A DNA stretch of 64,000 nucleotides from an uncultured Acidimicrobiia bacterium. GTDB lineage: Bacteria > Actinomycetota > Acidimicrobiia > Spongiisociales > JAOTWH01. The translations under genes and the position numbers were made by a program. Below the pieces are notes generated by a model. That model did not search any database. It was given only the letters and a program-made list of their open reading frames with translations, and had not been told where the DNA came from. Positions 1-64,000 of the stretch are shown here, piece by piece. The stretch spans positions 6,066 through 70,065 of the forward strand of contig CAXMQS010000074.1 in assembly GCA_964195995.1 (NCBI GenBank). Direction: 5' to 3'. Within the stretch, counting starts at the first letter, position 1. Each line of letters opens with the position of its first letter.

Positions 1-383
1 TCGTTGTACTTCTCGTAGACGGGCACGATCCGCTCAGACGAGAATCCGTGAATGGTGGTGACAACCGGTGTATCGACCAGACCGCTGTAGGTGAGCGGCA
101 GGTAATCGAAGCTGTTGTGGATCACATCGAACTCCGCGGCCCGTTCGAATACCGCCGAGATGTGCAGGCCCTCCCAGACCTTCGGGTCCAACCCTGGGTC
201 TTCGGAGTATCCCGTCGGGGCGGTCCCTACTAGATGCGCCCCGGTGAGCGAGTCGGCGGTGGCGAACAGCGTGACGTCGACACTCCGGGCGACCAGCCCC
301 TCGGTGAGGAGCGAGACGAACTGCTCCCACGGTCCATAGTGACGCGGCGGCACCCGCCACGAGATCGGGGCAAGCATCGCCAC
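1..383 (-). CDS. Glycosyltransferase family 4 (GT-B), N-terminal part; gene continues beyond the left edge
   Basis: It is absent from the ORF track because it is open at the window edge. The minus-strand translation reads (V)AMLAPISWRVPPRHYGPWEQFVSLLTEGLVARSVDVTLFATADS...VIHNSFDYLPLTYSGLVDTPVVTTIHGFS, a typical GT4 N-terminal domain. The start is GTG 383 or ATG 377. Confidence 0.7.
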   Translation of the reverse strand, partial: MAMLAPISWRVPPRHYGPWEQFVSLLTEGLVARSVDVTLFATADSLTGAHLVGTAPTGYSEDPGLDPKVWEGLHISAVFERAAEFDVIHNSFDYLPLTYSGLVDTPVVTTIHGFSSERIVPVYEKYN

Positions 384-573
384 CCTGAGTTTCTTGGTTG
401 ACAGCGCCGGAGACGAAGTCACGCGGCGAGAGTAGCCCGGTCCTCCACCGGCCGGATGCGGCGGCCCGGAGATGGAAGATGAGTCTGGGATCTGCCCACC
501 CAATTGCCGCATCGACGTCGACATACTCGGAGATGCGACCGGCCCGGTCTCTACGTCGCTCCTCGGCGGCGTG

Positions 574-1338
574 CTACCAGGGGGGGAGGCCTGCGTCGAA
601 CACACCACCCGGGAAGCGGTCGAGCATCGACCCGGCGACGTGTAATGCCAGCCGGGTCTTTCCACTCCCTCCTACGCCCGTCAGCGTTACCAACCGGTTG
701 GTGCTCACGAGGTGGGTGATCGCCTCGCTCTCGGCTTCTCGACCCACGAATTCTGAACTCTGGGGGGGAAGGTTGTGGCGAACTTCTGCCGACCGAAGGG
801 GCGGGAAGTCAACCGACAGGCCGGGAGTCACCACTTGATAGACCCGTTCGGGATCATCGAAGTCCTTCAGCCGGTGGGCTCCCAAATCTCGCAGCTCGAT
901 GTCGGCGGGAAGCCGGTTGTCTATGAGGCTGCGGGTCGTGTAAGAGATGATGACCTGCCCACCGTGGGCGATGCCGGAGATGCGAGCGGCTCGGTTGACT
1001 TCGATGCCTATGTAGTCGTCGCCCCCCATGCGCGCTTCTCCGGTATGGGCTCCCATCCTGACCAGGACCTGGCCGCCCTCCCGCCACGAGGTGTTGTGAA
1101 GCTGCCGCTGTGCGGTCACTGTTGCGTTTACGCAGGCGAGGGGGGATTGGAAAACCGCGAAGAATGAGTCGCCTTCGGTCTTCACCTCAACGCCATCGTG
1201 AGCGGCGATGGCTTCCCGCATGATGTGGTTGTGCTCGGCGAGAACCTCGTCGAATTCAGTCCCGAGTCGCTGCACCATGCGAGTCGAGCCCTCGATGTCG
1301 GTAAACAGGTACGTAATGATGCCGGTCGGTAATGCCAT
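574..1338 (-). CDS. Class III adenylate/guanylate cyclase domain protein, truncated just after the Walker A of a STAND/AAA module
   Basis: ITYLFTDIEGST...KTEGDSFFAVF...RMGAHTGE...GIEVNRAARI is a cyclase catalytic domain. It is followed by FVGREAE...LTGVGGSGKTRLA, and a stop comes about 20 residues later. Family members normally continue for several hundred more residues (ATPase plus TPR/HTH). Confidence 0.75.
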   Translation of the reverse strand: MALPTGIITYLFTDIEGSTRMVQRLGTEFDEVLAEHNHIMREAIAAHDGVEVKTEGDSFFAVFQSPLACVNATVTAQRQLHNTSWREGGQVLVRMGAHTGEARMGGDDYIGIEVNRAARISGIAHGGQVIISYTTRSLIDNRLPADIELRDLGAHRLKDFDDPERVYQVVTPGLSVDFPPLRSAEVRHNLPPQSSEFVGREAESEAITHLVSTNRLVTLTGVGGSGKTRLALHVAGSMLDRFPGGVFDAGLPPW

Positions 1339-1597
1339 AGGTTCCCCCGCGAAGACCCTAGAGAGTTGATGAGCCGGCGGCGATAGTCATATGAATCGCG
1401 CCCCTGCTCCGGCGGGGGTCCCTTCGCTCGTCGTTCTGAGCTGCCCACTCGATTCGTGCCTCAGACCGCGTACAGGCCGCGAGACACCGAAAAACCATGC
1501 AAAACACCGCGAACGGCTGAGCAGCAAGGAACCCTGTTAGCCATTGGCGAAACTGCCGATTTGCCCACGTTTGCTGGACCTCCTGAGACCCCCTAAT

Positions 1598-1647
1598 ACG
1601 CCTTCACACGGCAGAGGTCACAGGTTCGATCCCTGTGGCGCCCACCA
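1598..1647 (+). repeat. Orphan tRNA-Val(CAC) 3-prime half, copy 1 (anticodon arm, variable loop AGGTC, T-arm ACAGG-TTCGATC-CCTGT, acceptor GGCGCCC-A-CCA); no 5-prime half
   Basis: The loop TTCACAC (anticodon CAC) lies at 1603-1609. The T-stem is perfect and CCA is encoded. Only 3 of 5 anticodon-stem pairs are present. No GGGCGCC acceptor strand or D-arm is found in the 80 nt upstream. Confidence 0.6.
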
Positions 1648-1691
1648 TCAGATTCACCATTCTTGCTGGCCGTCAGCTACGGCGTGGTCCG

Positions 1692-2630
1692 CTACCGCTC
1701 AACCGCGATGACCGGTCGAACCAGCGCCGTAGCCCGCTCGGGAACTTCCGACGCGAAGACCAGCACCGAGAGACCGAGGATCACGAGCGCACTCTGGTAG
1801 GTGCTGTGCAATCCGATGCCTCCTACCACCAGCAACCCGATGCCGACTGCGGTAAGCCCATCACCGCTCTTGACGATCATCACGAGGGCGTAGGTCAGGG
1901 TTCCGGCAGCCATCGCATATGCGAGCGCCGGGAGGTAGCCAGCTAACCCGAAGTTCCAGAGGAGCACGATCTTGGCGGTGGCTGGGGCCAATACGAGGGT
2001 CATCATCACAGCCCCACTGACCGCAGCCCCCCATGCGACCGCAGCCCCAGACGTCATCCTGGTTCGGGAGTAGACCAGCGCCATTGGTGCCGCTAGGACC
2101 AGTGTCTCGGCAGCCACCAGGAGCCACGGCGAGGCTTCTACGGGCCGGAGACCGCGGGCGGCAGCCTGTTGGGCGACTACGTAGAGGCCGCCGAGCAGGA
2201 AGCCTCCGCCGAATAAGAACAATGCCGGTCGCAGGCGTCGATCTGCCGCTGCGCATCCGACTGCAACCAGGCCGAACGAGGCCACGACGGCGACGGCGAG
2301 CAGCAGATCGTCGATGGCTCCGGCTCGCGCCAGGAACGCCGCTCCGACGAACACCGCTAAGGCCGTCGCCACGGCATGGTGGCCATGTTGGAGTGCAGCC
2401 CGCATGGCAAGTCCCAGAGCGGTGATCACGAGCACAACGGCCAGGTAGTAGGCGAACCTGCCCGACTCGGCAGCAGCCCGGTACGGAACTGCTGCGCGGT
2501 CGATGCCGGGGATGTGGATGGCGACTCGGGTTGCGGTCCGGAGGATGACGAGTTCAAAGACAATGACCACCAGTGCGACTTGCACCAACCACGGCAGCAA
2601 TCCGTCGCGAGGGGTGGGGGAGACCGCCAC
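1692..2630 (-). CDS. Polytopic membrane protein (about 10 predicted TM helices), unknown function; last gene of the oxidoreductase operon
   Basis: This uses the frame of ORF 1692..2726. The GTG at 2630 shares one base with the TAG stop of the gamma gene (TAGTG). The sequence is almost entirely hydrophobic Ala/Leu/Val/Gly-rich helices, and I recognise no family motif. Confidence 0.65.
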   Translation of the reverse strand: MAVSPTPRDGLLPWLVQVALVVIVFELVILRTATRVAIHIPGIDRAAVPYRAAAESGRFAYYLAVVLVITALGLAMRAALQHGHHAVATALAVFVGAAFLARAGAIDDLLLAVAVVASFGLVAVGCAAADRRLRPALFLFGGGFLLGGLYVVAQQAAARGLRPVEASPWLLVAAETLVLAAPMALVYSRTRMTSGAAVAWGAAVSGAVMMTLVLAPATAKIVLLWNFGLAGYLPALAYAMAAGTLTYALVMIVKSGDGLTAVGIGLLVVGGIGLHSTYQSALVILGLSVLVFASEVPERATALVRPVIAVER

Positions 2631-3628
2631 TATTCGGCTTGGTCCTGCTTGGGTGGTCGGGCCGCCACCTCGATCACGATGGCCAGCACGGCCAGTGAGC
2701 CGACGATGACGAGCAACGCGGCCCATGGAGGTCCGGGCTCACCCGAACTTACCCCGAAGTCGGGCGGCGGCGCCGCTACCGGAGGAGGTGCTGCGACTGC
2801 TCCGACTTCCAGCTTCAGGAATCCCGACACGGACTTCAGACCGTCCCTCTCCTCTGCGCTGCCGTCCCAGATCGCGAATGCGACGTCGATTTCCTGACCG
2901 TCGGCGAAAGCTGGCTGATCGGATCCCGGCGCCTGGAAGGGTCTGGCAAATACCACCGACCATTCGGTTCCGTCATGAACGCCGCTGCCCATTACCGCTT
3001 GCTCGTCGGCCGGAGTCAGTGTCCCGAAGCCGCCGGCCACCAGGTTCTGCACGGGACCGGAGCCGACTGCATAGACGTTGCCTGCAGCCTTGGCTGGGTA
3101 GAAGAGGTCGTCGGTCGACGGGTAGAGGTCGACGTAGCCGTGATCAGTTGTGGGTAGATCGTCGATGCCGGCCTCACTGTCGGCTCGCCACTGCCAGATG
3201 TTCACTGCGGCATCGGCCTGGCCCATACATATGGCGGGAACCGACGATGCGGGCTCGGAGGGGAACTGGATGGCGGCGCCGTCGGCGAAGTCCTCGACGG
3301 CCGTGGTGCCAGAGTCCACTGTGGTGTCCGACCAAGCCATCCGGATGTACAACACGTTCTCGTGGTTGACGCTGCGTATTTCGGCGATCGGAACGTTGCC
3401 TCCGCCGAGCGGAAACGTCACCTCTTGTGCGGTGAAGGGAACGTCGACCGCGGGAGCCTCATCCCACACCGAGCTGGCCGGGTCAAGACCGGGGTTCTGA
3501 CTCGCGGTGACGGAGGCCACGACGATGGCCTGCGCTACCGCCGGGTTAGCGTCCGCTAGCCGGAGGCCAACCGCTACCAACATCGCCACAGTGAGCACCC
3601 CCCACCGCAGCGTGCGGCCCGCCATCAT
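2630..3628 (-). CDS. Type II DMSO-reductase-family gamma subunit (EB_dh/DOMON-like heme-b domain) with N-terminal signal peptide and C-terminal TM anchor
   Basis: This uses the frame of ORF 2630..3682. The ATG at 3628 forms an ATGA overlap with the chaperone stop. The signal peptide reads MMAGRTLRWGVLTVAMLVAVGL...A. Family-like motifs are FADGAAIQFP, ICMGQADAAVNIWQWRA and FAIWDGSAEERDGLKS. A Pro-rich linker (APPPVAAPPP) precedes the TM helix WAALLVIVGSLAVLAIVIEVAA. Confidence 0.8.
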   Translation of the reverse strand: MMAGRTLRWGVLTVAMLVAVGLRLADANPAVAQAIVVASVTASQNPGLDPASSVWDEAPAVDVPFTAQEVTFPLGGGNVPIAEIRSVNHENVLYIRMAWSDTTVDSGTTAVEDFADGAAIQFPSEPASSVPAICMGQADAAVNIWQWRADSEAGIDDLPTTDHGYVDLYPSTDDLFYPAKAAGNVYAVGSGPVQNLVAGGFGTLTPADEQAVMGSGVHDGTEWSVVFARPFQAPGSDQPAFADGQEIDVAFAIWDGSAEERDGLKSVSGFLKLEVGAVAAPPPVAAPPPDFGVSSGEPGPPWAALLVIVGSLAVLAIVIEVAARPPKQDQAE

Positions 3629-4382
3629 GGCGCTGGCCGCGGTGGCAGCGACGCCTCGATGGCGGCCAGGGACGGACCACACCCGCCCTCGCCGCAGTCG
3701 ATCTCCTCCACTGGCGTTTCCGGGAGTGGCTGGTTCACAGACTCGGCGGGTGTCACCTCAAGCCGGTCGATCTCGCTAGCTAGCCAGCTGCCAAGCAAGA
3801 CGGCCAATGCCCGATAGAAGGGATGTGGGGCGACCAGTTCCACCCGCCGGGCGAAGCCCGGAGCCCAGCAGCCCAGGTGGTCGGAAACGAATAGCGCTTG
3901 GGTGTGACGGCACTCGGCTACATGTTCTGGGCTGAGCCGATCGAGGGCGTAGGCCTCTTTGCGATGCAGGAAGCTCATGAACTCGAGTTCCGTCGTGATG
4001 TGGTCGGGCCGTTCCCGCGCCTCACCACCGACCCGCAGGCCGTGAGCCGCGTAGAAACCGGCCACGTCGGCCATGACGTCTGCCTGTTGAAAGACGTCCT
4101 CGCCGCGGTACGCGGTCTCGTAGCTCGGGCAATCCCGGGATTCCACCTGGGGGAACAGCAGGAGGTGAGCGCTACGCAGCTCATCGAGCGGGGCTCGGCC
4201 CGCGGCTACGGCCTGGCGGAACGAGTGGTCGATGTCGTCATCCTCGAACCCGACCGCGTCCAGCAAGCCGGGAGCAGCCCGGTCGCCCACCGGGTACCCA
4301 AAGCCTCGAGCGAGGAATTCGTATACAACCCCGCGGGCCGCTGCGTCTGAGGACTCCCACACTGCGGTCATGCCTTCGGTCG

Positions 4383-4386
<4 letters not shown>
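3625..4386 (-). CDS. TorD/NarJ/DmsD-family redox enzyme maturation chaperone (delta subunit)
   Basis: The 253-aa ORF is acidic and cytoplasmic. ...HLLLFPQVESRDCPSYETAYRG...DVAGFYAAHGL...PDHITTELEFMSFL... is typical of the TorD-like chaperones of Ser/Clr/Ddh/Ebd-type operons. ATGA overlaps occur at both ends. Confidence 0.8.
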
Positions 4387-5607
<1,221 letters not shown>

Positions 5608-5618
<11 letters not shown>

Positions 5619-5919
5619 CGCCTCCCGTTCCGTACACCTCGCCGAGCAGCCCGTCCACGAACGCTGCGCCCCGACGGTTGAGGATCCCGTTCGGCCCTGA
5701 GAACTGTGATGAGGTGAAAAGCGCACGGACCCGTTCGGCCGACCAGCCGGCCATGGCGTACTCCTCGATGAAGACCCGGGCCGTGGCTTCGTCCGCGGCC
5801 CGATCCGACGCCACTGGGTACTCGACCTCCACCAAGGCGAACGGATCGTCGGCCTCGAAGTCTTTGGAAGGCGCTGGTCTCAGCGGTATCGGGATGCGGC
5901 GGACAGCGCTATCAGTCAT
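5608..5919 (-). CDS. Small acidic cytoplasmic protein (103 aa) of unknown function inserted between the alpha and beta genes
   Basis: This uses the frame of ORF 5608..6018. The ATG at 5919 forms an ATGA overlap with the alpha stop, and its 3-prime end overlaps the beta start by 11 nt. Third-position GC is high throughout. It has no Cys, no TM helix and no signal peptide. Sequence: MTDSAVRRIPIPL...FIEEYAMAGWSAERVRALF... Confidence 0.6.
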
Positions 5920-8900
5920 GTCAAGGTTCCTTCGACGGTCACCAGGCCACCGGCCACGTAGATCTGCATCTTTTGGTCCTCGGCGCCTGGGCTCTGCCCG
6001 GTCGTGCCACCCTTCCACGGACCCTGCCCTTCGAGCCCGCCGTCCTCCGCCTTTGTGACCCGCACCAGGGTCTCCTTAGGGCAGGTGTTGATGGCGTGGT
6101 TGTCGACGTCGAAGCCGAAGATGAATCCCATTCCTCCGGCCTTCTTGTGGAACAGTCCGTCCGTCTGGTGCATCGGCGGCGCCCAACCCCGGGTGATGCT
6201 TTGCTGACTGCCGTGGCGGAAGCTGGCCTGGTAGCCGGTCTCGGCCAGCGCCCGGCCGTCGGGACGGGTCTGCTGGGCGCGTACGGTGCGCGGCGTCGAC
6301 TGATAGAAGGCGTGCTTCAGCATCGTCACGCCGTTCGGATAGGCCGGGTTGAAGGTCACCCGGGCCATGAGCCGGGCCACCTGATAGAACGGATCGTCCT
6401 CGCTCCATCCGATGTATGGCCGGTCGGCGGGGTTGGCGTCGATCCAGATGTAGTCGCCGTTAGCCAGACCAAGGCCTTGAGCGTCATCGGGAGTCATGTG
6501 GAGCTGGGCATCACCAACCCCTGGGAGGCGAGTGTCTTCCCGGTACGGATCGGAGAAGTTGGAGTTCCAAATCCAGTTCCAGTCGGTCACAGCCCACGAC
6601 GAGTGGACCGAGTGCCGGGACTTGGGTGTGAGGCAGAACAGGTTGAAGCCCTGTTCCCATAGCGGATTTGTTGTGGCCTTGACCTCGGCCCACGACATGG
6701 CAACGTTGCGGACCTGGCGGAGGTCGGCGTCGACGGCATCGAGGGGAATGCCGTACGACTGGGGCCGGATGAAGGGGCTCGTCGAGACGATCACGTTGGG
6801 CAGATAGGGGGTGGCCTCGACGGCCTCGCGATGGACGATGAGGTTCTCTCCGAACTCGATGGCCTCTGGGATGTCGACGTAGGAGTGCATGCGCCCGGTG
6901 TCGGTGTAGAAGGGAAGGCTGTCGTTCACCTGCTCCAGGAAGGGGATCCGGGGGTATGTCCGGTACTGCATAAGCGCGCCACCCGGCTCTCCGTACTTGC
7001 CGTCCATGATGTCGGCGACTGTGTAGCCAGCAGTCGTGAACGATCCCTCCAACACGCGGTCGAGGTAGACCTCGCTGCGCTCTTCGAAGGAGAACTTGAA
7101 GTAATCCTCGAACCGCGTGTCGCCTGTGACATTGGCCAGGGCTCTGGCGACTCCTGCGAAAATGGCCAGGTCATCGCGGCTATCGAACAGCGGATCGATG
7201 CCACCCTTCCAAATCTGGAGGAAGGGGTTGGAGCACGAGCCAACCATCTCGAGAGTCTGCTGTTCGAGCCAGCTGTTGGCGGGAAATATGACATCGGCGA
7301 ACTCGGCAGAGCCAGTCCATTCGATCTGCTGGTCAATTATCAGATCAACCTTGGGGTTCACGTTGCGAACCAGCTCGTAGCTCCACTTGGCCTGGTTGAT
7401 GAAGTTGGCGTTGTTGTACCAGATGACCTTGGTGGGACTGGAGAGGTGAGAGGTTCCAGTGAAGACCTTGCGCCCGGCCTCTGGCGTGTCGACGATCAGC
7501 GGGTGATCGCCTATTCCCCAATAGCTCGTTTCCTCTCCGTGAATGGTGTGACGCTGGTTGCCCGGCCCGTAACGATCGGTGTCCTCGAGGAGCGGATGGA
7601 AGGGGTCCTCGTTGACATAGCCGCCGACACCGGGCCCATGCCACGGCGCCGCGTGGAATATGCCGCCTTTGTAATTGCCGGCCCAGGTGCTGACCCCTGC
7701 GCCAGGAGCACCGATATTGCCGGTGAGCATCGCCACCAGGTAGACGGCTCGATTGTGCAGGGTTCCGTGGAAGTAGTGGTTGACGCCCTCGCCGACGTGA
7801 ATCGAAGCAGGCTTGATAGTCGCCAGGTCGGTGATGAGCTGCTCAATGAGGTTCAGCGGTGATCCTGTGATGTCGACCACAGTCGTCAGGTCGTAGTCGT
7901 TGAGATGCTCCCGATACATGGTGAATGCAGTAGCGACCTCCACTGTCGAACCATCGGCCAGGGTGACGTCGCCCCGGAAGTCGAGCTGAGGATCAATGCC
8001 GGCGGAATCAAGAGAGTCGCCGACGTCTTCTCTGGTGATGGCCTTCATCTCTCCGGTGGTTTCGTCGACGACGACCCGGTCACCGAGCTCTGCGTACTGC
8101 TCGGGTGTCATCGCCTGGATGGCGAAGCTGTAATCGTCGGCCCCCAGGCCGGGGGTGTAGTTGGGGAACATCTCGTCGGCACGGAGCCGCACCAACGTGT
8201 CGAGGCGTACCAACAGTGGCATGTCGGTGAACCGCTTCAGGAACTGCGCGTCATACAGGTTGCGGTCGATCAGCGCCTTGGCGACTCCGAGGAAGAGTGC
8301 CGTGTCGGATAGGCCCGCTCGGACTGGAATCCAGTAGTCCGACTTGGATGACTGCGGGCCGTACTCGGGAACGATCGACACCAGCTTGCCGCCCCGCTCC
8401 ATCACCTCGTGGAAGAAATGGCTCTCCGGCATCTTGTTTTCCACCAGGTTCTTTCCCACCTGGATGAGGAGGGCGCTGTTGCGAAGATCGTTGAAATCGA
8501 CGTCGGCCGTCTGCAGGCCGTGGACGAACGGGAAACCAGGGGCCTGGTCGCCTCGCCATGTGTATTCGGACCAATCGCGGGCGCCGACCGCCTCGTCTTC
8601 GCCGACGCCGCGTACCGCGGCATCGAGCAGCGACAGCGAGTTAGCGAAGCGGAAGAGGGCGAACTTGCCGGCGACGCCGTGAAGGGGCAGTGACGAGCCC
8701 AGCTTCATGGTGCGGACACCTGACTCCTCCCAGAACTCGAGCATCTCGGGCGGGTAGCCGTCCTCGTCGATGAGGCGCCGCCGCCCCTCCTCGCCGCTGT
8801 AGGTCTCGGCAACGGCCTGGAGCGCCCGGGCTACGTAGTCGTCCGCCTCATCCCAAGTGGCGCGGACGAAGTCGTCGTCTCCGCGGGCGTCGAAGCGGTA

Positions 8901-9377
8901 GGTCGTGCGAAGCTCCGGATTGTCCGAGAGCGACGGGAAGCCATCATCGGCCCAGGCCTTCCATCCCGCTCGCAGCATCGGCCCCTTGAGGCGGTACGGG
9001 CCGTAAACCCGACGGTGCAATGTGTAACCCTTGAGACAACCCCGCGGGTTCCATGCTGCCGTCGAGCGGTTGCCGTCCAGGTCGCCGTAGTTGTCGCCGT
9101 CGTAGTTCTGCTCGATGCGTACCACCACGCCGTTGCGGACCATGGCCCGCAGGCGGCACATGTGGGTGTCGTTGGGCGCACATATGAAGGTGAAGCTGTC
9201 GTCGTAGGCGTACTGGTCGCGGTAGATGCGCTCCCAGCCCCGGGTGGGGTATTCGAGGAGTGGGTTGTCGACGCCGACCGCAGCCTGCAGGAACGAGAGG
9301 TGGTGGGCTCCGATGTACCAGCCGGCAGCCGCACCACTCGAGAGCTTCAGGAACGTGCGGCGGCTGAGCTCCGGCAC
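5916..9377 (-). CDS. Tat-exported molybdopterin oxidoreductase, type II DMSO-reductase-family alpha subunit (NarG/NxrA-like), 1153 aa
   Basis: The GTG start follows a GAGGAGG RBS. A twin-arginine motif SRRTFLK lies at residues 5-11. The FS0 motif is C66-x3-D70-x3-C74...C114. WRGDQAP aligns with the NarG Mo-ligand Asp region, and PESHFFHEVMERGGKLVSIVPEY resembles NarG TPDAHFFTEVRYKGTKTVAVTPDY. Confidence 0.9.
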   Translation of the reverse strand: MPELSRRTFLKLSSGAAAGWYIGAHHLSFLQAAVGVDNPLLEYPTRGWERIYRDQYAYDDSFTFICAPNDTHMCRLRAMVRNGVVVRIEQNYDGDNYGDLDGNRSTAAWNPRGCLKGYTLHRRVYGPYRLKGPMLRAGWKAWADDGFPSLSDNPELRTTYRFDARGDDDFVRATWDEADDYVARALQAVAETYSGEEGRRRLIDEDGYPPEMLEFWEESGVRTMKLGSSLPLHGVAGKFALFRFANSLSLLDAAVRGVGEDEAVGARDWSEYTWRGDQAPGFPFVHGLQTADVDFNDLRNSALLIQVGKNLVENKMPESHFFHEVMERGGKLVSIVPEYGPQSSKSDYWIPVRAGLSDTALFLGVAKALIDRNLYDAQFLKRFTDMPLLVRLDTLVRLRADEMFPNYTPGLGADDYSFAIQAMTPEQYAELGDRVVVDETTGEMKAITREDVGDSLDSAGIDPQLDFRGDVTLADGSTVEVATAFTMYREHLNDYDLTTVVDITGSPLNLIEQLITDLATIKPASIHVGEGVNHYFHGTLHNRAVYLVAMLTGNIGAPGAGVSTWAGNYKGGIFHAAPWHGPGVGGYVNEDPFHPLLEDTDRYGPGNQRHTIHGEETSYWGIGDHPLIVDTPEAGRKVFTGTSHLSSPTKVIWYNNANFINQAKWSYELVRNVNPKVDLIIDQQIEWTGSAEFADVIFPANSWLEQQTLEMVGSCSNPFLQIWKGGIDPLFDSRDDLAIFAGVARALANVTGDTRFEDYFKFSFEERSEVYLDRVLEGSFTTAGYTVADIMDGKYGEPGGALMQYRTYPRIPFLEQVNDSLPFYTDTGRMHSYVDIPEAIEFGENLIVHREAVEATPYLPNVIVSTSPFIRPQSYGIPLDAVDADLRQVRNVAMSWAEVKATTNPLWEQGFNLFCLTPKSRHSVHSSWAVTDWNWIWNSNFSDPYREDTRLPGVGDAQLHMTPDDAQGLGLANGDYIWIDANPADRPYIGWSEDDPFYQVARLMARVTFNPAYPNGVTMLKHAFYQSTPRTVRAQQTRPDGRALAETGYQASFRHGSQQSITRGWAPPMHQTDGLFHKKAGGMGFIFGFDVDNHAINTCPKETLVRVTKAEDGGLEGQGPWKGGTTGQSPGAEDQKMQIYVAGGLVTVEGTLT

Positions 9378-9719
9378 AATTCCTCCTCACTGATGACAAC
9401 GCCTGCCGCATCTTCCCGATTTCGAGGCCCCGCGAGCTAGGGCCGAAAGACCCGGGTACCAGGAAACCCGCGTCGCCGGTTTCCGTGAAGGACGACTCCT
9501 CACTGCCGCGGCCAGTACAGCGATCTTCGTGAGGGGTGCTCTTCATGATGGCCGAACGGTCGCTACATCGAGCTGGTGGGTGCCGCCGCCTGAAGTGGCT
9601 CTCGATTGGACCTCAACACAACTGCCTTGCACGTATCGCTGTGTAGGAACCGGCCGGCACAGCACACACGCGCCATGGCCCCGGGCGTTCGCCCGAGGCC
9701 ACGGAAATCGCGGGAATGG

Positions 9720-10118
9720 CTAGGACCAGAACTCGTCCCAGGCGTACAGGTCGAAGAAGTTCTCCCTCCCGTAAGTGATCTTGCCGTCCTCGATCTCGAA
9801 AACGATGCAGCAAGTCACGTCGAGCTGCTTGCCGTTGCGCTCAGCTGTGTTGCGATGGATGCTCACTACACCTCCGTCATCGCTCTTCAGCACGTCTTGC
9901 AATAGCGCCTTGAAGCTTCCTCCCGTGTCCTCCAGGTACCGGCCGAGTTGGCCGAGAGTCGCCTCCTTGCCCTGATAGTCGCCTCCGATAGGGCTTCGAC
10001 CTGGCGTGTGCCACGAAACGTTGTCGTCGAAAATCTCCATCAGCGCTTCCACATCGGCCGTGTTGAAGGCCTCGTAGCCACGCCGTACGACTTCTGCGTT
10101 TTGCTCTGGTGTACTCAT
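9720..10118 (-). CDS. SnoaL-like / NTF2-fold (ketosteroid-isomerase-like) protein
   Basis: The 132-aa ORF has a strong AAAGGAGA RBS. NAEVVRRGYEAFNTADVEALMEIFDDNVSWHTPG... is the typical SnoaL_2-type N-terminus. Confidence 0.75.
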   Translation of the reverse strand: MSTPEQNAEVVRRGYEAFNTADVEALMEIFDDNVSWHTPGRSPIGGDYQGKEATLGQLGRYLEDTGGSFKALLQDVLKSDDGGVVSIHRNTAERNGKQLDVTCCIVFEIEDGKITYGRENFFDLYAWDEFWS

Positions 10119-10143
10119 ACTGACTATCTCCTTTGTTGTTCGA

Positions 10144-10155
10144 TGATCCGGATCA
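10144..10155. promoter_or_regulatory. Perfect 12-bp palindrome TGATCCGGATCA in the 49-bp divergent intergenic region (candidate operator)
   Basis: Read directly. It lies 12 nt upstream of the regulator ATG (10168) and 25 nt from the SnoaL-like ATG (10118). Confidence 0.35.
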
Positions 10156-10167
10156 GTACCGCGTCTA

Positions 10168-11766
10168 ATGTCTCACTTACCGGCCGCCGACGCATCGGGA
10201 GGTTCCCCTATTTCTGGCCAAACCCTTCGACTGGGTGAACTCGCCGCCACGTTTGCGCTTGCCCAGGACAATGCGTTCGGGCAGCCGCTCGAGTCGCAGC
10301 TGAGGTCATGCCTCCTGGCCGTGTGGATGTGCGATGAGGCGGGCTTCGACGTGGACCTACGTGACACTGTCTACTGGGTGGGTTTGCTGCGGTACATCGG
10401 GTGTACCGGCCACGCCCACGAGGTTGCCACCGTCTTCGGAGACGAGATCGCCATCCGCGCCCAGACGCTCATACACGACTCCGCCGATCCGAATGAGGTC
10501 ATGAGGGATGTGATCGCGTTCGCAACTGCCCCTCATCCTCCCGAGAAGCACGACGAGATCATCGAGGGGCTCCAGGCAGGAGCCCACGATTGGGCAGTCC
10601 ACAACTTCGCAACCGGATGCGAAGTGGGCGACATTCTGCTCGAGCGGCTTCACTTCGACGACGACGTGCGCAACGCCCTGGCATTCACTTTCGAGCGGTG
10701 GAACGGAAACGGGTTCCCAAACGGAGCCAAAGGTGAAGACATTCCGCTGCCGATGCGGATCGTGCACGTGAGCCACGACATGGAGGTGATCGGCCGCCGC
10801 TTCTCCCCAGGTGAAGCGCTCGCCGCTGTGCGCGATCGACGGGACCGCGCCTACGACCCCGACCTCGCGGACCTGTTCGCCACGCACGGAGCCGATTGGT
10901 TTGAGTTGCTCGACAAGCTCGAGCCATGGGACAGTGTGCTTGACGAAGAGCCGCAACCCCACCGCACCCTGGAGGACGCCGAACTCGACAGCGCTCTGCT
11001 GGTGGCGGCAGACTTCATCGACCTGAAATCACCATACATGGCGGGCCATAGTCGCCGTTGCGCGCAGCTTGGCGCCGACGCCGCCCGGCTGCTGGGCTTC
11101 AGCAAGGCGGAAGTGACCGACCTCGAGAGGGCCGCTCTCGTTCACGAGTTCGGCACCACCGCGATTCCGAACTCGATCTGGGACAAGCCGGGCCCGCTCA
11201 CCCGTGCCGAGCGCGATCGAGTCGAATTGCACCCATTGTTAACCGAGCAGATGTTGCGCCGGTCCACCGCCATGGAGGCTCTCAACCCAGTCGCGGCGTG
11301 CCACCACGAGAAGGCCAACGGGTCCGGCTACCACAAGGGTTGGCGAGCCGCTGACGTGGAGGCGGGGGCGCTGGTGTTGGAAGCCGCCGACATCTACGTC
11401 GGCCTGACCACGGACCGGGCCGATCGTTCCGCTAAGTCTGGGAGCGATGCCGCTGTCGAGCTCCGCAGGTTGGCAAGAGAGAGCTTGCTCGAGCACGATG
11501 CCACCGAGGCTGTTTTAGCGGCGGCCGGCCACGGTCAATCCGGCTCGAAACGTCGCAAGCGCCAGCACCCCGGTGGGCTCACGAATCGCGAGGTGGAGGT
11601 TCTGGTACTCGCCGCCCGCGGGCTCACCACCCAGCAGATCGCCGACCAACTCTTCATCTCGCCCAAGACCGCCGACCACCACATCCAGCACATCTACACA
11701 AAGATCGAGGTTTCGACCCGAGCCGCCGCCGCCCTATGGGCAATGCAAAACGGCGTGGTTAGCTGA
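10168..11766 (+). CDS. LuxR-family transcriptional regulator with N-terminal HD-type domains (degenerate HD-GYP)
   Basis: The C-terminus LTNREVEVLVLAARGLTTQQIADQLFISPKTADHHIQHIYTKI is a LuxR/GerE HTH. Upstream are VHEFGTTAIP...ERDRVELHP...CHHEKANGSGYHKG (an HD-GYP-like domain with HE for HD and GYH for GYP) and a further HD-like domain (LLRYIGCTGHAHE...IHDSADP). Confidence 0.8.
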   Translation: MSHLPAADASGGSPISGQTLRLGELAATFALAQDNAFGQPLESQLRSCLLAVWMCDEAGFDVDLRDTVYWVGLLRYIGCTGHAHEVATVFGDEIAIRAQTLIHDSADPNEVMRDVIAFATAPHPPEKHDEIIEGLQAGAHDWAVHNFATGCEVGDILLERLHFDDDVRNALAFTFERWNGNGFPNGAKGEDIPLPMRIVHVSHDMEVIGRRFSPGEALAAVRDRRDRAYDPDLADLFATHGADWFELLDKLEPWDSVLDEEPQPHRTLEDAELDSALLVAADFIDLKSPYMAGHSRRCAQLGADAARLLGFSKAEVTDLERAALVHEFGTTAIPNSIWDKPGPLTRAERDRVELHPLLTEQMLRRSTAMEALNPVAACHHEKANGSGYHKGWRAADVEAGALVLEAADIYVGLTTDRADRSAKSGSDAAVELRRLARESLLEHDATEAVLAAAGHGQSGSKRRKRQHPGGLTNREVEVLVLAARGLTTQQIADQLFISPKTADHHIQHIYTKIEVSTRAAAALWAMQNGVVS

Positions 11767-11845
11767 GCGCACCAGGCCAATTGGCTGGAGACGCCAGGCC
11801 TTGTATGTGAGCCGCAGAAACTGCCCACCTTCGACCACTCAACGG

Positions 11846-11892
11846 CCCGCTCTTCGGGCGTCTGGTTTCCCGGTTCGATCCTGTAGCGCCCA
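11846..11892 (+). repeat. Degenerate tRNA 3-prime-end repeat, copy 2 (GGTTCGATCC-TGTAGCGCCCA)
   Basis: About 22 of 24 nt are identical to the T-loop/acceptor part of copy 1, with one C deleted. The T-stem no longer pairs. A 5-bp hairpin GCCCG-CTCTT-CGGGC lies at 11845-11859. Confidence 0.5.
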
Positions 11893-12019
11893 CGACAAGA
11901 GCCCCGCATAGGACGCGACTTGCTGAGAAACGAAGCGAACCGACGAGCTTCGATGAGTGCTAAGACCCCAGCTCAGAGGCCCTTTCAGACCGCTTCCGCC
12001 GGTCACGAAGACCCCCGGA

Positions 12020-12066
12020 CCGCCTTCACACGGCGGAAGTCACTGGTTCGATCCCAGTAGCGTCCA
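12020..12066 (+). repeat. Orphan tRNA-Val(CAC) 3-prime half, copy 3 (perfect anticodon arm CCGCC-TTCACAC-GGCGG, AAGTC, T-arm ACTGG-TTCGATC-CCAGT, acceptor AGCGTCC-A); no 5-prime half
   Basis: Read directly. Relative to copy 1 the T-stem carries a compensatory pair change (ACAGG/CCTGT versus ACTGG/CCAGT). The 26 nt upstream (TTCCGCCGGTCACGAAGACCCCCGGA) cannot form an acceptor or D-arm. Confidence 0.6.
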
Positions 12067-12108
12067 CGGCCGGAGCCACGGAGTCTCATGCAGGACTAGG
12101 TTGGACGC

Positions 12109-14004
12109 GTGAGTGACTCCCCGTTCGCGGCCATCTATCGCAGATCGCTGGATGACGCTGAGGGCTTCTGGGGAGCTGCCGCGGACGAGATCGATTGGGC
12201 CAGGCAGTGGGACGCGGTCCTCGACAGGTCGGCAACGCCTGCGGCACGATGGTTCGTCGGTGGCGAGTTGAACACCTGTCACAACGCTCTCGATCGTCAT
12301 GTTGAGAATGGTCGGGCTGAGCAAGCAGCACTGATCTACGACAGCGCCGTAACCGGAGACATCCGGGTCTACAGCTACCGGGAGCTACGTGACGAGGTGG
12401 CTCTCTTTGCCGGCGTGCTGAGCCGCAATGGGGTCGTTCGCGGAGACCGTGTCGTCATTTATATGCCGATGATCCCGCAAGCGGTCATCGCCATGCTGGC
12501 TTGCGCCCGGCTTGGCGCGGTTCACTCCGTTGTATTCGGCGGGTTCGCATCCAAGGAGCTCGCCACCCGGATTGATGACTGCGAGCCAAAGGTGGTCGTA
12601 TCTGCCTCGTGTGGGATCGAGGTCGATCGGATCATCGAATACAAGCCGCTGCTCGACGCCGCACTCGAGATGACGGCGAACCAACCCGTTTGTGTCGTGT
12701 ATCAGCGCGAGATGTTGACGGCGGACATGCAACCCGACCGCGATCGCGATTGGGACGACGAGATGGCTCTCGCAGCACCACACGACTGCGTTCCGGTGCT
12801 CGCTACCGATCCGCTTTACATCCTCTACACGTCCGGCACAACCGGTCAGCCCAAAGGGATCATCCGCGACAACGGAGGCCACGCGGTTGCACTGAAGTGG
12901 ACGATGAAGAACGTCTACGACGTCAGTCCGGGAGAGGTCTACTGGGCTGCTTCGGACGTCGGCTGGGTGGTTGGGCACTCCTACATCGTGTACGGGCCGC
13001 TTCTTCACGGCTGTACAACCGTGTTGTACGAGGGCAAACCGGTCGGCACGCCCGACGCAGGTGCTTTCTGGCGGGTCATCGCGCAACATCAAGTCGCGAG
13101 CATGTTCACCGCGCCCACTGCAATTCGAGCCATCCGGCAGCAAGATCCCGACGGAGGACTGATCCCCCAGTATGACCTGAGTGAGTTCCGCTCACTCTTC
13201 CTCGCCGGAGAGCGATGCGATCCTGACACGCTGTTGTGGGCGGAGAGTCATCTAGGGGTTCCCGTAATTGACCACTGGTGGCAAACCGAAACGGGATGGG
13301 CCATTGCTACGAGTTGCCTGGGCATGGAAGTGCCCACCGTGGTGCCGGGGTCACCGGGCCGACCTGCTCCAGGATGGGACCTGGTCGTGATGGGAATCGA
13401 CGGGAAAGAAGTCAGGGCCGGCGAGGTCGGTGCACTGTGCGCCCGGCTGCCCATGCCCCCGTCGTCACTCCCTACCTTGTGGAACGCAGATGAGCGGTTC
13501 GTCGACACATACCTGTCGGGCTACCCGGGATTCTATGAGACAGCAGATGCCGGCTTCATCGACGACGACGGGTATGTCCACGTCATGGCTCGTACCGATG
13601 ACATCATCAACGTGGCGGGACATAGGCTCTCCACAGGAGCGCTCGAGGAGGTTCTCACTTCTCATCCCGACGTCGCCGAATGTGCGGTGGTCGGCGTCTC
13701 CGATCAGCTCAAGGGCCAGGTCCCCGTCGGATTCCTGGTGCTCAAGGTGGGTGCCGACGGCGAGGAAGACGAGGTCGTGAGCGACGTCGTCGCATCGGTC
13801 CGCGAGAGGATCGGCCCCGTGGCGTCCTTCAAGTCTGCCGTCGTGGTCGATCGGCTTCCCAAAACCCGATCAGGCAAGATCTTGCGTGGCACCATCGCTC
13901 GCATTGCTGATGACGCGCCATGGACTGTGCCGGCAACGGTCGACGATCCAGTAATCCTCGACGAGATCACAGCGGCCCTCTCGACGATTGGGTATCCCCG
14001 ATGA
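12109..14004 (+). CDS. prpE: Propionate--CoA ligase (short-chain acyl-CoA synthetase, PrpE type)
   Basis: The 631-aa ORF is collinear with remembered E. coli PrpE. Shared segments include WFVGGELNTCHNALDRH, SVVFGGFAS, ILYTSGTTGQPKG, ASDVGWVVGHSYIVYGPL, VIDHWWQTETGW, RTDDIINVAGHRLST and LPKTRSGKILR. Confidence 0.85.
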   Translation: MSDSPFAAIYRRSLDDAEGFWGAAADEIDWARQWDAVLDRSATPAARWFVGGELNTCHNALDRHVENGRAEQAALIYDSAVTGDIRVYSYRELRDEVALFAGVLSRNGVVRGDRVVIYMPMIPQAVIAMLACARLGAVHSVVFGGFASKELATRIDDCEPKVVVSASCGIEVDRIIEYKPLLDAALEMTANQPVCVVYQREMLTADMQPDRDRDWDDEMALAAPHDCVPVLATDPLYILYTSGTTGQPKGIIRDNGGHAVALKWTMKNVYDVSPGEVYWAASDVGWVVGHSYIVYGPLLHGCTTVLYEGKPVGTPDAGAFWRVIAQHQVASMFTAPTAIRAIRQQDPDGGLIPQYDLSEFRSLFLAGERCDPDTLLWAESHLGVPVIDHWWQTETGWAIATSCLGMEVPTVVPGSPGRPAPGWDLVVMGIDGKEVRAGEVGALCARLPMPPSSLPTLWNADERFVDTYLSGYPGFYETADAGFIDDDGYVHVMARTDDIINVAGHRLSTGALEEVLTSHPDVAECAVVGVSDQLKGQVPVGFLVLKVGADGEEDEVVSDVVASVRERIGPVASFKSAVVVDRLPKTRSGKILRGTIARIADDAPWTVPATVDDPVILDEITAALSTIGYPR

Positions 14005-14414
14005 GTCCTGTAACAACCGGCCATGAGAAGCTGGTGGCCATCGCGGAGGCCGAGATCCAAACCTTGTCAGTGAAGGAAGCCAGGGCTGCGCAGGCATCAG
14101 GAGGGCTCGTGGTGGACCTCCGAGATGTGCGAGAGGTCAAACGGGACGGAAGGATCCCCGGCTCTTATCACGTACCTCGAGGCATGCTCGAGTTCTGGGT
14201 CGACCCAGATTCCCCATATCACCATGAGGCACTTACCTCAGCCAACCAGCTGGTGCTCTACTGCGACCTGGGTTGGCGATCGGCCCTGGCCGCCAAGACG
14301 CTGCAGGAAATGGGTTTCACCAACGTTGCCCACATTGGCGGAGGGCTAGAAGCTTGGAAGGAAGACGGTGGCCCCGTTGAACGCGCCGACGGCCAAGCAG
14401 CGAGGCTGATCTAG
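14001..14414 (+). CDS. Single-domain rhodanese (sulfurtransferase)
   Basis: The ATG at 14001 forms an ATGA overlap with the prpE stop. The active-site loop is YCDLGWRS (C-x4-R). Rhodanese-like flanks are VVDLRDVRE...GRIPGSYHVPRG and HIGGGLEAWK. Confidence 0.8.
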   Translation: MSPVTTGHEKLVAIAEAEIQTLSVKEARAAQASGGLVVDLRDVREVKRDGRIPGSYHVPRGMLEFWVDPDSPYHHEALTSANQLVLYCDLGWRSALAAKTLQEMGFTNVAHIGGGLEAWKEDGGPVERADGQAARLI

Positions 14415-14432
14415 CCGGTCAGGGAGTCACGG

Positions 14433-15671
14433 TCAGGTTCCGCCGAGCCCAGGTTCCGGAGCACCGATGAGCGCTACCCGATTTCCGAAAGCACCAACAC
14501 CTTCCTCCATCTGGTGGTGGGCTTCACCTATGTTCTCAAATGAGAACACGTCACCGACACAGGGGTCGATCGTGCCGTCGATCACGAGTTGGTTATACGC
14601 CAGAGCTTGTTCGTCGTTTGTTCCATGAGAACCCTGGAGGCGCTTCTGGCGCACCCAGTGGTACCGCAGGTCGGCGACGGCGGTGTATCCGGTCGTTCCT
14701 GCACAGATGACGACCATCCCGCCGGGCTCGCACACGAAGATGCTGGTGGGGACAGTCGCCTCTCCGGGATGTTCGAAGACGATGTCGGGGTTGCGTCGCT
14801 CTCCCAGCTGTTCCCACAACGCCTTGCCGAATGCCCGGCACCCGTTCGTCCACTCGCGCTGCCCCTCTTCGTCGGTCCAGTGTGGCGGTACCCCCCAATG
14901 GTCGAAGTCCTTTCGGTTGATGTAGCCGACGGCTCCGAGCTGCTTGCAGTATTCACCTCGCTCGTCGCTCGAGACCACTGCGACCGCCCGAGCGCCGTGA
15001 GCAACGGTGAGCTGGATGGCCTGGGTGCCGAGGCCACCGGATCCGCCCCAGACGAGAACCACATCGCCCTCCTTGACGGTGTTGCCCTCCCAACCGAACA
15101 GCATCCGGTAGGCCGTTGCGCCGACGAGGGTTGGGGCGGCGGCCTCCTCCCACGTCAGCTGTGGGGCCTTGGGCATCACCTGATGGGATTGGGCGACGCA
15201 GAACTGACCGAAGGAACCGAAGTTGGTGTTGTAGCCCCAGATCGCGGCTGATGGTGAGATCATCGGGTCCTTGCCTGCGGCGATAGCCGGGTCAGTGGGA
15301 TCCCACCATCCGGGATGGGTAACGACCTCGTCACCGATTGAAATGCCGCCAACGGCGCTTCCGACGGCATAGACGATCCCCGATGCATCACTCCCGCCGA
15401 TGTGGAAGTCGTATGGTTCGCCAGACTTCTGGCGGATCGCGATCACGTCTATCGGGACACCGCGCGCCGCCCAAACGTTGTTGAAGTTGATGCCCGCTGC
15501 CATGACTCCAATGAGGACATCATCCGGACCTAGTTCCGGAACGTCGACGACCTCCGGCTGGAAAGCAGAGTTGGGATCACCGAACCGCTCCTGTCGTATG
15601 ACTTGGGCGTGCATCTGGTCAGGAACCTCGCCGACGGCTGGCAACTGACCGACATCTACGAGCTTGCTCAT
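14433..15671 (-). CDS. ccr: Crotonyl-CoA carboxylase/reductase (MDR superfamily)
   Basis: This uses the frame of ORF 14433..15701. The ATG at 15671 follows a GGAGGA RBS. Characteristic Ccr strings are GINFNNVWAARG, DFHIGGSDASGIV, IWGYNTNFGSFGQF, VLVWGGSGGLG and RYHWVRQKRLQGSH. Confidence 0.85.
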   Translation of the reverse strand: MSKLVDVGQLPAVGEVPDQMHAQVIRQERFGDPNSAFQPEVVDVPELGPDDVLIGVMAAGINFNNVWAARGVPIDVIAIRQKSGEPYDFHIGGSDASGIVYAVGSAVGGISIGDEVVTHPGWWDPTDPAIAAGKDPMISPSAAIWGYNTNFGSFGQFCVAQSHQVMPKAPQLTWEEAAAPTLVGATAYRMLFGWEGNTVKEGDVVLVWGGSGGLGTQAIQLTVAHGARAVAVVSSDERGEYCKQLGAVGYINRKDFDHWGVPPHWTDEEGQREWTNGCRAFGKALWEQLGERRNPDIVFEHPGEATVPTSIFVCEPGGMVVICAGTTGYTAVADLRYHWVRQKRLQGSHGTNDEQALAYNQLVIDGTIDPCVGDVFSFENIGEAHHQMEEGVGAFGNRVALIGAPEPGLGGT

Positions 15672-15737
15672 CGCGTGTCCTCCGCTTGTCCCTCCAGACA
15701 ACCTACTGGTGTCGAGACCAGGCAGCGCCGGAGTTCC

Positions 15738-16304
15738 TTAGTCGCCTCGTCCCAACAGCCGCTTGAAGAACTTGCCTATCCAGCTCAACAGGCCGCTGAG
15801 GAAGAGAGAGAGGCCCTTTACGTCTCCGGCTTCAATGGCGTCAGCTTCCTCGACGGTCTCCGCCGACATCTTGGCCTCTAGGCACTCCACGAATTCGTTG
15901 ATGAGTCGCTTGGTGATCTCTTCGACCAGACCGCTTCGTCCGAACTGGGCGATGGCTCCCGACAGTGATATGTCGGCGTCCACCGTCACCGAGGACCCAC
16001 TGTCGATGGCCGTCACCGCATAGTCGACCTCTACCTGACCGCGGTTGCCGCCACTGCGGTCGACGCCCTTTCCCGCGATGTGGCCCCTCCGAGCTGCGTT
16101 GTCGCGGGTCACCGTGGCGTCACCCTCGAATTTGGCAGCCATCGGACCCAGCTTGATTTGGACGGAACCTTCGTAGGTACCGTCGCCATGGTCAGCAATG
16201 AGCTCAGCGCCGGGGAGGCACTGTGTGACCGATGGAACATCAGCGAACGCGGTCCACACGGCATCGACTGGCCGCTTTACCTCGAACGTGTTACTCAATC
16301 GCAC
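15738..16304 (-). CDS. coxG: CoxG-like SRPBCC-family protein
   Basis: The gene has a GTG start. The N-terminus (M)RLSNTFEVKRPVDAVWTAFADVPSVTQCLPGAEL...YEGSVQIKLGPMAAKFEG is typical of carbon-monoxide-dehydrogenase subunit G family proteins. The C-terminal tail is amphipathic. Confidence 0.8.
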   Translation of the reverse strand: MRLSNTFEVKRPVDAVWTAFADVPSVTQCLPGAELIADHGDGTYEGSVQIKLGPMAAKFEGDATVTRDNAARRGHIAGKGVDRSGGNRGQVEVDYAVTAIDSGSSVTVDADISLSGAIAQFGRSGLVEEITKRLINEFVECLEAKMSAETVEEADAIEAGDVKGLSLFLSGLLSWIGKFFKRLLGRGD

Positions 16305-16362
16305 CGTTGGCCCCTTCGTGATCTCGACGATAACGACCCGTTGGAGGTGACGGTGTGACGGC

Positions 16363-17031
16363 CTAGGCCTGCGCCAGCAGCAGGTCGGTTACGCGCTCGA
16401 AGTCCGGTCCAGTGATGTCCGGCTGTGGGAACAGCGGGTTACGCACCATGCCGGGCCGCATGATGTAGGCACCACGGCAGCCGACGCTCATGGCACCGGC
16501 AACATCCCAATCGTGGGCCGCCACCATGGTCATTGCCGACGGCTCAACTCCCAGCTCGGCTGCTGCCATGAGGTACACCGCGGGGGCTGGCTTGAAGTGG
16601 GCCGTCGGAGTGACAGACATGATCCGTTCGAAGTAGTGGGCGATCCTGGCGCTTGTGAGCTGGTTTTCGGCCGCCTCTTGCGGGGAGTTCGTGAGGGCGG
16701 CCATCCGAAACCCCGCGTTCTCGAGCCGATCCAGGTTGGTAGCGACGTCTTCGTGAGCAGGCAGGCTGGTCATCGCCGCAGCCATGGCGGCCAGGTCGTC
16801 AGCAGTCAATGACACCTGGTGCTGCTCCGCCATCATTTGTAGCGAGGCTGTACCGACGGAAACGAAATCCTGGTGTTCCCCGATGATCGTCAAGCTGAGC
16901 GCGTTGCGCAGTACCAAGCCGAACCACTGCCGGCGCACACCGACATCGCCAAACATACGCTGGAAGAGCGGATCGAGCGCCCGCAGGTCGAGCAGCGTTT
17001 CGTTAACGTCGAATACCAGCACACCGGCCAC
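16363..17031 (-). CDS. HAD-superfamily hydrolase, type II haloacid-dehalogenase-like
   Basis: The GTG start follows an AAGGAG RBS. HAD motif I is VFDVNETLLDL, followed by ...ALTNS... and ...AAHDWDVAGA.... Confidence 0.75.
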   Translation of the reverse strand: MAGVLVFDVNETLLDLRALDPLFQRMFGDVGVRRQWFGLVLRNALSLTIIGEHQDFVSVGTASLQMMAEQHQVSLTADDLAAMAAAMTSLPAHEDVATNLDRLENAGFRMAALTNSPQEAAENQLTSARIAHYFERIMSVTPTAHFKPAPAVYLMAAAELGVEPSAMTMVAAHDWDVAGAMSVGCRGAYIMRPGMVRNPLFPQPDITGPDFERVTDLLLAQA

Positions 17032-17256
17032 TGTCGCTCCTTGATAACCGATCCCACGCTAGAGCAACGGTGGGGGACCCGCCGGCTTCTCGCACCCAGG
17101 GAGCAGGGTGGCTAGTGTCGACCAAGGACCCCTGGGAGGCGACGATGGCACAACCCACTGTTTGTGTTGCCCCCTTCGACTTCGTTGTCACCGTCCCCCG
17201 CTCTCCCCCGTAGACCGCCGCCAGCATCTGCAATCGAGTCATCAGAGAGGAGAGGC

Positions 17257-17805
17257 GTGGAAGTATCTATCAAGGTCAATGGCAAGAGTTACGAGCGTGA
17301 TATCGAGGCGCGCACGTTCCTGGTCGACTTCATTCGGGAGGATCTCGGTCTAACTGGCACCAACGTGGGATGTGATACCACACAGTGCGGTTCGTGCACA
17401 GTCCATATGAATGGGGCGGCCGTCAAGTCATGCACGGTGCTAGCAGTGCAGGCCGACGGTGCCTCGATCGCGACTATCGAAAGCTTGGCGAGCGACGGCG
17501 AGTTGCACGCCATGCAGCAAGCGTTCACCGATAAGCACGGGTTGCAGTGCGGCTTCTGCACGCCCGGGATGATCATGACTGCTGTCAAGCTGGTCGAGTC
17601 TCATCCGGACATCTCCGAAGACGACATCCGGCACGGACTCGAAGGCAACCTATGCCGCTGCACCGGATATGAGAACGTTGTGCGGGCCGTGGCTGAGGGG
17701 GCCCGCCAGTTCGACCCTCATAGTCCCTGGGAGATGGAACCGGCCGAGCACAAGATCACTCTTCGAGAGGCCGAGCGACGCGCTCGGGAGAGGAGCGGAG
17801 CATGA
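17257..17805 (+). CDS. coxS: (2Fe-2S)-binding small subunit of a xanthine-dehydrogenase/CODH-family molybdo-hydroxylase (CoxS-like)
   Basis: The GTG at 17257 follows GAGAGGAGAGG and is in frame with ORF 17164. Motifs are [16 protein letters not shown] and [11 protein letters not shown]...CRCTGY. Confidence 0.88.
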
Positions 17806-20168
17806 CCACCACACAACGAGCGTTCGGCTCGTCCGTCCGGCGATTGGAAGATGCCCGGTTCATAACCGGGCAGGGCCGGTACACCGACAATCTCACCCAG
17901 CCCGGAATGGCCCACATGGTGGTGCTGCGATCTCCATACGCCCACGCCGACATCACTGGTTTCGATGCCAGCGAGGCACTGGGGATGCCCGGCGTGGTTG
18001 GCGTCTTCAACGGCCAGGACATGGATGATGCCGGATTCGGTGCCATGCCGTGTGCCTGGGTCGTTCCCGATTCGGATACCAAAACACCCGCCTACCCGCC
18101 GATCGCCATCGGCACGGTTCGATTTGTAGGAGATGCGGTGGCCATCGTTATCGCGGAAACCGAGGCGCAGGCGCGCGATGCTTCGTACGCGATAGATGTG
18201 ACCTACGACACACTGGACGTGGTTGTGAACGGTCGGGACGCCACGCAGGACGACGCTCCGCTCGTGCACGACGATGTAGAGAACAACCAGTGCTTCCACT
18301 GGACAGTCAGCGGCGGCGAGGTCGACGCCGCCTTCGAGCAGGCCGATGTGGTGGTCGGAGAGACCATCGTCAATCAGCGGCTGATCCCGACTGCGATGGA
18401 ACCGCGAGCTGTTCTGGCGCGGTGGGACTCGGCGATGGGTGAGGTGACGATGTGGAGCACCAGCCAGATACCCCACATCACCCGTTTCCTGCTGTCGCTG
18501 ACCACCCCGGTGCCCGAGCACAAGATCCGCGTCATCGCTCCCGATGTAGGCGGCGGCTTTGGATCGAAACTTGCTAACTACCCGGAAGAGAACATGTCCG
18601 TGTTCGCTGCCCGCCAGGTTGGCCGACCGGTCAAGTGGACCGAGACGCGCTCGGAGAACTTCCTCGGCACTATCCATGGACGCGACCACATCGCCGACGT
18701 GGAGCTCGCTGCCAAGAGCGACGGCACCGTCCTAGGGTTGAGGGCTCAGACGTGGGCGAACCTGGGGGCTTACCTGTCTACGGCCTCCACCGGTGTGCCC
18801 ACAATCCTCCATGGGCTGATGTTGTCCGGTGCTTACAACATCCCCGCGATCCATGAAGACGTGTACGGGGTGTTCACCAATACCACGCCGGTCTCCGCTT
18901 ATCGCGGGGCGGGGAGACCAGAAGCCACATTCATGGTCGAGCGCATGATGGATCTGTTGGCCAATGAGCTCTCGATGGATCCCGTCGAGCTGAGACGAAA
19001 GAACCTCATAGAGCCATTCACCGATGGTCATGAGGTGGCGACTGGGCTCATCTACGACACGGGGAACTACGAGCCGGCCCTCGACCAAGCTCTCGAGATG
19101 TACGGCTACGAGGAGGCACGAAAACAACAGACTGCGGCAAGAGCCAAGGGTCGGCTCGTCGGAATTGGCGTTACCACCTACGCCGAAATATGCGGCCTCG
19201 GTCCGTCCGAAGTGGCGGGCGCGGTGGGGTTCGGCGGCGGTTTGTGGGAGAGCGCCATCGTGCGTTTCCATCCCACCGGCAAGGTCCAGCTGATGGTGGG
19301 GGTCAGCCCTCACGGTCAAGGGGAGGAAACGACCTTTGCTCAGATTGTGGCCGACCAGCTCGGCGTCATGGTTGAGGATGTCGACGTTGTTCACAGTGAC
19401 ACGGCGCTCACGCCCATGGGTTGGGGCAGCTACGGCAGCCGTACCACCCCGGTAGCGAGCGGAGCGATAATGGGCGCCATCGAGCAGCTGAAGGAAAAGG
19501 GCACCAAGATCGCCGCCCACCTGCTCGAAGCCGCCGAAGAGGACGTCGAGTTCGCTGACGGTCTGTTCTCGGTAAAGGGCTCACCAGAGCAAGGCAAAAC
19601 CATTCAGGACATTGCACTGGCTGCCAACACCGCCTGGAGCATGCCCGATGGAGTTGAGCCCGGCTTCGAAGCGACCGCGTTCTTCGACCCGTCCAACTTC
19701 GTTTACCCGTTTGGGACCCACATCGCCCAGGTGGAAGTCGATCCGGAGACTGGAGAGATCGATTTCCAGCGCTACATAGCCGTCGACGACTGCGGGCCGA
19801 TCATCAACCCGATGATCGTGGAAGGTCAGATCCAGGGCGGCATCGCCCAGGGCGCGGCACAGGCTCTGTGGGAAGGCGCCCACTACGACGATCAGGGCAA
19901 CCTGCTGTCGGGGTCGTTGATGGACTACGCCATCCCCAAGGCGGACTTCCTTCCCAAGTTCGAACTCGGCAAGACCGAGACGCCGACGGATGTGAACCCG
20001 CTCGGCGTCAAGGGTGTCGGCGAGACCGGAACGATTGCGTCGACCCCGACCGTGTACAACGCGGTCATGGATGCCTTGGCTCCGCTCGGAGTACAGCAGA
20101 TCGATATGCCGCTCACCCCGGAGCGGGTGTGGCGAGCTATCGGCGACGCCTCGAAGGGAGGTAAGTGA
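17802..20168 (+). CDS. coxL: Molybdopterin-binding large subunit, form-II CoxL-like (AYRGAGR active-site loop)
   Basis: The 788-aa ORF has an ATGA overlap with coxS. The AYRGAGR motif is encoded at 18897-18917, rather than the AYxCSFR motif of true CO dehydrogenases. Confidence 0.85.
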
Positions 20169-21037
20169 TGCAAACTGCACCGTTTGACTACTACAGGCCT
20201 GAAACGCTGAGTGAGGCGGTTGATCTCCTGACCAGCGTCGATGGGGCCCGACCGATCGCAGGAGGCCACAGCCTCCTCCCGGCAATGAAGCTGCGGGTTG
20301 CCAACCCGGCTGCGCTCGTTGATCTGGCCCAGATTCCAGACCTGCGCGGCATCAGCCGGAACGGAGGTTCGCTGAAGATCGGGGCACTCACAACCCATGC
20401 GGCTGTTGCGGCCTCGGATGTCGCCAAGTCAGACTGTCCGGTGCTGGCGGACACGGCATCGCACATCGGGGATCCACAGGTGCGCAATCGAGGGACCATT
20501 GGCGGAAGCCTCTCTCATGCCGATCCGGCGGCCGATTACCCCGCGCTGATGCGAGCCCTCGGCGCGACAGTCCACGTGACAGGTGCCGGCGGCAGCGAGC
20601 GTGCCATTGCTGCCGACGACTTCTTTGTCGGTCTCTTCACCACCAGCTTAGAAATCGGGGAGCTGGTGACGGCGGTTGAGGTGCCTGTGATGGAAGCGGG
20701 ACAAAGCGGCGCCTACATGAAGCACCGCCACCCAGCGTCGAGCTACGCCGTGGTCGGCGTCGCCGCCATCGTGACGGTGGACGGTGGGTCGTGCACCGCG
20801 GCCGCCATCGGTGTGGGAGGCGTGACGGGCAAACCTGAGCGAGCCAGCGCTGCCGAAGCGGCGCTGGTGGGGCAGACGCCCACCGACGAGACCATCGCAG
20901 CCGCCGCCGCAGCGGTCGCAGGTGACCTGGCCAACCCGATTGGAGATCTGTATGCCTCCGGTGAGTTTCGGGTTCATCTGGCCTCGGTGCTGACAAAGCG
21001 CGCTCTGAGTGAGGCATTCGGCGACAGCTCTGCCTGA
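20165..21037 (+). CDS. coxM: FAD-binding medium subunit (CoxM-like)
   Basis: (M)[21 protein letters not shown]...AGGHSLLPAMKLR...IGGSLSHADPAADYP is typical of the FAD_binding_5/CO_deh_flav_C family. The start overlaps the coxL stop. Confidence 0.85.
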   Translation: MMQTAPFDYYRPETLSEAVDLLTSVDGARPIAGGHSLLPAMKLRVANPAALVDLAQIPDLRGISRNGGSLKIGALTTHAAVAASDVAKSDCPVLADTASHIGDPQVRNRGTIGGSLSHADPAADYPALMRALGATVHVTGAGGSERAIAADDFFVGLFTTSLEIGELVTAVEVPVMEAGQSGAYMKHRHPASSYAVVGVAAIVTVDGGSCTAAAIGVGGVTGKPERASAAEAALVGQTPTDETIAAAAAAVAGDLANPIGDLYASGEFRVHLASVLTKRALSEAFGDSSA

Positions 21038-21107
21038 TCGGGATCGCATCAAGCTGGGCGGGCAACCGCTCGGCTGGACGCGCGACTCCGATTAGGTTGC
21101 GGGTGCA

Positions 21108-21989
21108 ATGAATAACGTCGATGAGGTACTCCAGGGCCTGGCGGATCAGCGCTACGTAGCGGAGCGATCGTTGGGCGTTGCGGTGCACCTCGCCCTGCAG
21201 CTGGGCAAGCCTCTCTTCCTCGAAGGGGAGGCCGGCGTCGGCAAGACCGAGGTGGCAAAGGTGCTCGCCTCCATCCTCGACACCCCACTCATCCGGCTGC
21301 AGTGCTACGAGGGGCTCGACGTTGGTCACGCCGTATACGAGTGGGATTACGCCCGTCAGATGCTGGCCATCCGCCTGATCGAGGCCAGAGGCGAAGGCGC
21401 GCAAGCAGGGGTCGACGACATCATGAGTCGCGAATATCTGGTGGCGCGACCGCTGCTGCAAGCCGTGGAGGCGACGGCCAAGGGCGAGCGGCCTGTGCTG
21501 CTGATCGATGAGCTCGACCGGGCCGACGAGGAGTTCGAGGCCTACCTCCTCGAGATGCTGAGCGACTTCCAGGTCACGATTCCCGAGATCGGGACGATCG
21601 CGGCGGATCGCCCTCCTGTAGTGATCTTGACCTCCAACCGGACCCGCGAGATCCACGACGCCTTGAAGCGCCGCTGCATCTACCACTGGATCGACTATCC
21701 CAATTTTGAACGCGAAGTCGAGATCGTGCTCCTCAAGATTCCTGACGTGCCCCAAGAGCTTGCCGCCGACCTGGCCGGTGCGATGGAGAAGCTCCGCTCC
21801 ATGGATCTCTTCAAGCCCCCGGGCGTTGCCGAGACGCTCGACTGGGCGGCGGCCCTGGCTGTGCTGGGCGCAGCGCGCCTTTCTCCGGAGGTAGCGGACG
21901 ACACGCTGGGCGTGATTCTGAAGTATCAGGAGGACATCGAGCGACTCCGGGCCGGAGGGGTCGAGCAGCTCCTCCCCTCTGTCGGGTGA
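21108..21989 (+). CDS. coxD: MoxR-family AAA+ ATPase (CoxD-like)
   Basis: Walker A is LEGEAGVGKT and Walker B is VLLIDELDRADEE. The protein is 293 aa and lies immediately downstream of coxSLM. Confidence 0.85.
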   Translation: MNNVDEVLQGLADQRYVAERSLGVAVHLALQLGKPLFLEGEAGVGKTEVAKVLASILDTPLIRLQCYEGLDVGHAVYEWDYARQMLAIRLIEARGEGAQAGVDDIMSREYLVARPLLQAVEATAKGERPVLLIDELDRADEEFEAYLLEMLSDFQVTIPEIGTIAADRPPVVILTSNRTREIHDALKRRCIYHWIDYPNFEREVEIVLLKIPDVPQELAADLAGAMEKLRSMDLFKPPGVAETLDWAAALAVLGAARLSPEVADDTLGVILKYQEDIERLRAGGVEQLLPSVG

Positions 21990-23140
21990 TGGCAGAGCCT
22001 CTCACCCACAACCTCGTTCACTTCACGCGCTACCTGCGCGCCCAAGGGCTTCGAGCAGTTCCGAGCACGACGATCGATCTCATCGAAGCCGCCCGTGCAG
22101 TAGGGCTAGAGGACAAGGACGACGCCTACTTCGCGTTCCAGGCGGTCACCGTGTCCCGACCCGAGGACATCCCCATATTCGATGCCGCATTTGACCTCTT
22201 CTTCGGAACCGGCCAGCACCCGCTTACGCCGATCGAGCCGATCGAGCTAAAGGTGCATCCGCGTGGTCCTCGAGTGCAAGTTGTCGCTCCGACCACCGTG
22301 AAGGCCGACCTTGGTGATCATGATGTCTCGGACGTGGCCGACCAAATGGGTGCCAGCGCCGTCGAGCGTCTGGCAACTCGGGACTTCTCGGACCTGAGCG
22401 AGGCTGAGCATGCTGAGGTGCAGCGGCTGATCGCCCGGATGGTGTGGAAGCCGGCAACTGCGCTCAGCAGGCGATGGACGCCTTCGTCCAAAGGGAGTAG
22501 GCCGGACTTGCGGAGGACGTTACGGCAGATGACGGGGCCGGTCCGCGATCTCATGCCACTGGCTATGAGTACTCCCAAGCTGCGCCGCCGTCCGCTGTTG
22601 GTGATCGCAGACGTGAGCGGGTCGATGGAGCGCTATACAGAAATGCTCTTGTATTTCGTGCACGCTGCCAGGGGCCGGCTGGGAAGAGTGGAAGCCTTCG
22701 TGTTCTCCACCGGTCTGTCCCACATCACGAGAGAGCTTCGCCATCGCGATCCGCGGGTGGCATTGACGCAGGTGGGTCGAGCCGTCCACGACTGGTCGGG
22801 TGGGACGCTCATCGGCGAGGCTTTCGCAGAATTCAACCGCACCTGGGGTCGTCGAATCACCCGAGGAGGACCGGTGGCGGTGGTGATCTCCGACGGCTGG
22901 GATCGCGGAGATCCCACCACGCTGCGCAAGGAGTTCGCCACGTTCGCTCGCAGTGTCCACCGGGTGGTGTGGCTCAATCCGCTCGCCGGCAGGACTGGAT
23001 TCGAGCCGCAGACACGAGGCATGCGGGCGGTGCTTCCCTTTGTCGACGACTTCTTGCCGGTCGGCAACCTGGTCGACCTCTCTGCCGTCGTTCGACTTCT
23101 AGAGTCCGTCCCCAAACGCAAGGAGCTGGTGCGGAGATGA
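21986..23140 (+). CDS. coxE: VWA-domain protein (CoxE-like)
   Basis: The start overlaps the coxD stop. The C-terminal VWA/MIDAS-like segment is [14 protein letters not shown]...[11 protein letters not shown]. This is the canonical MoxR partner. Confidence 0.8.
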
Positions 23141-23469
23141 AGGACGCTCTCGAGACGTACGCGCGGTGGAAATCTGAAGGGAAGGATGTGGCGGTAGCCA
23201 CCGTTGTCCGCGTCCAGGGCTCGGCGCCGCGCCCCGAAGGCGCCAAGTTCCTCGTTTCGTCGGCGGGCGATATGGAGGGCTCAGTGTCGGGCGGCTGTGT
23301 TGAGAACGACGTGTTCCTGCATGCCCAGCAGGTCATTGAAGCCGGCGAACCTCGTCTCGTCACGTACGGGATCGCCGATGGTGAGGCATTCGAGGTTGGT
23401 CTGGCCTGCGGCGGAACGATCCAGGTGCTGATCGAACAGTGGTGGCGGAAGCGATCGAGAGGCTGGTAG
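23137..23469 (+). CDS. XdhC/CoxI-family accessory protein, N-terminal domain only (110 aa)
   Basis: An ATGA overlap joins it to cox[21 protein letters not shown]...[12 protein letters not shown]...[13 protein letters not shown] matches the XdhC_CoxI domain. It overlaps the next XdhC ORF by 31 nt in a different frame. Confidence 0.7.
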
Positions 23470-24233
23470 CCGACGAGCGGCTCGGTGCGGTGGCCACCGT
23501 GGTCGAGGGTCAGTACATCGGCGCCAAGGCTGTCATCGACTACGACGCAGGGTACGTGGCAGGCGAATTGCCTTCCGAGGTGGCGGCGGATGTCCTGGCC
23601 GACGCCAAGGCGCTCATGGAACATGAACAGAACCGCACCCTTGCCTACGGCGGCACGGAGGTGTTCATCGAGACCGTGGCGCCGCCTCCGCATCTCGTCG
23701 TCTTCGGGGCGGTCCATGTCGCCCAGCCGTTGTCGACGATGGCGCGGCTGCTGGGGTTCCACGTCACGATCAGTGACGCTCGTGCTGCCTTCACGACCGA
23801 GGAGCGGTTCCCCGAAGCAGATCGTGTGCTGGTTGGGTGGCCCAACGACCTGAAGGACAAGGTCGAGCTGGATCGCCGAACCTATGTGGTTCTGCTCAGT
23901 CACGACGCCCGATTCGAGGATCCCGTGCTTCCATGGGTCCTGGAAAGCCCGGCCAAGTACATCGGGGCAATGGGTTCGCGACGGACCTGTGCGAAGCGGG
24001 TCGAAAAGCTCGAAGCCATGGGCTATCGCGACGACCAAATCAGCCGCATCCACGGGCCAGTCGGCCTCGACATCGGAGCGGAACAACCGGGAGAGACGGC
24101 GATCTCGATACTGGCCGAAATGATCCAGGTTCGGTATGGATCCGGCACCGGCGAGTCGCTCGTGGGAACAAGCCGCCGCATCCATCCCCAGCGGACTGAG
24201 GACGCGGGGGACGGGAGCGGCCAATCACCGTAG
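23439..24233 (+). CDS. XdhC-family accessory protein (second XdhC_CoxI-like segment plus Rossmann XdhC_C domain)
   Basis: [18 protein letters not shown]... is followed by [13 protein letters not shown]...[15 protein letters not shown]...[10 protein letters not shown]...[24 protein letters not shown]. Confidence 0.8.
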
Positions 24234-24430
24234 TGCGCCAACGGGATGCCCTTGCTTTGGGTGCTTGCTGTTCACCGCGGTGGTGAACGTCACCGGCTGG
24301 ACCCTCAAGGACATCGTTGAGAAGAGAGCTCGGGGACATCACCCCGCTCGCCAACGAAGAAGTGATGGACGAGATCGCAACCACCCGTCGCCTGCCGAAT
24401 TCTTCAGGCGTCCTTAGTAGCGTCTGACAC

Positions 24431-25279
24431 GTGAACAATCGTCGAGTCTTGGCTGGGGCCGTCGTTATGGCAGCTTTGATCGCAGGGTGCGACAGCACCA
24501 GCGAGGTCGCGTCGACGACCACAACGCGAACGCCGACGCCGACTCAAGCGCCAACGACAACTCAAGTTCCAGCCACAACCCAGGTAGTGACCACCCCTCC
24601 AACAACCTCGACGGAGGCCGTTGCCGACTCGGTCGCGGCGAAGGAAGGCTGCGAGGTGACGCCTGCAGGTCCGTTGCTCGACGCTCGGAGCCCCGCTCGT
24701 CCCTACTTCCTTCACCATCCCGCCGAGGCCAGCACCGACACTGCGACGATCATGTTCCTTCCCGGCGGCAGCACCGGCAGCCGCAACGCCGCAGAACGAG
24801 TTTGGGCGAGCTATCTGTCTCAGGGCGAGGGAGTCGACGACTTCCGAGTGGTGATCCCATACGCGACTGGTTTCGATCTCTACGACGACGAGAACCGGGT
24901 TCTGGCGATTGTCGAGGAGGTGCTGGCGTGTCACGGCGGCGATCCTTCGCAGTTCCACATTGCCGGCTACTCCCGGGGCGGGCAGATCGCATTTGGCTTG
25001 ATGTTGCGGCGGCCTGATCTATTCGCCACCGCCCTGGGCGCCCCCGGCGAGTTCTTCCTCGTCGAGCCCGATAGGTGGCGCGAGGATCTCGCCGGAAAGG
25101 CGTTCTTCAACGGTGTCGGGTCGGAGGACGAGGAGTGGCTGCCATTCGTGAAGGCCATCCACGAGGGACTGGTGGAGGCCGGCATTGAGTCCCTCTACGT
25201 GGAGTTCCCGGGCGAAGGGCACCGGTTGAGTTCCGAGTTCGACGAGAGCATCTTCTTCGACTTCTGGTCGAGCCACTAG
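24431..25279 (+). CDS. Secreted lipoprotein, alpha/beta-hydrolase (esterase) fold
   Basis: The gene has a GTG start. The lipobox is LIAGC, followed by a Thr/Pro-rich linker. The nucleophile elbow is GYSRGG (G-x-S-x-G). Confidence 0.7.
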   Translation: MNNRRVLAGAVVMAALIAGCDSTSEVASTTTTRTPTPTQAPTTTQVPATTQVVTTPPTTSTEAVADSVAAKEGCEVTPAGPLLDARSPARPYFLHHPAEASTDTATIMFLPGGSTGSRNAAERVWASYLSQGEGVDDFRVVIPYATGFDLYDDENRVLAIVEEVLACHGGDPSQFHIAGYSRGGQIAFGLMLRRPDLFATALGAPGEFFLVEPDRWREDLAGKAFFNGVGSEDEEWLPFVKAIHEGLVEAGIESLYVEFPGEGHRLSSEFDESIFFDFWSSH

Positions 25280-25305
25280 GGACTGCCGAACCGCGTTGCA
25301 GTGGA

Positions 25306-25704
25306 TCAGCGGATGCCGGTGTCGTAGGCCAGGTCGAGGTCGGTGACCGGCGCGGCCACGACCTCGAAGCTGAGGGGTTCGGCGGTGCCCAGCAATCCCT
25401 CGACGGGCTGTGGAACCACCGAGTAGCGACCGGGCGGCACTTTCAGCGAGAACGTGCCATCGGAGCTTGTGCGAAGTGTCGCCACATCGGCGCCTAGCTC
25501 GTCGATCACCAGCAACACCGCGGCTACACCACGATCATCACAGGCGGGGTCCGGTGGATCCTGCATGACCGGGCAAGTCGGTCCGGCGTGGACGTAGCCC
25601 GATACCTCATACGAGGGGCCGGTCGCGGGGCCGCTGGAAGAGTCGCCACACGCCGCGCCGACAATTGCGATGACAAGAAGTGTTGCGAAGATGTGAATCC
25701 TCAT
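25306..25704 (-). CDS. Small lipoprotein with carboxypeptidase-regulatory-like (Ig-like beta-sandwich) segment
   Basis: This uses the frame of ORF 25306..25770. The ATG at 25704 gives MRIHIFATLLVIAIVGAACGD. ...SSDGTFSLKVPPGRYSVV... is CarboxypepD_reg-like. Confidence 0.55.
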   Translation of the reverse strand: MRIHIFATLLVIAIVGAACGDSSSGPATGPSYEVSGYVHAGPTCPVMQDPPDPACDDRGVAAVLLVIDELGADVATLRTSSDGTFSLKVPPGRYSVVPQPVEGLLGTAEPLSFEVVAAPVTDLDLAYDTGIR

Positions 25705-25770
25705 GCACTTAGGACGCCACGAGGCGGAATCTGGTTCCAGAGCATCCGCCCGCACAGCTGTTGGGTCCAT

Positions 25771-26190
25771 CTACTCGACCGTGAGCTCGGCCTCCATGCC
25801 GGCGTTGAAGTGGTCCTCGATGGCGCAGATGACCTGATACTTGCCTGCTGCAGGAGCGGTGAAAGCCAGTGTCTTGGAGTCGCCCGCTTCCAATTCGGTT
25901 TCCCAGTAGACGAACTCGCTGAGGAGCGCTTCCTCGGTATCCGGCAGATCGGATTCTCGGGTAATGCGAACGCCGGGCCTGAGAAGAACCCACTCGTGCT
26001 CGACGGCCCCGGTGTTCGACAGCGTGATGGTGATCTCCTGACCGGCGGGAACAGCCCAGGAGGTCGGAGTGAATTTGAAGTCGTCTACCTGGGCGGTGAT
26101 GGAAGTGCTGGGGCCGCTGGAGTCTCCACAGGCCACGAGAACCAGGCTCAACGCCACGGCGAGTCCTGAGCCAATCGTCAAAGCCCTCAC
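25771..26190 (-). CDS. Cupredoxin-domain lipoprotein (type-1 copper site)
   Basis: The GTG at 26190 follows a GAGGAGG RBS (the ORF track starts at TTG 26220). The lipobox is LVLVAC. Candidate copper ligands are VEHEW...C-x4-H-x4-M (ICAIEDHFNAGM). Confidence 0.75.
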   Translation of the reverse strand: MRALTIGSGLAVALSLVLVACGDSSGPSTSITAQVDDFKFTPTSWAVPAGQEITITLSNTGAVEHEWVLLRPGVRITRESDLPDTEEALLSEFVYWETELEAGDSKTLAFTAPAAGKYQVICAIEDHFNAGMEAELTVE

Positions 26191-26236
26191 AGATCGCCTC
26201 CTCGTGGGTCCGCCTTCCAACCAGTCATCTCATCAC

Positions 26237-26620
26237 CTAATCGGTCGCGGCCGCGTCGGCCCACTCCGGGTCGTCGAAGCGCTGGATCTCAATCAGATAA
26301 CCGTCGGGGTCGCGGAGGAAGGCGTGGTAGATGGCGAAGCGGTCGTTGTGGGCCGGCAGCTGCTCCAACTCGATGCCCCGCTCTATCAACCGCTCGCAGA
26401 AGCCGTCGACGTCGTCTCGAACGAGGGTGATGATCACACCTTCGGGCGTTGTCGGTCGGTCTCCGCTTTCGCATATTCCGACGAATGCCCCTGCCGACAC
26501 TCTGTAGATGCGACAGTGTGCTTGCTCCAGCACGAGAGGAAGTTCCAGGGAGTCTCCGTAGAACGCCGATGATCGATCCAGGTCCTCGACGTAGATGAAG
26601 ACGACCAAGGCATCGTTCAC
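26237..26620 (-). CDS. VOC-family (glyoxalase/bleomycin-resistance/dioxygenase fold) protein
   Basis: The GTG at 26620 forms a GTGA overlap with the EamA stop. VFIYVEDLDRSSAFYGDSLELP...HAFLRDPDGYLIEIQ is typical of the VOC fold. The N-terminal part of the listed 232-aa ORF is Arg-rich out-of-context sequence overlapping the EamA gene. Confidence 0.75.
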   Translation of the reverse strand: MNDALVVFIYVEDLDRSSAFYGDSLELPLVLEQAHCRIYRVSAGAFVGICESGDRPTTPEGVIITLVRDDVDGFCERLIERGIELEQLPAHNDRFAIYHAFLRDPDGYLIEIQRFDDPEWADAAATD

Positions 26621-27516
26621 GTCTTCACCGCCCGGCTGGCCAGGTAGGCGCCGACGAAGACGACGACGACACCGACGATTGCGATCGGGTCGACGGTTTC
26701 GTCGCGAAAGACGACCCCGAGGGCGATGGCGACAATGGGTATGAGGTAGGTAGTCATCGACATGCGGGCGCCGCCGACCCGGCCTGCCAGGGTCGCCGCC
26801 AGTGACCTGGCGATGCCAGTTCCGAGAACGCCGAGGATCACCACTGCGGCGACGGAGGCCAGAGTGAACTCGGAGTCGCTCAGGCCAGCGACTCCGAAGG
26901 GGATCAACATGAAGGCAGACGCGGTGAGCGCCCACATCGTGACGGCCGGGCCGCCGTAGTGCTGTTGCAGCGGAACCAGCAGGTTGCCACTGATGCCGTA
27001 GCCGAACACGGCAACGATGACCAGGGCAACGCCGGTCGGCGCGGCATTGGCACCTCCGAGCGACGGCAGCGTCATCAGGACGATGCCTGCGAACCCAAGG
27101 GAGATGCCCACCGCCTGAGCGGCGCCAGGGAGTTGGCGCAACATGAGCGATGCGATGGCGAGGCTGACGATGGGAGCGGCGCTGGTGAGCATGCCGGCAA
27201 CCGCCGAGTCGAGTTCGGTCTCCGCAACCGCGAACAGGAGAGCGGGACCGGCGTTACCGAATAGCGCCACCGCGGCCAGGCGCGGCCAGTCGACACGATC
27301 GATGGCTTTCCTGGCTCGACCGAAGGTGAACATGGCGCCGGCGCCGAGAACGACTCGACCAAGGGCTACCACCCCCGGCGACAAAGCGTCAACGCCGATC
27401 GCGATCCACAGGAAGGCAGACCCCCAGATGAGTCCGATGACGAGCGTTAGCCCCCACTCGGCAGGGCCATAAGCCGCAGGACGTGAGCCAACGTTCGTAA
27501 GAGGTCGGGCCGACAT
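26617..27516 (-). CDS. EamA/DMT-family transporter (10 TM)
   Basis: The 299-aa ORF has two EamA-like halves. LIWGSAFLWI... is typical of the family. Confidence 0.8.
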   Translation of the reverse strand: MSARPLTNVGSRPAAYGPAEWGLTLVIGLIWGSAFLWIAIGVDALSPGVVALGRVVLGAGAMFTFGRARKAIDRVDWPRLAAVALFGNAGPALLFAVAETELDSAVAGMLTSAAPIVSLAIASLMLRQLPGAAQAVGISLGFAGIVLMTLPSLGGANAAPTGVALVIVAVFGYGISGNLLVPLQQHYGGPAVTMWALTASAFMLIPFGVAGLSDSEFTLASVAAVVILGVLGTGIARSLAATLAGRVGGARMSMTTYLIPIVAIALGVVFRDETVDPIAIVGVVVVFVGAYLASRAVKT

Positions 27517-27570
27517 CGCAGGACGATAGAGCGCCTGGCGACGTTCCTATTCGAGGCTCACGGCTGGCGC

Positions 27571-30500
27571 CTAGTCCTTGAGGACGAGACCTTTGTAGGA
27601 AGTGCGAAAGCCGGCCTCGGTGAGCAGCTTCCCAAGCGGGCTCTCAGTAACCCGCTGCCCGTCGACGAGTTCCAGCTCCATCCGTCGCAGGTTGCGCCGC
27701 GCCAGGTCGGCGATGGCTCCGGCAACTGCACGCAGCTGGTCGTCGTCAGTGGAGAACGTCACGACGCGACGGCCGCCCCGCTCGACGAATGCGGCCAACG
27801 CGCCTTCGACGAGAATCACGTAGGCGCCACTCCGCCGGCCAACATTGCCGTCGGGCCAAGCGATGGCATTCCCATAGGGGTTGGCGGGATCGGCGGCTGC
27901 AAGGACGACGGTTCCGGTCTCGGCGATGCGCCGAACGCGATCGAGAGCTCCTGGGATCGAGAACTGAGCGCCTCCCAAGCCCTCGACGAAGTACCCGCGT
28001 CGCACCTTGCCTGCGTCTTCCATCGCTCGCAGCACCGGGTAGAGGCCGGAGAAGCCCCCGACTACCCCCTCGGAAAGCACGGCGTCCCTTGTGAGAATAC
28101 CGTGGCGCTCGAGCAGTTGGTTGGCGATGGCCGCGGCCTTTTCGGTGTCGGTCGGGGTCGTGGTGATGAGGTCGGACACCAGATACCAGCGACCCGAGGC
28201 TGCAGGCGGACTCGTGGCCGAGGGGAGACGCAGCCGCCGGCCTGTGCTGCGCACCCTGCCCCACAGGAAGGCTCTCACCGGGGCGAAGGTGTCGTTGGTC
28301 ACCTCTCCCGACCAGACCAGGTCCCACAGGGCATCGATGACGAGCTGCTGGTCACCGCCGCCGGCAGCTGTGTACAGATCTCTGAAGAAGGATGCTCCGC
28401 GGTCGGCGAGGTAGCTACGCAGCTTGGTGTGGATCGCCGACTCGGGTGATTCGGGGGCGGACGGGGGAGCGAGGAGGGCGATCTGATCTGGGAGGTACAG
28501 CGACACGCGTCCGTCTTTGGCTCCGATGGAGCCGCGCCCCACCCACACCAGCTCACCGGACGCGCAAAGCTGGTCGAGCTCGTCGGGGGAGTAGCTCATG
28601 CGGCCGGCGAGAACGTCCCCTTCGAGGATCGATGCTGGGATCGACGCCCCCTGCAACGTGCGGACGATCTCAACGAGGCGGTGGCCACCGCTTGCCCTGG
28701 ACCCGACGCCTTGCCACTGGGGGACCAAGCGAGCGAGCGCTGCAGCAGGGACTGCCTCCGCCTCGCTTCGCAGCACCGCAAGTGAGCGGCGCCGGATGCG
28801 ACGGAGCACTTCGACCTCACACCACTCCTTGTCTGTGCCGTTGGGGCGGAAGGCTCCGACGACGACGCGGCCCTCTGCAGTGAGCCTGTCGAGGGTCGTA
28901 GTGATGACCGCGTCTGCAAGGCCGAGAGCTGCGGCCGCCTCGGAAGTTGTGAACGGGGCATGGGTCCTGGCATAGCGCCCGACGACGTCACCAAGCGGAT
29001 CGGCCACGCTGTCGGCGAACTCCAGTGGTATCCCTTGAGGAATGGCGACGCCCAAAGCGTCGCGCAGGCGCGAGGCATCCTCCGCTGCCGCCCAGCGCCC
29101 GGGCAACGCCCCGAGCTCGAAGGCCCGGCCGGCCCCAACGAGGGCATCGAGGTCGGAGGCAGCCTCGAGCGGACTCACGACCCTCGCCTCGATCTCATCG
29201 GTAGTCAGCGGCCCAAGGTGACGGAGGAGATCGTGGATGCCGTCGGCGCCGCGTGCTCTTCTCTCGGGAGCAAGGCGTTGCAGCTCGAGCTCGACGCTTG
29301 CGATGGCGTCGGGGTCGAGCAGAGAGCGCAACTCGGGCTCCCCAAGCAGCTCAGCCAACAGCTCCCTGTCGAGCGTTAGGGCTGTCGCCTTCCTCTCGGC
29401 GACGGGGGAGTCGTACTCGTACATGAAGGTGGCGATGAAGTCGAAGAGCAGCGACGCCGCGAATGGGCTCGGTCGGTCGCTCTCGACATCGACAACGCGA
29501 ATGCGGCGCGCCGTGATGTCGCCGAGGACCGACCTGGTGGCGGGGAGGTCGAAGTGATCCTGGAGAACCTCTCGGTAGGCCTCAAGGACGATGGGGAAGG
29601 ACCCGTACTTGCGCGCCACGCTCAGCAGGTCCGACGACTTCCTTCGCTGCAGCCACAAGGGAGTCCGCTTGTCTGGACCCCTGCGCGGCAGCAGCAGGGC
29701 CCGAGCCGCAGCCTCACGAAAGCGCGATGCGAACAGCGTGCTCTCCGCTACCTCGGCGGTGACAAGCTCCTCGATCTCGTCGGCATCCACCAGCAGCGCC
29801 GATGTGTCGGGTGGTGCATCCGCATCCGGGAAGCGGAAGATGATGCCGTCGTCGGTCCACAAGCCATCGGCGTCTATGCCGTGCTCGAGGCGCATCTTGC
29901 GCGAGGCGGCGAGCGCCCACGGCGCGTGAACCCTGGCTCCCAACGGCGACAGGAGGACCATGCGCCAGTCACCGATCTCGTCGCGGAACCTCTGTATGAC
30001 CAGTGTGCGATCGCTGGGAACAGTGCCGGTGGCTGCCTTCTCATCGGCGATGTAGGCGGCCAGGTTGCGGGCGGCCAGCTCGTCCAGGCGGTAGCGGCTG
30101 GTGAGGATGTGCTCGGCCTTGGCTTGATCCTCGCCGGCCAGCTCGCGCAGGAATTGACCCAGCGCCTGTCCCAGTTCGAGGGGACGACCGGGAGCGTCGC
30201 CGTGCCAGAAAGGGAGGCGGGGGGAAGACCCGGCCGGCGCGGGCGCCACGATGACTCGGTCGTGGTCGATCTCGGTGATCTGCCAGGTAGAAGACCCGAG
30301 GAGGAAGACGTCGCCGGGCCTCGACTCGTAGACCATCTCCTCGTCGAGTTCTCCCACCTTTCCTCCCTCGGGGAGCACGACTCGATAGAGCCCGCGGTCG
30401 GGGATGGTGCCGGGGTTGGTTACGGCAAGCAGGTGAGCACCCGGCCGCGGAGCCAAGGTGTTGTTGATGCGATCCCATGTGATACGAGGGCGCAGCTCGG

Positions 30501-31923
30501 CGAACTCGTCCGACGGGTAGCGCCCGGAGAGCATGTCGAGCGTCGCCTCGTACGGCCCCCGCCCCAGCTCGGAGTAGGGGGCTGCTCTTCGCACCAGATC
30601 GAAGAGGTCGTCGACATCCCAGGGGTCCATCGCCACCGCCGCCACGATCTGTTGGGCGAGAACATCGAGCGGATTACGCGGGACGGTCGTCGACTCGATA
30701 GCGCCCGCGTACATGCGGTCGACGACGACCGCCGCCTCGAGAAGGTCATTGCGATGCTTGGGGAAGAGGCGGGCCCTGCTGGGGGCGCCAACCTGATGAC
30801 CGGCCCGGCCGACGCGCTGCATGGCGCTGGCAACGCTCGGCGGCGTCTCGACCATGATCACCATGTCGACCGCAGCCATGTCTATGCCAAGTTCGAGGGT
30901 CGAGGTTGCGACGACGCACTTGATGTCCCCGCGCTTCAGCTTGTCTTCGATGTCGAGGCGCTGCTCTCTCGACACCGAGCCGTGATGAGCGCGCGCCACC
31001 TCATCGCCGGCGAGGTCGTTCAACTGACGGGCAATACGTTCTGCGATGCCGCGGCTGTTGGCGAAGACGATCGTCGACCTGTTGGCGTTTATGAGCTCGA
31101 GGAGTTTGTCGTACATCGTTGGCCAGATCGATCTGGCAGCGGGCTCCCCGGGTGTTGACCGTCCGGCAGCGGGATCCGTCATATCACCAACGGGGACCAC
31201 CACCTCGACGTCGAGCTCTTTGTCCTTGGGGGAGTCGACGATGACGACAGGGCGCGGCTCCCAGGCTTCATCGGTGGTGACACCACCACCGATGAATCGG
31301 GCTATCTCGGAGAGGGGGCGTTGCGTTGCGGAAAGCCCGATGCGTTGTGGAGCGTCGGCGAGCTCCTCGAGGCGCTCGAGGGAAAGGGAGAGGTGCACCC
31401 CGCGCTTGGTGCCGGCGACCGCATGGACCTCGTCGAGTATGACCCACTGCACGGACCCCAGCGTCTCTCGTACTCTGGACGTGAGCATGAGATAGAGAGA
31501 CTCGGGCGTCGTGATGAGAACATCAGGCGGATGGGTGTGCAGACGGCGTCGTTCCTGCTGTGGGGTATCTCCGGTCCTCATCCCAACTCGGATCTCTGGA
31601 AGGGAGACGCCCTCCCGTGCGGCGGCGTTGGCGATGCCGACGAGTGGCGCTCTCAAGTTGCGCTCGATGTCGTAGGCGAGAGCCTTGAGCGGTGAGACAT
31701 AGAGGAGACGCGTCCTCTCCTCCGTCGTCGGATCTGCGAATAGCTGGTCGATGCCCCATAAGAAGGCGGCGAGGGTCTTCCCTGACCCGGTCGGAGCGTG
31801 GATGAGTGTGTGCGAGCCCTCGGCGATGGCAGTCCATCCGCTCGTCTGGGCGGGCGTCGGGGCAGCGAACGTGGTCGAGAACCAGGCCCGCGTCGCGTCC
31901 GTGAAGAGTTCGAGGTTGCTCAC
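27571..31923 (-). CDS. lhr: Lhr-family large ATP-dependent DNA helicase (1450 aa)
   Basis: The gene has a GTG start. Motifs are FAAPTPAQ...APTGSGKTLAAFL, DEVH and VATSTLELGIDM. The long Lhr-specific C-terminal extension is present. Confidence 0.88.
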   Translation of the reverse strand: MSNLELFTDATRAWFSTTFAAPTPAQTSGWTAIAEGSHTLIHAPTGSGKTLAAFLWGIDQLFADPTTEERTRLLYVSPLKALAYDIERNLRAPLVGIANAAAREGVSLPEIRVGMRTGDTPQQERRRLHTHPPDVLITTPESLYLMLTSRVRETLGSVQWVILDEVHAVAGTKRGVHLSLSLERLEELADAPQRIGLSATQRPLSEIARFIGGGVTTDEAWEPRPVVIVDSPKDKELDVEVVVPVGDMTDPAAGRSTPGEPAARSIWPTMYDKLLELINANRSTIVFANSRGIAERIARQLNDLAGDEVARAHHGSVSREQRLDIEDKLKRGDIKCVVATSTLELGIDMAAVDMVIMVETPPSVASAMQRVGRAGHQVGAPSRARLFPKHRNDLLEAAVVVDRMYAGAIESTTVPRNPLDVLAQQIVAAVAMDPWDVDDLFDLVRRAAPYSELGRGPYEATLDMLSGRYPSDEFAELRPRITWDRINNTLAPRPGAHLLAVTNPGTIPDRGLYRVVLPEGGKVGELDEEMVYESRPGDVFLLGSSTWQITEIDHDRVIVAPAPAGSSPRLPFWHGDAPGRPLELGQALGQFLRELAGEDQAKAEHILTSRYRLDELAARNLAAYIADEKAATGTVPSDRTLVIQRFRDEIGDWRMVLLSPLGARVHAPWALAASRKMRLEHGIDADGLWTDDGIIFRFPDADAPPDTSALLVDADEIEELVTAEVAESTLFASRFREAAARALLLPRRGPDKRTPLWLQRRKSSDLLSVARKYGSFPIVLEAYREVLQDHFDLPATRSVLGDITARRIRVVDVESDRPSPFAASLLFDFIATFMYEYDSPVAERKATALTLDRELLAELLGEPELRSLLDPDAIASVELELQRLAPERRARGADGIHDLLRHLGPLTTDEIEARVVSPLEAASDLDALVGAGRAFELGALPGRWAAAEDASRLRDALGVAIPQGIPLEFADSVADPLGDVVGRYARTHAPFTTSEAAAALGLADAVITTTLDRLTAEGRVVVGAFRPNGTDKEWCEVEVLRRIRRRSLAVLRSEAEAVPAAALARLVPQWQGVGSRASGGHRLVEIVRTLQGASIPASILEGDVLAGRMSYSPDELDQLCASGELVWVGRGSIGAKDGRVSLYLPDQIALLAPPSAPESPESAIHTKLRSYLADRGASFFRDLYTAAGGGDQQLVIDALWDLVWSGEVTNDTFAPVRAFLWGRVRSTGRRLRLPSATSPPAASGRWYLVSDLITTTPTDTEKAAAIANQLLERHGILTRDAVLSEGVVGGFSGLYPVLRAMEDAGKVRRGYFVEGLGGAQFSIPGALDRVRRIAETGTVVLAAADPANPYGNAIAWPDGNVGRRSGAYVILVEGALAAFVERGGRRVVTFSTDDDQLRAVAGAIADLARRNLRRMELELVDGQRVTESPLGKLLTEAGFRTSYKGLVLKD

Positions 31924-31957
31924 GACGACGAGGGTAGACCGGTGGAGGGACTGCGTT

Positions 31958-32908
31958 TCAGGCGACGCGGCGCAGGAGGTGTCTCTCCAAGACGTTCCAC
32001 ACCTCGGGGTCCGCTAGTCCGGACCGCAGGGACCGAAGCGTGTGGAAGAACGACGGGATAGCACCATCTGGCGACATCGGGTTGGCTCGCATTTCTTCGA
32101 GCTCCTGGTGCGACGGCGTTAGCACCAGGGTTTCGCAGTGTGGCCAGATGGCGGCGATGCGCTCGATCTCCTCTTCGAGGGCTGCGCTGCCCGCTCGATC
32201 GATGAGGGGCTCGTAGAAGTGGCGGTTGGGGCGGGCGTGCGGCAGCGCCATGGGTGCGACGACGATGACGAGGTCGAGGGGATCGGGGTTGCCCAGGATG
32301 AGGTCGGCGCTTGTGCCCGAGGCAACGCCACCGTCGAGGTAGAGGCGTCCATCTATGAGGTGAGGCTGGTAGACAAGAGGGACGGCACACGACGCGGCGA
32401 CCGCATCGGCCAGTGAGGCGTCGGGTGCTTCCTCCGTGCCGAAAGCGACGCGATGGCCGTGCTCGAGGTCGTAGGCGACGATGACCGTCGGCCGGGTCGG
32501 CCACGGTGTTGCCCCCTGGAAGTCGGACTCGGTCCACTCGGCGATGCCATCGACCCGGAACGGCGCCGGGCCTCCCAAGGCGAAACTGAGTCCGGGATGT
32601 CGGATGCCCCGCAACAAGCCGTGGCGCGCCCACGAACGAAGGTGGCGCGGCCAGCCACGACGAAACACGATGGATCGAAGTCGCTCGGAGTAGTCGTGGA
32701 TGCCCTCGGAATCTCCGACGACGGTCTCGATGGAGAGTCCCGGCCCCCTCAGCATGGCCGAGACGACGGCGCCCCCCGAGGTACCGATGACGACATCAGC
32801 CTCAGCGGCGTCCCAGCCAGTGGCAGCCTCGATAGCGAGGAGTGTCGCGATCTGATGGGCGGCTCCGGTAACGCCGCCTCCACCGAGTACAAGGCCGATC
32901 TTGCTCAC
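31958..32908 (-). CDS. Patatin-like phospholipase
   Basis: The motifs GLVLGGGGVTGAAH (oxyanion) and GTSGGA (G-x-S-x-G) are present, with a later DGG Asp. Confidence 0.85.
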   Translation of the reverse strand: MSKIGLVLGGGGVTGAAHQIATLLAIEAATGWDAAEADVVIGTSGGAVVSAMLRGPGLSIETVVGDSEGIHDYSERLRSIVFRRGWPRHLRSWARHGLLRGIRHPGLSFALGGPAPFRVDGIAEWTESDFQGATPWPTRPTVIVAYDLEHGHRVAFGTEEAPDASLADAVAASCAVPLVYQPHLIDGRLYLDGGVASGTSADLILGNPDPLDLVIVVAPMALPHARPNRHFYEPLIDRAGSAALEEEIERIAAIWPHCETLVLTPSHQELEEMRANPMSPDGAIPSFFHTLRSLRSGLADPEVWNVLERHLLRRVA

Positions 32909-32926
32909 GGCGAGGAAGCCTATGGG

Positions 32927-33112
32927 CTACCCAAACACCTGCCCGCATCCTGGGCACTTCTCGTCCTTCTCGGCGGTATCGGCGCGGCACCAGGGACAAG
33001 GGAGGTCGCCACCGATCGGGAGTGCTCCCGCAGCCGCCGCGCGCATGGGCCGGCGCGTGACGACGAAAGCGGCGGTGGCGATGATCCCGCCGGTGATGAG
33101 CATTTCGACCAC
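32927..33112 (-). CDS. Small membrane-anchored zinc-ribbon protein (61 aa)
   Basis: It has an N-terminal TM helix (LITGGIIATAAFVV) followed by CPWC-x10-CPGC. Codon bias matches its neighbours, and it sits 18 nt upstream of the patatin gene on the same strand. Confidence 0.5.
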   Translation of the reverse strand: MVEMLITGGIIATAAFVVTRRPMRAAAAGALPIGGDLPCPWCRADTAEKDEKCPGCGQVFG

Positions 33113-33210
33113 GTTCTTCCTCCTCGCAAGGTCGCGCGGAGAGTATTAGCCGAGGTGGTCATAGTGGTGGATTTCGCGACCACGCCTCAGGTCACGGAAA
33201 CGAGGTCCGA

Positions 33211-34080
33211 TCAGACTGGCGTCTTGGACCCGGTGACGGCGCGTCGTAGCTCGTCGATGAGATAGGAGAGGTCATCGAGGCGACCCTTGATCCGGTTCTC
33301 GGACTCGTAGACCAACATCATCCCGGCGTGGTACACGGTCCACCGGTCGAGCTGGGCCGGATCCATGGCGGCTCCATATCCCTCTGCGAAGGAACTCGCT
33401 GCTGCGTGCCCGGACTCCAGACTGAGCAGCCACAGTGCCCTCGATAGGTCCCACTCGATGGGAGCCAGCGTCGCCCACTCCCAGTTGATGAGAGTGACGT
33501 CACCCGAGTCATTGACCAGGAAGTTGTCCGGTGATGGGTTGGTGTGGGCTACCCGCGGCGGAGAGGCGAACGGAGGGCGAACCCCCCGGGCCTCATCGAG
33601 CAGCTCGGCTGAGATCTCGAGGCGTCCTCGGTAGCGCTCCAACCGCTTGAAGGTGGAGATGAAGTCGACCGTTACCCATTCCTGGTCTATGCCACGCGCC
33701 AGATTGGTCATATCTGAGGCGTCAGACTCGTGGACGGCCCGCAGGACGGTGCCCGCCCGCTTCGCCAGCGACAGGTTCTCAGGAAGGCTGTTGAGGCTCC
33801 AGCTCCCGGCATCCTGGAATACTGCCCAGTGCAACTCGCCATCGGCGCCCCTATCGAGCACCTTGGGTAGCCCCTCGGCATCCTTGAGAACCTGGAGGGC
33901 ATGGCGTTCCCGGCGTTCGCGACTCGCCGACCCGTAGGCCTTGAGGATGCGAGTGCTGTTGTCGGTCCAGAGACGGAAGGTGCGGTTGGATCCAACAGCG
34001 CGATCGCTGCCGGACGACAGCTCCTGCACCCGCCCGCCCTTGGCGATCTTCGCCACCAGCTCGTTTACGTCCATACCCAT
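33211..34080 (-). CDS. Aminoglycoside/choline-kinase-type phosphotransferase (APH fold)
   Basis: This uses the frame of ORF 33211..34179. ATG 34080 or 34074 avoids overlap with the thrS start. VAHTNPSPDNFLV (catalytic-loop-like) and TLINWEWATLAPIEWDL (the position of the D-x-E/D motif) are APH-like, but the catalytic H-x-D is HTNPSPDN-type and so atypical. Confidence 0.65.
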   Translation of the reverse strand: MGMDVNELVAKIAKGGRVQELSSGSDRAVGSNRTFRLWTDNSTRILKAYGSASRERRERHALQVLKDAEGLPKVLDRGADGELHWAVFQDAGSWSLNSLPENLSLAKRAGTVLRAVHESDASDMTNLARGIDQEWVTVDFISTFKRLERYRGRLEISAELLDEARGVRPPFASPPRVAHTNPSPDNFLVNDSGDVTLINWEWATLAPIEWDLSRALWLLSLESGHAAASSFAEGYGAAMDPAQLDRWTVYHAGMMLVYESENRIKGRLDDLSYLIDELRRAVTGSKTPV

Positions 34081-34143
34081 GCAGTGTATTGGCCCGCGGG
34101 ACGCTCCGTGGTCAGGTTGAGGCGCCCGGTAACCTGCCGCTTC

Positions 34144-36075
34144 ATGATCGAACTGACCTACCCCGACGGTTCCAACCACAACTTCGATGACGGGACTACC
34201 GGTCTTGCCGTTGCCGAGTCGATAGGGCCGCGCCTCGCATCGGCCGCCGTTGCGGTCAAACTGGATGGCGAGATCCTGGATCTCGGTCGCCCTCTGACCT
34301 GGGGCGGCGTCTTCGAGGTGATTCTGGCAAACAGCGACGATGGCCGATCAGTCCTGCGTCACTCGTCAGCCCACGTTCTCGCCCAGGCGGTTCTTGACCT
34401 ATTCCAGGGCGCCAGCTTCGCCATCGGTCCGGCCATCACCGACGGCTTCTATTACGACTTCGATGTCGGCCGGCCTTTCACCCCAGAGGATCTCGATGCC
34501 ATCGAGATCCGGATGGCCGAGATCATCGAGACGGATCAACCCTTCGTGCGCGACGAGGTGTCGAAGACGGAGGCGCTTGAGCTCTTCGCGGATCAGCCGT
34601 TCAAGATGGAGATCATCGAGGCCGTCGATGAGGCGGAAGGAGCGGGTGGCGATGTCATCACGCTCTATCGCAACAACGGTTTCGTCGATCTGTGCCGCGG
34701 CCCCCATGTTCCCTCAACGGGCCGAGTCGCAGCGGTCAAGTTGACCCGATCGGCCGGTGCCTACTGGCGCGGCGACGAGAAGCGCCCGCAGCTGCAAAGG
34801 ATCTATGGAACAGCGTGGGAGGACTCCAAGGCTCTCGCCGCCCATCTCGACCGCCTCGAGGAAGCAGCCCAGCGCGACCATCGTCGACTGGGTCCCGAAC
34901 TCGACCTCTTCTCGTTCCCGAGCGAGCTTGGTTCCGGGCTGGCACTGTGGCATCCCAAGGGTGGCATTCTCCGCTCAACCATCGAGGACTACAGCCGCCG
35001 CACCCATCAGAGGCACGACTACGAGATCGTGTTCACCCCGCACGTCGCCAAGGCGAACCTGTGGGAGACCTCAGGCCACCTTCAGTTCTACGAGGAGGGC
35101 ATGTTCCCGGAGATGGTTCTGGAGCATGGCCACCGCTACTTCGTGAAGCCGATGAACTGCCCCTTCCACATATTGATCTACAAGACCAAGGGTCGCAGCT
35201 ATCGCGAGCTGCCGCTCCGCCTCTTCGAGCTTGGTGCCGTCTACAGAAACGAGCGGTCCGGCGTCGTACACGGCTTGTTGCGCGTGCGCGGCATGACCAT
35301 GGACGACAGCCACATCTTCATCACGGAGTCTCAGCTGGCAGACGAGCTGGCCGGCCTCCTCGAATTCACGCTGATGGTGCTGCGCGATTTCGGCTTCGAG
35401 GACTTCGAGGCAGACCTATCCACCCGCGATCCGGACAAGATGATGGGAGATCCGGCGCTGTGGGACAAGGCCGAGCAGGCTCTTGCCGACGCCCTGGATA
35501 AGGCAGGCATCGGCTATGAGCACGCTGCCGGCGATGCTGCCTTCTATGGGCCGAAGATCGACGTCCACATCCGCGACGCCATCGGTCGCCGCTGGCAGAT
35601 CTCGACACTGCAAGTTGACTTCGTTCAGCCGATGAACTTCGATCTCGAGTACGCCAGCTCGGAGAACACTCGCGAACGCCCGGTCATGGTGCACCGTGCC
35701 CTCATGGGAACGATCGAGCGGTTCGTGGGCGTTCTCACCGAGCACTATGCCGGCGCTTTCCCACCCTGGTTGTCTCCGGTGCAGGTGACCGTGGTACCGG
35801 TCGCGGACAGGCACAACGACTACGCCAACGAGGTAGCCGCCAAGCTGGAAGCGAACGGCATCAGGGTCGAGGTCGACGGCGTCGACGACACTGTCGGAGA
35901 GAAGATCCGCAGGGCCGTCATCAATCACCACCCGGCCGTGCTTGTCGTTGGCGACGACGACGTTGCTGCAGACACCGTTGGTATCAGGCTACGCGGCGAA
36001 GACGACGACCGTCGTGGCATCGCGGTTGACGAGGTCGTCGCCGAGCTGAGTCGACTGGTCGCCCCGCCGCGCTGA
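34144..36075 (+). CDS. thrS: Threonine--tRNA ligase
   Basis: The ATG at 34144 (MIELTYPDGS, TGS domain) is in frame with ORF 33901. HSSAHVLAQA marks the editing domain. Class II motifs include FSFPSELGSGLALWHPKG, YRNERSG and GFYGPKID. Confidence 0.92.
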   Translation: MIELTYPDGSNHNFDDGTTGLAVAESIGPRLASAAVAVKLDGEILDLGRPLTWGGVFEVILANSDDGRSVLRHSSAHVLAQAVLDLFQGASFAIGPAITDGFYYDFDVGRPFTPEDLDAIEIRMAEIIETDQPFVRDEVSKTEALELFADQPFKMEIIEAVDEAEGAGGDVITLYRNNGFVDLCRGPHVPSTGRVAAVKLTRSAGAYWRGDEKRPQLQRIYGTAWEDSKALAAHLDRLEEAAQRDHRRLGPELDLFSFPSELGSGLALWHPKGGILRSTIEDYSRRTHQRHDYEIVFTPHVAKANLWETSGHLQFYEEGMFPEMVLEHGHRYFVKPMNCPFHILIYKTKGRSYRELPLRLFELGAVYRNERSGVVHGLLRVRGMTMDDSHIFITESQLADELAGLLEFTLMVLRDFGFEDFEADLSTRDPDKMMGDPALWDKAEQALADALDKAGIGYEHAAGDAAFYGPKIDVHIRDAIGRRWQISTLQVDFVQPMNFDLEYASSENTRERPVMVHRALMGTIERFVGVLTEHYAGAFPPWLSPVQVTVVPVADRHNDYANEVAAKLEANGIRVEVDGVDDTVGEKIRRAVINHHPAVLVVGDDDVAADTVGIRLRGEDDDRRGIAVDEVVAELSRLVAPPR

Positions 36076-36133
36076 GGTTGATTCGGGCCTTGCCCGTCGT
36101 AGGCTTCCGGCTCGCTGCGCCGTCGGAGGATCC

Positions 36134-38725
36134 GTGAAAAGGCTCGTCAATTCGCTCGCCGCGATGGTCGAGCGCTTTCCGGTCATCGTTCTCATCGGCG
36201 CATTAGCCCTGACCGTGGTGTTCGGCGCGTTCGTCTCGCAACAAGAGCAGGCCACTGGAAACGAGGGCTTCTCTCCGGACTCTGACGAGTTCCTTGCCGG
36301 CGAGCTAGTCGCCGAGCTGTTCGACACCAGCACAGTTGCTCCCGTTCAGGTTGTGTTCCAGTCAGCCGGAGGCGATGTGATGACGGCGGAGGTCTTCCGG
36401 GCCTACCTCGCTGTCAGCGATGCCGTCGGAGGGAGCCGGGCGACGGAACTGTTCTCCGATCTTCCCGGCGGCGACATCCAGGGGTTCTTGGATCCAGCGG
36501 CAGCCGTTCTGGCGGCCCAGGGGATCGCTCCCGCCGTGGCGACGGATGCCGACGTGAAATCGGCGTTCACGACGGGTCTCGCGCAACTCAGCGAAGAACA
36601 GCGGGGCCAGATCGTGTCGAGCCTGTCGGCGACCGACACGGACTTGACGACAGTTCGCTCGTCGGCTGGGCTAATGGTCGTTCTCCTCAATACGGGCCTT
36701 CTCGAAGACGATCCTGACGGCATTGAGCTGCAGGCCATCGAAGTCGACATGTCGGATGCCATAGACGCCAGCATCGATGGTGATGTCGCCGCGCAGGCAT
36801 TCAGCTTCGCGCTGCTGTTCGCCGACACCTCCGAGTTCGAGCGCGAGATCGGGAGGCTGTTCGGCACGGCGTTCGCCATCATCCTCGCCATTCTGGGATT
36901 CGTCTTCTGGATCCATCCCAAGGGGCGCATGACCCGGCGGGCGGCCCTGCGGAGAGCCACGGCGGACGTGCTGCTGGCCCTGGGGGTCATCGTCATGTCG
37001 ATTGTCTGGATGAACGGGATCGGCGTTCTGCTCGGCCCGAAGTACCTGGGCCTCATTGGCAAGTTCTCCGAGCTCCTCCAGATCATCCCCATACTCCTTA
37101 TCGGCCTTGGCGTTGACTACGCCATCCACCTGACGGCGCGCTATCGCGAGGAGCTTGGGTCAGGGCTGACAGTGGACGCTGCAGCCACTAGAGCGACGCG
37201 CACGGTTGGAGTGGCGCTGGTGCTTGCCACCGTGACCACTGCCGTCGGGTTTCTCACGAACGTGTTCAACCCGGTGACGGCACTCGCCGACTTCGGGATT
37301 CTGGCGGCGGTCGGCATTGGCTCGGCCTTCGTCTTGATGCTCACGTTCGTCCCCGCGATACGCGTGCTGCTCGACAGGCGCGCGCAGCGGGCGGGAGCCC
37401 TGCCGGTCGAGGCCATGGGCCACTCCAGCGAGCGGATGCTCCCCAGGCTCCTCGGCCGGTCCGCGGTGTTCGCCGAGAGGCTGCCTGGGGTCATGCTCAC
37501 CCTGGCTCTGAGCCTCGGTGGGCTTGGGCTGTGGGGCATGCTCAATCTGAGCACGACGTTCAGCTTCACCGACTTCCTTCCGGAGGGCGCACCGCTCCTC
37601 GAGACGTTTGACACGCTGACCTCCGAGTTCGGAGGGGGTCTCGGGGAGACCACGAATGTGCTCATCGAAGGCGATGTTGCCACCCCCGAGGTTCACAACG
37701 CCATGGTGCTCGCTACCTCCAACCTTCAGGACACGCCGGACGTACTGGCCTTTGGCGACAACGCCGCGGTGCAATCGCCGGTCTCGGTGCTCGGCCGGCT
37801 GGTGACGCCTCCGGACCAGGGCGGGTTGGCTGAGGCGTACGACGCGGCATTCGCCAGCCAAGCGACGGCGGCCGGGCTGCAACCGGACTTAACGGTGTCT
37901 CCGGGAACCGACGTTGTCGCCCTTTACGACTCCGCCTCGACTGTTCAACCGGAGGCGATGCGGCGAGTCATCACGGTGGACGATGATGGCAGCTATCGCT
38001 ACGTGAACGTTGGTGTCTCAACCCAAGCAGGCGAATCCGGCGCCGACTCCCTCGCCGACAACTTGAGCAGCGACTTCGAGCCAGTCTCCTCGTTGGCCGG
38101 CGTGACGGCTGTTCCCACCAACGAGAACATCATCGCTAACGGCGTCATCGACGCGCTGCAAGCCTCCCAGGTGTCTTCGCTGGGGATCACCCTGCTGGCG
38201 GCTATGGCCCTTCTCGTGCTGACGTTCTTCGTCGAGTCCCGACGGCCGTTCCTCGGCGTGATCACCATCGCACCGGTGGCCTTGGTAGTTCTCTGGGTGT
38301 TCGGAATGATGTCTCTCACGGGAATCTCCTTCAATCCGGTAACGGCGATGATCGCCGCCATCGCCATCGGAATCGGGGTTCCTTACACGATCCACATCAC
38401 CCACCGTTACCAAGAAGACCGTCTTCGCTTTGACACGCCGGAGGAGGCCATTCGCTCGACGATGACTCATACCGGGGGAGCTCTTGCCGGCTCGGCGTTC
38501 ACGACGGTCGCCGGGTTCGGAATCCTGACGACGTCCTCTCTCAAGCCCTTCCAACAGCTCGGTCTGGTGACGGTCTATGCCATAGCTCTGGCGTTGGTGG
38601 CGGCAGTACTTGTGCTCCCCAGCCTGCTGATCCTGTGGGATCGCTGGCACTCGCGTCGAGGAGAGGCCGCTGTTGATGAGCAGGCCGTCGGTGAGGTGTT
38701 CGAGACCTCGGGTATGGTCGACTGA
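36134..38725 (+). CDS. MMPL/RND-superfamily membrane transporter
   Basis: The GTG start follows a GGAGGA RBS. The 863-aa protein has two 6-TM bundles, each followed or preceded by large extracytoplasmic domains. GVDYAIHL and GVPYTIHITHRY are MMPL-type motifs. Confidence 0.8.
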   Translation: MKRLVNSLAAMVERFPVIVLIGALALTVVFGAFVSQQEQATGNEGFSPDSDEFLAGELVAELFDTSTVAPVQVVFQSAGGDVMTAEVFRAYLAVSDAVGGSRATELFSDLPGGDIQGFLDPAAAVLAAQGIAPAVATDADVKSAFTTGLAQLSEEQRGQIVSSLSATDTDLTTVRSSAGLMVVLLNTGLLEDDPDGIELQAIEVDMSDAIDASIDGDVAAQAFSFALLFADTSEFEREIGRLFGTAFAIILAILGFVFWIHPKGRMTRRAALRRATADVLLALGVIVMSIVWMNGIGVLLGPKYLGLIGKFSELLQIIPILLIGLGVDYAIHLTARYREELGSGLTVDAAATRATRTVGVALVLATVTTAVGFLTNVFNPVTALADFGILAAVGIGSAFVLMLTFVPAIRVLLDRRAQRAGALPVEAMGHSSERMLPRLLGRSAVFAERLPGVMLTLALSLGGLGLWGMLNLSTTFSFTDFLPEGAPLLETFDTLTSEFGGGLGETTNVLIEGDVATPEVHNAMVLATSNLQDTPDVLAFGDNAAVQSPVSVLGRLVTPPDQGGLAEAYDAAFASQATAAGLQPDLTVSPGTDVVALYDSASTVQPEAMRRVITVDDDGSYRYVNVGVSTQAGESGADSLADNLSSDFEPVSSLAGVTAVPTNENIIANGVIDALQASQVSSLGITLLAAMALLVLTFFVESRRPFLGVITIAPVALVVLWVFGMMSLTGISFNPVTAMIAAIAIGIGVPYTIHITHRYQEDRLRFDTPEEAIRSTMTHTGGALAGSAFTTVAGFGILTTSSLKPFQQLGLVTVYAIALALVAAVLVLPSLLILWDRWHSRRGEAAVDEQAVGEVFETSGMVD

Positions 38726-39192
38726 TGGTTGACATTCCGCGTGACGTTGCCGACAGCGAGAGAGTCCCCGACGATCTCGACTCGCTCGACATCGGTGATT
38801 ACTCGGTTCCGAGTCCCCGGCGGCGGCGCTCCGCCGGCATGTTCTATCTGGGCGGTGCCGGTATCACAGCCGTCGGAATCCTCCTCGGCCTGCCTGCCGC
38901 GTTTTGGGCCGTTGTTGTCGGCCTTGGACTCATCGGGGCCTTCCATCTGGCTTCTGCCTGGGACCTCGAGGTTCGCGAGGGACAAGCGCTCGAGATCGCC
39001 AACCGGGCTGTTCCCTTCGGCGTCGGTCACGCTTCTGCACAGCTGGCCTTTGGGGGCTGGCGGGCGAAACCGGTGTGGCATCTGTTGGTGTTCTCCGACG
39101 ATGATCCGCCGAGTCATAGGGGCTTGGTCAGAGTCTCCCCGCTATCTGGCGACGTTATCGACGTCTACACCGAGGAAGTCCCGCAGGGCTAG
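38725..39192 (+). CDS. Hypothetical membrane protein (2 TM) coupled to the MMPL gene
   Basis: A TGATG overlap joins it to the MMPL stop. The TM hairpin is MFYLGGAGITAVGILLGLPAAFWAVVVGLGLIGAF. I recognise no family. Confidence 0.55.
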   Translation: MVDIPRDVADSERVPDDLDSLDIGDYSVPSPRRRRSAGMFYLGGAGITAVGILLGLPAAFWAVVVGLGLIGAFHLASAWDLEVREGQALEIANRAVPFGVGHASAQLAFGGWRAKPVWHLLVFSDDDPPSHRGLVRVSPLSGDVIDVYTEEVPQG

Positions 39193-39388
39193 GCGTTGGG
39201 AAGGCGGCTGGTCGCGGGCACGAGCCTCCTGACCGTCTGGCGATAGCCAATACCCACAGTTCGACCCCCTATTCGGTCCGTCTGCGTCTGGCGACCGTCG
39301 ACTCCTTTCGAGTCCTACTCGGACTCAACGAGCATCTCCGTCGAGTCGTCCGTCGGACGACGCTGCCTGCTACCTCGCTTCGCTCGGC

Positions 39389-39412
39389 CACCTCCCGCTG
39401 AAGGGGGAGGTG
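39389..39412 (-). terminator. GC-rich hairpin (CACCTCCC-loop-GGGAGGTG) just downstream of gltA; candidate intrinsic terminator
   Basis: The 8-bp stem was read directly and lies 22 nt after the gltA stop. Two more hairpins (39310-39326 and 39345-39361) lie in the same convergent intergenic region. There is no U-tract. Confidence 0.35.
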
Positions 39413-39433
39413 TGTGACAGCGTGAAGGCTCGG

Positions 39434-40714
39434 TTAACGCTCGTCGACGGGTAGGTAGTCCCTGGACTGCTCGCCGATGTAGATCTGACGAGGTCTCCCG
39501 ATACGCGTTGTCGGGTCGGCCATCATCTCTCCCCACTGGGCGATCCAGCCTGGGAGCCGGCCGATCGAGAACAGCACGGTGAACATGCGCGAGGGAAATC
39601 CGAGGGCCCGGAACATCACGCCGGAGTAGAAGTCAACGTTGGGGTAGAGGTTGCGTTCGATGAAGTAGTCGTCGCTCAGCGCGATCTCCTCGAGCTGCAG
39701 GGCGATGTCCATCAACGGATCGTTCTTGCCCGATCGAGACAGAACGTCGTGAGCAAAGCCCTTGAGGATCTTGGCACGCGGGTCGTAATTCTTATAGACG
39801 CGATGCCCGAAGCCCCAGAGCCGATAGGGGTCGTCGCGATCTTTGGCCCGATTGACATAGCTGGCGATGTCGCCTCCGCCTTCGTGCATCGACTGCAGCA
39901 TCTCCACCACGGCTTGGTTGGCTCCTCCATGCAGCGGACCCCACAGGGCGTTCATGCCGGCGGCGACGGACGCGAACAAGTTGGCCTGACTGGACCCGGT
40001 GAGCCGGACCGTCGACGTTGAGCAGTTCTGACCGTGATCGGCATGCAGGATGAGCAGCACGTCGAGCGCCTTGGCGATGACGGGATCGATCTCGAATTGC
40101 TCGGTGGGCGTTGCGAACATCATGTGGAGGAAGTTGGTGGTGTATCCGTACTCGTTGTTGGGGTAGACGTACGGCTGCCCGATCGACTTCTTGTAGGCCC
40201 AGGAAGCGATGGTCGGGAGCTTGGCGATGAGCCGCATGGCACTCTCATCCACAGCCTCGGGGTCGAGTGGGTCGAGGTGTGCCTGATAGAAGGTCGACAG
40301 CGCGCTTGTCGCCGAGGAAAGGATCGCCATGGGATGGGCTTCCCTGGGGAACGCATCGAAGAAGCGCTTCATCTCTTCGTTGATGAGGGTGTGCCCCAGC
40401 ACGCGGCTGCGCCACGCCTCGAGCTCGGCGGTGTTGGGGAGCGATCCATTGAAGAGGAGGTAGGCCACCTCGAGGAATGAGCTGTGCTCGGCGAGTTGCT
40501 CGATCGGATAGCCCCGGTAGCGGAGTTCGCCGGCCTCTCCGTTGACGTAACTGACGGCGCTCTGGGTTGGCGCGGTGTTGGCGAACCCCGGGTCGTAGAC
40601 CACCATGCCGGCGTTAGCGCGCAGAGAGGTGATGTCGATGCCCAGGTCGCCCTCGGTGCCGTCGATCACCTCGAAGTCGAATTCGTCGTCGCCGCGGGTG
40701 AGTTTGACGTCCAT
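39434..40714 (-). CDS. gltA: Citrate synthase (type II)
   Basis: The 426-aa ORF contains LRYRGYPIEQL, LILHADHGQNCSTSTVR, GPLHGGANQAV, GFGHRVYKNYDPR and GRLPGWIAQW. Confidence 0.92.
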   Translation of the reverse strand: MDVKLTRGDDEFDFEVIDGTEGDLGIDITSLRANAGMVVYDPGFANTAPTQSAVSYVNGEAGELRYRGYPIEQLAEHSSFLEVAYLLFNGSLPNTAELEAWRSRVLGHTLINEEMKRFFDAFPREAHPMAILSSATSALSTFYQAHLDPLDPEAVDESAMRLIAKLPTIASWAYKKSIGQPYVYPNNEYGYTTNFLHMMFATPTEQFEIDPVIAKALDVLLILHADHGQNCSTSTVRLTGSSQANLFASVAAGMNALWGPLHGGANQAVVEMLQSMHEGGGDIASYVNRAKDRDDPYRLWGFGHRVYKNYDPRAKILKGFAHDVLSRSGKNDPLMDIALQLEEIALSDDYFIERNLYPNVDFYSGVMFRALGFPSRMFTVLFSIGRLPGWIAQWGEMMADPTTRIGRPRQIYIGEQSRDYLPVDER

Positions 40715-40723
40715 TTGACCCTC

Positions 40724-42772
40724 CTAGTCGTCTTCTGCCGCCGCCGCGATCACCTTCTGGGTCTCCTGCGGGGGAGCGTGTTCGTAATGAGACGGCGCCA
40801 CCTCGAAGGTACCGCGGCCGCCGGTCATCGATCGAAGGTCGATGGTGTAGTGCTGCATCTCAGCCAACGGAACGTCGGCTGAGACCACCCTCATCCCTGC
40901 GAAAGAATCCATGCCTCCAACTCGACCTCGCTTGGCGTTGAGGTCGCCGATGATGTCGCCCATGTACTCCTCGGGGGCGATCACCTTCACCTTGATGACC
41001 GGCTCCAGCAGCACCGCACCCAGCTTGGGGGCAGCGGCCTTCAGCGCCTGGATGCCTGCCATGCGGAACGAGAGCTCGTCTGAGTCGACGGAGTGGTACT
41101 TCCCGTCGTAGACGGTGGCGCGAATGTCGACAACCGGATAGCCGGCGATGATGCCTCGCTGCAGAGCCTCTTTGATCCCCTTGTCGACCGCCGGAATGAG
41201 GCCCTTCGGGATCGAACCTCCCTTGATGGCATCGACGAACTCGTAGCCGCTCCCTAGTGGTAGTGGCTCGAACCGGAGAAAAGCAACGCCGAATTGGCCG
41301 CGGCCGCCCGATTGCTTCTTGTGCTTGCCCTCGGCCTCGGCGCCGGCGGTGATGGTCTCTCGGTAGGGGATGCGAGGTAGCTCGGTCGAGACCTTGACTC
41401 CGAACTTCCGTGCCATTCGAGCGAGGGCGACTTCGAGGTGGGTGTCGCCGAGTCCCGAGAGGACTGTCTGGTTGGTCTCGGCCCGGCGTTCGACGACGAG
41501 AGTTGGATCCTCGTCGACGGTACGCCCAAGCGCGGTAGATAGCTTCTCGTCGTCTGCACTCGTCAGCGGGTGCACGGCGTATGACATGGTCGGCGGCGGC
41601 ACGGCGACGGGCTCGATAACGACGTCGCTTCCCGGCGATCGCAGCGTGTGGCCGGCGGCCACCGTCTCCAACTTGGCAACGGCTGCGATGTCACCGCACG
41701 ACACTTCGGAAGTGTCGGTGTGATCCTTGCCGGAGATGAAGAACAGGTTGTGCATTCGTCCCGATGATCCAATGGCGGGATTCTCGAGAGCGTCGTCGAG
41801 CTTGATGGTGCCCGAGTAGGTGCGGAACATCGAGATGCGGCCGACATATGGGTCGGCGACCGTCTTGAACACGTAGGCGGCAACGGGGTTGCTGGTGCCG
41901 AGCTTCAGTTCTCCCTCGATCGTTGGGGGCACCACTCGCTCGAGAGGTGTTGGCCCATCGCGGATGATGAGGTCGGCCAGCCGGTCTATGCCGATGAGTT
42001 CCGTTGCCGATCCGCACAGGACGGGGAAGATGCTGCCGGCGGCGATCCCTTCGCGAAGGCCGTGGACGAGCTGGTCCTGGGTCGGCTCGGTCCCTTCGAG
42101 GTAGGCCTCGAGGAGGGCGTCGTCGTTCTCGACCACAGCCTCGACCAGATGCGTATGGACGTCGGCGACTTCGTCCTTCACTTCATCGGGGATCTCGGTC
42201 TCCTCGCCGGTGGCATTGCCTCCCGAGTAGAGAAAGGCGTGCTCGGTGACGATTCCGGCCACACCCTTGAGGTCTGCTTCGGAGCCGATCGGCATCTCGA
42301 CCGGAGCGACGCCGGTCCCGAAGTGCTCCTTGAGCTGGTCGAGCACCTTGCGATAGTCGGCTCTCTCCCTGTCGAGCTTGTTGACGAAGATGGCGCGGGG
42401 GATTCCCTCCTCGCCGGCAAGCTGCCAGGCGACGTCGGTCTGCACCTCGACGCCATCGACACCAGAGACAACCAGAAGAGCCAGGTCTGCCGCCCGCAGT
42501 GCCGCCTTTACCTCTCCAAGGAAATCGGCGTAGCCGGGCGTGTCGAGGATGTTCAGCTTGTGTCCGTGGAACTCGATCGGCGCCAGCACCGTGGAGATCG
42601 AGACCTGCCTGGCCACCTCTTCGGGTTCGTGGTCGGACAGGGTGTTGCCCTCTTCAACGCTCCCGAGGCGTGTGGTCTGGCCGGACGCGAACAGGAGCGC
42701 CTCGACCAGAGCTGTCTTGCCGGCACCGGAGTGACCGACGAGTGCCACGTTTCGGATCTTGCCCGGATCCAC
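40724..42772 (-). CDS. Elongation factor G-like GTPase paralog (EF-G2 type)
   Basis: The gene has a GTG start. G1 is VGHSGAGKT, G3 is DTPG and G4 is NKLD. EF-G domains II-V are collinear. The N-terminus differs from canonical FusA (AHIDAGKTT). Its TAG stop lies inside the gltA RBS (TAGGAGGG). Confidence 0.8.
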   Translation of the reverse strand: MDPGKIRNVALVGHSGAGKTALVEALLFASGQTTRLGSVEEGNTLSDHEPEEVARQVSISTVLAPIEFHGHKLNILDTPGYADFLGEVKAALRAADLALLVVSGVDGVEVQTDVAWQLAGEEGIPRAIFVNKLDRERADYRKVLDQLKEHFGTGVAPVEMPIGSEADLKGVAGIVTEHAFLYSGGNATGEETEIPDEVKDEVADVHTHLVEAVVENDDALLEAYLEGTEPTQDQLVHGLREGIAAGSIFPVLCGSATELIGIDRLADLIIRDGPTPLERVVPPTIEGELKLGTSNPVAAYVFKTVADPYVGRISMFRTYSGTIKLDDALENPAIGSSGRMHNLFFISGKDHTDTSEVSCGDIAAVAKLETVAAGHTLRSPGSDVVIEPVAVPPPTMSYAVHPLTSADDEKLSTALGRTVDEDPTLVVERRAETNQTVLSGLGDTHLEVALARMARKFGVKVSTELPRIPYRETITAGAEAEGKHKKQSGGRGQFGVAFLRFEPLPLGSGYEFVDAIKGGSIPKGLIPAVDKGIKEALQRGIIAGYPVVDIRATVYDGKYHSVDSDELSFRMAGIQALKAAAPKLGAVLLEPVIKVKVIAPEEYMGDIIGDLNAKRGRVGGMDSFAGMRVVSADVPLAEMQHYTIDLRSMTGGRGTFEVAPSHYEHAPPQETQKVIAAAAEDD

Positions 42773-42847
42773 TGAAACCCCTCTCTATCGAACCCATGTC
42801 ACTCTAGTTCCCGCTGCTGGCGCTCCTTCCTGTGTTAAACAGAGGGC

Positions 42848-43447
42848 ATGGTCCTCGATGTCAAGGCGCGCGATGGTGTCGACCGGGTGATGGCGCCCAT
42901 CGGTCGAACCCTCGCCAAAGTTGGAATCACGCCGTCGATGGTGACGTTGGCCGGCCTCGTCGTAACCGTCGCCGGTGCTGTCCTCATCGGTCTCGGCGAG
43001 CTGTTAGCCGGGGTGATCGTCGCCTCGATCGGCTCGTTGCTCGACATCGTTGACGGCCCGCTGGCGCGGTCTACGGGGACCGTTTCGCTGCGGGGAGCGT
43101 TGCTCGACACGCTTGCCGACAGGCTCGGTGAGGCGGCCATCTGGATCGGCCTCGTCTACTTCGTCGGGGGCTCGCCGCGGCTCGCGACGCTGGCGGTCGT
43201 CGGCCTGTGTGCCTCCATGTTGGTGCCGTATGTGCGGTCCAAGGCCGAAGGCTGGGGAGCGACGGGGCGCGGCGGACTCATGGGCCGAGCGGAACGCCTG
43301 ATAGTCATGCTGCTGGGCATCGGCGTTCAGGGACTCGAGATCGGAAGCTTCCGTCCTATAGAGGGCATGCTGTGGGTGATGGCGGTCGCCACCTGGCTGA
43401 CCGTCGGCCAGCGCGCCTGGCGGACCTGGCGACAGCTCGCGGAGTGA
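42848..43447 (+). CDS. pgsA: CDP-alcohol phosphatidyltransferase (phosphatidylinositol-phosphate synthase type)
   Basis: The motif DG-x2-AR-x8-G-x3-D-x3-D is seen as DIVDGPLARSTGTVSLRGALLDTLADRLGE. The gene is followed by acyltransferase and GT4 genes, as in the mycobacterial PIM locus. Confidence 0.85.
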   Translation: MVLDVKARDGVDRVMAPIGRTLAKVGITPSMVTLAGLVVTVAGAVLIGLGELLAGVIVASIGSLLDIVDGPLARSTGTVSLRGALLDTLADRLGEAAIWIGLVYFVGGSPRLATLAVVGLCASMLVPYVRSKAEGWGATGRGGLMGRAERLIVMLLGIGVQGLEIGSFRPIEGMLWVMAVATWLTVGQRAWRTWRQLAE

Positions 43448-44304
43448 ACTACCGACTGTTCCGCGCCCTCTCGGCCATTTTCGGGATGCTGCCCGAGCCG
43501 GTTGTCCGACGTATCGGCCGTTGGCTCGGATACGCGCTGTCGTTCGTTGCGCCGCGCAAGATGGAGATGGCCGAGCGACACATGGCCAGGGCCCTTGGTA
43601 CCACCAGTGGTGCCAAGCGGACGGCGCGACGCATGTTCGCGTCATACGGCCGCTACTGGGCGGAGACCTTCTGGATGCGGCCGCGCCGCTTCGACGAGGT
43701 GGTCAAGCACGCCGAGGTCGTTGGCCTGGAACACGTCAACGCCGCCCGCCACGACGGCATCGTGTTGGCTCTTCCTCACGTCGGCAACTGGGAGGCGGCC
43801 GGCGCCAGAGCGGTTGCCGAAGGAATCGGTGTGTTGGCGGTCGCTGAAGCTCTCGGAGACCCGAGGATCGTTCAGTGGTTCATCGACGTTCGAGCCAAGT
43901 TCGGCATCGAGGTCATCATCGCCGATCGCGGTGCCGCCGTTACCAAGGCCCTGATCTCTCGGTTGAAGGAGAAGCGGACCATCGCACTGCCCTGTGACCG
44001 TGACATCGGTGGCGGGGGAGTTGCTGTGAGTTTCTTCGGCGAGGAGACGACTCTTCCTGCCGGTCCGGTAGCGCTTGCCGATCGCACCGGAGCCCATCTG
44101 CTTGTCGTTGGGTGCTACTTCAAGAAAGGGCGGGGACATCGACTCGTCGTTCAGCCGCGACTCGAGATCCCGGACGGTGCAACGCCGCAAGAGCGCGTAG
44201 CCAAAGGCACTCAGGAATTGGCCTATCGCCTCGAGCAACTGATCAGCGAGCAGCCAGAGCAGTGGCACATGATGGTTCCCAACTGGCCGTCGGACAGAGC
44301 ATGA
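43444..44304 (+). CDS. patA: Lauroyl/HtrB-family lipid acyltransferase (PIM acyltransferase-like)
   Basis: The GTG at 43444 forms a GTGA overlap with the pgsA stop, in the frame of ORF 43207. LPHVGNWE corresponds to the H-x4-D/E acyltransferase motif region. The symbol is assigned by synteny (pgsA1-patA-pimA). Confidence 0.7.
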   Translation: MNYRLFRALSAIFGMLPEPVVRRIGRWLGYALSFVAPRKMEMAERHMARALGTTSGAKRTARRMFASYGRYWAETFWMRPRRFDEVVKHAEVVGLEHVNAARHDGIVLALPHVGNWEAAGARAVAEGIGVLAVAEALGDPRIVQWFIDVRAKFGIEVIIADRGAAVTKALISRLKEKRTIALPCDRDIGGGGVAVSFFGEETTLPAGPVALADRTGAHLLVVGCYFKKGRGHRLVVQPRLEIPDGATPQERVAKGTQELAYRLEQLISEQPEQWHMMVPNWPSDRA

Positions 44305-45353
44305 AGGTCGCCGTCGTCAGCCCCTATGGCCTCGACCATCCGGGGGGAGTGCAAGACCAGGTGATCCGGCTCCGCGACTGGTTGAACGGCTTGGACGATG
44401 AGGCGTGGATCGTTGCTCCCGGATCGGGCGACGGGTGGCGCAGCGCAGGGAGAGTCGTCGAACTTCCCGTCAACCGCTCCATGGCGCCGGTTGCCCTGTC
44501 GCCGAAGGCGGTCCGGCAAGCCCTGGACGCCGTTGCCGGGGCCGATGTTGTGCATATCCATGAACCCCTGATGCCGGCCGTCTCGCTTGGGTTGGCGCTG
44601 CGGTGCCGGCAGCCCCTCGTCGGCACGTTCCATGCCGACCCATCGAAATTGGTGCGCCGCACGTACCGGTTCGGAAGGGGACCGATCCAACGCGTCGTTG
44701 GCCGCTTCCAGGTGGTCACCGCGGTCAGCGAGGTAGCGCGTAGTGCCGTCGCCCCGTTTGCCGAAGCCAGAGTGATCCCGAATGGCATCGACGTTGCTTC
44801 CTTCGAAATCGACGAACCGCGACGTCACCGCCGGGTCGTCTTCGTTGGACGAGACGAGCCGCGTAAGGGGCTGTCGACCCTGTTGGAGGCGTGGCCAGAC
44901 GTGACGGCCGCCTATTCGGATGCGGAGCTCCTGGTCGTCAGCGACACCAAGCGAACCCCGCCAGATGGTGTTCGGCTCCTGGGGCGGGTCGAGGAGTCGG
45001 AGAAGCGGCGTCTGCTGGCGTCGGCGACCGTGTTGTGCGCCCCCAACACTGGAGGCGAGAGCTTCGGGCTGGTGGTTGCGGAGGGGATGGCGGCAGGCTG
45101 CGCGGTGGTCGCCAGTGGTCTCCCCGCTTTCGCCGCCGTGCTCGGAGAAGCCGGCGTCTATGCCAAACCCGAAGATCCAGTCGGCCTCGCCGAACAGATC
45201 GTGAGTCTGTTCGGCGAACCGGACAGGGCCACCGCTCTCGGAGCCGCAGCCCGTGTCAGGGTCGGCGCCTTCGACCAGAGCACGGTCGGTGCCGCCTACG
45301 TGGAGGCCTACGGCGACGCTATCGCGGCCTTCGCTAGGACGTCTCAGCGGTAG
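44301..45353 (+). CDS. pimA: GT4 mannosyltransferase (phosphatidylinositol mannosyltransferase-like)
   Basis: The ATG at 44301 forms an ATGA overlap. The sequence includes MKVAVVSPYGLDHPGGVQ...; the C-terminal E-x7-E region is GESFGLVVAEGMAAG. The symbol is assigned by synteny. Confidence 0.75.
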   Translation: MKVAVVSPYGLDHPGGVQDQVIRLRDWLNGLDDEAWIVAPGSGDGWRSAGRVVELPVNRSMAPVALSPKAVRQALDAVAGADVVHIHEPLMPAVSLGLALRCRQPLVGTFHADPSKLVRRTYRFGRGPIQRVVGRFQVVTAVSEVARSAVAPFAEARVIPNGIDVASFEIDEPRRHRRVVFVGRDEPRKGLSTLLEAWPDVTAAYSDAELLVVSDTKRTPPDGVRLLGRVEESEKRRLLASATVLCAPNTGGESFGLVVAEGMAAGCAVVASGLPAFAAVLGEAGVYAKPEDPVGLAEQIVSLFGEPDRATALGAAARVRVGAFDQSTVGAAYVEAYGDAIAAFARTSQR

Positions 45354-45377
45354 AATCAGCTGACAAGAAGGAGAACT

Positions 45378-46259
45378 GTGGAACAAGGAACTGACACCGT
45401 CAAGCGCGGACTGGCCGAGATGCTCAAGGGCGGGGTAATCATGGACGTTACGACCGCGGAGCAGGCCGTCATCGCCGAGGAGGCAGGGGCAGTCGCCGTA
45501 ATGGCCCTGGAACGCGTTCCGGCCGACATTCGGGCCAGCGGCGGTGTTGCCCGCATGGCAGACCCCAAGAGGGTCAAGGAGATCATGGCTGCCGTGTCGG
45601 TCCCCGTCATGGCTAAGGCTCGCATCGGGCACTTCGTCGAGGCTCAGGTTCTGCAGTCCCTCGGCGTTGACTACATCGATGAGTCCGAGGTCCTCACACC
45701 CGCCGACCCCGAGTACCACATCGACAAATGGGCGTTCACGGTCCCATTCGTGTGCGGGGCGCGCAACCTGGGCGAGGCGCTTCGGCGCATCGGTGAGGGT
45801 GCCGCCATGATCCGCACGAAGGGTGAACCGGGCACGGGAGACATCGTCGAGGCCGTTCGTCACATGCGCCAGATGAACCGCCAGCTGGCCCAGCTGTCAA
45901 CGGCAACGCCAGACCAGCTCATGACGGCCGCCAAGGAGCTACAGGCCCCATACGAGCTCGTCAAGGAAGTGGCGGACACCGGGAAGCTGCCGGTCGTCAA
46001 CTTCGCGGCGGGAGGCATCGCCACACCAGCAGATGCCGCTCTGATGATGCAGCTCGGGTGCGACGGCATCTTCGTCGGCTCAGGGGTCTTCAAGTCGGAC
46101 GACCCGGTTGAACGCGGCCGTGCCATCGTCGAGGCGACAACTCATTACAAGGATGCTTCCATCGTGGCCAAGGTCTCGGAGGGACTTGCCGAGCCCATGA
46201 GCGGGATCGCCACGGCGGAGATGGACGACTCGGAGCGGATGCAGCACAGGGGCTGGTAG
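45378..46259 (+). CDS. pdxS: Pyridoxal 5-prime-phosphate synthase, lyase subunit
   Basis: The GTG start follows an AAGGAG RBS. The sequence includes [38 protein letters not shown] and [11 protein letters not shown]. Confidence 0.93.
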
Positions 46260-46841
46260 GTGGCCGGCACCACCAGAGTCGGGGTGCTGGCGCTGCAAGG
46301 CGACTTCCGAGAACACGCTGCCATGGTCTCGGCGCTTGGTGCCGAACCCGTCGAGATACGGCTCCCCGCAGATCTCGAAGGCATAGACGCCCTCATCATC
46401 CCGGGCGGCGAGTCGACCACGATCGGCAAGATGGCGAAGCGCTACGGGCTCGTCGAGCCGATGCGGGATCTCATCAACTCCGGTTTGCCGACACTCGGTA
46501 CCTGCGCCGGCATGATCGTGCTGTCGTCGGCAACCACCGGTGCCGACCAGCATCTGCTGGGCGTTCTGGATGTGGTTGTGGAACGCAACGCCTTCGGCCG
46601 ACAGGTTGAATCGTTCGAGGAGCTCGTCAGCGTCGACGGTCTCGATGAGCCGATACGAGCCGTCTATATCAGGGCGCCATGGATCGAGAAGGTTGGAGCG
46701 GCAGTGGAGGTGCTCGCCGAGACTCAGGGACATCCTGTTGTAATTCGCCAGAAGAACGTCCTGGCAACGTCGTTTCACCCCGAGCTGACAACCGACACGC
46801 GTATTCATAGGATGTTGCTCGATCTCGTAGAGGAAGCCTGA
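46260..46841 (+). CDS. pdxT: Pyridoxal 5-prime-phosphate synthase, glutaminase subunit
   Basis: The sequence includes VGVLALQGDFREH, IIPGGESTT, GTCAGMI and TSFHPELT. Confidence 0.92.
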   Translation: MAGTTRVGVLALQGDFREHAAMVSALGAEPVEIRLPADLEGIDALIIPGGESTTIGKMAKRYGLVEPMRDLINSGLPTLGTCAGMIVLSSATTGADQHLLGVLDVVVERNAFGRQVESFEELVSVDGLDEPIRAVYIRAPWIEKVGAAVEVLAETQGHPVVIRQKNVLATSFHPELTTDTRIHRMLLDLVEEA

Positions 46842-47578
46842 TGTCTGGTCATTCGAAATGGTCAACGATCAAGAGGAAGAAGGGCGCCAAGGACGCTGCC
46901 CGTGGCAAGTTGTTCGCCAAGCTCGCTCGCGCCATCGAAGTGGCGGCCCGACAGGGCGGGGGAGATCCAAACGCCAACTACGCGCTTGCCGGGGCCATAG
47001 AGAAGGCCAAGCAGGCCTCGATGCCCAACGACAACATCGACCGAGCAGTCAACCGCGGCGCCGGCAACACGGACGGAGTGCAGTACGAGGAGATCTGGTA
47101 CGAGGGCTACGCCGCAGGCGGCGTCGCCGTGTTCGTGCAATGCCTCACCGACAATCGCAATCGGGTCTCTTCCGACGTTCGCACGGCGATGACTCGCAAC
47201 GATGGCAGCCTCGGTGAACCGGGCTCGGTTGGCTATCTCTTCGAGCAGAAGGGCTACATCCTCGCCGACGGCTCTGAGGAAGCTGTCATGGAGGCAGCCC
47301 TCGACGGAGGAGCCGAGGACGTGCGCAGCTCTGGCGACCAGTGGGAGGTCACCTGCGCCCCGCAAGACCTGCGAGCGGTCAAGGACAGCCTGATGGAAGC
47401 CGGCATCACATTCGAGACCGCCGAGGTGACTCAGCTGCCGTCGACGACCATTGCCGTTGAGGCCGCCCAGGCCATCAAGGTGCTCCGACTCGTCGATGCC
47501 CTCGAGGACCTCGATGATGTGCAGCAGGTATTCGCCAACTTCGATATCTCAGATGAGGTGATGGCAGAGGTCAGTTGA
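46841..47578 (+). CDS. YebC/PmpR-family DNA-binding regulator
   Basis: MSGHSKWSTIKRKKGAKDAARGKLFAKL... is the invariant family N-terminus. Confidence 0.92.
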   Translation: MSGHSKWSTIKRKKGAKDAARGKLFAKLARAIEVAARQGGGDPNANYALAGAIEKAKQASMPNDNIDRAVNRGAGNTDGVQYEEIWYEGYAAGGVAVFVQCLTDNRNRVSSDVRTAMTRNDGSLGEPGSVGYLFEQKGYILADGSEEAVMEAALDGGAEDVRSSGDQWEVTCAPQDLRAVKDSLMEAGITFETAEVTQLPSTTIAVEAAQAIKVLRLVDALEDLDDVQQVFANFDISDEVMAEVS

Positions 47579-47658
47579 GCTTCGCGCAGCTGACGCCTTG
47601 GGCTATGAGCATTGGGCAATGAGAAGCCGCGAAGCGTTAGGTTCGCTGGATACACTCC

Positions 47659-47674
47659 CCAAACATATGTTCGT
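47659..47674. promoter_or_regulatory. Candidate LexA (SOS) box CCAAAC-ATAT-GTTCGT overlapping the ruvC start codon
   Basis: It matches 9 of 12 specified positions of the actinobacterial consensus TCGAAC-N4-GTTCGA (right half perfect GTTCG, left core AAAC for GAAC). ruvC is an SOS gene in mycobacteria. Confidence 0.35.
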
Positions 47675-48146
47675 ATTAGGTATCGACCCCGGACTCGCCG
47701 TTTGTGGCTATGGCATCGTCGATAACAGCGGTCCTAACCCTGTTGCCGTGGCGGCCGGCGTCATCCGCACCAGCCACCAGGCACCGATAACGGAGCGACT
47801 TGTGGAACTGCGAACAGACCTCACCTCCGTCATCGAGGAGTTCTCACCGACCGTTGCCGCGGTCGAGCAGGTGTTCACCAACAACAATCTCAAGACTGCT
47901 GTCGCAGTTGGCCGAGCCTCCGGCGTCGCGTTGCTGACTGTGGCTGAAGCCGGGCTCGCGGTTCACGAGTACACCCCTTCGGCGATAAAGGCGGCGGTTA
48001 CCGGTTTCGGCAACGCCCCCAAGGAGCAGGTCATGAGGGTCATCGAGATGCGGCTCGGAGTTACCCCTGTTGTTGCAGACGCCGCCGATGCTTTGGCGGC
48101 CGCCCTGTGTCACATTCAATCAGCTCGTCTGGAGGGTGTTTCGTGA
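47667..48146 (+). CDS. ruvC: Holliday-junction resolvase RuvC
   Basis: The ATG at 47667 gives MFVLGIDPGLAVCGYGIV, the canonical RuvC N-terminus with catalytic Asp. It is in frame with ORF 47598. Confidence 0.88.
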   Translation: MFVLGIDPGLAVCGYGIVDNSGPNPVAVAAGVIRTSHQAPITERLVELRTDLTSVIEEFSPTVAAVEQVFTNNNLKTAVAVGRASGVALLTVAEAGLAVHEYTPSAIKAAVTGFGNAPKEQVMRVIEMRLGVTPVVADAADALAAALCHIQSARLEGVS

Positions 48147-48721
48147 TCGCGAGACTGCGCGGAACGTTGGCTGCTCGATCGGAGACGGCGGTCGTGCTCG
48201 ATGTGAGCGGTGTTGGCTATGAGATCGCGGTGACGCCGCGAACGCTCGCCGACCTTCCTGGGGTGGGGGAGGAAGTCGTACTCCACACCCACCTCTCTCA
48301 TCGGGAGGACTCGATGGCTCTCTTCGGCTTCGGTACGGAGAACGAGCGCGATGTGTTCCGGATCCTGCTCGGCGCGTCCGGCATCGGCCCCAAGGTGGCG
48401 CTCGCCGTGTGCGCCACCCTCACTCCAACACAACTGCGGACTGCGGTGTTGGCAGAGGATGCTGCGACACTCGAGCTGGTGCCGGGCATCGGCAAGCGAG
48501 GAGCGCAGAAGATGATCATCGAGTTGCGACCCAAGCTCGATCTCCCGCTCGGCGACCTGCCTGGCGGGGAGGCATCGGTTCTGACGGAGGTTCGACAAGC
48601 GCTCGATGCTCTCGGCTATGGAACCGCAGAGGTCCACGAGGCGCTCGGGGCCATCGCGGCTGACGGAACCACCGAGGACCTTGTTCGAGCTGCGTTGCAG
48701 CACTTGGGATCCGAACGATGA
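48143..48721 (+). CDS. ruvA: Holliday-junction branch-migration protein RuvA
   Basis: The GTG at 48143 forms a GTGA overlap. The sequence includes (M)IARLRGTLA...GVGYEI...LFGF...[15 protein letters not shown].... Confidence 0.9.
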
Positions 48722-49755
48722 GGGAAGACGGACTCCTCAAAGGTGCCGCCGACCCGCTGGACGAGGTGTTGGAAGCCCAGCCCGGTCTGCGCCCGCAACA
48801 GTTGGAGGATTTCGTCGGCCAGATCGACCTCAAGGACCGGCTGTCGATCCTCATCGAGGCCGCTCTGCAACGCAGAGAGCCTCTGGACCACACGCTGTTC
48901 TCTGGTCCTCCAGGGCTCGGCAAAACGACGCTGGCGTCGATCCTCGCAGCCGAGATGGGCGCTCAGTTCCGTGGAACCTCGGGTCCTGCCCTCGAGAGAG
49001 CAGGCGACCTGGCTGCGGTCATCACCAACCTCGACGCCGGTGACCTCCTGTTCGTCGACGAGATCCACCGCTTGCCGCGAGCGGTCGAAGAGGTGTTGTA
49101 TCCAGCGATGGAGGACTTCCAGCTTGACATCGTGGTGGGCAAGGGCCCGGCCGCCCGTTCGATAAGGCTCGAGCTGCCACCATTCACTCTCGTTGGCGCC
49201 ACCACCCGCGTCGGCAGGGTTTCGGCCCCGCTGCGTGACCGGTTCGGGTATGTGGCCCGGCTCGACTACTACGAGCCGGGGGACATCGGCGCCATCGTCG
49301 GTCGGTCTGCTGGGATCCTCGATGTTGACATCGATGACGAGGGAGCGGATGTCATCGCACACCGCAGTAGGGGAACGCCGCGGATCGCCAACCGGCTGCT
49401 GCGGCGGGTTAGAGACTTCGCGATGGTCAGGGCAGATGGCAAGGTCACCGCCGACGTGGCTTTCAGTGCCCTGACGACCTTCGAGGTCGACGACCTCGGC
49501 CTCGATCGGGTCGATAGAGCGATCCTCAGGGCGATCTGCGAGAAGTTCGGCGGTGGACCGGTGGGTCTGTCGACGTTGGCTATCGCCGTAGGCGAGGAGC
49601 CCGAGACCGTTGAAGACGCCTACGAGCCGTTCCTGATGCAAATGGGATTGCTGCAGCGCACCCCGCGCGGCCGGATCGCGTCGGCGCGCGCCTACGAGCA
49701 CATCGGCCTGGTGCCACCTACTCAGTCAGATCAACCGACGCTGCTCGACGACTGA
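48718..49755 (+). CDS. ruvB: Holliday-junction ATP-dependent DNA helicase RuvB
   Basis: An ATGA overlap joins it to ruvA. The sequence includes [32 protein letters not shown] and [12 protein letters not shown]. Confidence 0.93.
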
Positions 49756-49760
49756 TCGCG

Positions 49761-50771
49761 GTGCGTACCGCCGACTTCGCATACGACCTTCCTGTCGAGT
49801 CCATCGCTCAAGAGCCGGTTGAGCCGCGCGATGCCTCTCGGTTGCTGGACTGTCGCGACATGACCGATCATCGCTTCTCGGACCTGCCATCGCTGTTGGC
49901 TGCCGGCGATCTCGTCGTCGTCAACCGCACCCGCGTGCGCCGCGCTCGGCTGCATGGCGTGCGCCAAGACACGGGTGGCGCGGTGGAGCTGTTGCTGTTG
50001 CGGAGTGACGGAGAGATCTGGTCGGCCCTGGCCAGGCCGAGCCGCCGACTCCGGCCCGGCGTCGTTATCGAGGTGGGCCCGCTGCAGGCAACCGTTGCTG
50101 CCGACCCAGTTGACGGAGTCATCGACGTCGAGTTGTCGACCAGCGATGGCGCGTCTGTCGAGGAGGCGATAGAGGCGCTCGGCGAGGTGCCCCTTCCGCC
50201 GTACTTCTCGGGAGCACTGTCAACCCCCGACCGCTATCAGACGATCTTCGCAAAGAAGACGGCTTCATCGGCAGCGCCGACGGCAGGACTCCACTTTACG
50301 GAGCCCGTAGTCGCGGACCTCGAGGACAGGGGCATCGAGCTCGCCGAGATCGATCTCGAGGTGGGGCTCGACACCTTTCGGCCGATGTCGACCGAGGATG
50401 TCGCCGACCATGACATCCATACTGAGCGAGTCGAAGTAGGTGCCGAAGTGGCGACGGCGATAGCTGCAGCCCGCCGGCGGGGCGGCCGGGTCATCGCTGT
50501 CGGTACCACGGTCGTCAGAGCTCTCGAGTCGGCTGGAGACGGCTCGGGCAACGTCTCGGAGTTCGCAGGTGACACGGATCTCTTTATCACCCCCGGCTAT
50601 CAATTCGGAGTTGTCGACGGCCTCGTTACCAACTTCCATGTGCCGTCATCGACCCTGGTCGTCCTGATAGCGGCCTTCATGGGGGAGAAGTGGCGCCTGG
50701 CGTACGCGACGGCATTGGAGCGCGGTTATCGAATGCTGTCCTTCGGGGACGCCATGATGGTGTTCCGATGA
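49761..50771 (+). CDS. queA: S-adenosylmethionine:tRNA ribosyltransferase-isomerase
   Basis: The gene has a GTG start. The sequence includes FAYDLPVESIAQEPVEPRDASRLL, LPPYF, YQTIFA, APTAGLHFT and TNFHVPSSTL. Confidence 0.9.
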   Translation: MRTADFAYDLPVESIAQEPVEPRDASRLLDCRDMTDHRFSDLPSLLAAGDLVVVNRTRVRRARLHGVRQDTGGAVELLLLRSDGEIWSALARPSRRLRPGVVIEVGPLQATVAADPVDGVIDVELSTSDGASVEEAIEALGEVPLPPYFSGALSTPDRYQTIFAKKTASSAAPTAGLHFTEPVVADLEDRGIELAEIDLEVGLDTFRPMSTEDVADHDIHTERVEVGAEVATAIAAARRRGGRVIAVGTTVVRALESAGDGSGNVSEFAGDTDLFITPGYQFGVVDGLVTNFHVPSSTLVVLIAAFMGEKWRLAYATALERGYRMLSFGDAMMVFR

Positions 50772-51868
50772 ACTTCGTTGAACTCGCCACCAGCGCCAAG
50801 GCCAGACGAGGTCGCCTCGAGACGCCCCACGGCACCGTCGAGACACCAGCCTTCATGGCCGTCGGCACCCGCGGGGCAGTCCGCATGTTGGACTCGCGCG
50901 ATCTGGCAGAGGCTGGCTCCGAGATGGTGTTGGCGAACACCTACCACCTCATGCTCCGCCCTGGGGCGGAGGTCGTCGCCGATCTCGGCGGCCTCCACGG
51001 GTTCATGGGCTGGCCCGGTCCGCTACTCACCGATTCGGGCGGGTACCAGGTGTTCTCTCTCGAGCCCGAGATCACCGAGGATGGCGCTCGGTTCCGCTCA
51101 ACGTACGACGGCAATTCGATCTCGATGACCCCTGAGGAATCGATGCGTGTCCAGCAACTCCTGGGGGCGGACATAGCGATGGTTTTCGACGAACTCCTCG
51201 GCCTTCCCGCTGCCAGAGACATCGTCTGCGCAGCCATGGAGAGAACGCTGCGCTGGTCGCAGCGGGCTCAGGCCGCGCACACTCGGGAGGATCAGTCCCT
51301 CTTTGGTATCTGTCAAGGAGGTGTAGACCCGGACCTCCGGGCCGAAAGCGCTCGCCGCACCAGTGAGCTGGGTTTCGTCGGTTACGGAATTGGCGGTCTC
51401 TCCGTCGGTGAGCCGTCGCGCGATCGCGATATCGCACTCGACGCTTGTATCCCCGAGCTGCCGCGCGCAGCTCCGCGATACGTCATGGGTCTCGGAGATA
51501 CAGAGGGGGTCCTGGCTGCCGTCGCCAGGGGTGCCGATCTCTTCGATTGCGTTTGGCCGACGCGCCTGGCGAGGCATGGCAAGGTCCTCAGCGCGACAGG
51601 TGACTTCTCCATCCGTAGGGCGGAGTTCGCGTCCGATGACACGCCCCTCGACCCCGACTGTGCCTGCCGCACCTGTGCTGTCTACTCACGCGGCCACCTC
51701 CGCCATCTTCGCTTATCGGAGAAGATGAGCAGCATGCGTCCATTGTCGATACACAACCTGTACTACACCCTCGAGGTGATGGCCGGCGCTCGTAGGGCCA
51801 TCGAAGAGGGCTCGTTCGGCGCTTTTCGCTCTGGAATCGTGGAAGCCAGAGCTTCTGGCGTCCAGTGA
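50768..51868 (+). CDS. tgt: tRNA-guanine transglycosylase
   Basis: The ATG at 50768 forms an ATGA overlap with queA. The sequence includes RRGRLETPHGTVETPAFMAVGT, LANTYHL, TDSGGYQVFSL, GIGGLSVGE and the zinc site CxC..C. Confidence 0.9.
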   Translation: MNFVELATSAKARRGRLETPHGTVETPAFMAVGTRGAVRMLDSRDLAEAGSEMVLANTYHLMLRPGAEVVADLGGLHGFMGWPGPLLTDSGGYQVFSLEPEITEDGARFRSTYDGNSISMTPEESMRVQQLLGADIAMVFDELLGLPAARDIVCAAMERTLRWSQRAQAAHTREDQSLFGICQGGVDPDLRAESARRTSELGFVGYGIGGLSVGEPSRDRDIALDACIPELPRAAPRYVMGLGDTEGVLAAVARGADLFDCVWPTRLARHGKVLSATGDFSIRRAEFASDDTPLDPDCACRTCAVYSRGHLRHLRLSEKMSSMRPLSIHNLYYTLEVMAGARRAIEEGSFGAFRSGIVEARASGVQ

Positions 51869-51915
51869 CGACCGCTACGATGCCGCTCGCCGCCCGTTTC
51901 CTGTTGGGATAACCG

Positions 51916-52233
51916 ATGCTGTCAATCTTCATACTCGCGCAGGAGTCCACCGACACCACTGCTCCGGGCTGGGTCGGGCCGGTCTTCTATGGCGTCATCT
52001 TTGCCGCCATCTTCTACTTCCTGATCTTGCGGCCGCAGCGATCGAGAGCTAGTCGCCATCGGAACCTCATGGGGTCGATGGCTATTGGCGACGAGATCAG
52101 GACGGCGGGGGGCATCTACGGCTTCGTGCGCGACCTCGATGACGAGTCGGCGGTGATCGAGGTCGAGGACGGCACCCGACTCCGGATCGCCCGCGGAGCG
52201 ATCGCAGCCAAGATCACAGCCACCGAGGAGTGA
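51916..52233 (+). CDS. yajC: Preprotein translocase subunit YajC
   Basis: It has a single TM helix followed by YFLILRPQRSR and GDEIRTAGGIYGFV. Confidence 0.88.
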   Translation: MLSIFILAQESTDTTAPGWVGPVFYGVIFAAIFYFLILRPQRSRASRHRNLMGSMAIGDEIRTAGGIYGFVRDLDDESAVIEVEDGTRLRIARGAIAAKITATEE

Positions 52234-52234
52234 C

Positions 52235-53815
52235 ATGAGCCGGGGCCGCGCTGCCGTGATGGTGCTGGTAGTGCTCGCGGTGGCGTGGGGCGGCCTTGCT
52301 TTGACGCTGCTCGCGGACACCACGCCCGTGCTGGGTCTCGATCTTCAGGGCGGCTTCGCCGTGACGCTCGCCGCCCCCGAAGGCACTGACAAGGCGGTGT
52401 TGGAAAAGGCCGTCGAGATCATCCGTAACCGCATCGAATCCCTCGGCAATGTCCAAGAACCCGAGGTCGCAGTTTCGGGTGATAGCAACATCACGGTGCA
52501 GCTTCCGGGTGTCACCAACAGGGAGCGTGCGCTAGATGCGGTGGGATCGACCGGAGAGCTGTCATTCCGGCCCGTTCTAGACATTGGGGCGTTCCCGGGT
52601 GTCTCACCGCTGTTCGAGGAGGCCCTCTTGAACGCCCCGCCGCCGGCGACCACCACGGTGCCGCCGACGACGGTCGCGGGAGACACCACCACCACAACCG
52701 TCGCGGGAGATACCACCACGACTACCACTTCGACCACCGTTCCTGACCCGCTCGCCGATGTAGTCATCCCGCCCGGGGTCGATCCGGAAACAGGCATCAC
52801 CATCGTCGACGATCCAGAGGCATCCGCCTATTTGGTGGAGCCAACGTCGGGCCTGATCTACTTCGTTGGAGACGCGCTCGTGCTGGGTTCGGACATCACC
52901 AACGCCTCGGCGGGCAATCAAGGACAGGGCTGGGTCGTCGACCCGGACTTCACATCGGCGGGCGCTCGCAAGTTCGAGGAGGCCACCCGCCAACTCGCGG
53001 CATTCCCGGTTGGGTCGGACCAGCGCCGCTTCGCCATCGTCTTGGACGGTGAAGTTGTCTCGGCACCGACCATCGCCGAGGGCGTCACTGCCGAGGAGGG
53101 GCTCGACGCGGGCCAAGTTCAGATCACTATCGGCTTTGGGAACGAGGACCCCCAGGCCGAGGCCGAGGACCTGGCGACGGTGCTGCGTTACGGTGCCTTG
53201 CCCGTCGTCTTCGAGCGGTCCCGGGTTGATTCGGTGTCTGCCACCCTCGGTGAGGACTCTCTGCAGGCGGGACTCATCGCAGGTTTCGGGGGTCTCCTCC
53301 TCGTGGCCTTGGCGATGGTCGCCTACTACCGGGCGCTGGGCCTCATCGCCGTTGTCGGGCTCACCGTTTTCGGGTCACTCCTGTTCGTCGAGTTCTCGCT
53401 CCTCGGCGCCCTGCAGGGCCAGACGCTGACATTGTCAGGGGTGGCGGGCGTCATCGTGTCTGTCGGCATTACCTCCGATAGCTACATCGTGTACTTCGAA
53501 CGAGTCAAGGAAGACGTTCGCCATGGCCGGACCTTGCGTTCGGCGGTCGATCACGCCTTCCCTCGAGCGTTTCGAACGATCCTCACCGCAGACACAGTTT
53601 CGATCGCTGCCGCCATCTTGCTGTACACCCTGGCTGCCGCTCAGGTGCGGGGCTTCGCTCTGGCACTGGGTATCGCCACCGTTACGGACGTGATCATCGC
53701 CTACTACTTCACGAGACCGGCGGCGGCCTTTGTCGTTAGGGGACGTCTCGGTGACGGTGGGACGCTGAGCATTCGAGGCGCCGCCGGTCATCCCACTGTT
53801 GAGGCAACGTCATGA
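52235..53815 (+). CDS. secD: Protein translocase subunit SecD
   Basis: The sequence includes LGLDLQGG. A large periplasmic domain carries a Thr-rich insert, and the C-terminus is a 6-TM bundle. Confidence 0.9.
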   Translation: MSRGRAAVMVLVVLAVAWGGLALTLLADTTPVLGLDLQGGFAVTLAAPEGTDKAVLEKAVEIIRNRIESLGNVQEPEVAVSGDSNITVQLPGVTNRERALDAVGSTGELSFRPVLDIGAFPGVSPLFEEALLNAPPPATTTVPPTTVAGDTTTTTVAGDTTTTTTSTTVPDPLADVVIPPGVDPETGITIVDDPEASAYLVEPTSGLIYFVGDALVLGSDITNASAGNQGQGWVVDPDFTSAGARKFEEATRQLAAFPVGSDQRRFAIVLDGEVVSAPTIAEGVTAEEGLDAGQVQITIGFGNEDPQAEAEDLATVLRYGALPVVFERSRVDSVSATLGEDSLQAGLIAGFGGLLLVALAMVAYYRALGLIAVVGLTVFGSLLFVEFSLLGALQGQTLTLSGVAGVIVSVGITSDSYIVYFERVKEDVRHGRTLRSAVDHAFPRAFRTILTADTVSIAAAILLYTLAAAQVRGFALALGIATVTDVIIAYYFTRPAAAFVVRGRLGDGGTLSIRGAAGHPTVEATS

Positions 53816-54894
53816 GCCTGGCGGGGCGTCTCTATCGGGCTGAGACGACCTTCGACTTCGTTGGTAATCGCCGCCGCTGGCTGGCGATCTCGAGCGTGCT
53901 CTTGCTGTTATCGATCGGATCGCTGGCGACCCGCCAGCTCAACCTCAGCGTTGACTTTGAAGGGGGCACTGTCGTCGAGGTAGAGAACCCCGCCGGCGCC
54001 GACGTCGCCGACGTCAACGACGCTCTCTCGTCCATCGGTCGCGCCGGCGACACGGTGCAGCTGGTGGGCGGGGGCACGGGGATCCGGGTGCAGACGGCAG
54101 ATCTGACCGTCGAAGTCGAAGACAGGCTCATTGCAGCCATCGCCGGCGTGGCCGGCGTCGAGGTGAACGACGCCAGTGTCGAGTCTGTAGGTCCGACCTT
54201 CGGCGATGAGGTGGCGCGATCTGCGCTCCGGGCGTTGATCGTGTTCATCGTGGTGATAGCCGTCTTCATATCCTTCCGTTTCGAGTGGCGAATGGCGGCG
54301 GCGGCGCTGGCGGCTCTCCTTCACGACCTCGTGATCACCGCCGGCGTCTACTCGATCATCGGGTTCGAAGTGACGCCGGCAACGGTGGTCGCCGTCCTCA
54401 CGATCCTCGGCTACTCGCTCTACGACAGCGTTGTCGTGTTCGACAAGGTGCTCGAGGAGATCGATTACTACGGCGATGAGCGCTCCATTGGAGACATCGT
54501 GAACCTGTCGATGAACCTCGTGCTGATGCGTTCGATCAACACCTCCTTGACCTCGCTGCTGCCGGTCGGAAGCCTTCTGTTCGTCGGGTCGTATCTCCTG
54601 GGTGCCGCCACGCTGAGGGAGTTCGCGCTGGCACTGTTCGTCGGTATCGCCGCCGGCACCTACTCGTCGATCTTCGTTGCCTCGCCGCTGGTCGCCGTCT
54701 GGAAGTCGAAGGAGGAGCAGTGGCAGCGGGTGGATCGCAAGTTGGCTCGTAAGGCAAGCGACGAAGCGGACGCCGCCAGGGTGGCCGCCGGGACCGAGAG
54801 CGAGCGCCCCCCGTCGCGGGCTCTGGATTCCGCAGGACGACAAGCTACGGGCGCCATCGCGCGTCCTCCGAAGCGTCGTAAGCGCAAGCGGTAG
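53812..54894 (+). CDS. secF: Protein translocase subunit SecF
   Basis: An ATGA overlap joins it to secD. The sequence includes FDFVGNRR, LNLSVDFEGGT and LHDLVITAGVYS. Confidence 0.9.
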   Translation: MSLAGRLYRAETTFDFVGNRRRWLAISSVLLLLSIGSLATRQLNLSVDFEGGTVVEVENPAGADVADVNDALSSIGRAGDTVQLVGGGTGIRVQTADLTVEVEDRLIAAIAGVAGVEVNDASVESVGPTFGDEVARSALRALIVFIVVIAVFISFRFEWRMAAAALAALLHDLVITAGVYSIIGFEVTPATVVAVLTILGYSLYDSVVVFDKVLEEIDYYGDERSIGDIVNLSMNLVLMRSINTSLTSLLPVGSLLFVGSYLLGAATLREFALALFVGIAAGTYSSIFVASPLVAVWKSKEEQWQRVDRKLARKASDEADAARVAAGTESERPPSRALDSAGRQATGAIARPPKRRKRKR

Positions 54895-54904
54895 AGTGCC
54901 TCCA

Positions 54905-55438
54905 GTGAGCGACTTCGACTTCAAGGCCCTTGTCCGAGATGTGCCTGACTATCCAGAGCCAGGCGTCGTCTTCAAGGACATAACGCCCATACTCGCAGAC
55001 GCGGAAGCGCTTGATGCGGGGGTCGATGGATTGGCAGCCCCGTATGCCGACATCGGAATCACTCGGGTTGCCGGAATCGAGGCAAGGGGATTCATCTTCG
55101 GAGTGCCCGTCGCTAGACGCCTCGGCGTCGGATTCGTTCCGGTACGCAAGCCGGGGAAACTTCCGTATTCCGTAGAGAGCGAGGAGTACACCCTTGAGTA
55201 CGGCACGGATCGGCTCGAGATCCATTCGGACGCCTTGATCCCGGGTGATCGAGTTCTGATCATCGACGATGTCCTGGCAACGGGTGGCACTGCAGCGGCA
55301 GCGGTGAGGCTCATCAGGCGCCTCGGCGCAGAAGTCGCCGGTGTCGCGGTGCTGATCGAGCTGAGCTTTCTCGAGGGACGCAAGCTGATCCCGGACGACG
55401 TGCCTCTTACCACGCTCGTCACTTATGACGCCCCCTGA
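54905..55438 (+). CDS. apt: Adenine phosphoribosyltransferase
   Basis: The GTG at 54905 is the start. The sequence includes VRDVPDYPEPGVVFKDITP, GIEARGFIFG and the PRPP loop VLIIDDVLATGGTA. Confidence 0.9.
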   Translation: MSDFDFKALVRDVPDYPEPGVVFKDITPILADAEALDAGVDGLAAPYADIGITRVAGIEARGFIFGVPVARRLGVGFVPVRKPGKLPYSVESEEYTLEYGTDRLEIHSDALIPGDRVLIIDDVLATGGTAAAAVRLIRRLGAEVAGVAVLIELSFLEGRKLIPDDVPLTTLVTYDAP

Positions 55439-57599
55439 CCAGCGTCTGGGCGACGCTGCGGTAGCCGACTTCGACACCCTCCTCGCCACGTTCGCCGCCA
55501 ATCACCCTGAAGCCGACGACGCTCTTCTGCGCCGGGCCTACGAGCTCGCAGAAGGAATGCATGCTGGGCAGATGCGCAAGAGTGGCGAGGCCTTCATCAA
55601 CCACCCGTTAACGGTCGCCATCATCCTCGCTGAGTACGGCATGGATACGGACACCATTGCCGCGGCCCTGCTCCACGACACCGTCGAGGACACGGATCTA
55701 ACCCTGGATGAGGTTCGAGAGGAGTTCGGAGATGAGGTCGCCAACCTGACCGACGGAGTGACCAAGCTTGACCGCCTCGAGTTCGACTCGTCCGAGGAAC
55801 AGCAAGCCGCCACGATTCGAAAGATGGTGGTGGCCATGGCGGCCGACGTCAGGGTGTTGCTCATCAAGTTGGCCGACCGGATGCACAACATCCGGACCCT
55901 GTGGGCGCTGTCTCCAGAGAAGCAGGAACGCGTCGCCAGGGAGTCGCTTGAGATCTACGCGCCGCTTGCCCACCGCCTCGGCGTGCAGGACATCAAGCAT
56001 GAGATGGAAGACCGGTGCTTCGCGATCCTTTACCCCAAGCGCAATACAGAGATCGAGCAACTGATGGCTGCCAGGGCTCCGCAGCAAGAGGCCCTGATAG
56101 AAAAGGCCATACTTGCGGTTAACGACGCCTTGGGTGAGCATGCCATCAAGGCTGTGACCACCGGGCGACCCAAGCATCCGTTCTCGATCTATCGCAAGAT
56201 GATCGACAGCGCTGGATCGTTCGACGAGATCCACGACATCATCGGCATCCGGCTCGTCGTCGACGATGTCAAGGATTGCTACGCCGCACTGGGGACGGTG
56301 CACACGTTGTGGCCACCGATCTCAGGACGCTTCAAGGACTACATCGCGATGCCGAAGTTCAACCTATATCAGAGCTTGCACACGACCGTTGTCGGGCCGG
56401 ACGGCAAGCCTCTCGAGGTGCAGATCCGGACCACGGAGATGGACGAACGAGCCGAGTACGGAATCGCCGCGCATTGGCGTTACAAGGAGGGCGACGGCGA
56501 CGACCTACGTTGGATCAGCGACATCCGCTTCCTCCAGGACGAGTATCCGGACCCCTCGGAGTTCCTCGCCAACCTCAAGATCGACCTCTACCAGGATGAA
56601 GTCTTCGTCTTGACGCCGGGAGGGGATGTCATCAACCTGCCTAAGGGAGCGACGCCCGTCGACTTCGCCTATTCGATCCACACCGATGTCGGGCATGCCT
56701 GCGTCGGCGCCAAGGTGAACGGAAGACTCGTGCCGCTTTCCACCGAGTTGGACTCTGGCGACATCGTCGAGGTGATGACTTCGAAGAGCCCAGACGCCCA
56801 TCCGTCGCGAGATTGGCTCGGTTTCGTCAAATCCACCCGCGCCGCCGCCAAGATCCGCCAGTGGTTCACGAAGGAGCGCCGCGAGGAAGCACTGGCAAAT
56901 GGACGGGAGGCCATCACCGAGGCTCTTCGCCGTGAGGGCCTCGGCCTGAGCGCCAATGAACGAGATGAGGCCCTCTTGGCAGTGGCCAAAGCTATGAGCT
57001 TTCAAAGCATCGAAGCCCTCTTCGTCGCAGTAGGCGACGGCAAGGCGGCGTCGGAGAGCGTCGTCAACCGGCTTCTTCGCATCGTGAGGCCGACAGTCGA
57101 AGCAGAGCCCGACGAGGTGCCGGCACCTCCAACGCCGACGCACCGGTCTTCTGGCGGCATAGTGGTTGAAGGGCTAGACGACATGCTCGTGAACATCGCT
57201 CGCTGCTGCGCGCCTGTCCCTGGCGACGGTCTGGTCGGCTTCGTCACAGTCGGCAGAGGGGTGTCGGTTCACCGTGCGGATTGCACCAACATCGCATCCC
57301 TTGGCGAGAAGGCGGAGCGCATGATCGAGGTCACCTGGGATCCGACCACGGCCGGGTCCTTCACCGTGTGGATACAGGTCGAGGCGCTCGATCGACCCAA
57401 GCTGCTCCGGGACGTGACCGCCATCATCGGCGATCAGGGAGCCAACATCGTCGCCTCCTCATCTTCTTCCAGTCCGGATCGGATCGCCATCCTCCGTTAC
57501 GAAGTCGAGCTCGGCGACACCGAGCAACTGGATAGGTTGCTGGCCGATCTGCGCGGCGCCGAGGGGGTCATGGACGCCCATCGGCTCTTCACACACTGA
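55425..57599 (+). CDS. relA: Bifunctional (p)ppGpp synthetase/hydrolase (RSH family)
   Basis: The HD domain reads HPLTVA..L...HDTVEDT. The synthetase domain includes GRPKHPFSIYRKM and DIIGIRLVV. TGS and ACT domains follow. The gene overlaps apt by 14 nt. Confidence 0.92.
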   Translation: MTPPDQRLGDAAVADFDTLLATFAANHPEADDALLRRAYELAEGMHAGQMRKSGEAFINHPLTVAIILAEYGMDTDTIAAALLHDTVEDTDLTLDEVREEFGDEVANLTDGVTKLDRLEFDSSEEQQAATIRKMVVAMAADVRVLLIKLADRMHNIRTLWALSPEKQERVARESLEIYAPLAHRLGVQDIKHEMEDRCFAILYPKRNTEIEQLMAARAPQQEALIEKAILAVNDALGEHAIKAVTTGRPKHPFSIYRKMIDSAGSFDEIHDIIGIRLVVDDVKDCYAALGTVHTLWPPISGRFKDYIAMPKFNLYQSLHTTVVGPDGKPLEVQIRTTEMDERAEYGIAAHWRYKEGDGDDLRWISDIRFLQDEYPDPSEFLANLKIDLYQDEVFVLTPGGDVINLPKGATPVDFAYSIHTDVGHACVGAKVNGRLVPLSTELDSGDIVEVMTSKSPDAHPSRDWLGFVKSTRAAAKIRQWFTKERREEALANGREAITEALRREGLGLSANERDEALLAVAKAMSFQSIEALFVAVGDGKAASESVVNRLLRIVRPTVEAEPDEVPAPPTPTHRSSGGIVVEGLDDMLVNIARCCAPVPGDGLVGFVTVGRGVSVHRADCTNIASLGEKAERMIEVTWDPTTAGSFTVWIQVEALDRPKLLRDVTAIIGDQGANIVASSSSSSPDRIAILRYEVELGDTEQLDRLLADLRGAEGVMDAHRLFTH

Positions 57600-57673
57600 C
57601 TTTTGACTAAAGAAAACGCAGAAAGTAGTCGATAACTAACATTGTGCCCACGGGCCGCCCCTAGCCTCTCCGG

Positions 57674-58318
57674 GTGCTGATCGATCGAGAATCCTTGTGG
57701 CTGGCTGAGACCAATACCTACGTCATAGCCAACGAGGCAGGTGGGCCCGCCATCATCGTTGACGCTCCGCCGGATCCCGCCGCAGTCGTCAAGCTCCTCG
57801 AGAAGCACGACCTGATCGCGACGGCGCTACTGATCACCCACGGTCACATCGATCACATCGGAGGAGCTGGGGGCGTCGTCTCCAGCACCGGGATCACCGC
57901 CTACCTCCATCCCGATGACGACTGGCTGGCGCAAGATCTCATGACTCAGGTGAGGCTTCTGTTCGGTGACGCGGCGCCGGGGGAGTTCGCTCGGCCACAG
58001 GCATACACCGATCTCGCGGACGGACAGGTGCTCGAGATCGGCGGTCTTAGCGTTGAGGTACTGCACACGCCAGGTCATACCCCAGGGCACTGCTGCTTCC
58101 GTGTTGGCGAAGTGCTGTTCTCGGGCGACCAACTGTTCGCCGGCTCCATCGGTCGGACCGACCTCCCGGGTGGTGACTACGAGACGCTCATGGAGAGCAT
58201 GCGCAACAAGGTGATGACCCTGCCCGACGAAACCGAAGTCCTTCCTGGGCACGGACCGGCCACTACGCTTGCCCGCGAGCGGCGCTCCAACCCCTTTCTC
58301 CAGGATCTGAATCTGTGA
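57674..58318 (+). CDS. MBL-fold metallo-hydrolase (glyoxalase-II-like)
   Basis: The gene has a GTG start. The sequence includes the THGHIDHIGG motif (H-x-H-x-D-H) and HTPGHTPGH. It occupies the same position as Rv2581c between relA and hisS. Confidence 0.85.
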   Translation: MLIDRESLWLAETNTYVIANEAGGPAIIVDAPPDPAAVVKLLEKHDLIATALLITHGHIDHIGGAGGVVSSTGITAYLHPDDDWLAQDLMTQVRLLFGDAAPGEFARPQAYTDLADGQVLEIGGLSVEVLHTPGHTPGHCCFRVGEVLFSGDQLFAGSIGRTDLPGGDYETLMESMRNKVMTLPDETEVLPGHGPATTLARERRSNPFLQDLNL

Positions 58319-59535
58319 CATTCCGTGTCCCCAAGGGGACAGATGACATCATGCCCCCAGCCTCCCGCAGGTGGCGGCGCGTCCTGAGGCTGTTCGACGA
58401 GTTGGCAGAGCGCTATGGCTACGAACTCGTCATGACGCCTGTGTTCGAGGCGACCGAGCTCTTCTCTCGCGGCGTCGGCGAGTCGACAGACGTTGTCCAG
58501 AAGCAGATGTACACATGGGACGACAAGGCGGGTCGTTCGATGACGCTGCGCCCGGAGGCGACGGCCCCTGTGGTCCGGGCCTACCTCAACGGCGGAGGCC
58601 GCGGCGTCGCCAAATACGCGTACTCGGGTCCCATGTTCCGTTATGAACAGCCCCAGGCTGGCCGCCGCCGCCAGTTCTGGCAGGTCGGCGTGGAGTACCT
58701 GGGAGAGGACTCACCAATTGCCGACGTCGAGGTGATAGAGCTCGGTTATCGCTTCTACACCGAGGCGGGTATCCCGGATGTGTCCGTTCAGCTGAACTCG
58801 ATCGGCGACGCAGAATCAAGAGCTGCCTACAGAACGATCCTCGTCGACTACCTGGAGACACGCCGCGACCGCCTGAGCGAGGATTCGCAAAGACGCCTGG
58901 CAACGAACCCGTTGCGAGTCCTTGACTCCAACCTCGATACGGCAGAAGTGGCAGATGCCCCCTCGCCGGTTGACCACCTCAGCCCTGCGAGCGCGGCTCA
59001 CTTCTCCAGTGTCAAGGCCGGGCTCACGGACCGTGGCGTCCCATTCGTTGAGGCGCCGCGAGTCGTTAGAGGTCTCGACTACTACACGCGAACGGTGTTC
59101 GAGTACACCGCCGCTTCGTATGGCGTCGCCCAGGATTCGCTCGGGGGTGGTGGGCGTTATGACGGATTGGCCGGTCAACTCGGGGGAGCCGAGGTGCCTG
59201 GTGTCGGGTTCTCTCTCGGAATCGATCGCGTGGTCCTTGCTCTCGGCGATGCCGAGGAACCGCCCTCCCTCGATGCATTCGTGGTGGCCGTGACTGAGCA
59301 GGATCACGCCGAAGCTCAAGCCGTGCTCGCTCGATTGCGGGCGAGCACGATCAGAGCGGACAGCCTTGCCCGCGTCGCCAGCGTGAAGGCGCAGCTGAAG
59401 GCTGCGAACCGCAGTGGCGCCGAATGGGTTGTGAGGGTGGGGGACCGACCGGGGAAGGTGACGGCTAGGTCAATGAAGGACGGGACACAAGAAGTGGTAG
59501 AGATAGCAGAGGTCGTTGCATGGCTGACCCAGTGA
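58315..59535 (+). CDS. hisS: Histidine--tRNA ligase
   Basis: A GTGA overlap joins it to the MBL gene. The sequence includes PKGTDDIMP, MYTWDDKAGRSMTLRPEATAPVVRAY, FRYEQPQAGRRRQFWQ and GGGRYDGL. Confidence 0.92.
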   Translation: MTFRVPKGTDDIMPPASRRWRRVLRLFDELAERYGYELVMTPVFEATELFSRGVGESTDVVQKQMYTWDDKAGRSMTLRPEATAPVVRAYLNGGGRGVAKYAYSGPMFRYEQPQAGRRRQFWQVGVEYLGEDSPIADVEVIELGYRFYTEAGIPDVSVQLNSIGDAESRAAYRTILVDYLETRRDRLSEDSQRRLATNPLRVLDSNLDTAEVADAPSPVDHLSPASAAHFSSVKAGLTDRGVPFVEAPRVVRGLDYYTRTVFEYTAASYGVAQDSLGGGGRYDGLAGQLGGAEVPGVGFSLGIDRVVLALGDAEEPPSLDAFVVAVTEQDHAEAQAVLARLRASTIRADSLARVASVKAQLKAANRSGAEWVVRVGDRPGKVTARSMKDGTQEVVEIAEVVAWLTQ

Positions 59536-61268
59536 GGACCCACCGAGTCGGCGAGCTCACGGCGGAATCAACAAACGTTCGGCTGGCGGGCTGGGTTGAC
59601 AGCAGACGCGATCACGGTGGGGTCATCTTCTACGACCTGCGTGACTCATCTGGCATGCTGCAGGTGGTCGTTGATCCGGATGCCCATCCCGAGCTGGCCG
59701 AGATCGCCCACAGCATCCGTCTGGAGTACTGCATCTCCGTATCTGGCCAACTGAGACCTCGACCAGAGGGCACCGTCAATCCTGATATGGCAACGGGCGG
59801 GTTCGAGATGGCAGTTGACGAGCTGACCGTGCTGAGCGCGTCTGACGCGCTCCCGTTTCAGATCGACGACAGGGTCGAGGTCGACGAGGCGAAGCGCCTC
59901 GAGTATCGGTATCTGGACCTGCGCCGGCCGCAGATGGCAGCCAACCTCAGGGCCAGATCCAAGGCTGTTAGCGCCATCAGGCGCCAGATGGACGACATGG
60001 GGTTCATGGAGGTGGAGACGCCAACGCTGATCCGCTCCACGCCCGAGGGCGCCCGCGACCTACTGGTGCCCAGTCGGCTGCGGCATGGCAACTTCTATGC
60101 GCTCCCGCAGAGTCCGCAGCTCTTCAAGCAGCTATTGATGATCTCGGGAGTGGATCGCTACTACCAGATAGCACGCTGCTATCGCGATGAGGACACAAGG
60201 GCGGATCGCCAGATCGAGTTCACTCAGCTCGACATAGAAGGTGCCTTCTGGGGTCAGGACGATGTTCTCGTCGCCATCGAGCCCGCTGTCGCCTCCGCAA
60301 CGGAGGCCGTTCGCGGAGTGCGTCCACAGACGCCCTTCCCCCGGATGACATGGCAGGAATCGATGAACCGTTTCGGCACCGATAAGCCAGACACTCGGTT
60401 CGGAATGGAACTCGTAGATCTGTCTGCAGCCTTCGCGGCGACTGAGTTCAAGGCGTTCTCGGGCGCGCTTGCCGACGGTGGCGTCGTCCGCGGCATCAAC
60501 GCCGGTCCCCAGGAGTTGGCGCGATCCGGACTCGACAGCCTTGTGGAGACCGCCCAGGAGAAGGGGGCCAAGGGCCTTGTCTGGATGTTCGTCGAAGAGG
60601 ACGGGTCGTTGCGTTCGCCGGTCGCCAAGTTCCTCGGCGACGACGAGAAGGTGGCGCTTCTCAAGATGCTGGCGGCGTCCAGCGGCGACCTGTTGCTCAT
60701 CGTTGCCGACAGAGCCCACGTCGCCGGGGCGGTTCTCGGCGACCTCCGATTACGGTTCGGTAAACCCGAATCGCACGACGAGCTGCGGTACCTGTGGGTT
60801 GTCGACTTCCCGGTATTCGAGCGCAATAGCAGCGGTGAGCTGACGCCGGCCCACCACCCGTTCACCGCTCCCGTCGATGTCGAGGAGATGGCGACGGACC
60901 CGGCCAACGCCATCTCCAAGGCCTACGACCTCGTCGTCAACGGCATCGAGCTGGGATCCGGCAGCGTTCGAATCCACGACCCCGAAACGCAGCGCAAGGT
61001 GTTCGAGGTGCTCGGTGTTAGCGATGAGTCTGTGGAAGCCAAGTTCGGGTGGTTCATGGAGGCGTTGCGCTACGGCACCCCGCCTCACGCCGGTTTCGCC
61101 GTCGGCATCGACCGTCTTGTATCCATCCTGGCCAACGAGGAGAACATTCGCCAGGTGATGCCGTTTCCCAAGACGCAGAGCGGAGCCGATCCGCTGACCG
61201 GTGCCCCGACCGAAGTCGACGGTGCCCAGCTGGCGGAACTTGGCATCGAGCTGCTGGCGGAGGACTGA
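59520..61268 (+). CDS. aspS: Aspartate--tRNA ligase (bacterial type with insertion domain)
   Basis: The sequence includes RTHRVGELT, GWV..RRDHGGVIFYDLRD, FYALPQSPQLFKQLLM, YYQIARCYRDED and GIDRL. Confidence 0.93.
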   Translation: MADPVRTHRVGELTAESTNVRLAGWVDSRRDHGGVIFYDLRDSSGMLQVVVDPDAHPELAEIAHSIRLEYCISVSGQLRPRPEGTVNPDMATGGFEMAVDELTVLSASDALPFQIDDRVEVDEAKRLEYRYLDLRRPQMAANLRARSKAVSAIRRQMDDMGFMEVETPTLIRSTPEGARDLLVPSRLRHGNFYALPQSPQLFKQLLMISGVDRYYQIARCYRDEDTRADRQIEFTQLDIEGAFWGQDDVLVAIEPAVASATEAVRGVRPQTPFPRMTWQESMNRFGTDKPDTRFGMELVDLSAAFAATEFKAFSGALADGGVVRGINAGPQELARSGLDSLVETAQEKGAKGLVWMFVEEDGSLRSPVAKFLGDDEKVALLKMLAASSGDLLLIVADRAHVAGAVLGDLRLRFGKPESHDELRYLWVVDFPVFERNSSGELTPAHHPFTAPVDVEEMATDPANAISKAYDLVVNGIELGSGSVRIHDPETQRKVFEVLGVSDESVEAKFGWFMEALRYGTPPHAGFAVGIDRLVSILANEENIRQVMPFPKTQSGADPLTGAPTEVDGAQLAELGIELLAED

Positions 61269-62530
61269 TGGACGATCTATGGGCTGCCGAACGAACGGAG
61301 CGCCGCACCGCGGCTGCTCCATTGGCATCTCGAATGCGGCCTGGCTCGCTTGACGAGGTTGTTGGACAAGAGCATCTCCTGGGCGAGGGGTCCTCGTTTC
61401 GTTCCATGGTCGAGAGCGGCAAGCCTGTCTCGATGATCCTCTGGGGGCCTCCCGGATCCGGCAAGACGACCATCGCCCGCCTTGTCGCCGGTAGCGCCAC
61501 GGCGGCGTTCGCGGCCCTCTCCGCTACGACCCACGGAGTGAAGGATGTGCGTCAGGTACTCGCCGACGCCGACCGTCGGCTCGGAGAGGACGGACGGCGG
61601 ACCGTGCTGTTCCTCGACGAGATCCATCGGTTCACGAAGGCGCAACAGGATGCGCTGCTCCCAGGAGTGGAGGATGGAATCGTCATCCTGGTAGGGGCGA
61701 CAACGGAGAATCCCTTCTTCGAGGTCAACTCGCCGCTGCTGAGCCGTTGCACCCTCTACCGACTGGAGGCCCTTGGGCCCGACGCCATAGAGGAGGTTCT
61801 CGAGCGGGCAGAGGCCGGCCTCGAAGAGCGCCTCGTCGATCCTGAGGCGCGACGCCTGCTGGCCGAGCGGGTTGGCGGCGACGCCCGACTTGCCCTCAAC
61901 GCCCTCGAGGTCGCAGATGCCATCTCTGGAAAGGAACCGATCAGCGTTGCCGCCATCGAAGAAGCGCTGCAACGCCGGATCATCCGATACGACAAGAAGG
62001 GTGATCAGCACTACGACGTGGTCTCGGCCTTCATCAAGTCGGTCCGCGGCTCCGACCCCGATGCGGCTCTCTACTGGCTGCACACCATGCTCGAGGCTGG
62101 AGAGGATCCGGAGTTCATAGCCCGACGGATGATCATCCTGGCTTCTGAGGACATCGGCCTCGCCGACTCGGCCGCGGTGGGGGTGGCGGTCGACGCGGCT
62201 AGAGCTCTGGCCTATGTCGGTTTGCCCGAGGCTGGATACGCCCTCAGCCACGCCGCCGTTTACCTGGCAACGGCGCCCAAGTCCAACTCGATCACCAAAG
62301 CGATGTCCGCTGCCAAGACGGCTGTGTACGAAACGGCGAGCGCGCAGGTGCCGGTTCACCTCAGGTCCAACGCCGACGATGGCTCCTACCTCTATCCCCA
62401 CGACTACCCGGGCGGCGTTGTCGATCAGCAATACCTGCCGGACGAGCTGGTGAATGCCCGGTTCTACCGACCACTCAGCCGTGGCGACGAAGCTGCTCGC
62501 CACGAGGTTGGCGATCAAGCCACCGAGTAG
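61268..62530 (+). CDS. rarA: Replication-associated recombination protein A (MgsA/RarA AAA+ ATPase)
   Basis: The ATG at 61268 forms a TGATG overlap with aspS, in the frame of ORF 61049. The sequence includes LASRMRPGSLDEVVGQEHL, LWGPPGSGKTT, FLDEIHRF and HYDVVSAFIKSVRGSDPDAALYWL. Confidence 0.9.
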   Translation: MDDLWAAERTERRTAAAPLASRMRPGSLDEVVGQEHLLGEGSSFRSMVESGKPVSMILWGPPGSGKTTIARLVAGSATAAFAALSATTHGVKDVRQVLADADRRLGEDGRRTVLFLDEIHRFTKAQQDALLPGVEDGIVILVGATTENPFFEVNSPLLSRCTLYRLEALGPDAIEEVLERAEAGLEERLVDPEARRLLAERVGGDARLALNALEVADAISGKEPISVAAIEEALQRRIIRYDKKGDQHYDVVSAFIKSVRGSDPDAALYWLHTMLEAGEDPEFIARRMIILASEDIGLADSAAVGVAVDAARALAYVGLPEAGYALSHAAVYLATAPKSNSITKAMSAAKTAVYETASAQVPVHLRSNADDGSYLYPHDYPGGVVDQQYLPDELVNARFYRPLSRGDEAARHEVGDQATE

Positions 62531-62540
62531 CCTCGGCGCC

Positions 62541-62738
62541 ATGCTTCTGCGATTGCGTTGGATGAGCTTGGGGATGATCTTGGCGCTGTGCGGCAGCGCC
62601 ATTGTCGTTACTCGAATGGTGAGGATGAGGGAGCGCTTCACGCCAGCGAACCTCAGGCGTGTCGCCGCCTCGACAAGCGCTGATGGTCTGGACTGGGCAG
62701 CGGGTCGCCTGCGAGGGAGCACTACGCCCCAGGGCTAA
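62541..62738 (+). CDS. Possible small membrane protein (65 aa)
   Basis: This is an internal ATG of ORF 62454..62738. There is one TM helix (WMSLGMILALCGSAIVV). Codon usage is weaker than in neighbouring genes, and I recognise no family. Confidence 0.3.
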   Translation: MLLRLRWMSLGMILALCGSAIVVTRMVRMRERFTPANLRRVAASTSADGLDWAAGRLRGSTTPQG

Positions 62739-62750
62739 CCTTCCTTCGAT

Positions 62751-64000
62751 CATGGACGCCAATTCCATTCGGCGCGAGTTCCTGAACTTCTTTGAGCAGC
62801 GCGACCACACCGTCGTGCCGAGTTCTTCATTGATCCCGGTTGACCCGACACTGCTGCTCACCAATGCCGGCATGGTGCAGTTCAAGCCCTACTTCCTCGG
62901 TGACGAGGACCCGCCATACAAGAGAGCTGTGACCGCGCAGAAAGCGTTTCGCACCGAGGACATAGACATCATCGGAACGACTGCGAGCCACTTCACCTTC
63001 TTCGAGATGCTCGGCAACTTCAGTTTCGGCGACTACTTCAAGGAGAAGGCCATTCCGTGGTCCTATGAGTTCGTCACTGAGGTCCTTGGGATCGACCCCG
63101 AGCGGTTGTGGTTCACGGTTTATGAAACCGACGACGAGGCAGAGGAGATCTGGATTGACGGCGTTGGCGTGCCGCGCCAGCGGGTGCAGCGTGGCGGCCA
63201 GGACAACTTCTGGCAGATGGGAGTCGCTGGTCCCTGCGGGCCGTCTTCTGAGCTCTTCGTCGACCTCGGAGCCGAGCGCGGCGAGGAAGGCGGGCCCATC
63301 GGCGGCAGCGAGAGCCGGTACGTCGAGATATGGAACCTCGTCTTCATGCAGAACATCCAAGATGAGCCTTATCACGTCGTTGGCGATCTCCCTGCCCGCA
63401 ACATCGACACCGGCATGGGGCTGGAACGCGTCGCGATGGTGCTCCAGAACGCCGCTTCGTCGTTCGAGACTGACGCGGTGCTGCCGGTGTTGGAGGCCGC
63501 GGAGCAAGGCACCGGAACGCGCTACCACGAGTCAGAACAGACCGATGTTGGCCTGCGAATACTGGCAGACCACGGAAGGGCCATGAGCTTTCTCATCGGC
63601 GATGGTGTCGTTCCTTCGAACCAGGGCCGCGGCTACGTGCTCCGTCGCATCCTGCGCCGGGCCGTGCGCATCGCGTACTCGATGGGGTCGACGGAGGCCA
63701 TCACATCATCCCTGATCGATGCCACCATCGAGGTCATGGAAGCGGCTCGACCCGAGTTGACCGCCCAGCGCGACTTCATCGTTGAGCTGGCTGAGAGGGA
63801 GGAGTGGAGCTTTCGTAGGACGCTGGAAGCGGGCTCGAGCCTCCTCGACACCGAGCTGGATGGTCTCGGAGGTGAGGATCATCTCTCGGGTGACGTGGCC
63901 TTCAAGCTTCACGACACATTCGGGTTTCCCATCGAGCTGACGTCCGAGATCGTCGCCGAGAGGGGTATCACCGTAGATGTCGCCGCCTTCGAAGCCCTCA
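62751..64000 (+). CDS. alaS: Alanine--tRNA ligase, N-terminal part (continues beyond the right edge)
   Basis: It is absent from the ORF track because it is open at the window edge. The translation includes MDANSIRREFLNFFEQRDHTVVPSSSLIP.DPTLLLTNAGMVQFKPYFLG, FFEMLGNFSFGDYFK, GPCGPSSELF, EIWNLVFMQ and IDTGMGLERV. Confidence 0.92.

What the first reader, a model, noticed from the sequence alone, without database searches (positions are those of the whole stretch)
1692..9377. Six-gene, fully translationally coupled operon for a Tat-exported NarG/NxrA-like type II DMSO-reductase-family enzyme
Seen in the sequence:
- Six minus-strand genes (alpha 1153 aa, 103-aa ORF, beta, TorD-like chaperone, gamma, polytopic membrane protein) are joined by ATGA, an 11-nt overlap, ATGA, ATGA and TAGTG junctions. 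They must be made as one unit.
- Alpha has a perfect SRRTFLK Tat motif, beta has no signal peptide, and gamma has its own signal peptide. The active site therefore faces outward.

Established:
- This ABDC architecture defines the type II DMSOR group (Ebd, Ser, Clr, Pcr, Ddh, pNar, periplasmic Nxr).

Inference:
- The alpha length, its NarG-like collinearity and the Asp-containing FS0 motif (reported separately) point toward the periplasmic nitrite-oxidoreductase/nitrate-reductase lineage rather than the hydrocarbon or oxyanion clades.
- I am not aware of that lineage being described in this kind of actinobacterial backbone.
- Two of the six genes have no counterpart in the canonical operons.
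Basis: partly seen in the sequence, partly recalled or inferred. Interest (0 to 1): 0.8.

Follow-up and report, generated by a model that had tools for sequence, protein, structure and literature searches.

The report
Outward-facing NXR-type nitrite/nitrate oxidoreductase operon
An Acidimicrobiia (Gram-positive) chromosome carries a complete six-gene operon for an outward-facing molybdenum enzyme of the same lineage as the nitrite oxidoreductase of anammox bacteria. The operon also holds two conserved proteins of unknown function, it is widespread in public genomes, and whether it makes or consumes nitrate is untested.

Summary
Six minus-strand genes (1692-9377) overlap at every junction.

**What the genes encode**
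- Alpha matches Kuenenia NxrA end to end (1498 bits, 56% identity; the next best hit, PcrA, scores 188 bits).
- Alpha keeps the Tat motif, the 3Cys/1Asp FS0 ligands, the substrate Asn and the Mo-ligand Asp.
- Beta matches NxrB (586 bits) and gamma matches NxrC, with its Met/Lys haem ligands kept.
- The hydrocarbon and oxyanion clades are therefore excluded.

**Host and distribution**
- The host is Acidimicrobiia.
- The enzyme is not rare: 503 GTDB species genomes encode relatives.
- The same six-gene cassette is in all 44 Acidimicrobiia/Chloroflexota-clade loci whose DNA extends past the operon.
- Papers lump it under "narGHI" or call such genes "nxr-like, function unknown".

**The two extra genes**
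- Both are real and belong to orphan families.
- The small, presumably cytoplasmic protein lies between alpha and beta in 79 of 83 loci, including Methylomirabilis.
- The membrane protein (about 10 TM helices, AF2 pLDDT 91) has no Pfam or PDB match and occurs only in the Acidimicrobiia/Chloroflexota clade.

**Working hypothesis (inference)**
- The complex is anchored on the outer face of the membrane and wired to the respiratory chain through the new membrane subunit.
- It most likely reduces nitrate with menaquinol.
- Nitrite oxidation is the main rival.

I rate it a new variant of a known kind, of moderate interest.

The parts
9378..9719 (-). Upstream intergenic region: presumed promoter and leader of the operon
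   Evidence: A 342-nt gene-free gap lies between the alpha start and the upstream SnoaL-like gene. The consensus scan found no sigma-70-like promoter and Rfam found no family, so no Moco riboswitch. The role is presumed, not shown.
9273..9377 (-). Twin-arginine (Tat) signal peptide of alpha (about residues 1-35, SRRTFLK)
   Evidence: Read directly from the sequence. It aligns with the Kuenenia NxrA signal region. Pfam TAT_signal scores 17.3 bits, below its 22.7 cut-off.
5916..9377 (-). Alpha (NxrA-type) catalytic Mo-bisMGD subunit, 1153 aa
   Evidence: It scores 1498.8 bits over residues 3-1149 against 7B04_B, with 56% identity over 953 columns. C66/D70/C74/C114, N69 and D277 correspond to Kuenenia C67/D71/C75/C115 (FS0), N70 (substrate) and D275 (Mo ligand). 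The mapping rests and on PMC8387239.
5608..5919 (-). Small conserved protein, 103 aa, no signal peptide; orphan family ('NxrX-like', my label)
   Evidence: A profile HMM finds it between alpha and beta in 79 of 83 loci (alignment A2). It is also present in Methylomirabilis (hhalign probability 99.7%). It has no Pfam hit and no PDB sequence hit. It is not TorD-like (probability 0.5%). The single-sequence AF2 model has pLDDT 72 and no Foldseek match.
4383..5618 (-). Beta (NxrB-type) Fe-S subunit, 410-411 aa, no signal peptide
   Evidence: It scores 585.9 bits against 7B04_A. Pfam Fer4_11 and TIGR03478 are the best family hits. Four Cys groups are present, including CRGYRKCVQACP. I read that motif from general knowledge as 3Fe-4S-type, by analogy with NarH. 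The public annotation starts at 5615.
3625..4386 (-). Delta: TorD/NarJ-family assembly chaperone, 253 aa
   Evidence: PF02613 scores 76 bits against a cut-off of 22.2. TIGR03482 is the best NCBIfam hit at 81 bits, below its cut-off of 152.
2630..3628 (-). Gamma (NxrC-type) haem b subunit: Sec signal, EB_dh domain, Pro-rich linker and C-terminal TM anchor
   Evidence: PF09459 scores 100.8 bits and 7B04_C scores 96 bits. M135 and K265 align with the Kuenenia NxrC haem ligands M155 and K305 (PMC8387239). A C-terminal hydrophobic helix is present in all clade members.
1692..2630 (-). Polytopic membrane protein, 312 aa, about 10 TM helices; orphan family restricted to the Acidimicrobiia/Chloroflexota clade
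   Evidence: It is present in 44 of 44 non-truncated loci of that clade and in none of the 31 loci of the other clades. All 65 database homologues that carry a name are called 'hypothetical'. It has no Pfam hit. The AF2 model has pLDDT 90.8 and pTM 0.88, and the best Foldseek PDB match has E 0.096 and TM 0.2. The conserved residues E26, R31, R35, H39, R58, R102, E175, W225, Y278 and Q279 map to the predicted outer face.

Best explanation
**What it is**
The operon encodes a complete, membrane-anchored, outward-facing nitrite/nitrate oxidoreductase of the NXR lineage. This is the lineage of the anammox enzyme and, according to the literature, of the Nitrospira and Nitrospina enzymes.

**Assembly and export (inferred by analogy with characterised family members)**
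- Alpha receives Mo-bisMGD and the FS0 cluster in the cytoplasm, helped by the TorD-like delta and probably by the small orphan protein.
- Alpha is then exported folded by the Tat system, with the signal-less beta riding along.
- Gamma is exported separately by Sec. It carries a Met/Lys-ligated haem b and stays tethered by its C-terminal transmembrane helix.

**Electron path**
Mo - FS0 - four Fe-S clusters in beta - haem b in gamma.

**Link to the respiratory chain (inference)**
The clade-specific membrane protein of about 10 TM helices docks the complex. It connects haem b to the membrane redox pool through the conserved polar cluster on its outer face.

**Direction of catalysis (inference)**
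In these heterotrophic, menaquinone-based, single-membrane (monoderm) hosts, the main physiological direction is menaquinol-driven nitrate reduction to nitrite outside the cell. It would be a 'Gram-positive pNar' built from an NXR scaffold. The enzyme is intrinsically reversible.

**Sub-confidences**
- Identity as an NXR-lineage complex facing outward: about 0.95.
- The membrane protein is the redox or anchoring partner: about 0.4.
- Nitrate reduction is the main direction: about 0.55.
For: **Shown here**
- Full-length homology of alpha, beta and gamma to Kuenenia NXR-ABC.
- All cofactor and substrate ligands are conserved.
- Signal logic: a Tat motif on alpha, no signal on beta, a Sec signal plus a C-terminal TM helix on gamma.
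- Delta is a member of PF02613.
- Placement in the tree has bootstrap 100 with Kuenenia NxrA.
- The six-gene cassette is self-contained and sits in unrelated genomic neighbourhoods. No cytochrome c or oxidase gene is linked to it.
- The membrane protein co-occurs strictly with this clade, 44 of 44 loci against 0 of 31. It is joined to gamma by an overlapping TAGTG junction. Its conserved charged and polar residues lie on the predicted outer face.
- In the other clades gamma is instead fused to cytochrome c domains, as in Methylomirabilis, or lacks this partner.

**From papers**
- Kuenenia NXR catalyses both directions (PMC8387239).
- The E0' of nitrate/nitrite is +430 mV (PMC3578206).
- UBA5794 Acidimicrobiia are described as heterotrophs with 'narGHI' (PMC12008989).

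**From general knowledge**
- Actinobacteria use low-potential menaquinone and typically lack soluble cytochrome c.
- Direct electron flow from nitrite to quinone is therefore strongly uphill, whereas flow from quinol to nitrate is downhill.
Against: - Every biochemically or physiologically characterised member of this enzyme superclade works as a nitrite oxidase in vivo.
- The Asp-ligated FS0 and the Met/Lys haem b are the same as in NXR.
- An outward-facing site is energetically best for oxidation, because protons are then released outside.
- The membrane protein has no recognisable quinone or haem motif. It has only one near-invariant His. It shows no similarity to NarI, NrfD/PsrC or any other solved membrane subunit, so its redox role is pure inference.
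- No sequence from Nitrospira or Nitrospina could be included in the tree.
- No physiological, expression or whole-genome data (carbon fixation, terminal oxidases) were available.
Confidence: 0.55

Rival explanations
1. The enzyme works physiologically as a nitrite oxidase. These Acidimicrobiia and Chloroflexota would then be overlooked facultative (litho-heterotrophic or mixotrophic) nitrite oxidisers. Electrons would pass from haem b, via the anchored gamma and the membrane protein, to the high-potential end of the chain (QcrC/aa3 oxidase).
For: - The closest characterised relative is a true NXR, and the NXR-specific cofactor ligation is kept.
- The outward orientation favours proton release during oxidation.
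- Many source MAGs come from oxic, nitrifying settings such as sand filters, groundwater and oxic sediments (record titles).
- Non-autotrophic nitrite oxidation has been proposed for similar nxr-like genes (PMC9306079).
Against: - No cytochrome c, cupredoxin or oxidase gene is linked to the cassette in four independent contexts.
- The hosts look heterotrophic, and no carbon-fixation gene lies in the 64-kb window.
- The enzyme clade is spread over hundreds of heterotrophic species, which is unusual for a specialised lithotrophy.
Confidence: 0.3
2. The 10-TM protein is not an electron-transfer subunit. It is a nitrite/nitrate (anion) transporter or channel that is co-expressed with the enzyme.
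For: - Four invariant Arg and two invariant Glu lie in or near the membrane.
- In Methylomirabilis, the gene after the gamma subunit is an HPP-family membrane protein. From general knowledge, that family is implicated in nitrite transport.
Against: - An outward-facing enzyme needs no substrate transport.
- There is no similarity to NarK/MFS, FNT, HPP or any solved transporter.
- The overlapping TAGTG junction with gamma (inferred translational coupling) and the strict co-occurrence suggest a stoichiometric partner.
Confidence: 0.2
3. The 10-TM protein, the small ORF, or both are maturation factors only. Examples would be delivery of haem b to the Sec-exported gamma on the outside of a single-membrane cell, or proofreading of Tat export. 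They would be absent from the mature complex.
For: - Purified Kuenenia NXR contains only the A, B and C subunits, plus NXR-T in the tubules (PMC8387239).
- The small ORF has no signal peptide.
- The delta chaperone overlaps its neighbours by ATGA in the same way, so start/stop overlap does not prove a structural role.
Against: - It is not known whether Kuenenia encodes the small ORF.
- There is no similarity to known haem exporters or chaperones.
Confidence: 0.15
4. The enzyme acts on another oxyanion or substrate, such as chlorate, perchlorate, selenate or a hydrocarbon.
For: NCBIfam's best-scoring models are the generic type II DMSOR models.
Against: - PcrA and EbdA score 8-11 times lower than NxrA.
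- The substrate-coordinating Asn is conserved; it is Ile in EbdA (PMC8387239).
- All ligands match NXR.
Confidence: 0.04

Closest known systems
Kuenenia stuttgartiensis NXR-ABC (PDB 7B04; Chicano et al. 2021, PMC8387239)
   Same: - Alpha, beta and gamma are all homologous over their full length (56% identity for alpha).
- Shared features: the Tat signal, 3Cys/1Asp FS0, Asn substrate ligand, Asp Mo ligand and Met/Lys haem b.
   Different: - The Kuenenia enzyme is soluble, forms tubules with NXR-T inside the anammoxosome, and sits in a 15-gene cluster with cytochromes c.
- Here gamma carries a C-terminal TM anchor. There are no cytochrome c genes and no NXR-T, and a novel 10-TM protein is present.
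Periplasmic NXR of Nitrospira and Nitrospina
   Same: Same enzyme superclade according to the literature (about 60% identity to Kuenenia NxrA, PMC8387239). Outward-facing, and some NxrC candidates have one TM helix (PMC3578206).
   Different: - In Nitrospina the nxr operon holds nxrA, nxrB and nxrC, and the TorD-like chaperone gene lies next to a separate nxrC copy (PMC3578206).
- No extra small gene or 10-TM membrane gene is described in the papers I read.
- The hosts are autotrophic NOB with dedicated cytochromes and bd-like oxidases.
- I had no sequences, so I made no direct comparison.
NC10 (Methylomirabilis) 'NarG/Nxr-like' operon and nxr-like genes of heterotroph MAGs (PMC9306079; bioRxiv 10.1101/2020.05.19.103440)
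   Same: - It is the sister clade in my tree (bootstrap 90) at 62% identity.
- It has the same small ORF between alpha and beta.
- Its function is equally unresolved.
   Different: Gamma is fused to two cytochrome c domains and is followed by an HPP-family membrane protein. The 10-TM protein is absent.
Archaeal outward-facing Nar (pNar of Haloferax and Pyrobaculum; from general knowledge)
   Same: A Tat-exported NarG-like enzyme that faces outward from a single membrane and works as a respiratory nitrate reductase. It is the functional analogue of my preferred reading.
   Different: It belongs to a different NarG clade and uses different membrane partners (a cytochrome b/Rieske-type module). 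It is not related to the 10-TM protein found here.
Type II DMSO-reductase enzymes Ebd, Ser, Clr, Pcr and Ddh
   Same: ABDC-type gene set, Tat-exported alpha, EB_dh haem b gamma and TorD-like delta.
   Different: They are only distant homologues (188 bits or less for alpha). FS0 has a His ligand in EBDH (PMC8387239). Their gamma subunit is soluble (PMC3578206). The curated TIGRFAM cut-offs are not reached.

Membership tests
Periplasmic NXR lineage (anammox / Nitrospira / Nitrospina type) | Full-length NxrA homology at about the level seen among recognised members (about 60% identity) | tested here: met
   1498.8 bits over residues 3-1149 against 7B04_B. 56% identity over 953 columns. PMC8387239 gives about 60% identity between Kuenenia and the NOB NxrA proteins.
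Periplasmic NXR lineage (anammox / Nitrospira / Nitrospina type) | Twin-arginine signal on alpha, none on beta | tested here: met
   SRRTFLK at residues 5-11. Beta starts M(M)AEVHNW with no hydrophobic leader.
Periplasmic NXR lineage (anammox / Nitrospira / Nitrospina type) | FS0 ligated by 3 Cys and 1 Asp; Asn substrate ligand; Asp Mo ligand | tested here: met
   C66/D70/C74/C114, N69 and D277 align with Kuenenia C67/D71/C75/C115, N70 and D275. All are invariant in alignment A1.
Periplasmic NXR lineage (anammox / Nitrospira / Nitrospina type) | NxrB-type Fe-S subunit and EB_dh haem b gamma with Met/Lys ligands | tested here: met
   Beta scores 585.9 bits against 7B04_A. Gamma M135 and K265 align with M155 and K305.
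Periplasmic NXR lineage (anammox / Nitrospira / Nitrospina type) | Groups with recognised NxrA in a phylogeny | tested here: inconclusive
   In the NJ tree the window groups with Kuenenia NxrA at bootstrap 100 against the SAR202 and Gaiellaceae-type relatives and more distant ones. The window's clade is sister to the Kuenenia group, not inside it. No Nitrospira or Nitrospina sequences were available, and no ML tree was made.
Periplasmic NXR lineage (anammox / Nitrospira / Nitrospina type) | Nitrite-oxidising activity in vivo | not testable with these tools
   Needs physiology or biochemistry.
Type II DMSOR subunit models of NCBIfam/TIGRFAM (TIGR03479/03478/03482/03477) | Score at or above the curated cut-off | tested here: not met
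   These are the best-scoring models, but all fall below their cut-offs: alpha 311 against 984.75, beta 270 against 480.7, delta 81 against 152.3, gamma 165.7 against 169.85.
Cytoplasmic membrane-bound NarGHI / Nitrobacter-type NXR | NarG equivalog score, cytoplasmic orientation and a NarI di-haem b anchor | tested here: not met
   TIGR01580 scores 140 against 1084 and narH scores 176 against 524. A Tat signal is present. No NarI (PF02665) was found in the operon.
Known quinol-interacting membrane anchors (NarI, NrfD/PsrC, DmsC), tested on the 10-TM protein | Sequence or fold similarity | tested here: not met
   None of 34 members hits Pfam consistently at E up to 1. The best Foldseek PDB match has E 0.096 and TM 0.2, for a model with pLDDT 90.8.
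TorD/NarJ chaperone family (PF02613) | Pfam gathering score (delta); profile similarity (small ORF) | tested here: met
   Delta scores 76.1 bits against a cut-off of 22.2, so the feature is met for delta. The small ORF is not a member: hhalign probability 0.5% against the delta alignment.

The most novel reading that the evidence does not exclude
The orphan 10-TM protein is a previously unknown type of respiratory membrane module. It would wire an NXR-type enzyme on the outside of single-membrane bacteria to the electron-transport chain. This would make Acidimicrobiia and Chloroflexota a large, overlooked guild. They would be either heterotrophic or mixotrophic nitrite oxidisers, or users of a new 'Gram-positive pNar' that is currently mis-counted as NarGHI in nitrogen-cycle surveys. 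The small cytoplasmic protein would then be a new, clade-wide NXR assembly factor, shared with NC10 and possibly with anammox bacteria.
Probability: 0.3. Interest if true: 0.8.

Novelty: new variant of a known kind. Interest (0 to 1): 0.55.

Why it matters
- Gene-centric nitrogen-cycle surveys lump this enzyme with NarG (KEGG K00370), or count it as NxrA by identity cut-offs. For a cassette present in hundreds of species, that means opposite fluxes could be assigned to the same gene.
- Knowing its direction in abundant sediment, groundwater, sand-filter and wastewater Acidimicrobiia and Chloroflexota would change estimates of who produces and who consumes nitrate.
- The two orphan proteins are concrete handles:
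  - a near-universal small factor that may be needed to assemble NXR-type enzymes, which matters for heterologous expression of NXR;
  - a confidently modelled membrane protein with no match in the PDB, which may show how bacteria lacking a periplasm and soluble cytochrome c connect an external molybdoenzyme to respiration.

Tried and rejected
- The look-up of encoding contigs on the window's own alpha: not on record.
- The search for homologous proteins with the small ORF alone found only a 99%-identical copy, because of the word prefilter. I recovered the family by tblastn and a profile HMM on the fetched loci instead.
- The supplementary NxrA alignment of PMC8387239 is held only as error-ridden OCR text. 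I did not use it for a tree. As a result, Nitrospira and Nitrospina references are missing.
- The 50%-identity representative search collapsed the whole NXR superclade into one unnamed representative, P0198. It yielded only outgroups (SAR202, Gaiellaceae, Thermincola, Halorussus and others).
- Small ORF as a truncated TorD/NarJ paralogue: rejected (hhalign probability 0.5%).
- Small ORF against PDB sequences: only spurious phlebovirus nucleoprotein hits, E 0.007 or higher. Foldseek gave nothing.
- Membrane protein as NarI, NrfD or another known anchor or transporter: rejected at both the Pfam and the fold level.
- Moco riboswitch or any other Rfam family in the leader: none in the whole window.
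- Promoter and terminator scan: uninformative.
- Literature searches for an explicit description of an Acidimicrobiia NXR found none. They found only lumped 'narGHI' and 'nxr-like' in other phyla.

Full report
**1. Observation**

The region 1692-9377 holds six consecutive minus-strand genes.

| Gene | Coordinates | Size | Note |
|---|---|---|---|
| alpha | 5916-9377 | 1153 aa | GTG start after GAGGAGGA; begins MPELSRRTFLK |
| small ORF | 5608-5919 | 103 aa | no signal peptide |
| beta | 4383-5618 (or 5615) | 411 or 410 aa | no signal peptide |
| delta | 3625-4386 | 253 aa | |
| gamma | 2630-3628 | 332 aa | Sec signal |
| membrane protein | 1692-2630 | 312 aa | GTG start |

- The public annotation starts beta at the second ATG. 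The overlap there may therefore be 8 nt rather than 11 nt.
- The same order and the same overlaps recur in independent genomes. The arrangement is not chance.

**2. What the enzyme is**

Searches against solved structures give these scores.

| Subunit | Kuenenia NXR | Next best hits |
|---|---|---|
| alpha | NxrA 7B04_B, 1498.8 bits, residues 3-1149 | PcrA 188.6, EbdA 133.9, NarG 106.8 |
| beta | NxrB, 585.9 bits | PcrB 218.6, EbdB 208.7, NarH 168.5 |
| gamma | NxrC, 96.2 bits | EbdC 45.1 |

- Identity to Kuenenia NxrA is 56% over 953 columns. The structure paper reports about 60% between Kuenenia and the Nitrospira/Nitrospina enzymes, about 40% to Nitrotoga and about 20% to NarG and EbdA (PMC8387239).
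- Every residue that paper singles out is conserved:
  - FS0 ligands C66/D70/C74/C114, matching Kuenenia C67/D71/C75/C115;
  - the substrate Asn69, matching N70;
  - the Mo ligand Asp277, matching D275;
  - in gamma, the haem b ligands Met135 and Lys265, matching M155 and K305.
- Delta is a PF02613 TorD/NarJ chaperone.
- NCBIfam ranks the type II DMSOR models first, but all four subunits score below the curated cut-offs. This fits a clade outside the Ebd/Ser/Clr/Pcr/Ddh set.
- Orientation follows from the signals. Alpha has a Tat motif, beta has no leader, and gamma has a Sec signal. Gamma also has a Pro-rich linker and a C-terminal TM helix followed by basic residues.

**3. Host and distribution**

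- The window is core chromosome. It holds the ruvB-tgt-secDF-relA-hisS-aspS cluster, EF-G, ThrRS, Lhr and MMPL.
- Its EF-G and citrate synthase fall in 90%-identity clusters named 'Acidimicrobiia bacterium'.
- The alpha protein has more than 100 database clusters at 70-82% identity. Most come from Acidimicrobiia MAGs.
- A scan of one genome per GTDB species found 503 species encoding relatives that carry the motifs [IV]CAPNDTH or EYTWRGDQ.
- The 80 best loci fall into two groups:
  - a 68-79% identity group of Acidimicrobiia, other Actinomycetota and Chloroflexota;
  - a 61-64% identity group of Proteobacteria, Acidobacteriota, Binatia, Elusimicrobia, Methylomirabilis and Planctomycetota.
- My NJ tree used 1135 columns and 100 bootstraps.
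  - The Acidimicrobiia/Chloroflexota clade has bootstrap 100.
  - It joins the second group at bootstrap 90.
  - Kuenenia NxrA is sister to both, at bootstrap 100 against the SAR202- and Gaiellaceae-type relatives (45% and 42% identity).
- I had no Nitrospira or Nitrospina sequences, so the fine branching order remains open.

**4. The two extra genes**

*Small ORF*
- A profile HMM finds it in 79 of 83 loci, always between alpha and beta.
- It is also present in Methylomirabilis (hhalign probability 99.7%) and in L056, the locus closest to the Kuenenia group.
- Its conserved core reads DPxELVGV…ARCxVEEYAxxGW…LFxxPxY…RG.
- It has no signal peptide, no Pfam family and no PDB sequence match. It is unrelated to the TorD-like delta.
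- A single-sequence AF2 model (pLDDT 72) has no Foldseek match.
- Purified Kuenenia NXR contains only the A, B and C subunits (PMC8387239). I therefore infer a cytoplasmic assembly or export factor.

*Membrane protein*
- It occurs in all 44 non-truncated loci of the Acidimicrobiia/Chloroflexota clade and in none of the 31 others. In two Dehalococcoidia loci it lies upstream of alpha.
- Every one of its 65 database homologues that carries a name is labelled 'hypothetical', and there is no Pfam hit.
- The AF2 model is confident (pLDDT 90.8, pTM 0.88), yet the best PDB match has E 0.096 and TM 0.2.
- Loop charge statistics favour an N-in/C-in topology with about 10 TM helices. The conserved polar residues (E26, R31, R35, H39, R58, R102, E175, W225/N226, Y278/Q279) then lie on the outer face, where NxrABC sits.

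**5. How it most likely works**

*Shown*
- The locus encodes an NXR-lineage alpha-beta-gamma complex with all cofactor ligands.
- The active site faces outward.
- Gamma carries a membrane tether.

*Inferred*
- The cassette is self-contained. It sits in unrelated neighbourhoods: purine genes, tatAC plus modABC, and mobB. It carries no cytochrome c, cupredoxin or oxidase gene.
- In the sister clades, by contrast, gamma is fused to cytochrome c domains.
- The only cassette-encoded candidate to link haem b to the respiratory chain is therefore the 10-TM protein.
- From general knowledge, Actinobacteria use menaquinone (about -74 mV) and typically lack soluble cytochrome c. Electron flow from nitrite (+430 mV, PMC3578206) to quinone is strongly uphill, and flow from quinol to nitrate is downhill.
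- The hosts also look heterotrophic, and a paper on UBA5794 Acidimicrobiia reads 'narGHI' genes, probably this operon, as nitrate respiration (PMC12008989).

*My estimates*
- Menaquinol-driven nitrate reduction outside the cell is the main direction: about 0.55.
- Nitrite oxidation feeding the high-potential end of the chain is the serious rival: about 0.3. It is backed by the fact that all characterised relatives are nitrite oxidases.
- The membrane protein could instead be an anion transporter or a maturation factor.

**6. Comparison with what is known, and novelty**

- The enzyme core is a clear member of the NXR-type lineage, so it is not new in kind.
- 'nxr-like' genes in non-NOB MAGs have been noted with unknown function (PMC9306079; bioRxiv 10.1101/2020.05.19.103440).
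- I found no paper describing the Acidimicrobiia enzyme as NXR-type, nor either accessory family.
- The anchored gamma plus the orphan 10-TM partner, and the clade-wide small protein, make this a new variant of a known kind.
- Interest is moderate (0.55). The finding is widespread and ecologically relevant, and it opens testable questions. But the general phenomenon is known, and the mechanism offered here is inference.

Noticed in passing
window 1601-1647 (+): A 47-nt piece looks like the 3' half of a tRNA (T-arm GGTTCGATCCCTG plus acceptor end GCGCCCACCA) and lies about 45 nt downstream of the operon's last stop codon. ARAGORN and Rfam find no complete tRNA anywhere in the 64 kb, and the piece is unique in the window. 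It may be the att-site remnant of an integrated element to the left, which runs off the window.
   Followed up: partly
window 15738-24233: A cluster for a CoxL/xanthine-dehydrogenase-family molybdoenzyme: CoxG (15738-16304), the large MoCo subunit (17802-20168), a CoxD-like AAA protein (21108-21989), a CoxE-like VWA protein (21986-23140) and XdhC (23439-24233). I could not tell whether it is a true CO dehydrogenase, and I did not look for the medium and small subunits.
   Followed up: no
window 10168-11766 (+): A regulator with two HD_5 (HD-GYP-like) regions and a C-terminal LuxR/GerE HTH. It is transcribed in the opposite direction to the SnoaL-like gene (9720-10118) that lies upstream of the operon. 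It is not conserved next to the cassette in other genomes.
   Followed up: partly
L073 (Methylomirabilis sp.) 7319-10194: In the NC10 version of the operon, the gamma subunit is a 604-aa fusion of two cytochrome c domains with the EB_dh haem b domain. It is followed by an HPP-family membrane protein (PF04982). From general knowledge, that family is implicated in nitrite transport.
   Followed up: partly
L016, L040 (record titles): Two contigs carrying the Acidimicrobiia-type six-gene cassette (75-79% identity, with the membrane gene) are binned as 'Kiloniellaceae' and 'Gammaproteobacteria' MAGs. L040 sits directly beside L001, an Acidimicrobiia contig, on very short branches in the alpha tree. 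This is probably mis-binning rather than transfer.
   Followed up: no
L057 16583-18235: In a Burkholderiales locus, the gene after gamma encodes a radical-SAM/SPASM protein with a PCP_red domain. It may be a maturase specific to the proteobacterial sub-clade.
   Followed up: no
window 24431-25279, 44223-45863, 61277-62722: Three sizeable ORFs with high GC3 (282, 546 and 481 aa) have no Pfam family at E up to 1e-5.
   Followed up: no
L034 (bacterium UCB2) 13450-13512: This is the one member of the Acidimicrobiia/Chloroflexota clade in which beta follows alpha after about 60 nt with no small ORF between them. The contig ends soon after, so I could not tell whether the gene lies elsewhere.
   Followed up: no

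Follow-up and report, generated by a model that had tools for sequence, protein, structure and literature searches.

An aspartate at the FS0 cluster position in a predicted Kuenenia/Nitrospira-type nitrite oxidoreductase alpha subunit from an Acidimicrobiia-like genome

The window analysed here, a 64,000-nucleotide stretch from an Acidimicrobiia-like genome, encodes a molybdoenzyme alpha subunit (NxrA) in which an aspartate appears in place of one cysteine ligand of the FS0 iron-sulfur cluster, and we asked whether this residue occupies a ligand position and what it signifies for the enzyme and its host. The N-terminal region of NxrA reads ...SFTFICAPNDTHMCRLRAMVRNG...NPRGCLKG, and direct checking of the codons located Cys66 (TGT, 9182-9180), Asn69 (AAC, 9173-9171), Asp70 (GAC, 9170-9168), Cys74 (TGC, 9158-9156) and Cys114 (TGT, 9038-9036); the three cysteines and the aspartate lie exactly where the initial annotation of this DNA had put them. 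Cysteine is found at only six of the 1153 residues of NxrA, three of them belonging to the FS0 motif, while those at positions 715, 915 and 1099 are without conservation among relatives. In shuffled versions of NxrA the pattern C-x3-D-x3-C turned up anywhere in the protein in 0.17% of trials, and the FS0 pattern exceeds chance.

The gene and its neighbours are summarized in Table 1. The nxrA start codon is GTG at position 9377, with an AGGAGG ribosome-binding site 5 nt upstream, and a chance or pseudogene origin was ruled out by the intact ORF, the high GC3 and strict conservation. Its product matched Kuenenia stuttgartiensis NxrA (7b04_B) over the full length (residues 3-1149, 1498.8 bits), the next-best family being PcrA with 188.6 bits, and it carries the Pfam domain PF00384. 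NCBIfam holds no NxrA-specific model and every match of NxrA in it fell below the cut-off of the respective model; the score was 140.6 bits with the narG model TIGR01580 (cut-off 1084) and 311.1 bits with TIGR03479, which covers the Ser/Clr/Ddh/Ebd/Pcr alpha subunits (cut-off 984.75), which leaves NxrA outside both families. The AF2 model of NxrA superposed on the NxrA chains of 7b04 with TM-scores of 0.87-0.90 at 56% identity, compared with 0.59-0.76 for other type II enzymes. Its pLDDT was 70.5 overall and below 50 at residues 68-71, 110-127 and 271-294, which are the cofactor-binding loops; because of this low confidence, and because the model is free of cofactors, it is uninformative on ligand geometry and backs the overall fold alone.

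Table 1. Coordinates of the FS0 region and of the nxr-like operon genes within the window
Feature	Position	Strand	Basis
FS0 motif Cys66-x2-Asn69-Asp70-x3-Cys74, three of the four predicted [4Fe-4S] ligands and the predicted substrate-positioning Asn	9156..9182	minus	Codons; alignment with K. stuttgartiensis C67/N70/D71/C75 and NarG H49/N52/C53/C57; invariant in relatives
Cys114, predicted fourth FS0 ligand, in NPRGCLKG	9036..9038	minus	Aligns with K. stuttgartiensis C115 and NarG C92; invariant in relatives
nxrA-like gene, predicted Mo-bis-MGD catalytic alpha subunit, 1153 aa	5916..9377	minus	Kuenenia/Nitrospira-type nitrite oxidoreductase/nitrate reductase by PDB match, Pfam and AF2 fold
TAT (twin-arginine) motif S5-R-R-T-F-L-K11 of the predicted NxrA signal peptide	9345..9365	minus	MPELSRRTFLKLSSGAAAG aligns with K. 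stuttgartiensis NxrA KLTRRAFLQ
Asp277, predicted molybdenum ligand, in YTWRGDQAPG (pattern Y-4x-D-11x-QT)	8547..8549	minus	Aligns with K. stuttgartiensis YTWHGDQAPG
orfX, conserved 103-aa protein between nxrA and nxrB	5608..5919	minus	Translationally coupled to both neighbours
nxrB-like gene, Fe-S beta subunit	4383..5618	minus	Start at Met37/38 of a long ORF; 7b04_A match; Pfam Fer4_11
NarJ/TorD-type assembly chaperone (NxrD-like)	3625..4386	minus	PF02613 3.7e-21; TIGR03482 'type II enzyme chaperone' 81 bits
nxrC-like gene, haem b gamma subunit	2630..3628	minus	PF09459 EB_dh 1.6e-28; 7b04_C 95.9 bits
Conserved multi-pass membrane protein, last operon gene	1692..2630	minus	Start GTG 2630 or ATG 2726

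Two further sites of NxrA agree with this assignment to the family. In the alignment of relatives, R6, R7 and F9 of the twin-arginine motif each reach 90% conservation or more, and NxrA is predicted from this signal to be TAT-exported, with a periplasmic orientation. In K. stuttgartiensis NxrA, Asp275 coordinates molybdenum (PMC8387239); of the 32 family members sampled, NarG among them, 29 have Asp in the column of Asp277, and this residue is invariant in the alignment of relatives. The exceptions in the family sample are Ser in P0147 and Glu in P0275, and P0141, which is without the N-terminal FS0 segment, has yet kept the Asp.

Residues 38-140 of NxrA align without a gap to K. stuttgartiensis NxrA in both HMMER and MAFFT, with C66, D70, C74 and C114 on C67, D71, C75 and C115, the residues which bind the FS0 [4Fe-4S] cluster in the 3.0 Å structure, Asp71 being itself a ligand (PDB 7B04; Chicano et al. 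2021; PMC8387239). Asp70 falls in the ligand column of this alignment, and the statement in the initial annotation that the Asp was later seen as a ligand in the Kuenenia NXR structure is borne out by the same source. With E. coli NarG, the two programs paired C66 with H49, D70 with C53, C74 with C57 and C114 with C92, reproducing what had earlier been aligned by eye. PcrA and NarG have H/C/C/C at the FS0 columns, the His of NAR and EBDH sitting at the position of Cys67 (PMC8387239), and the NarG-H49C mutant chain 3ir5 outscores wild-type NarG against NxrA because of its match to Cys66.

The four-residue FS0 pattern is invariant in all 125 N-terminally complete database homologues (63-100% identity) and in the 71 of 71 related genomic loci that include the N-terminus (54-77% identity), and across the loci both synonymous codons are used at each FS0 position. 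Sampling of the wider family showed that the NXR clade keeps Asp down to ~41% identity with a single Glu variant as the sole natural substitution seen at the Asp70 column, whereas the neighbouring clade is all-Cys at FS0 and the NarG/Pcr-type enzymes are His/3Cys. Outside the NXR clade the sample contained one separate, isolated occurrence of Asp, in an archaeal sequence; the spread of C-x3-D-x3-C over unrelated type II clades, which had been named as an outcome that would speak against the motif as a marker, was therefore not seen. A neighbour-joining tree of unnamed representatives and NarG grouped NxrA with all Asp-type sequences. MAGs of Acidimicrobiia and Chloroflexota provide its nearest relatives, and its clade extends over Planctomycetota, Acidobacteriota, Myxococcota, Chloroflexota and Actinomycetota. 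With Asp confined in the sample to the NXR clade and this one archaeal sequence, the motif marks an enzyme clade and neither an organism nor a catalytic direction; the notion of a lineage marker stands for the enzyme but not for the host, as the clade spans many phyla including reported nitrate reducers (PMC10732223).

The Asp of NxrA goes back to an original report by Lucker 2010, as cited in PMC8387239, whose supplementary alignment gives 'ND' in anammox bacteria, Nitrospira, Nitrospina, Nitrotoga and Hydrogenobaculum and 'NC' in Nitrobacter, Nitrococcus, Thiocapsa and E. coli. Its description as a hallmark is upheld by this alignment for Nitrospira, Kuenenia and Hydrogenobaculum but not for Beggiatoa, whose sole sequence there has Cys. 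The Asp goes unmentioned in the papers on the Nitrospina genome and on Nitrotoga, and literature searches on Acidimicrobiia turned up nothing specific on an NXR of the Kuenenia type, the sole mention being a KEGG-level 'potential NXR in Actinobacteriota'. An Asp-ligated FS0 is already known from the crystal structure, and the novelty appears to lie in the Acidimicrobiia-like actinobacterial host.

Through these comparisons Cys66, Asp70, Cys74 and Cys114 are very probably the four FS0 ligands of a TAT-exported catalytic subunit of the Kuenenia/Nitrospira-type NXR, and by homology we infer that Asp70 binds iron in NxrA. Asp70 adjoins the predicted substrate-positioning Asn69, its loop is unreliable in the AF2 model and the reference structure has a resolution of 3.0 Å only (PMC8387239), which leaves some room for a conserved role other than ligation, such as substrate or proton handling beside Asn69, with solvent or a different residue filling the last FS0 site. 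We regard this as very improbable, as the crystal structure of a ~56-60% identical homologue assigns the Asp as a ligand (PMC8387239), there is no other Cys or His in the vicinity and the remaining three cysteines are unconserved, the same column holds a Cys ligand in NarG and PcrA, and the one replacement within the clade, Glu, is likewise a carboxylate.

With Asp70 as a ligand, the FS0 [4Fe-4S] cluster would lie in the catalytic subunit within a few angstroms of the proximal pterin and would exchange electrons with the Mo-bis-MGD site, where Asp277 is the predicted molybdenum ligand and Asn69 would position the substrate. From FS0 the electrons would run along the NxrB chain of three [4Fe-4S] clusters and one [3Fe-4S] cluster, the predicted endpoint being the Met/Lys-ligated haem b of the membrane-anchored NxrC. 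The carboxylate of Asp70 would replace the thiolate of NarG C53 and Cys66 would replace NarG His49, and because of these two placements FS0 is expected to be a 3Cys/1Asp rather than a 3Cys/1His cluster. According to a proposal in the literature, the oxygen ligand may set the potential of FS0 to suit the high-potential nitrite/nitrate couple.

The partner subunits required by such a path are encoded in the same operon, whose order is nxrA, orfX, nxrB, chaperone, nxrC and membrane protein, and whose genes are tightly coupled. The ATG of orfX overlaps the TGA of nxrA (ATGA) and its own TGA overlaps the ATG of nxrB by 11 nt, the ATGATG start of nxrB being preceded by GGGAGG; likewise the chaperone ATG overlaps the nxrB TGA, the nxrC ATG at 3628 overlaps the chaperone TGA and the GTG of the membrane protein gene at 2630 overlaps the nxrC TAG. 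NxrB matched K. stuttgartiensis NxrB (7b04_A) with 585.7 bits in an alignment beginning at ORF residue 39, and 15 of the 15 cysteines in its four cluster motifs (three [4Fe-4S], one [3Fe-4S]) are identical between the two. NxrC carries a signal peptide at its N-terminus and a transmembrane helix at its C-terminus, and its ORF residues M153 and K283 align with the K. stuttgartiensis haem ligands M155 and K305. Homologues of orfX are located at the equivalent position in ~30 loci; a profile search retrieved a family of 128 clusters, all labelled 'hypothetical', and a single-sequence search matched the query alone. No match to orfX was obtained in Pfam or in the PDB fold search, and its AF2 model (pLDDT 87) consists of four helices. 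The membrane protein, with no match in Pfam or NCBIfam, has ~8-9 hydrophobic segments and a single invariant His, and its homologues (31-39% identity) are found directly 3' of nxrC in 24 Acidimicrobiia/Chloroflexota loci.

The direction of catalysis, nitrite oxidation or nitrate reduction, is not fixed by the sequence motif. Thermogutta terrifontis and Ca. Methanoperedens, called nitrate reducers, fall inside the same major NarG/NxrA clade, the NXR of K. stuttgartiensis is called bidirectional and the authors were unable to assign a direction from sequence (PMC10732223). The nitrate reducers and the bidirectional enzyme, together with the distribution of the clade across many heterotrophic phyla, speak for a periplasmic-side respiratory nitrate reductase whose 3Cys/1Asp FS0 is simply inherited with the clade and says nothing about direction, and we consider this close to an even prospect; the window offers no argument for anaerobic respiration, and a high-potential Met/Lys haem b is no less suited to taking electrons from nitrite than to nitrate reduction driven by quinol (PMC8387239). 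That the motif instead marks a true nitrite-oxidising enzyme, and the host an unrecognised actinobacterial nitrite oxidiser, is possible but doubtful. The ~56-60% identity of NxrA to that of K. stuttgartiensis resembles the ~60% of bona fide Nitrospira and Nitrospina NxrA (PMC8387239 legend), the periplasmic-type subunit set is full and includes the high-potential-type Met/Lys haem b, the enzyme belongs to a large clade of Acidimicrobiia and Chloroflexota MAGs, and a CODH-like cluster nearby suggests an aerobic lifestyle. Against nitrite oxidation stand the nitrate reducers in the clade and the bidirectional K. stuttgartiensis enzyme (PMC10732223), as well as Hydrogenobaculum, which is described as a hydrogen oxidiser and not a nitrifier and has the Asp all the same (PMC8387239); moreover, genes for CO2 fixation, a terminal oxidase or a nitrite transporter were not found by Pfam among 36 window ORFs, a scan which left ~9 smaller ORFs outside.

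More speculatively still, the Acidimicrobiia and the Chloroflexota sharing the operon might be unrecognised nitrite oxidisers or facultative, reversible nitrite/nitrate users, whose membrane-anchored NXR would form a new maturation/electron-transfer module with two clade-specific partners, the small cytoplasmic four-helix orfX product and the membrane protein. The FS0 pattern as such is textbook for the NXR clade and brings no new biochemistry, and the greater interest lies in its context, a full and tightly coupled NXR operon on an Acidimicrobiia-like chromosome. As a diagnostic it is quick and reliable, separating the C-D-C-C of Kuenenia/Nitrospira-type enzymes from the all-Cys neighbouring clade and from the H-C-C-C of NarG/Pcr/Ebd-type enzymes; 'molybdopterin-dependent oxidoreductase' is the sole annotation of more than 100 close public relatives. 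Should these be nitrite-oxidising enzymes, an abundant group from soil, sediment and saline lakes would join the nitrite oxidisers and would have to be counted in nxrA-based surveys.

Among known systems, NXR-ABC of K. stuttgartiensis (7B04) is the best PDB match of the alpha, beta and gamma subunits alike (1498.8, 585.7 and 95.9 bits), and the two share the 3Cys/1Asp FS0, the molybdenum Asp, the substrate Asn, the pattern Y-4x-D-11x-QT, the 15 NxrB cysteines, the Met/Lys haem and the TAT signal of the alpha subunit. They differ in host, an anammox planctomycete as against an Acidimicrobiia-like genome at ~56-60% identity, and in architecture, since the K. stuttgartiensis enzyme is soluble and forms tubules with NXR-T whereas NxrC here ends in a transmembrane helix; neither the operon nor the scanned window ORFs yielded an NXR-T homologue. 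The present operon also has orfX and the membrane protein, neither of which was found in Planctomycetota-type loci, the anammox-like L036 among them. In the group of Nitrospira, Nitrospina, Nitrotoga and Hydrogenobaculum, nxrC is often unlinked. The NxrA proteins of the first three and the NarG-like protein of the last are likewise periplasmic type II enzymes with 'ND' at FS0 in the published alignment.

E. coli NarGHI (1Q16) and the cytoplasmic NXR of Nitrobacter type share with the present enzyme the superfamily, the cluster chain, the FS0 ligand positions, the molybdenum Asp and Asn52, but they are cytoplasmic, ~23% identical and equipped with a dihaem NarI in place of an EB_dh-type haem b subunit. 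In NarG the FS0 ligands are His49/Cys53/Cys57/Cys92 (3Cys/1His) with the non-Cys ligand first, whereas in NxrA the predicted non-Cys ligand is second. PcrAB (4YDD), ethylbenzene dehydrogenase (2IVF) and Ser/Clr/Ddh resemble the present enzyme as TAT-exported members of the type II DMSO-reductase family whose gamma subunit is of the EB_dh type and whose chaperone is TorD-like, and the alpha-beta-chaperone-gamma gene order resembles serABDC/clrABDC. However, PcrA has H-x3-C-x3-C at the FS0 columns of the HMMER alignment and the FS0 of ethylbenzene dehydrogenase is reported as 3Cys/1His (PMC8387239). The structural-alignment identity of NxrA to PcrA/Ebd-type enzymes is ~18-21%. Asp-ligated [4Fe-4S] clusters are also known in proteins whose folds, unlike those above, are unrelated to NXR, for example Pyrococcus furiosus ferredoxin (Asp14) and the DPOR NB-protein, where a carboxylate replaces one thiolate of the cubane; such ligation shifts the potential, with a sign that varies among Asp-ligated clusters, as well as the spin state, and may render the unique Fe labile.

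The initial annotation had placed a Cys66-x3-Asp70-x3-Cys74 motif, completed by Cys114, in the alpha subunit NxrA as the ligand set of FS0, the [4Fe-4S] cluster beside the molybdenum site, and the codons agree exactly with it in coordinates and residues, so that the observation of the motif is confirmed. Three of the six cysteines of NxrA lie inside the motif, and C-x3-D-x3-C appeared at any position in 0.17% of shuffles of the protein. At its N-terminus the protein has the canonical twin-arginine motif S-R-R-T-F-L-K.

Features of the nxr operon and its surroundings in window coordinates (codons by direct sequence reading)
Feature	Position	Strand	Remarks
nxrA ORF	5916..9377	minus	1153 aa; GTG start at 9377; AGGAGG ribosome-binding site five bases upstream
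Cys66 codon	9182-9180	minus	TGT
Asn69 codon	9173-9171	minus	AAC
Asp70 codon	9170-9168	minus	GAC
Cys74 codon	9158-9156	minus	TGC
Cys114 codon	9038-9036	minus	TGT
orfX	5919-5608	minus	ATGA junction with nxrA
nxrB	5618-4383	minus	11-nt overlap with orfX
chaperone	4386-3625	minus	ATGA junction with nxrB
nxrC	3628-2630	minus	ATGA junction with chaperone
membrane protein	2630-1692 (alternative start 2726)	minus	TAGTG junction with nxrC
cyclase-NTPase fusion	574-1338	minus	flanks operon
HD-GYP-type (HD_5) protein	10168-11766	plus	flanks operon
coxG	15738-16304	minus	
coxS	17164-17805		
coxL	17802-20168		active-site loop AYRGAGR, form II-like
coxM	20165-21037		
coxD-like AAA	21108-21989		
coxE VWA	21986-23140		
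XdhC/CoxF-like gene	23439-24233		

In a phmmer search of PDB sequences, the best match by far was NxrA of the nitrite oxidoreductase (NXR) of Kuenenia stuttgartiensis (chain 7b04_B, 1498.8 bits; query residues 3-1149 on chain residues 2-1147), followed by perchlorate reductase PcrA (188.6 bits), ethylbenzene dehydrogenase (133.9) and E. coli NarG (~101-107). Pfam assigned a molybdopterin oxidoreductase domain. NCBIfam holds no NXR-specific model, and with its type II DMSO-reductase alpha and narG models the protein scored far under the cut-offs (311 vs 985 and 141 vs 1084). The AlphaFold2 model (pLDDT 70.5, pTM 0.74) superposed on the 7b04 NxrA chains with TM 0.87-0.90 at 56% identity, vs 0.59-0.76 for PcrA and about 0.5 for NarG. 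Its pLDDT fell below 50 at residues 68-71, 110-127 and 271-294 (window about 9174-9165, 9050-8997 and 8567-8496), which are the FS0- and molybdenum-binding loops, as would be expected of a cofactor-free prediction with a shallow alignment. Because confidence collapses in these loops, the model is no test of an Asp70-iron bond, and we caution against judging ligand geometry from such cofactor-free models.

The equivalence of the ligands was established by alignment, which is gapless against Kuenenia NxrA from residue 38 to about 150 (FTFICAPNDTHMCRLRAMVRNG in the query vs FTYCCSPNDTHACRIRAFVRNN in Kuenenia), with NPRGCLKG opposite NPRMCLKG and C66/D70/C74/C114 on C67/D71/C75/C115. The latter four are named as the FS0-binding residues in the structure paper (PMC8387239), which bears out the statement in the initial annotation that Asp serves as a ligand in the Kuenenia structure; that paper says that the Asp ligand 'was noted previously' and credits Lucker et al. 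2010 (its ref. 3). With the E. coli NarG reference from NC_000913, HMMER and MAFFT both reproduced the pairing first made by eye (C66/H49, D70/C53, C74/C57, C114/C92) and set N69 opposite N52. The NarG-H49C mutant chain 3ir5 outscored wild-type NarG because its mutant residue matches Cys66, and PcrA has H/C/C/C at the ligand columns. Asp277, in YTWRGDQAPG, follows the Kuenenia pattern Y-4x-D-11x-QT and is the counterpart of the molybdenum ligand Asp275.

The ligand residues are constant among relatives. From 120 hits (63-100% identity) and 12 cluster members, 125 homologues carried C..NDT..C; the other seven were unclassified, five beginning downstream of the motif and two giving a spurious match. 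A GTDB scan with one genome per species gave 80 loci (54-77% identity), and C-x2-N-D-T-x2-C-x39-C was present in 71/71 that include the N-terminal region. Both synonymous codons are in use at every ligand position across these 71 loci (for Asp70, GAC 61 and GAT 10). In a 37-sequence alignment C66, N69, D70, C74, C114 and D277 were invariant and the three remaining cysteines variable.

The Asp had also been proposed as a lineage marker, an idea that a pattern widespread across unrelated type II clades would refute. Clusters at 50% identity were searched exhaustively with HMMER, and full-length representatives were aligned with NarG, the query and its close homologues. Every sequence at 41% identity or more showed C-D-C-C, among them clusters that bear the names SAR202/Dehalococcoidia, Gaiellaceae and Tectomicrobia, and one member of the NXR group (P0143) had C-E-C-C, with Glu for Asp in CADPEGHGC. 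The neighbouring group (Thermincola, Obscuribacterales and the haloarchaeon Halorussus) and several more distant sequences had C-C-C-C, one distant sequence (P0173) had D-C-C-C with Asp as first ligand (D-x3-C-x3-C), and NarG and two others had H-C-C-C. One isolated Bathyarchaeia protein (30% identity), which does not group with the NXR clade, also had C-D-C-C. The Asp/Glu sequences stay together in a neighbour-joining tree. The tree is rough and contains no nitrifier references identified by name, a gap filled by the published NxrA alignment (PMC8387239 supplement). There, ND occurs in four anammox genera, three Nitrospira species, Nitrospina, Nitrotoga and Hydrogenobaculum, and NC in Beggiatoa sp. 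4572_84, Thiocapsa KS1, Nitrobacter, Nitrococcus and E. coli. The statement in the initial annotation that Beggiatoa carries the Asp is not supported for the single Beggiatoa sequence aligned there, 4572_84, which has the NarG-like Cys. Judged by the sampled ligand states and this alignment, C-D-C-C serves well to mark the enzyme clade, without being widespread outside it. The diversity of FS0 ligands in the family exceeds the Asp-or-His picture of the literature (representatives P0140, P0142, P0143, P0145, P0152, P0173 and P0275).

On the best-supported reading, FS0 would be a [4Fe-4S] cluster of the 3Cys/1Asp kind, passing electrons between Mo-bis-MGD and the chain of clusters in NxrB. We infer that Asp70 binds iron from a structure whose sequence is about 56-60% identical, and the interpretation of the motif in the initial annotation is supported. 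Tuning of the FS0 potential by Asp is a proposal of the structure paper, which cites Bak and Elliott 2014; no measured value was found in the main text of PMC8387239.

The six-gene operon is headed by nxrA, and its start and stop codons overlap. NxrB matched Kuenenia NxrB with 585.7 bits and kept 15/15 cluster cysteines. NxrC matches Kuenenia NxrC and combines an EB_dh domain with a signal peptide and with a hydrophobic helix at its C-terminus; it has the Met and Lys that align with Met155 and Lys305, the haem ligands in Kuenenia. Between nxrA and nxrB lies orfX, a conserved 103-aa ORF whose ATG overlaps the nxrA stop and whose stop overlaps the nxrB start. It has the core DP..LV...D...ARC.vEEYA..G...LF...RG..FV...VFG, no Pfam family and 128 database clusters, every one 'hypothetical'. 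AlphaFold2 confidently predicted a small four-helix domain, for which no fold match was found in the PDB, and orfX could encode an NXR maturation factor. The downstream multi-pass membrane protein (about 8-9 hydrophobic segments) has no Pfam or NCBIfam assignment and directly follows nxrC in 24 Acidimicrobiia/Chloroflexota loci at 31-39% identity; its invariant residues include ELxxLRxxTRTxxHIP, WNxG, GGxGxxSTYQ and one His only, and it may be a membrane partner of this NXR. Two synteny types were determined among Kuenenia-like NXR loci (L002-L081): nxrA-orfX-nxrB-chaperone-nxrC-membrane protein in Acidimicrobiia/Chloroflexota, and nxrC-nxrA-nxrB-chaperone in Planctomycetota, Myxococcota and others, where both orfX and the membrane protein are missing. 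Two Acidobacteriota loci (L029, L077) have nxrC upstream and retain an orfX homologue. Signalling genes lie on either side of the operon: one encodes an adenylate/guanylate cyclase in fusion with a STAND/AAA_16 NTPase, the other an HD-GYP-type protein that carries a LuxR/GerE HTH domain at its C-terminus. Neither is kept beside nxr in related loci.

The window (GC 63.7%) encodes the housekeeping proteins EF-G, citrate synthase, ThrRS, HisRS, AspRS, SecDF, RelA, RuvB and Lhr, and a coxS-L-M-D-E-F cluster with coxG (15738-24233) for a molybdenum hydroxylase of CO-dehydrogenase type. The nearest relatives of NxrA (68-82% identity) come mainly from Acidimicrobiia MAGs, with some from Nitriliruptorales and Chloroflexota, and the 57-64% tier holds many non-anammox Planctomycetota, Acidobacteriota, Gemmatimonadota and others. 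For NXR in Actinobacteriota, one cautious, KEGG-level mention of 'potential' was found in the literature (PMC11411797). Kuenenia-like NxrA genes in non-anammox Planctomycetota are already published (PMC10732223); the same study stresses that catalytic direction is unreadable from sequence, and Thermogutta terrifontis and Ca. Methanoperedens, called nitrate reducers, share the major clade. The main interest lies in the host and in two accessory genes, both uncharacterised, that accompany this NXR clade. Since the 3Cys/1Asp feature was already established for the family, what is new here is a further member, so far unannotated, from a group of hosts in which it was not expected.
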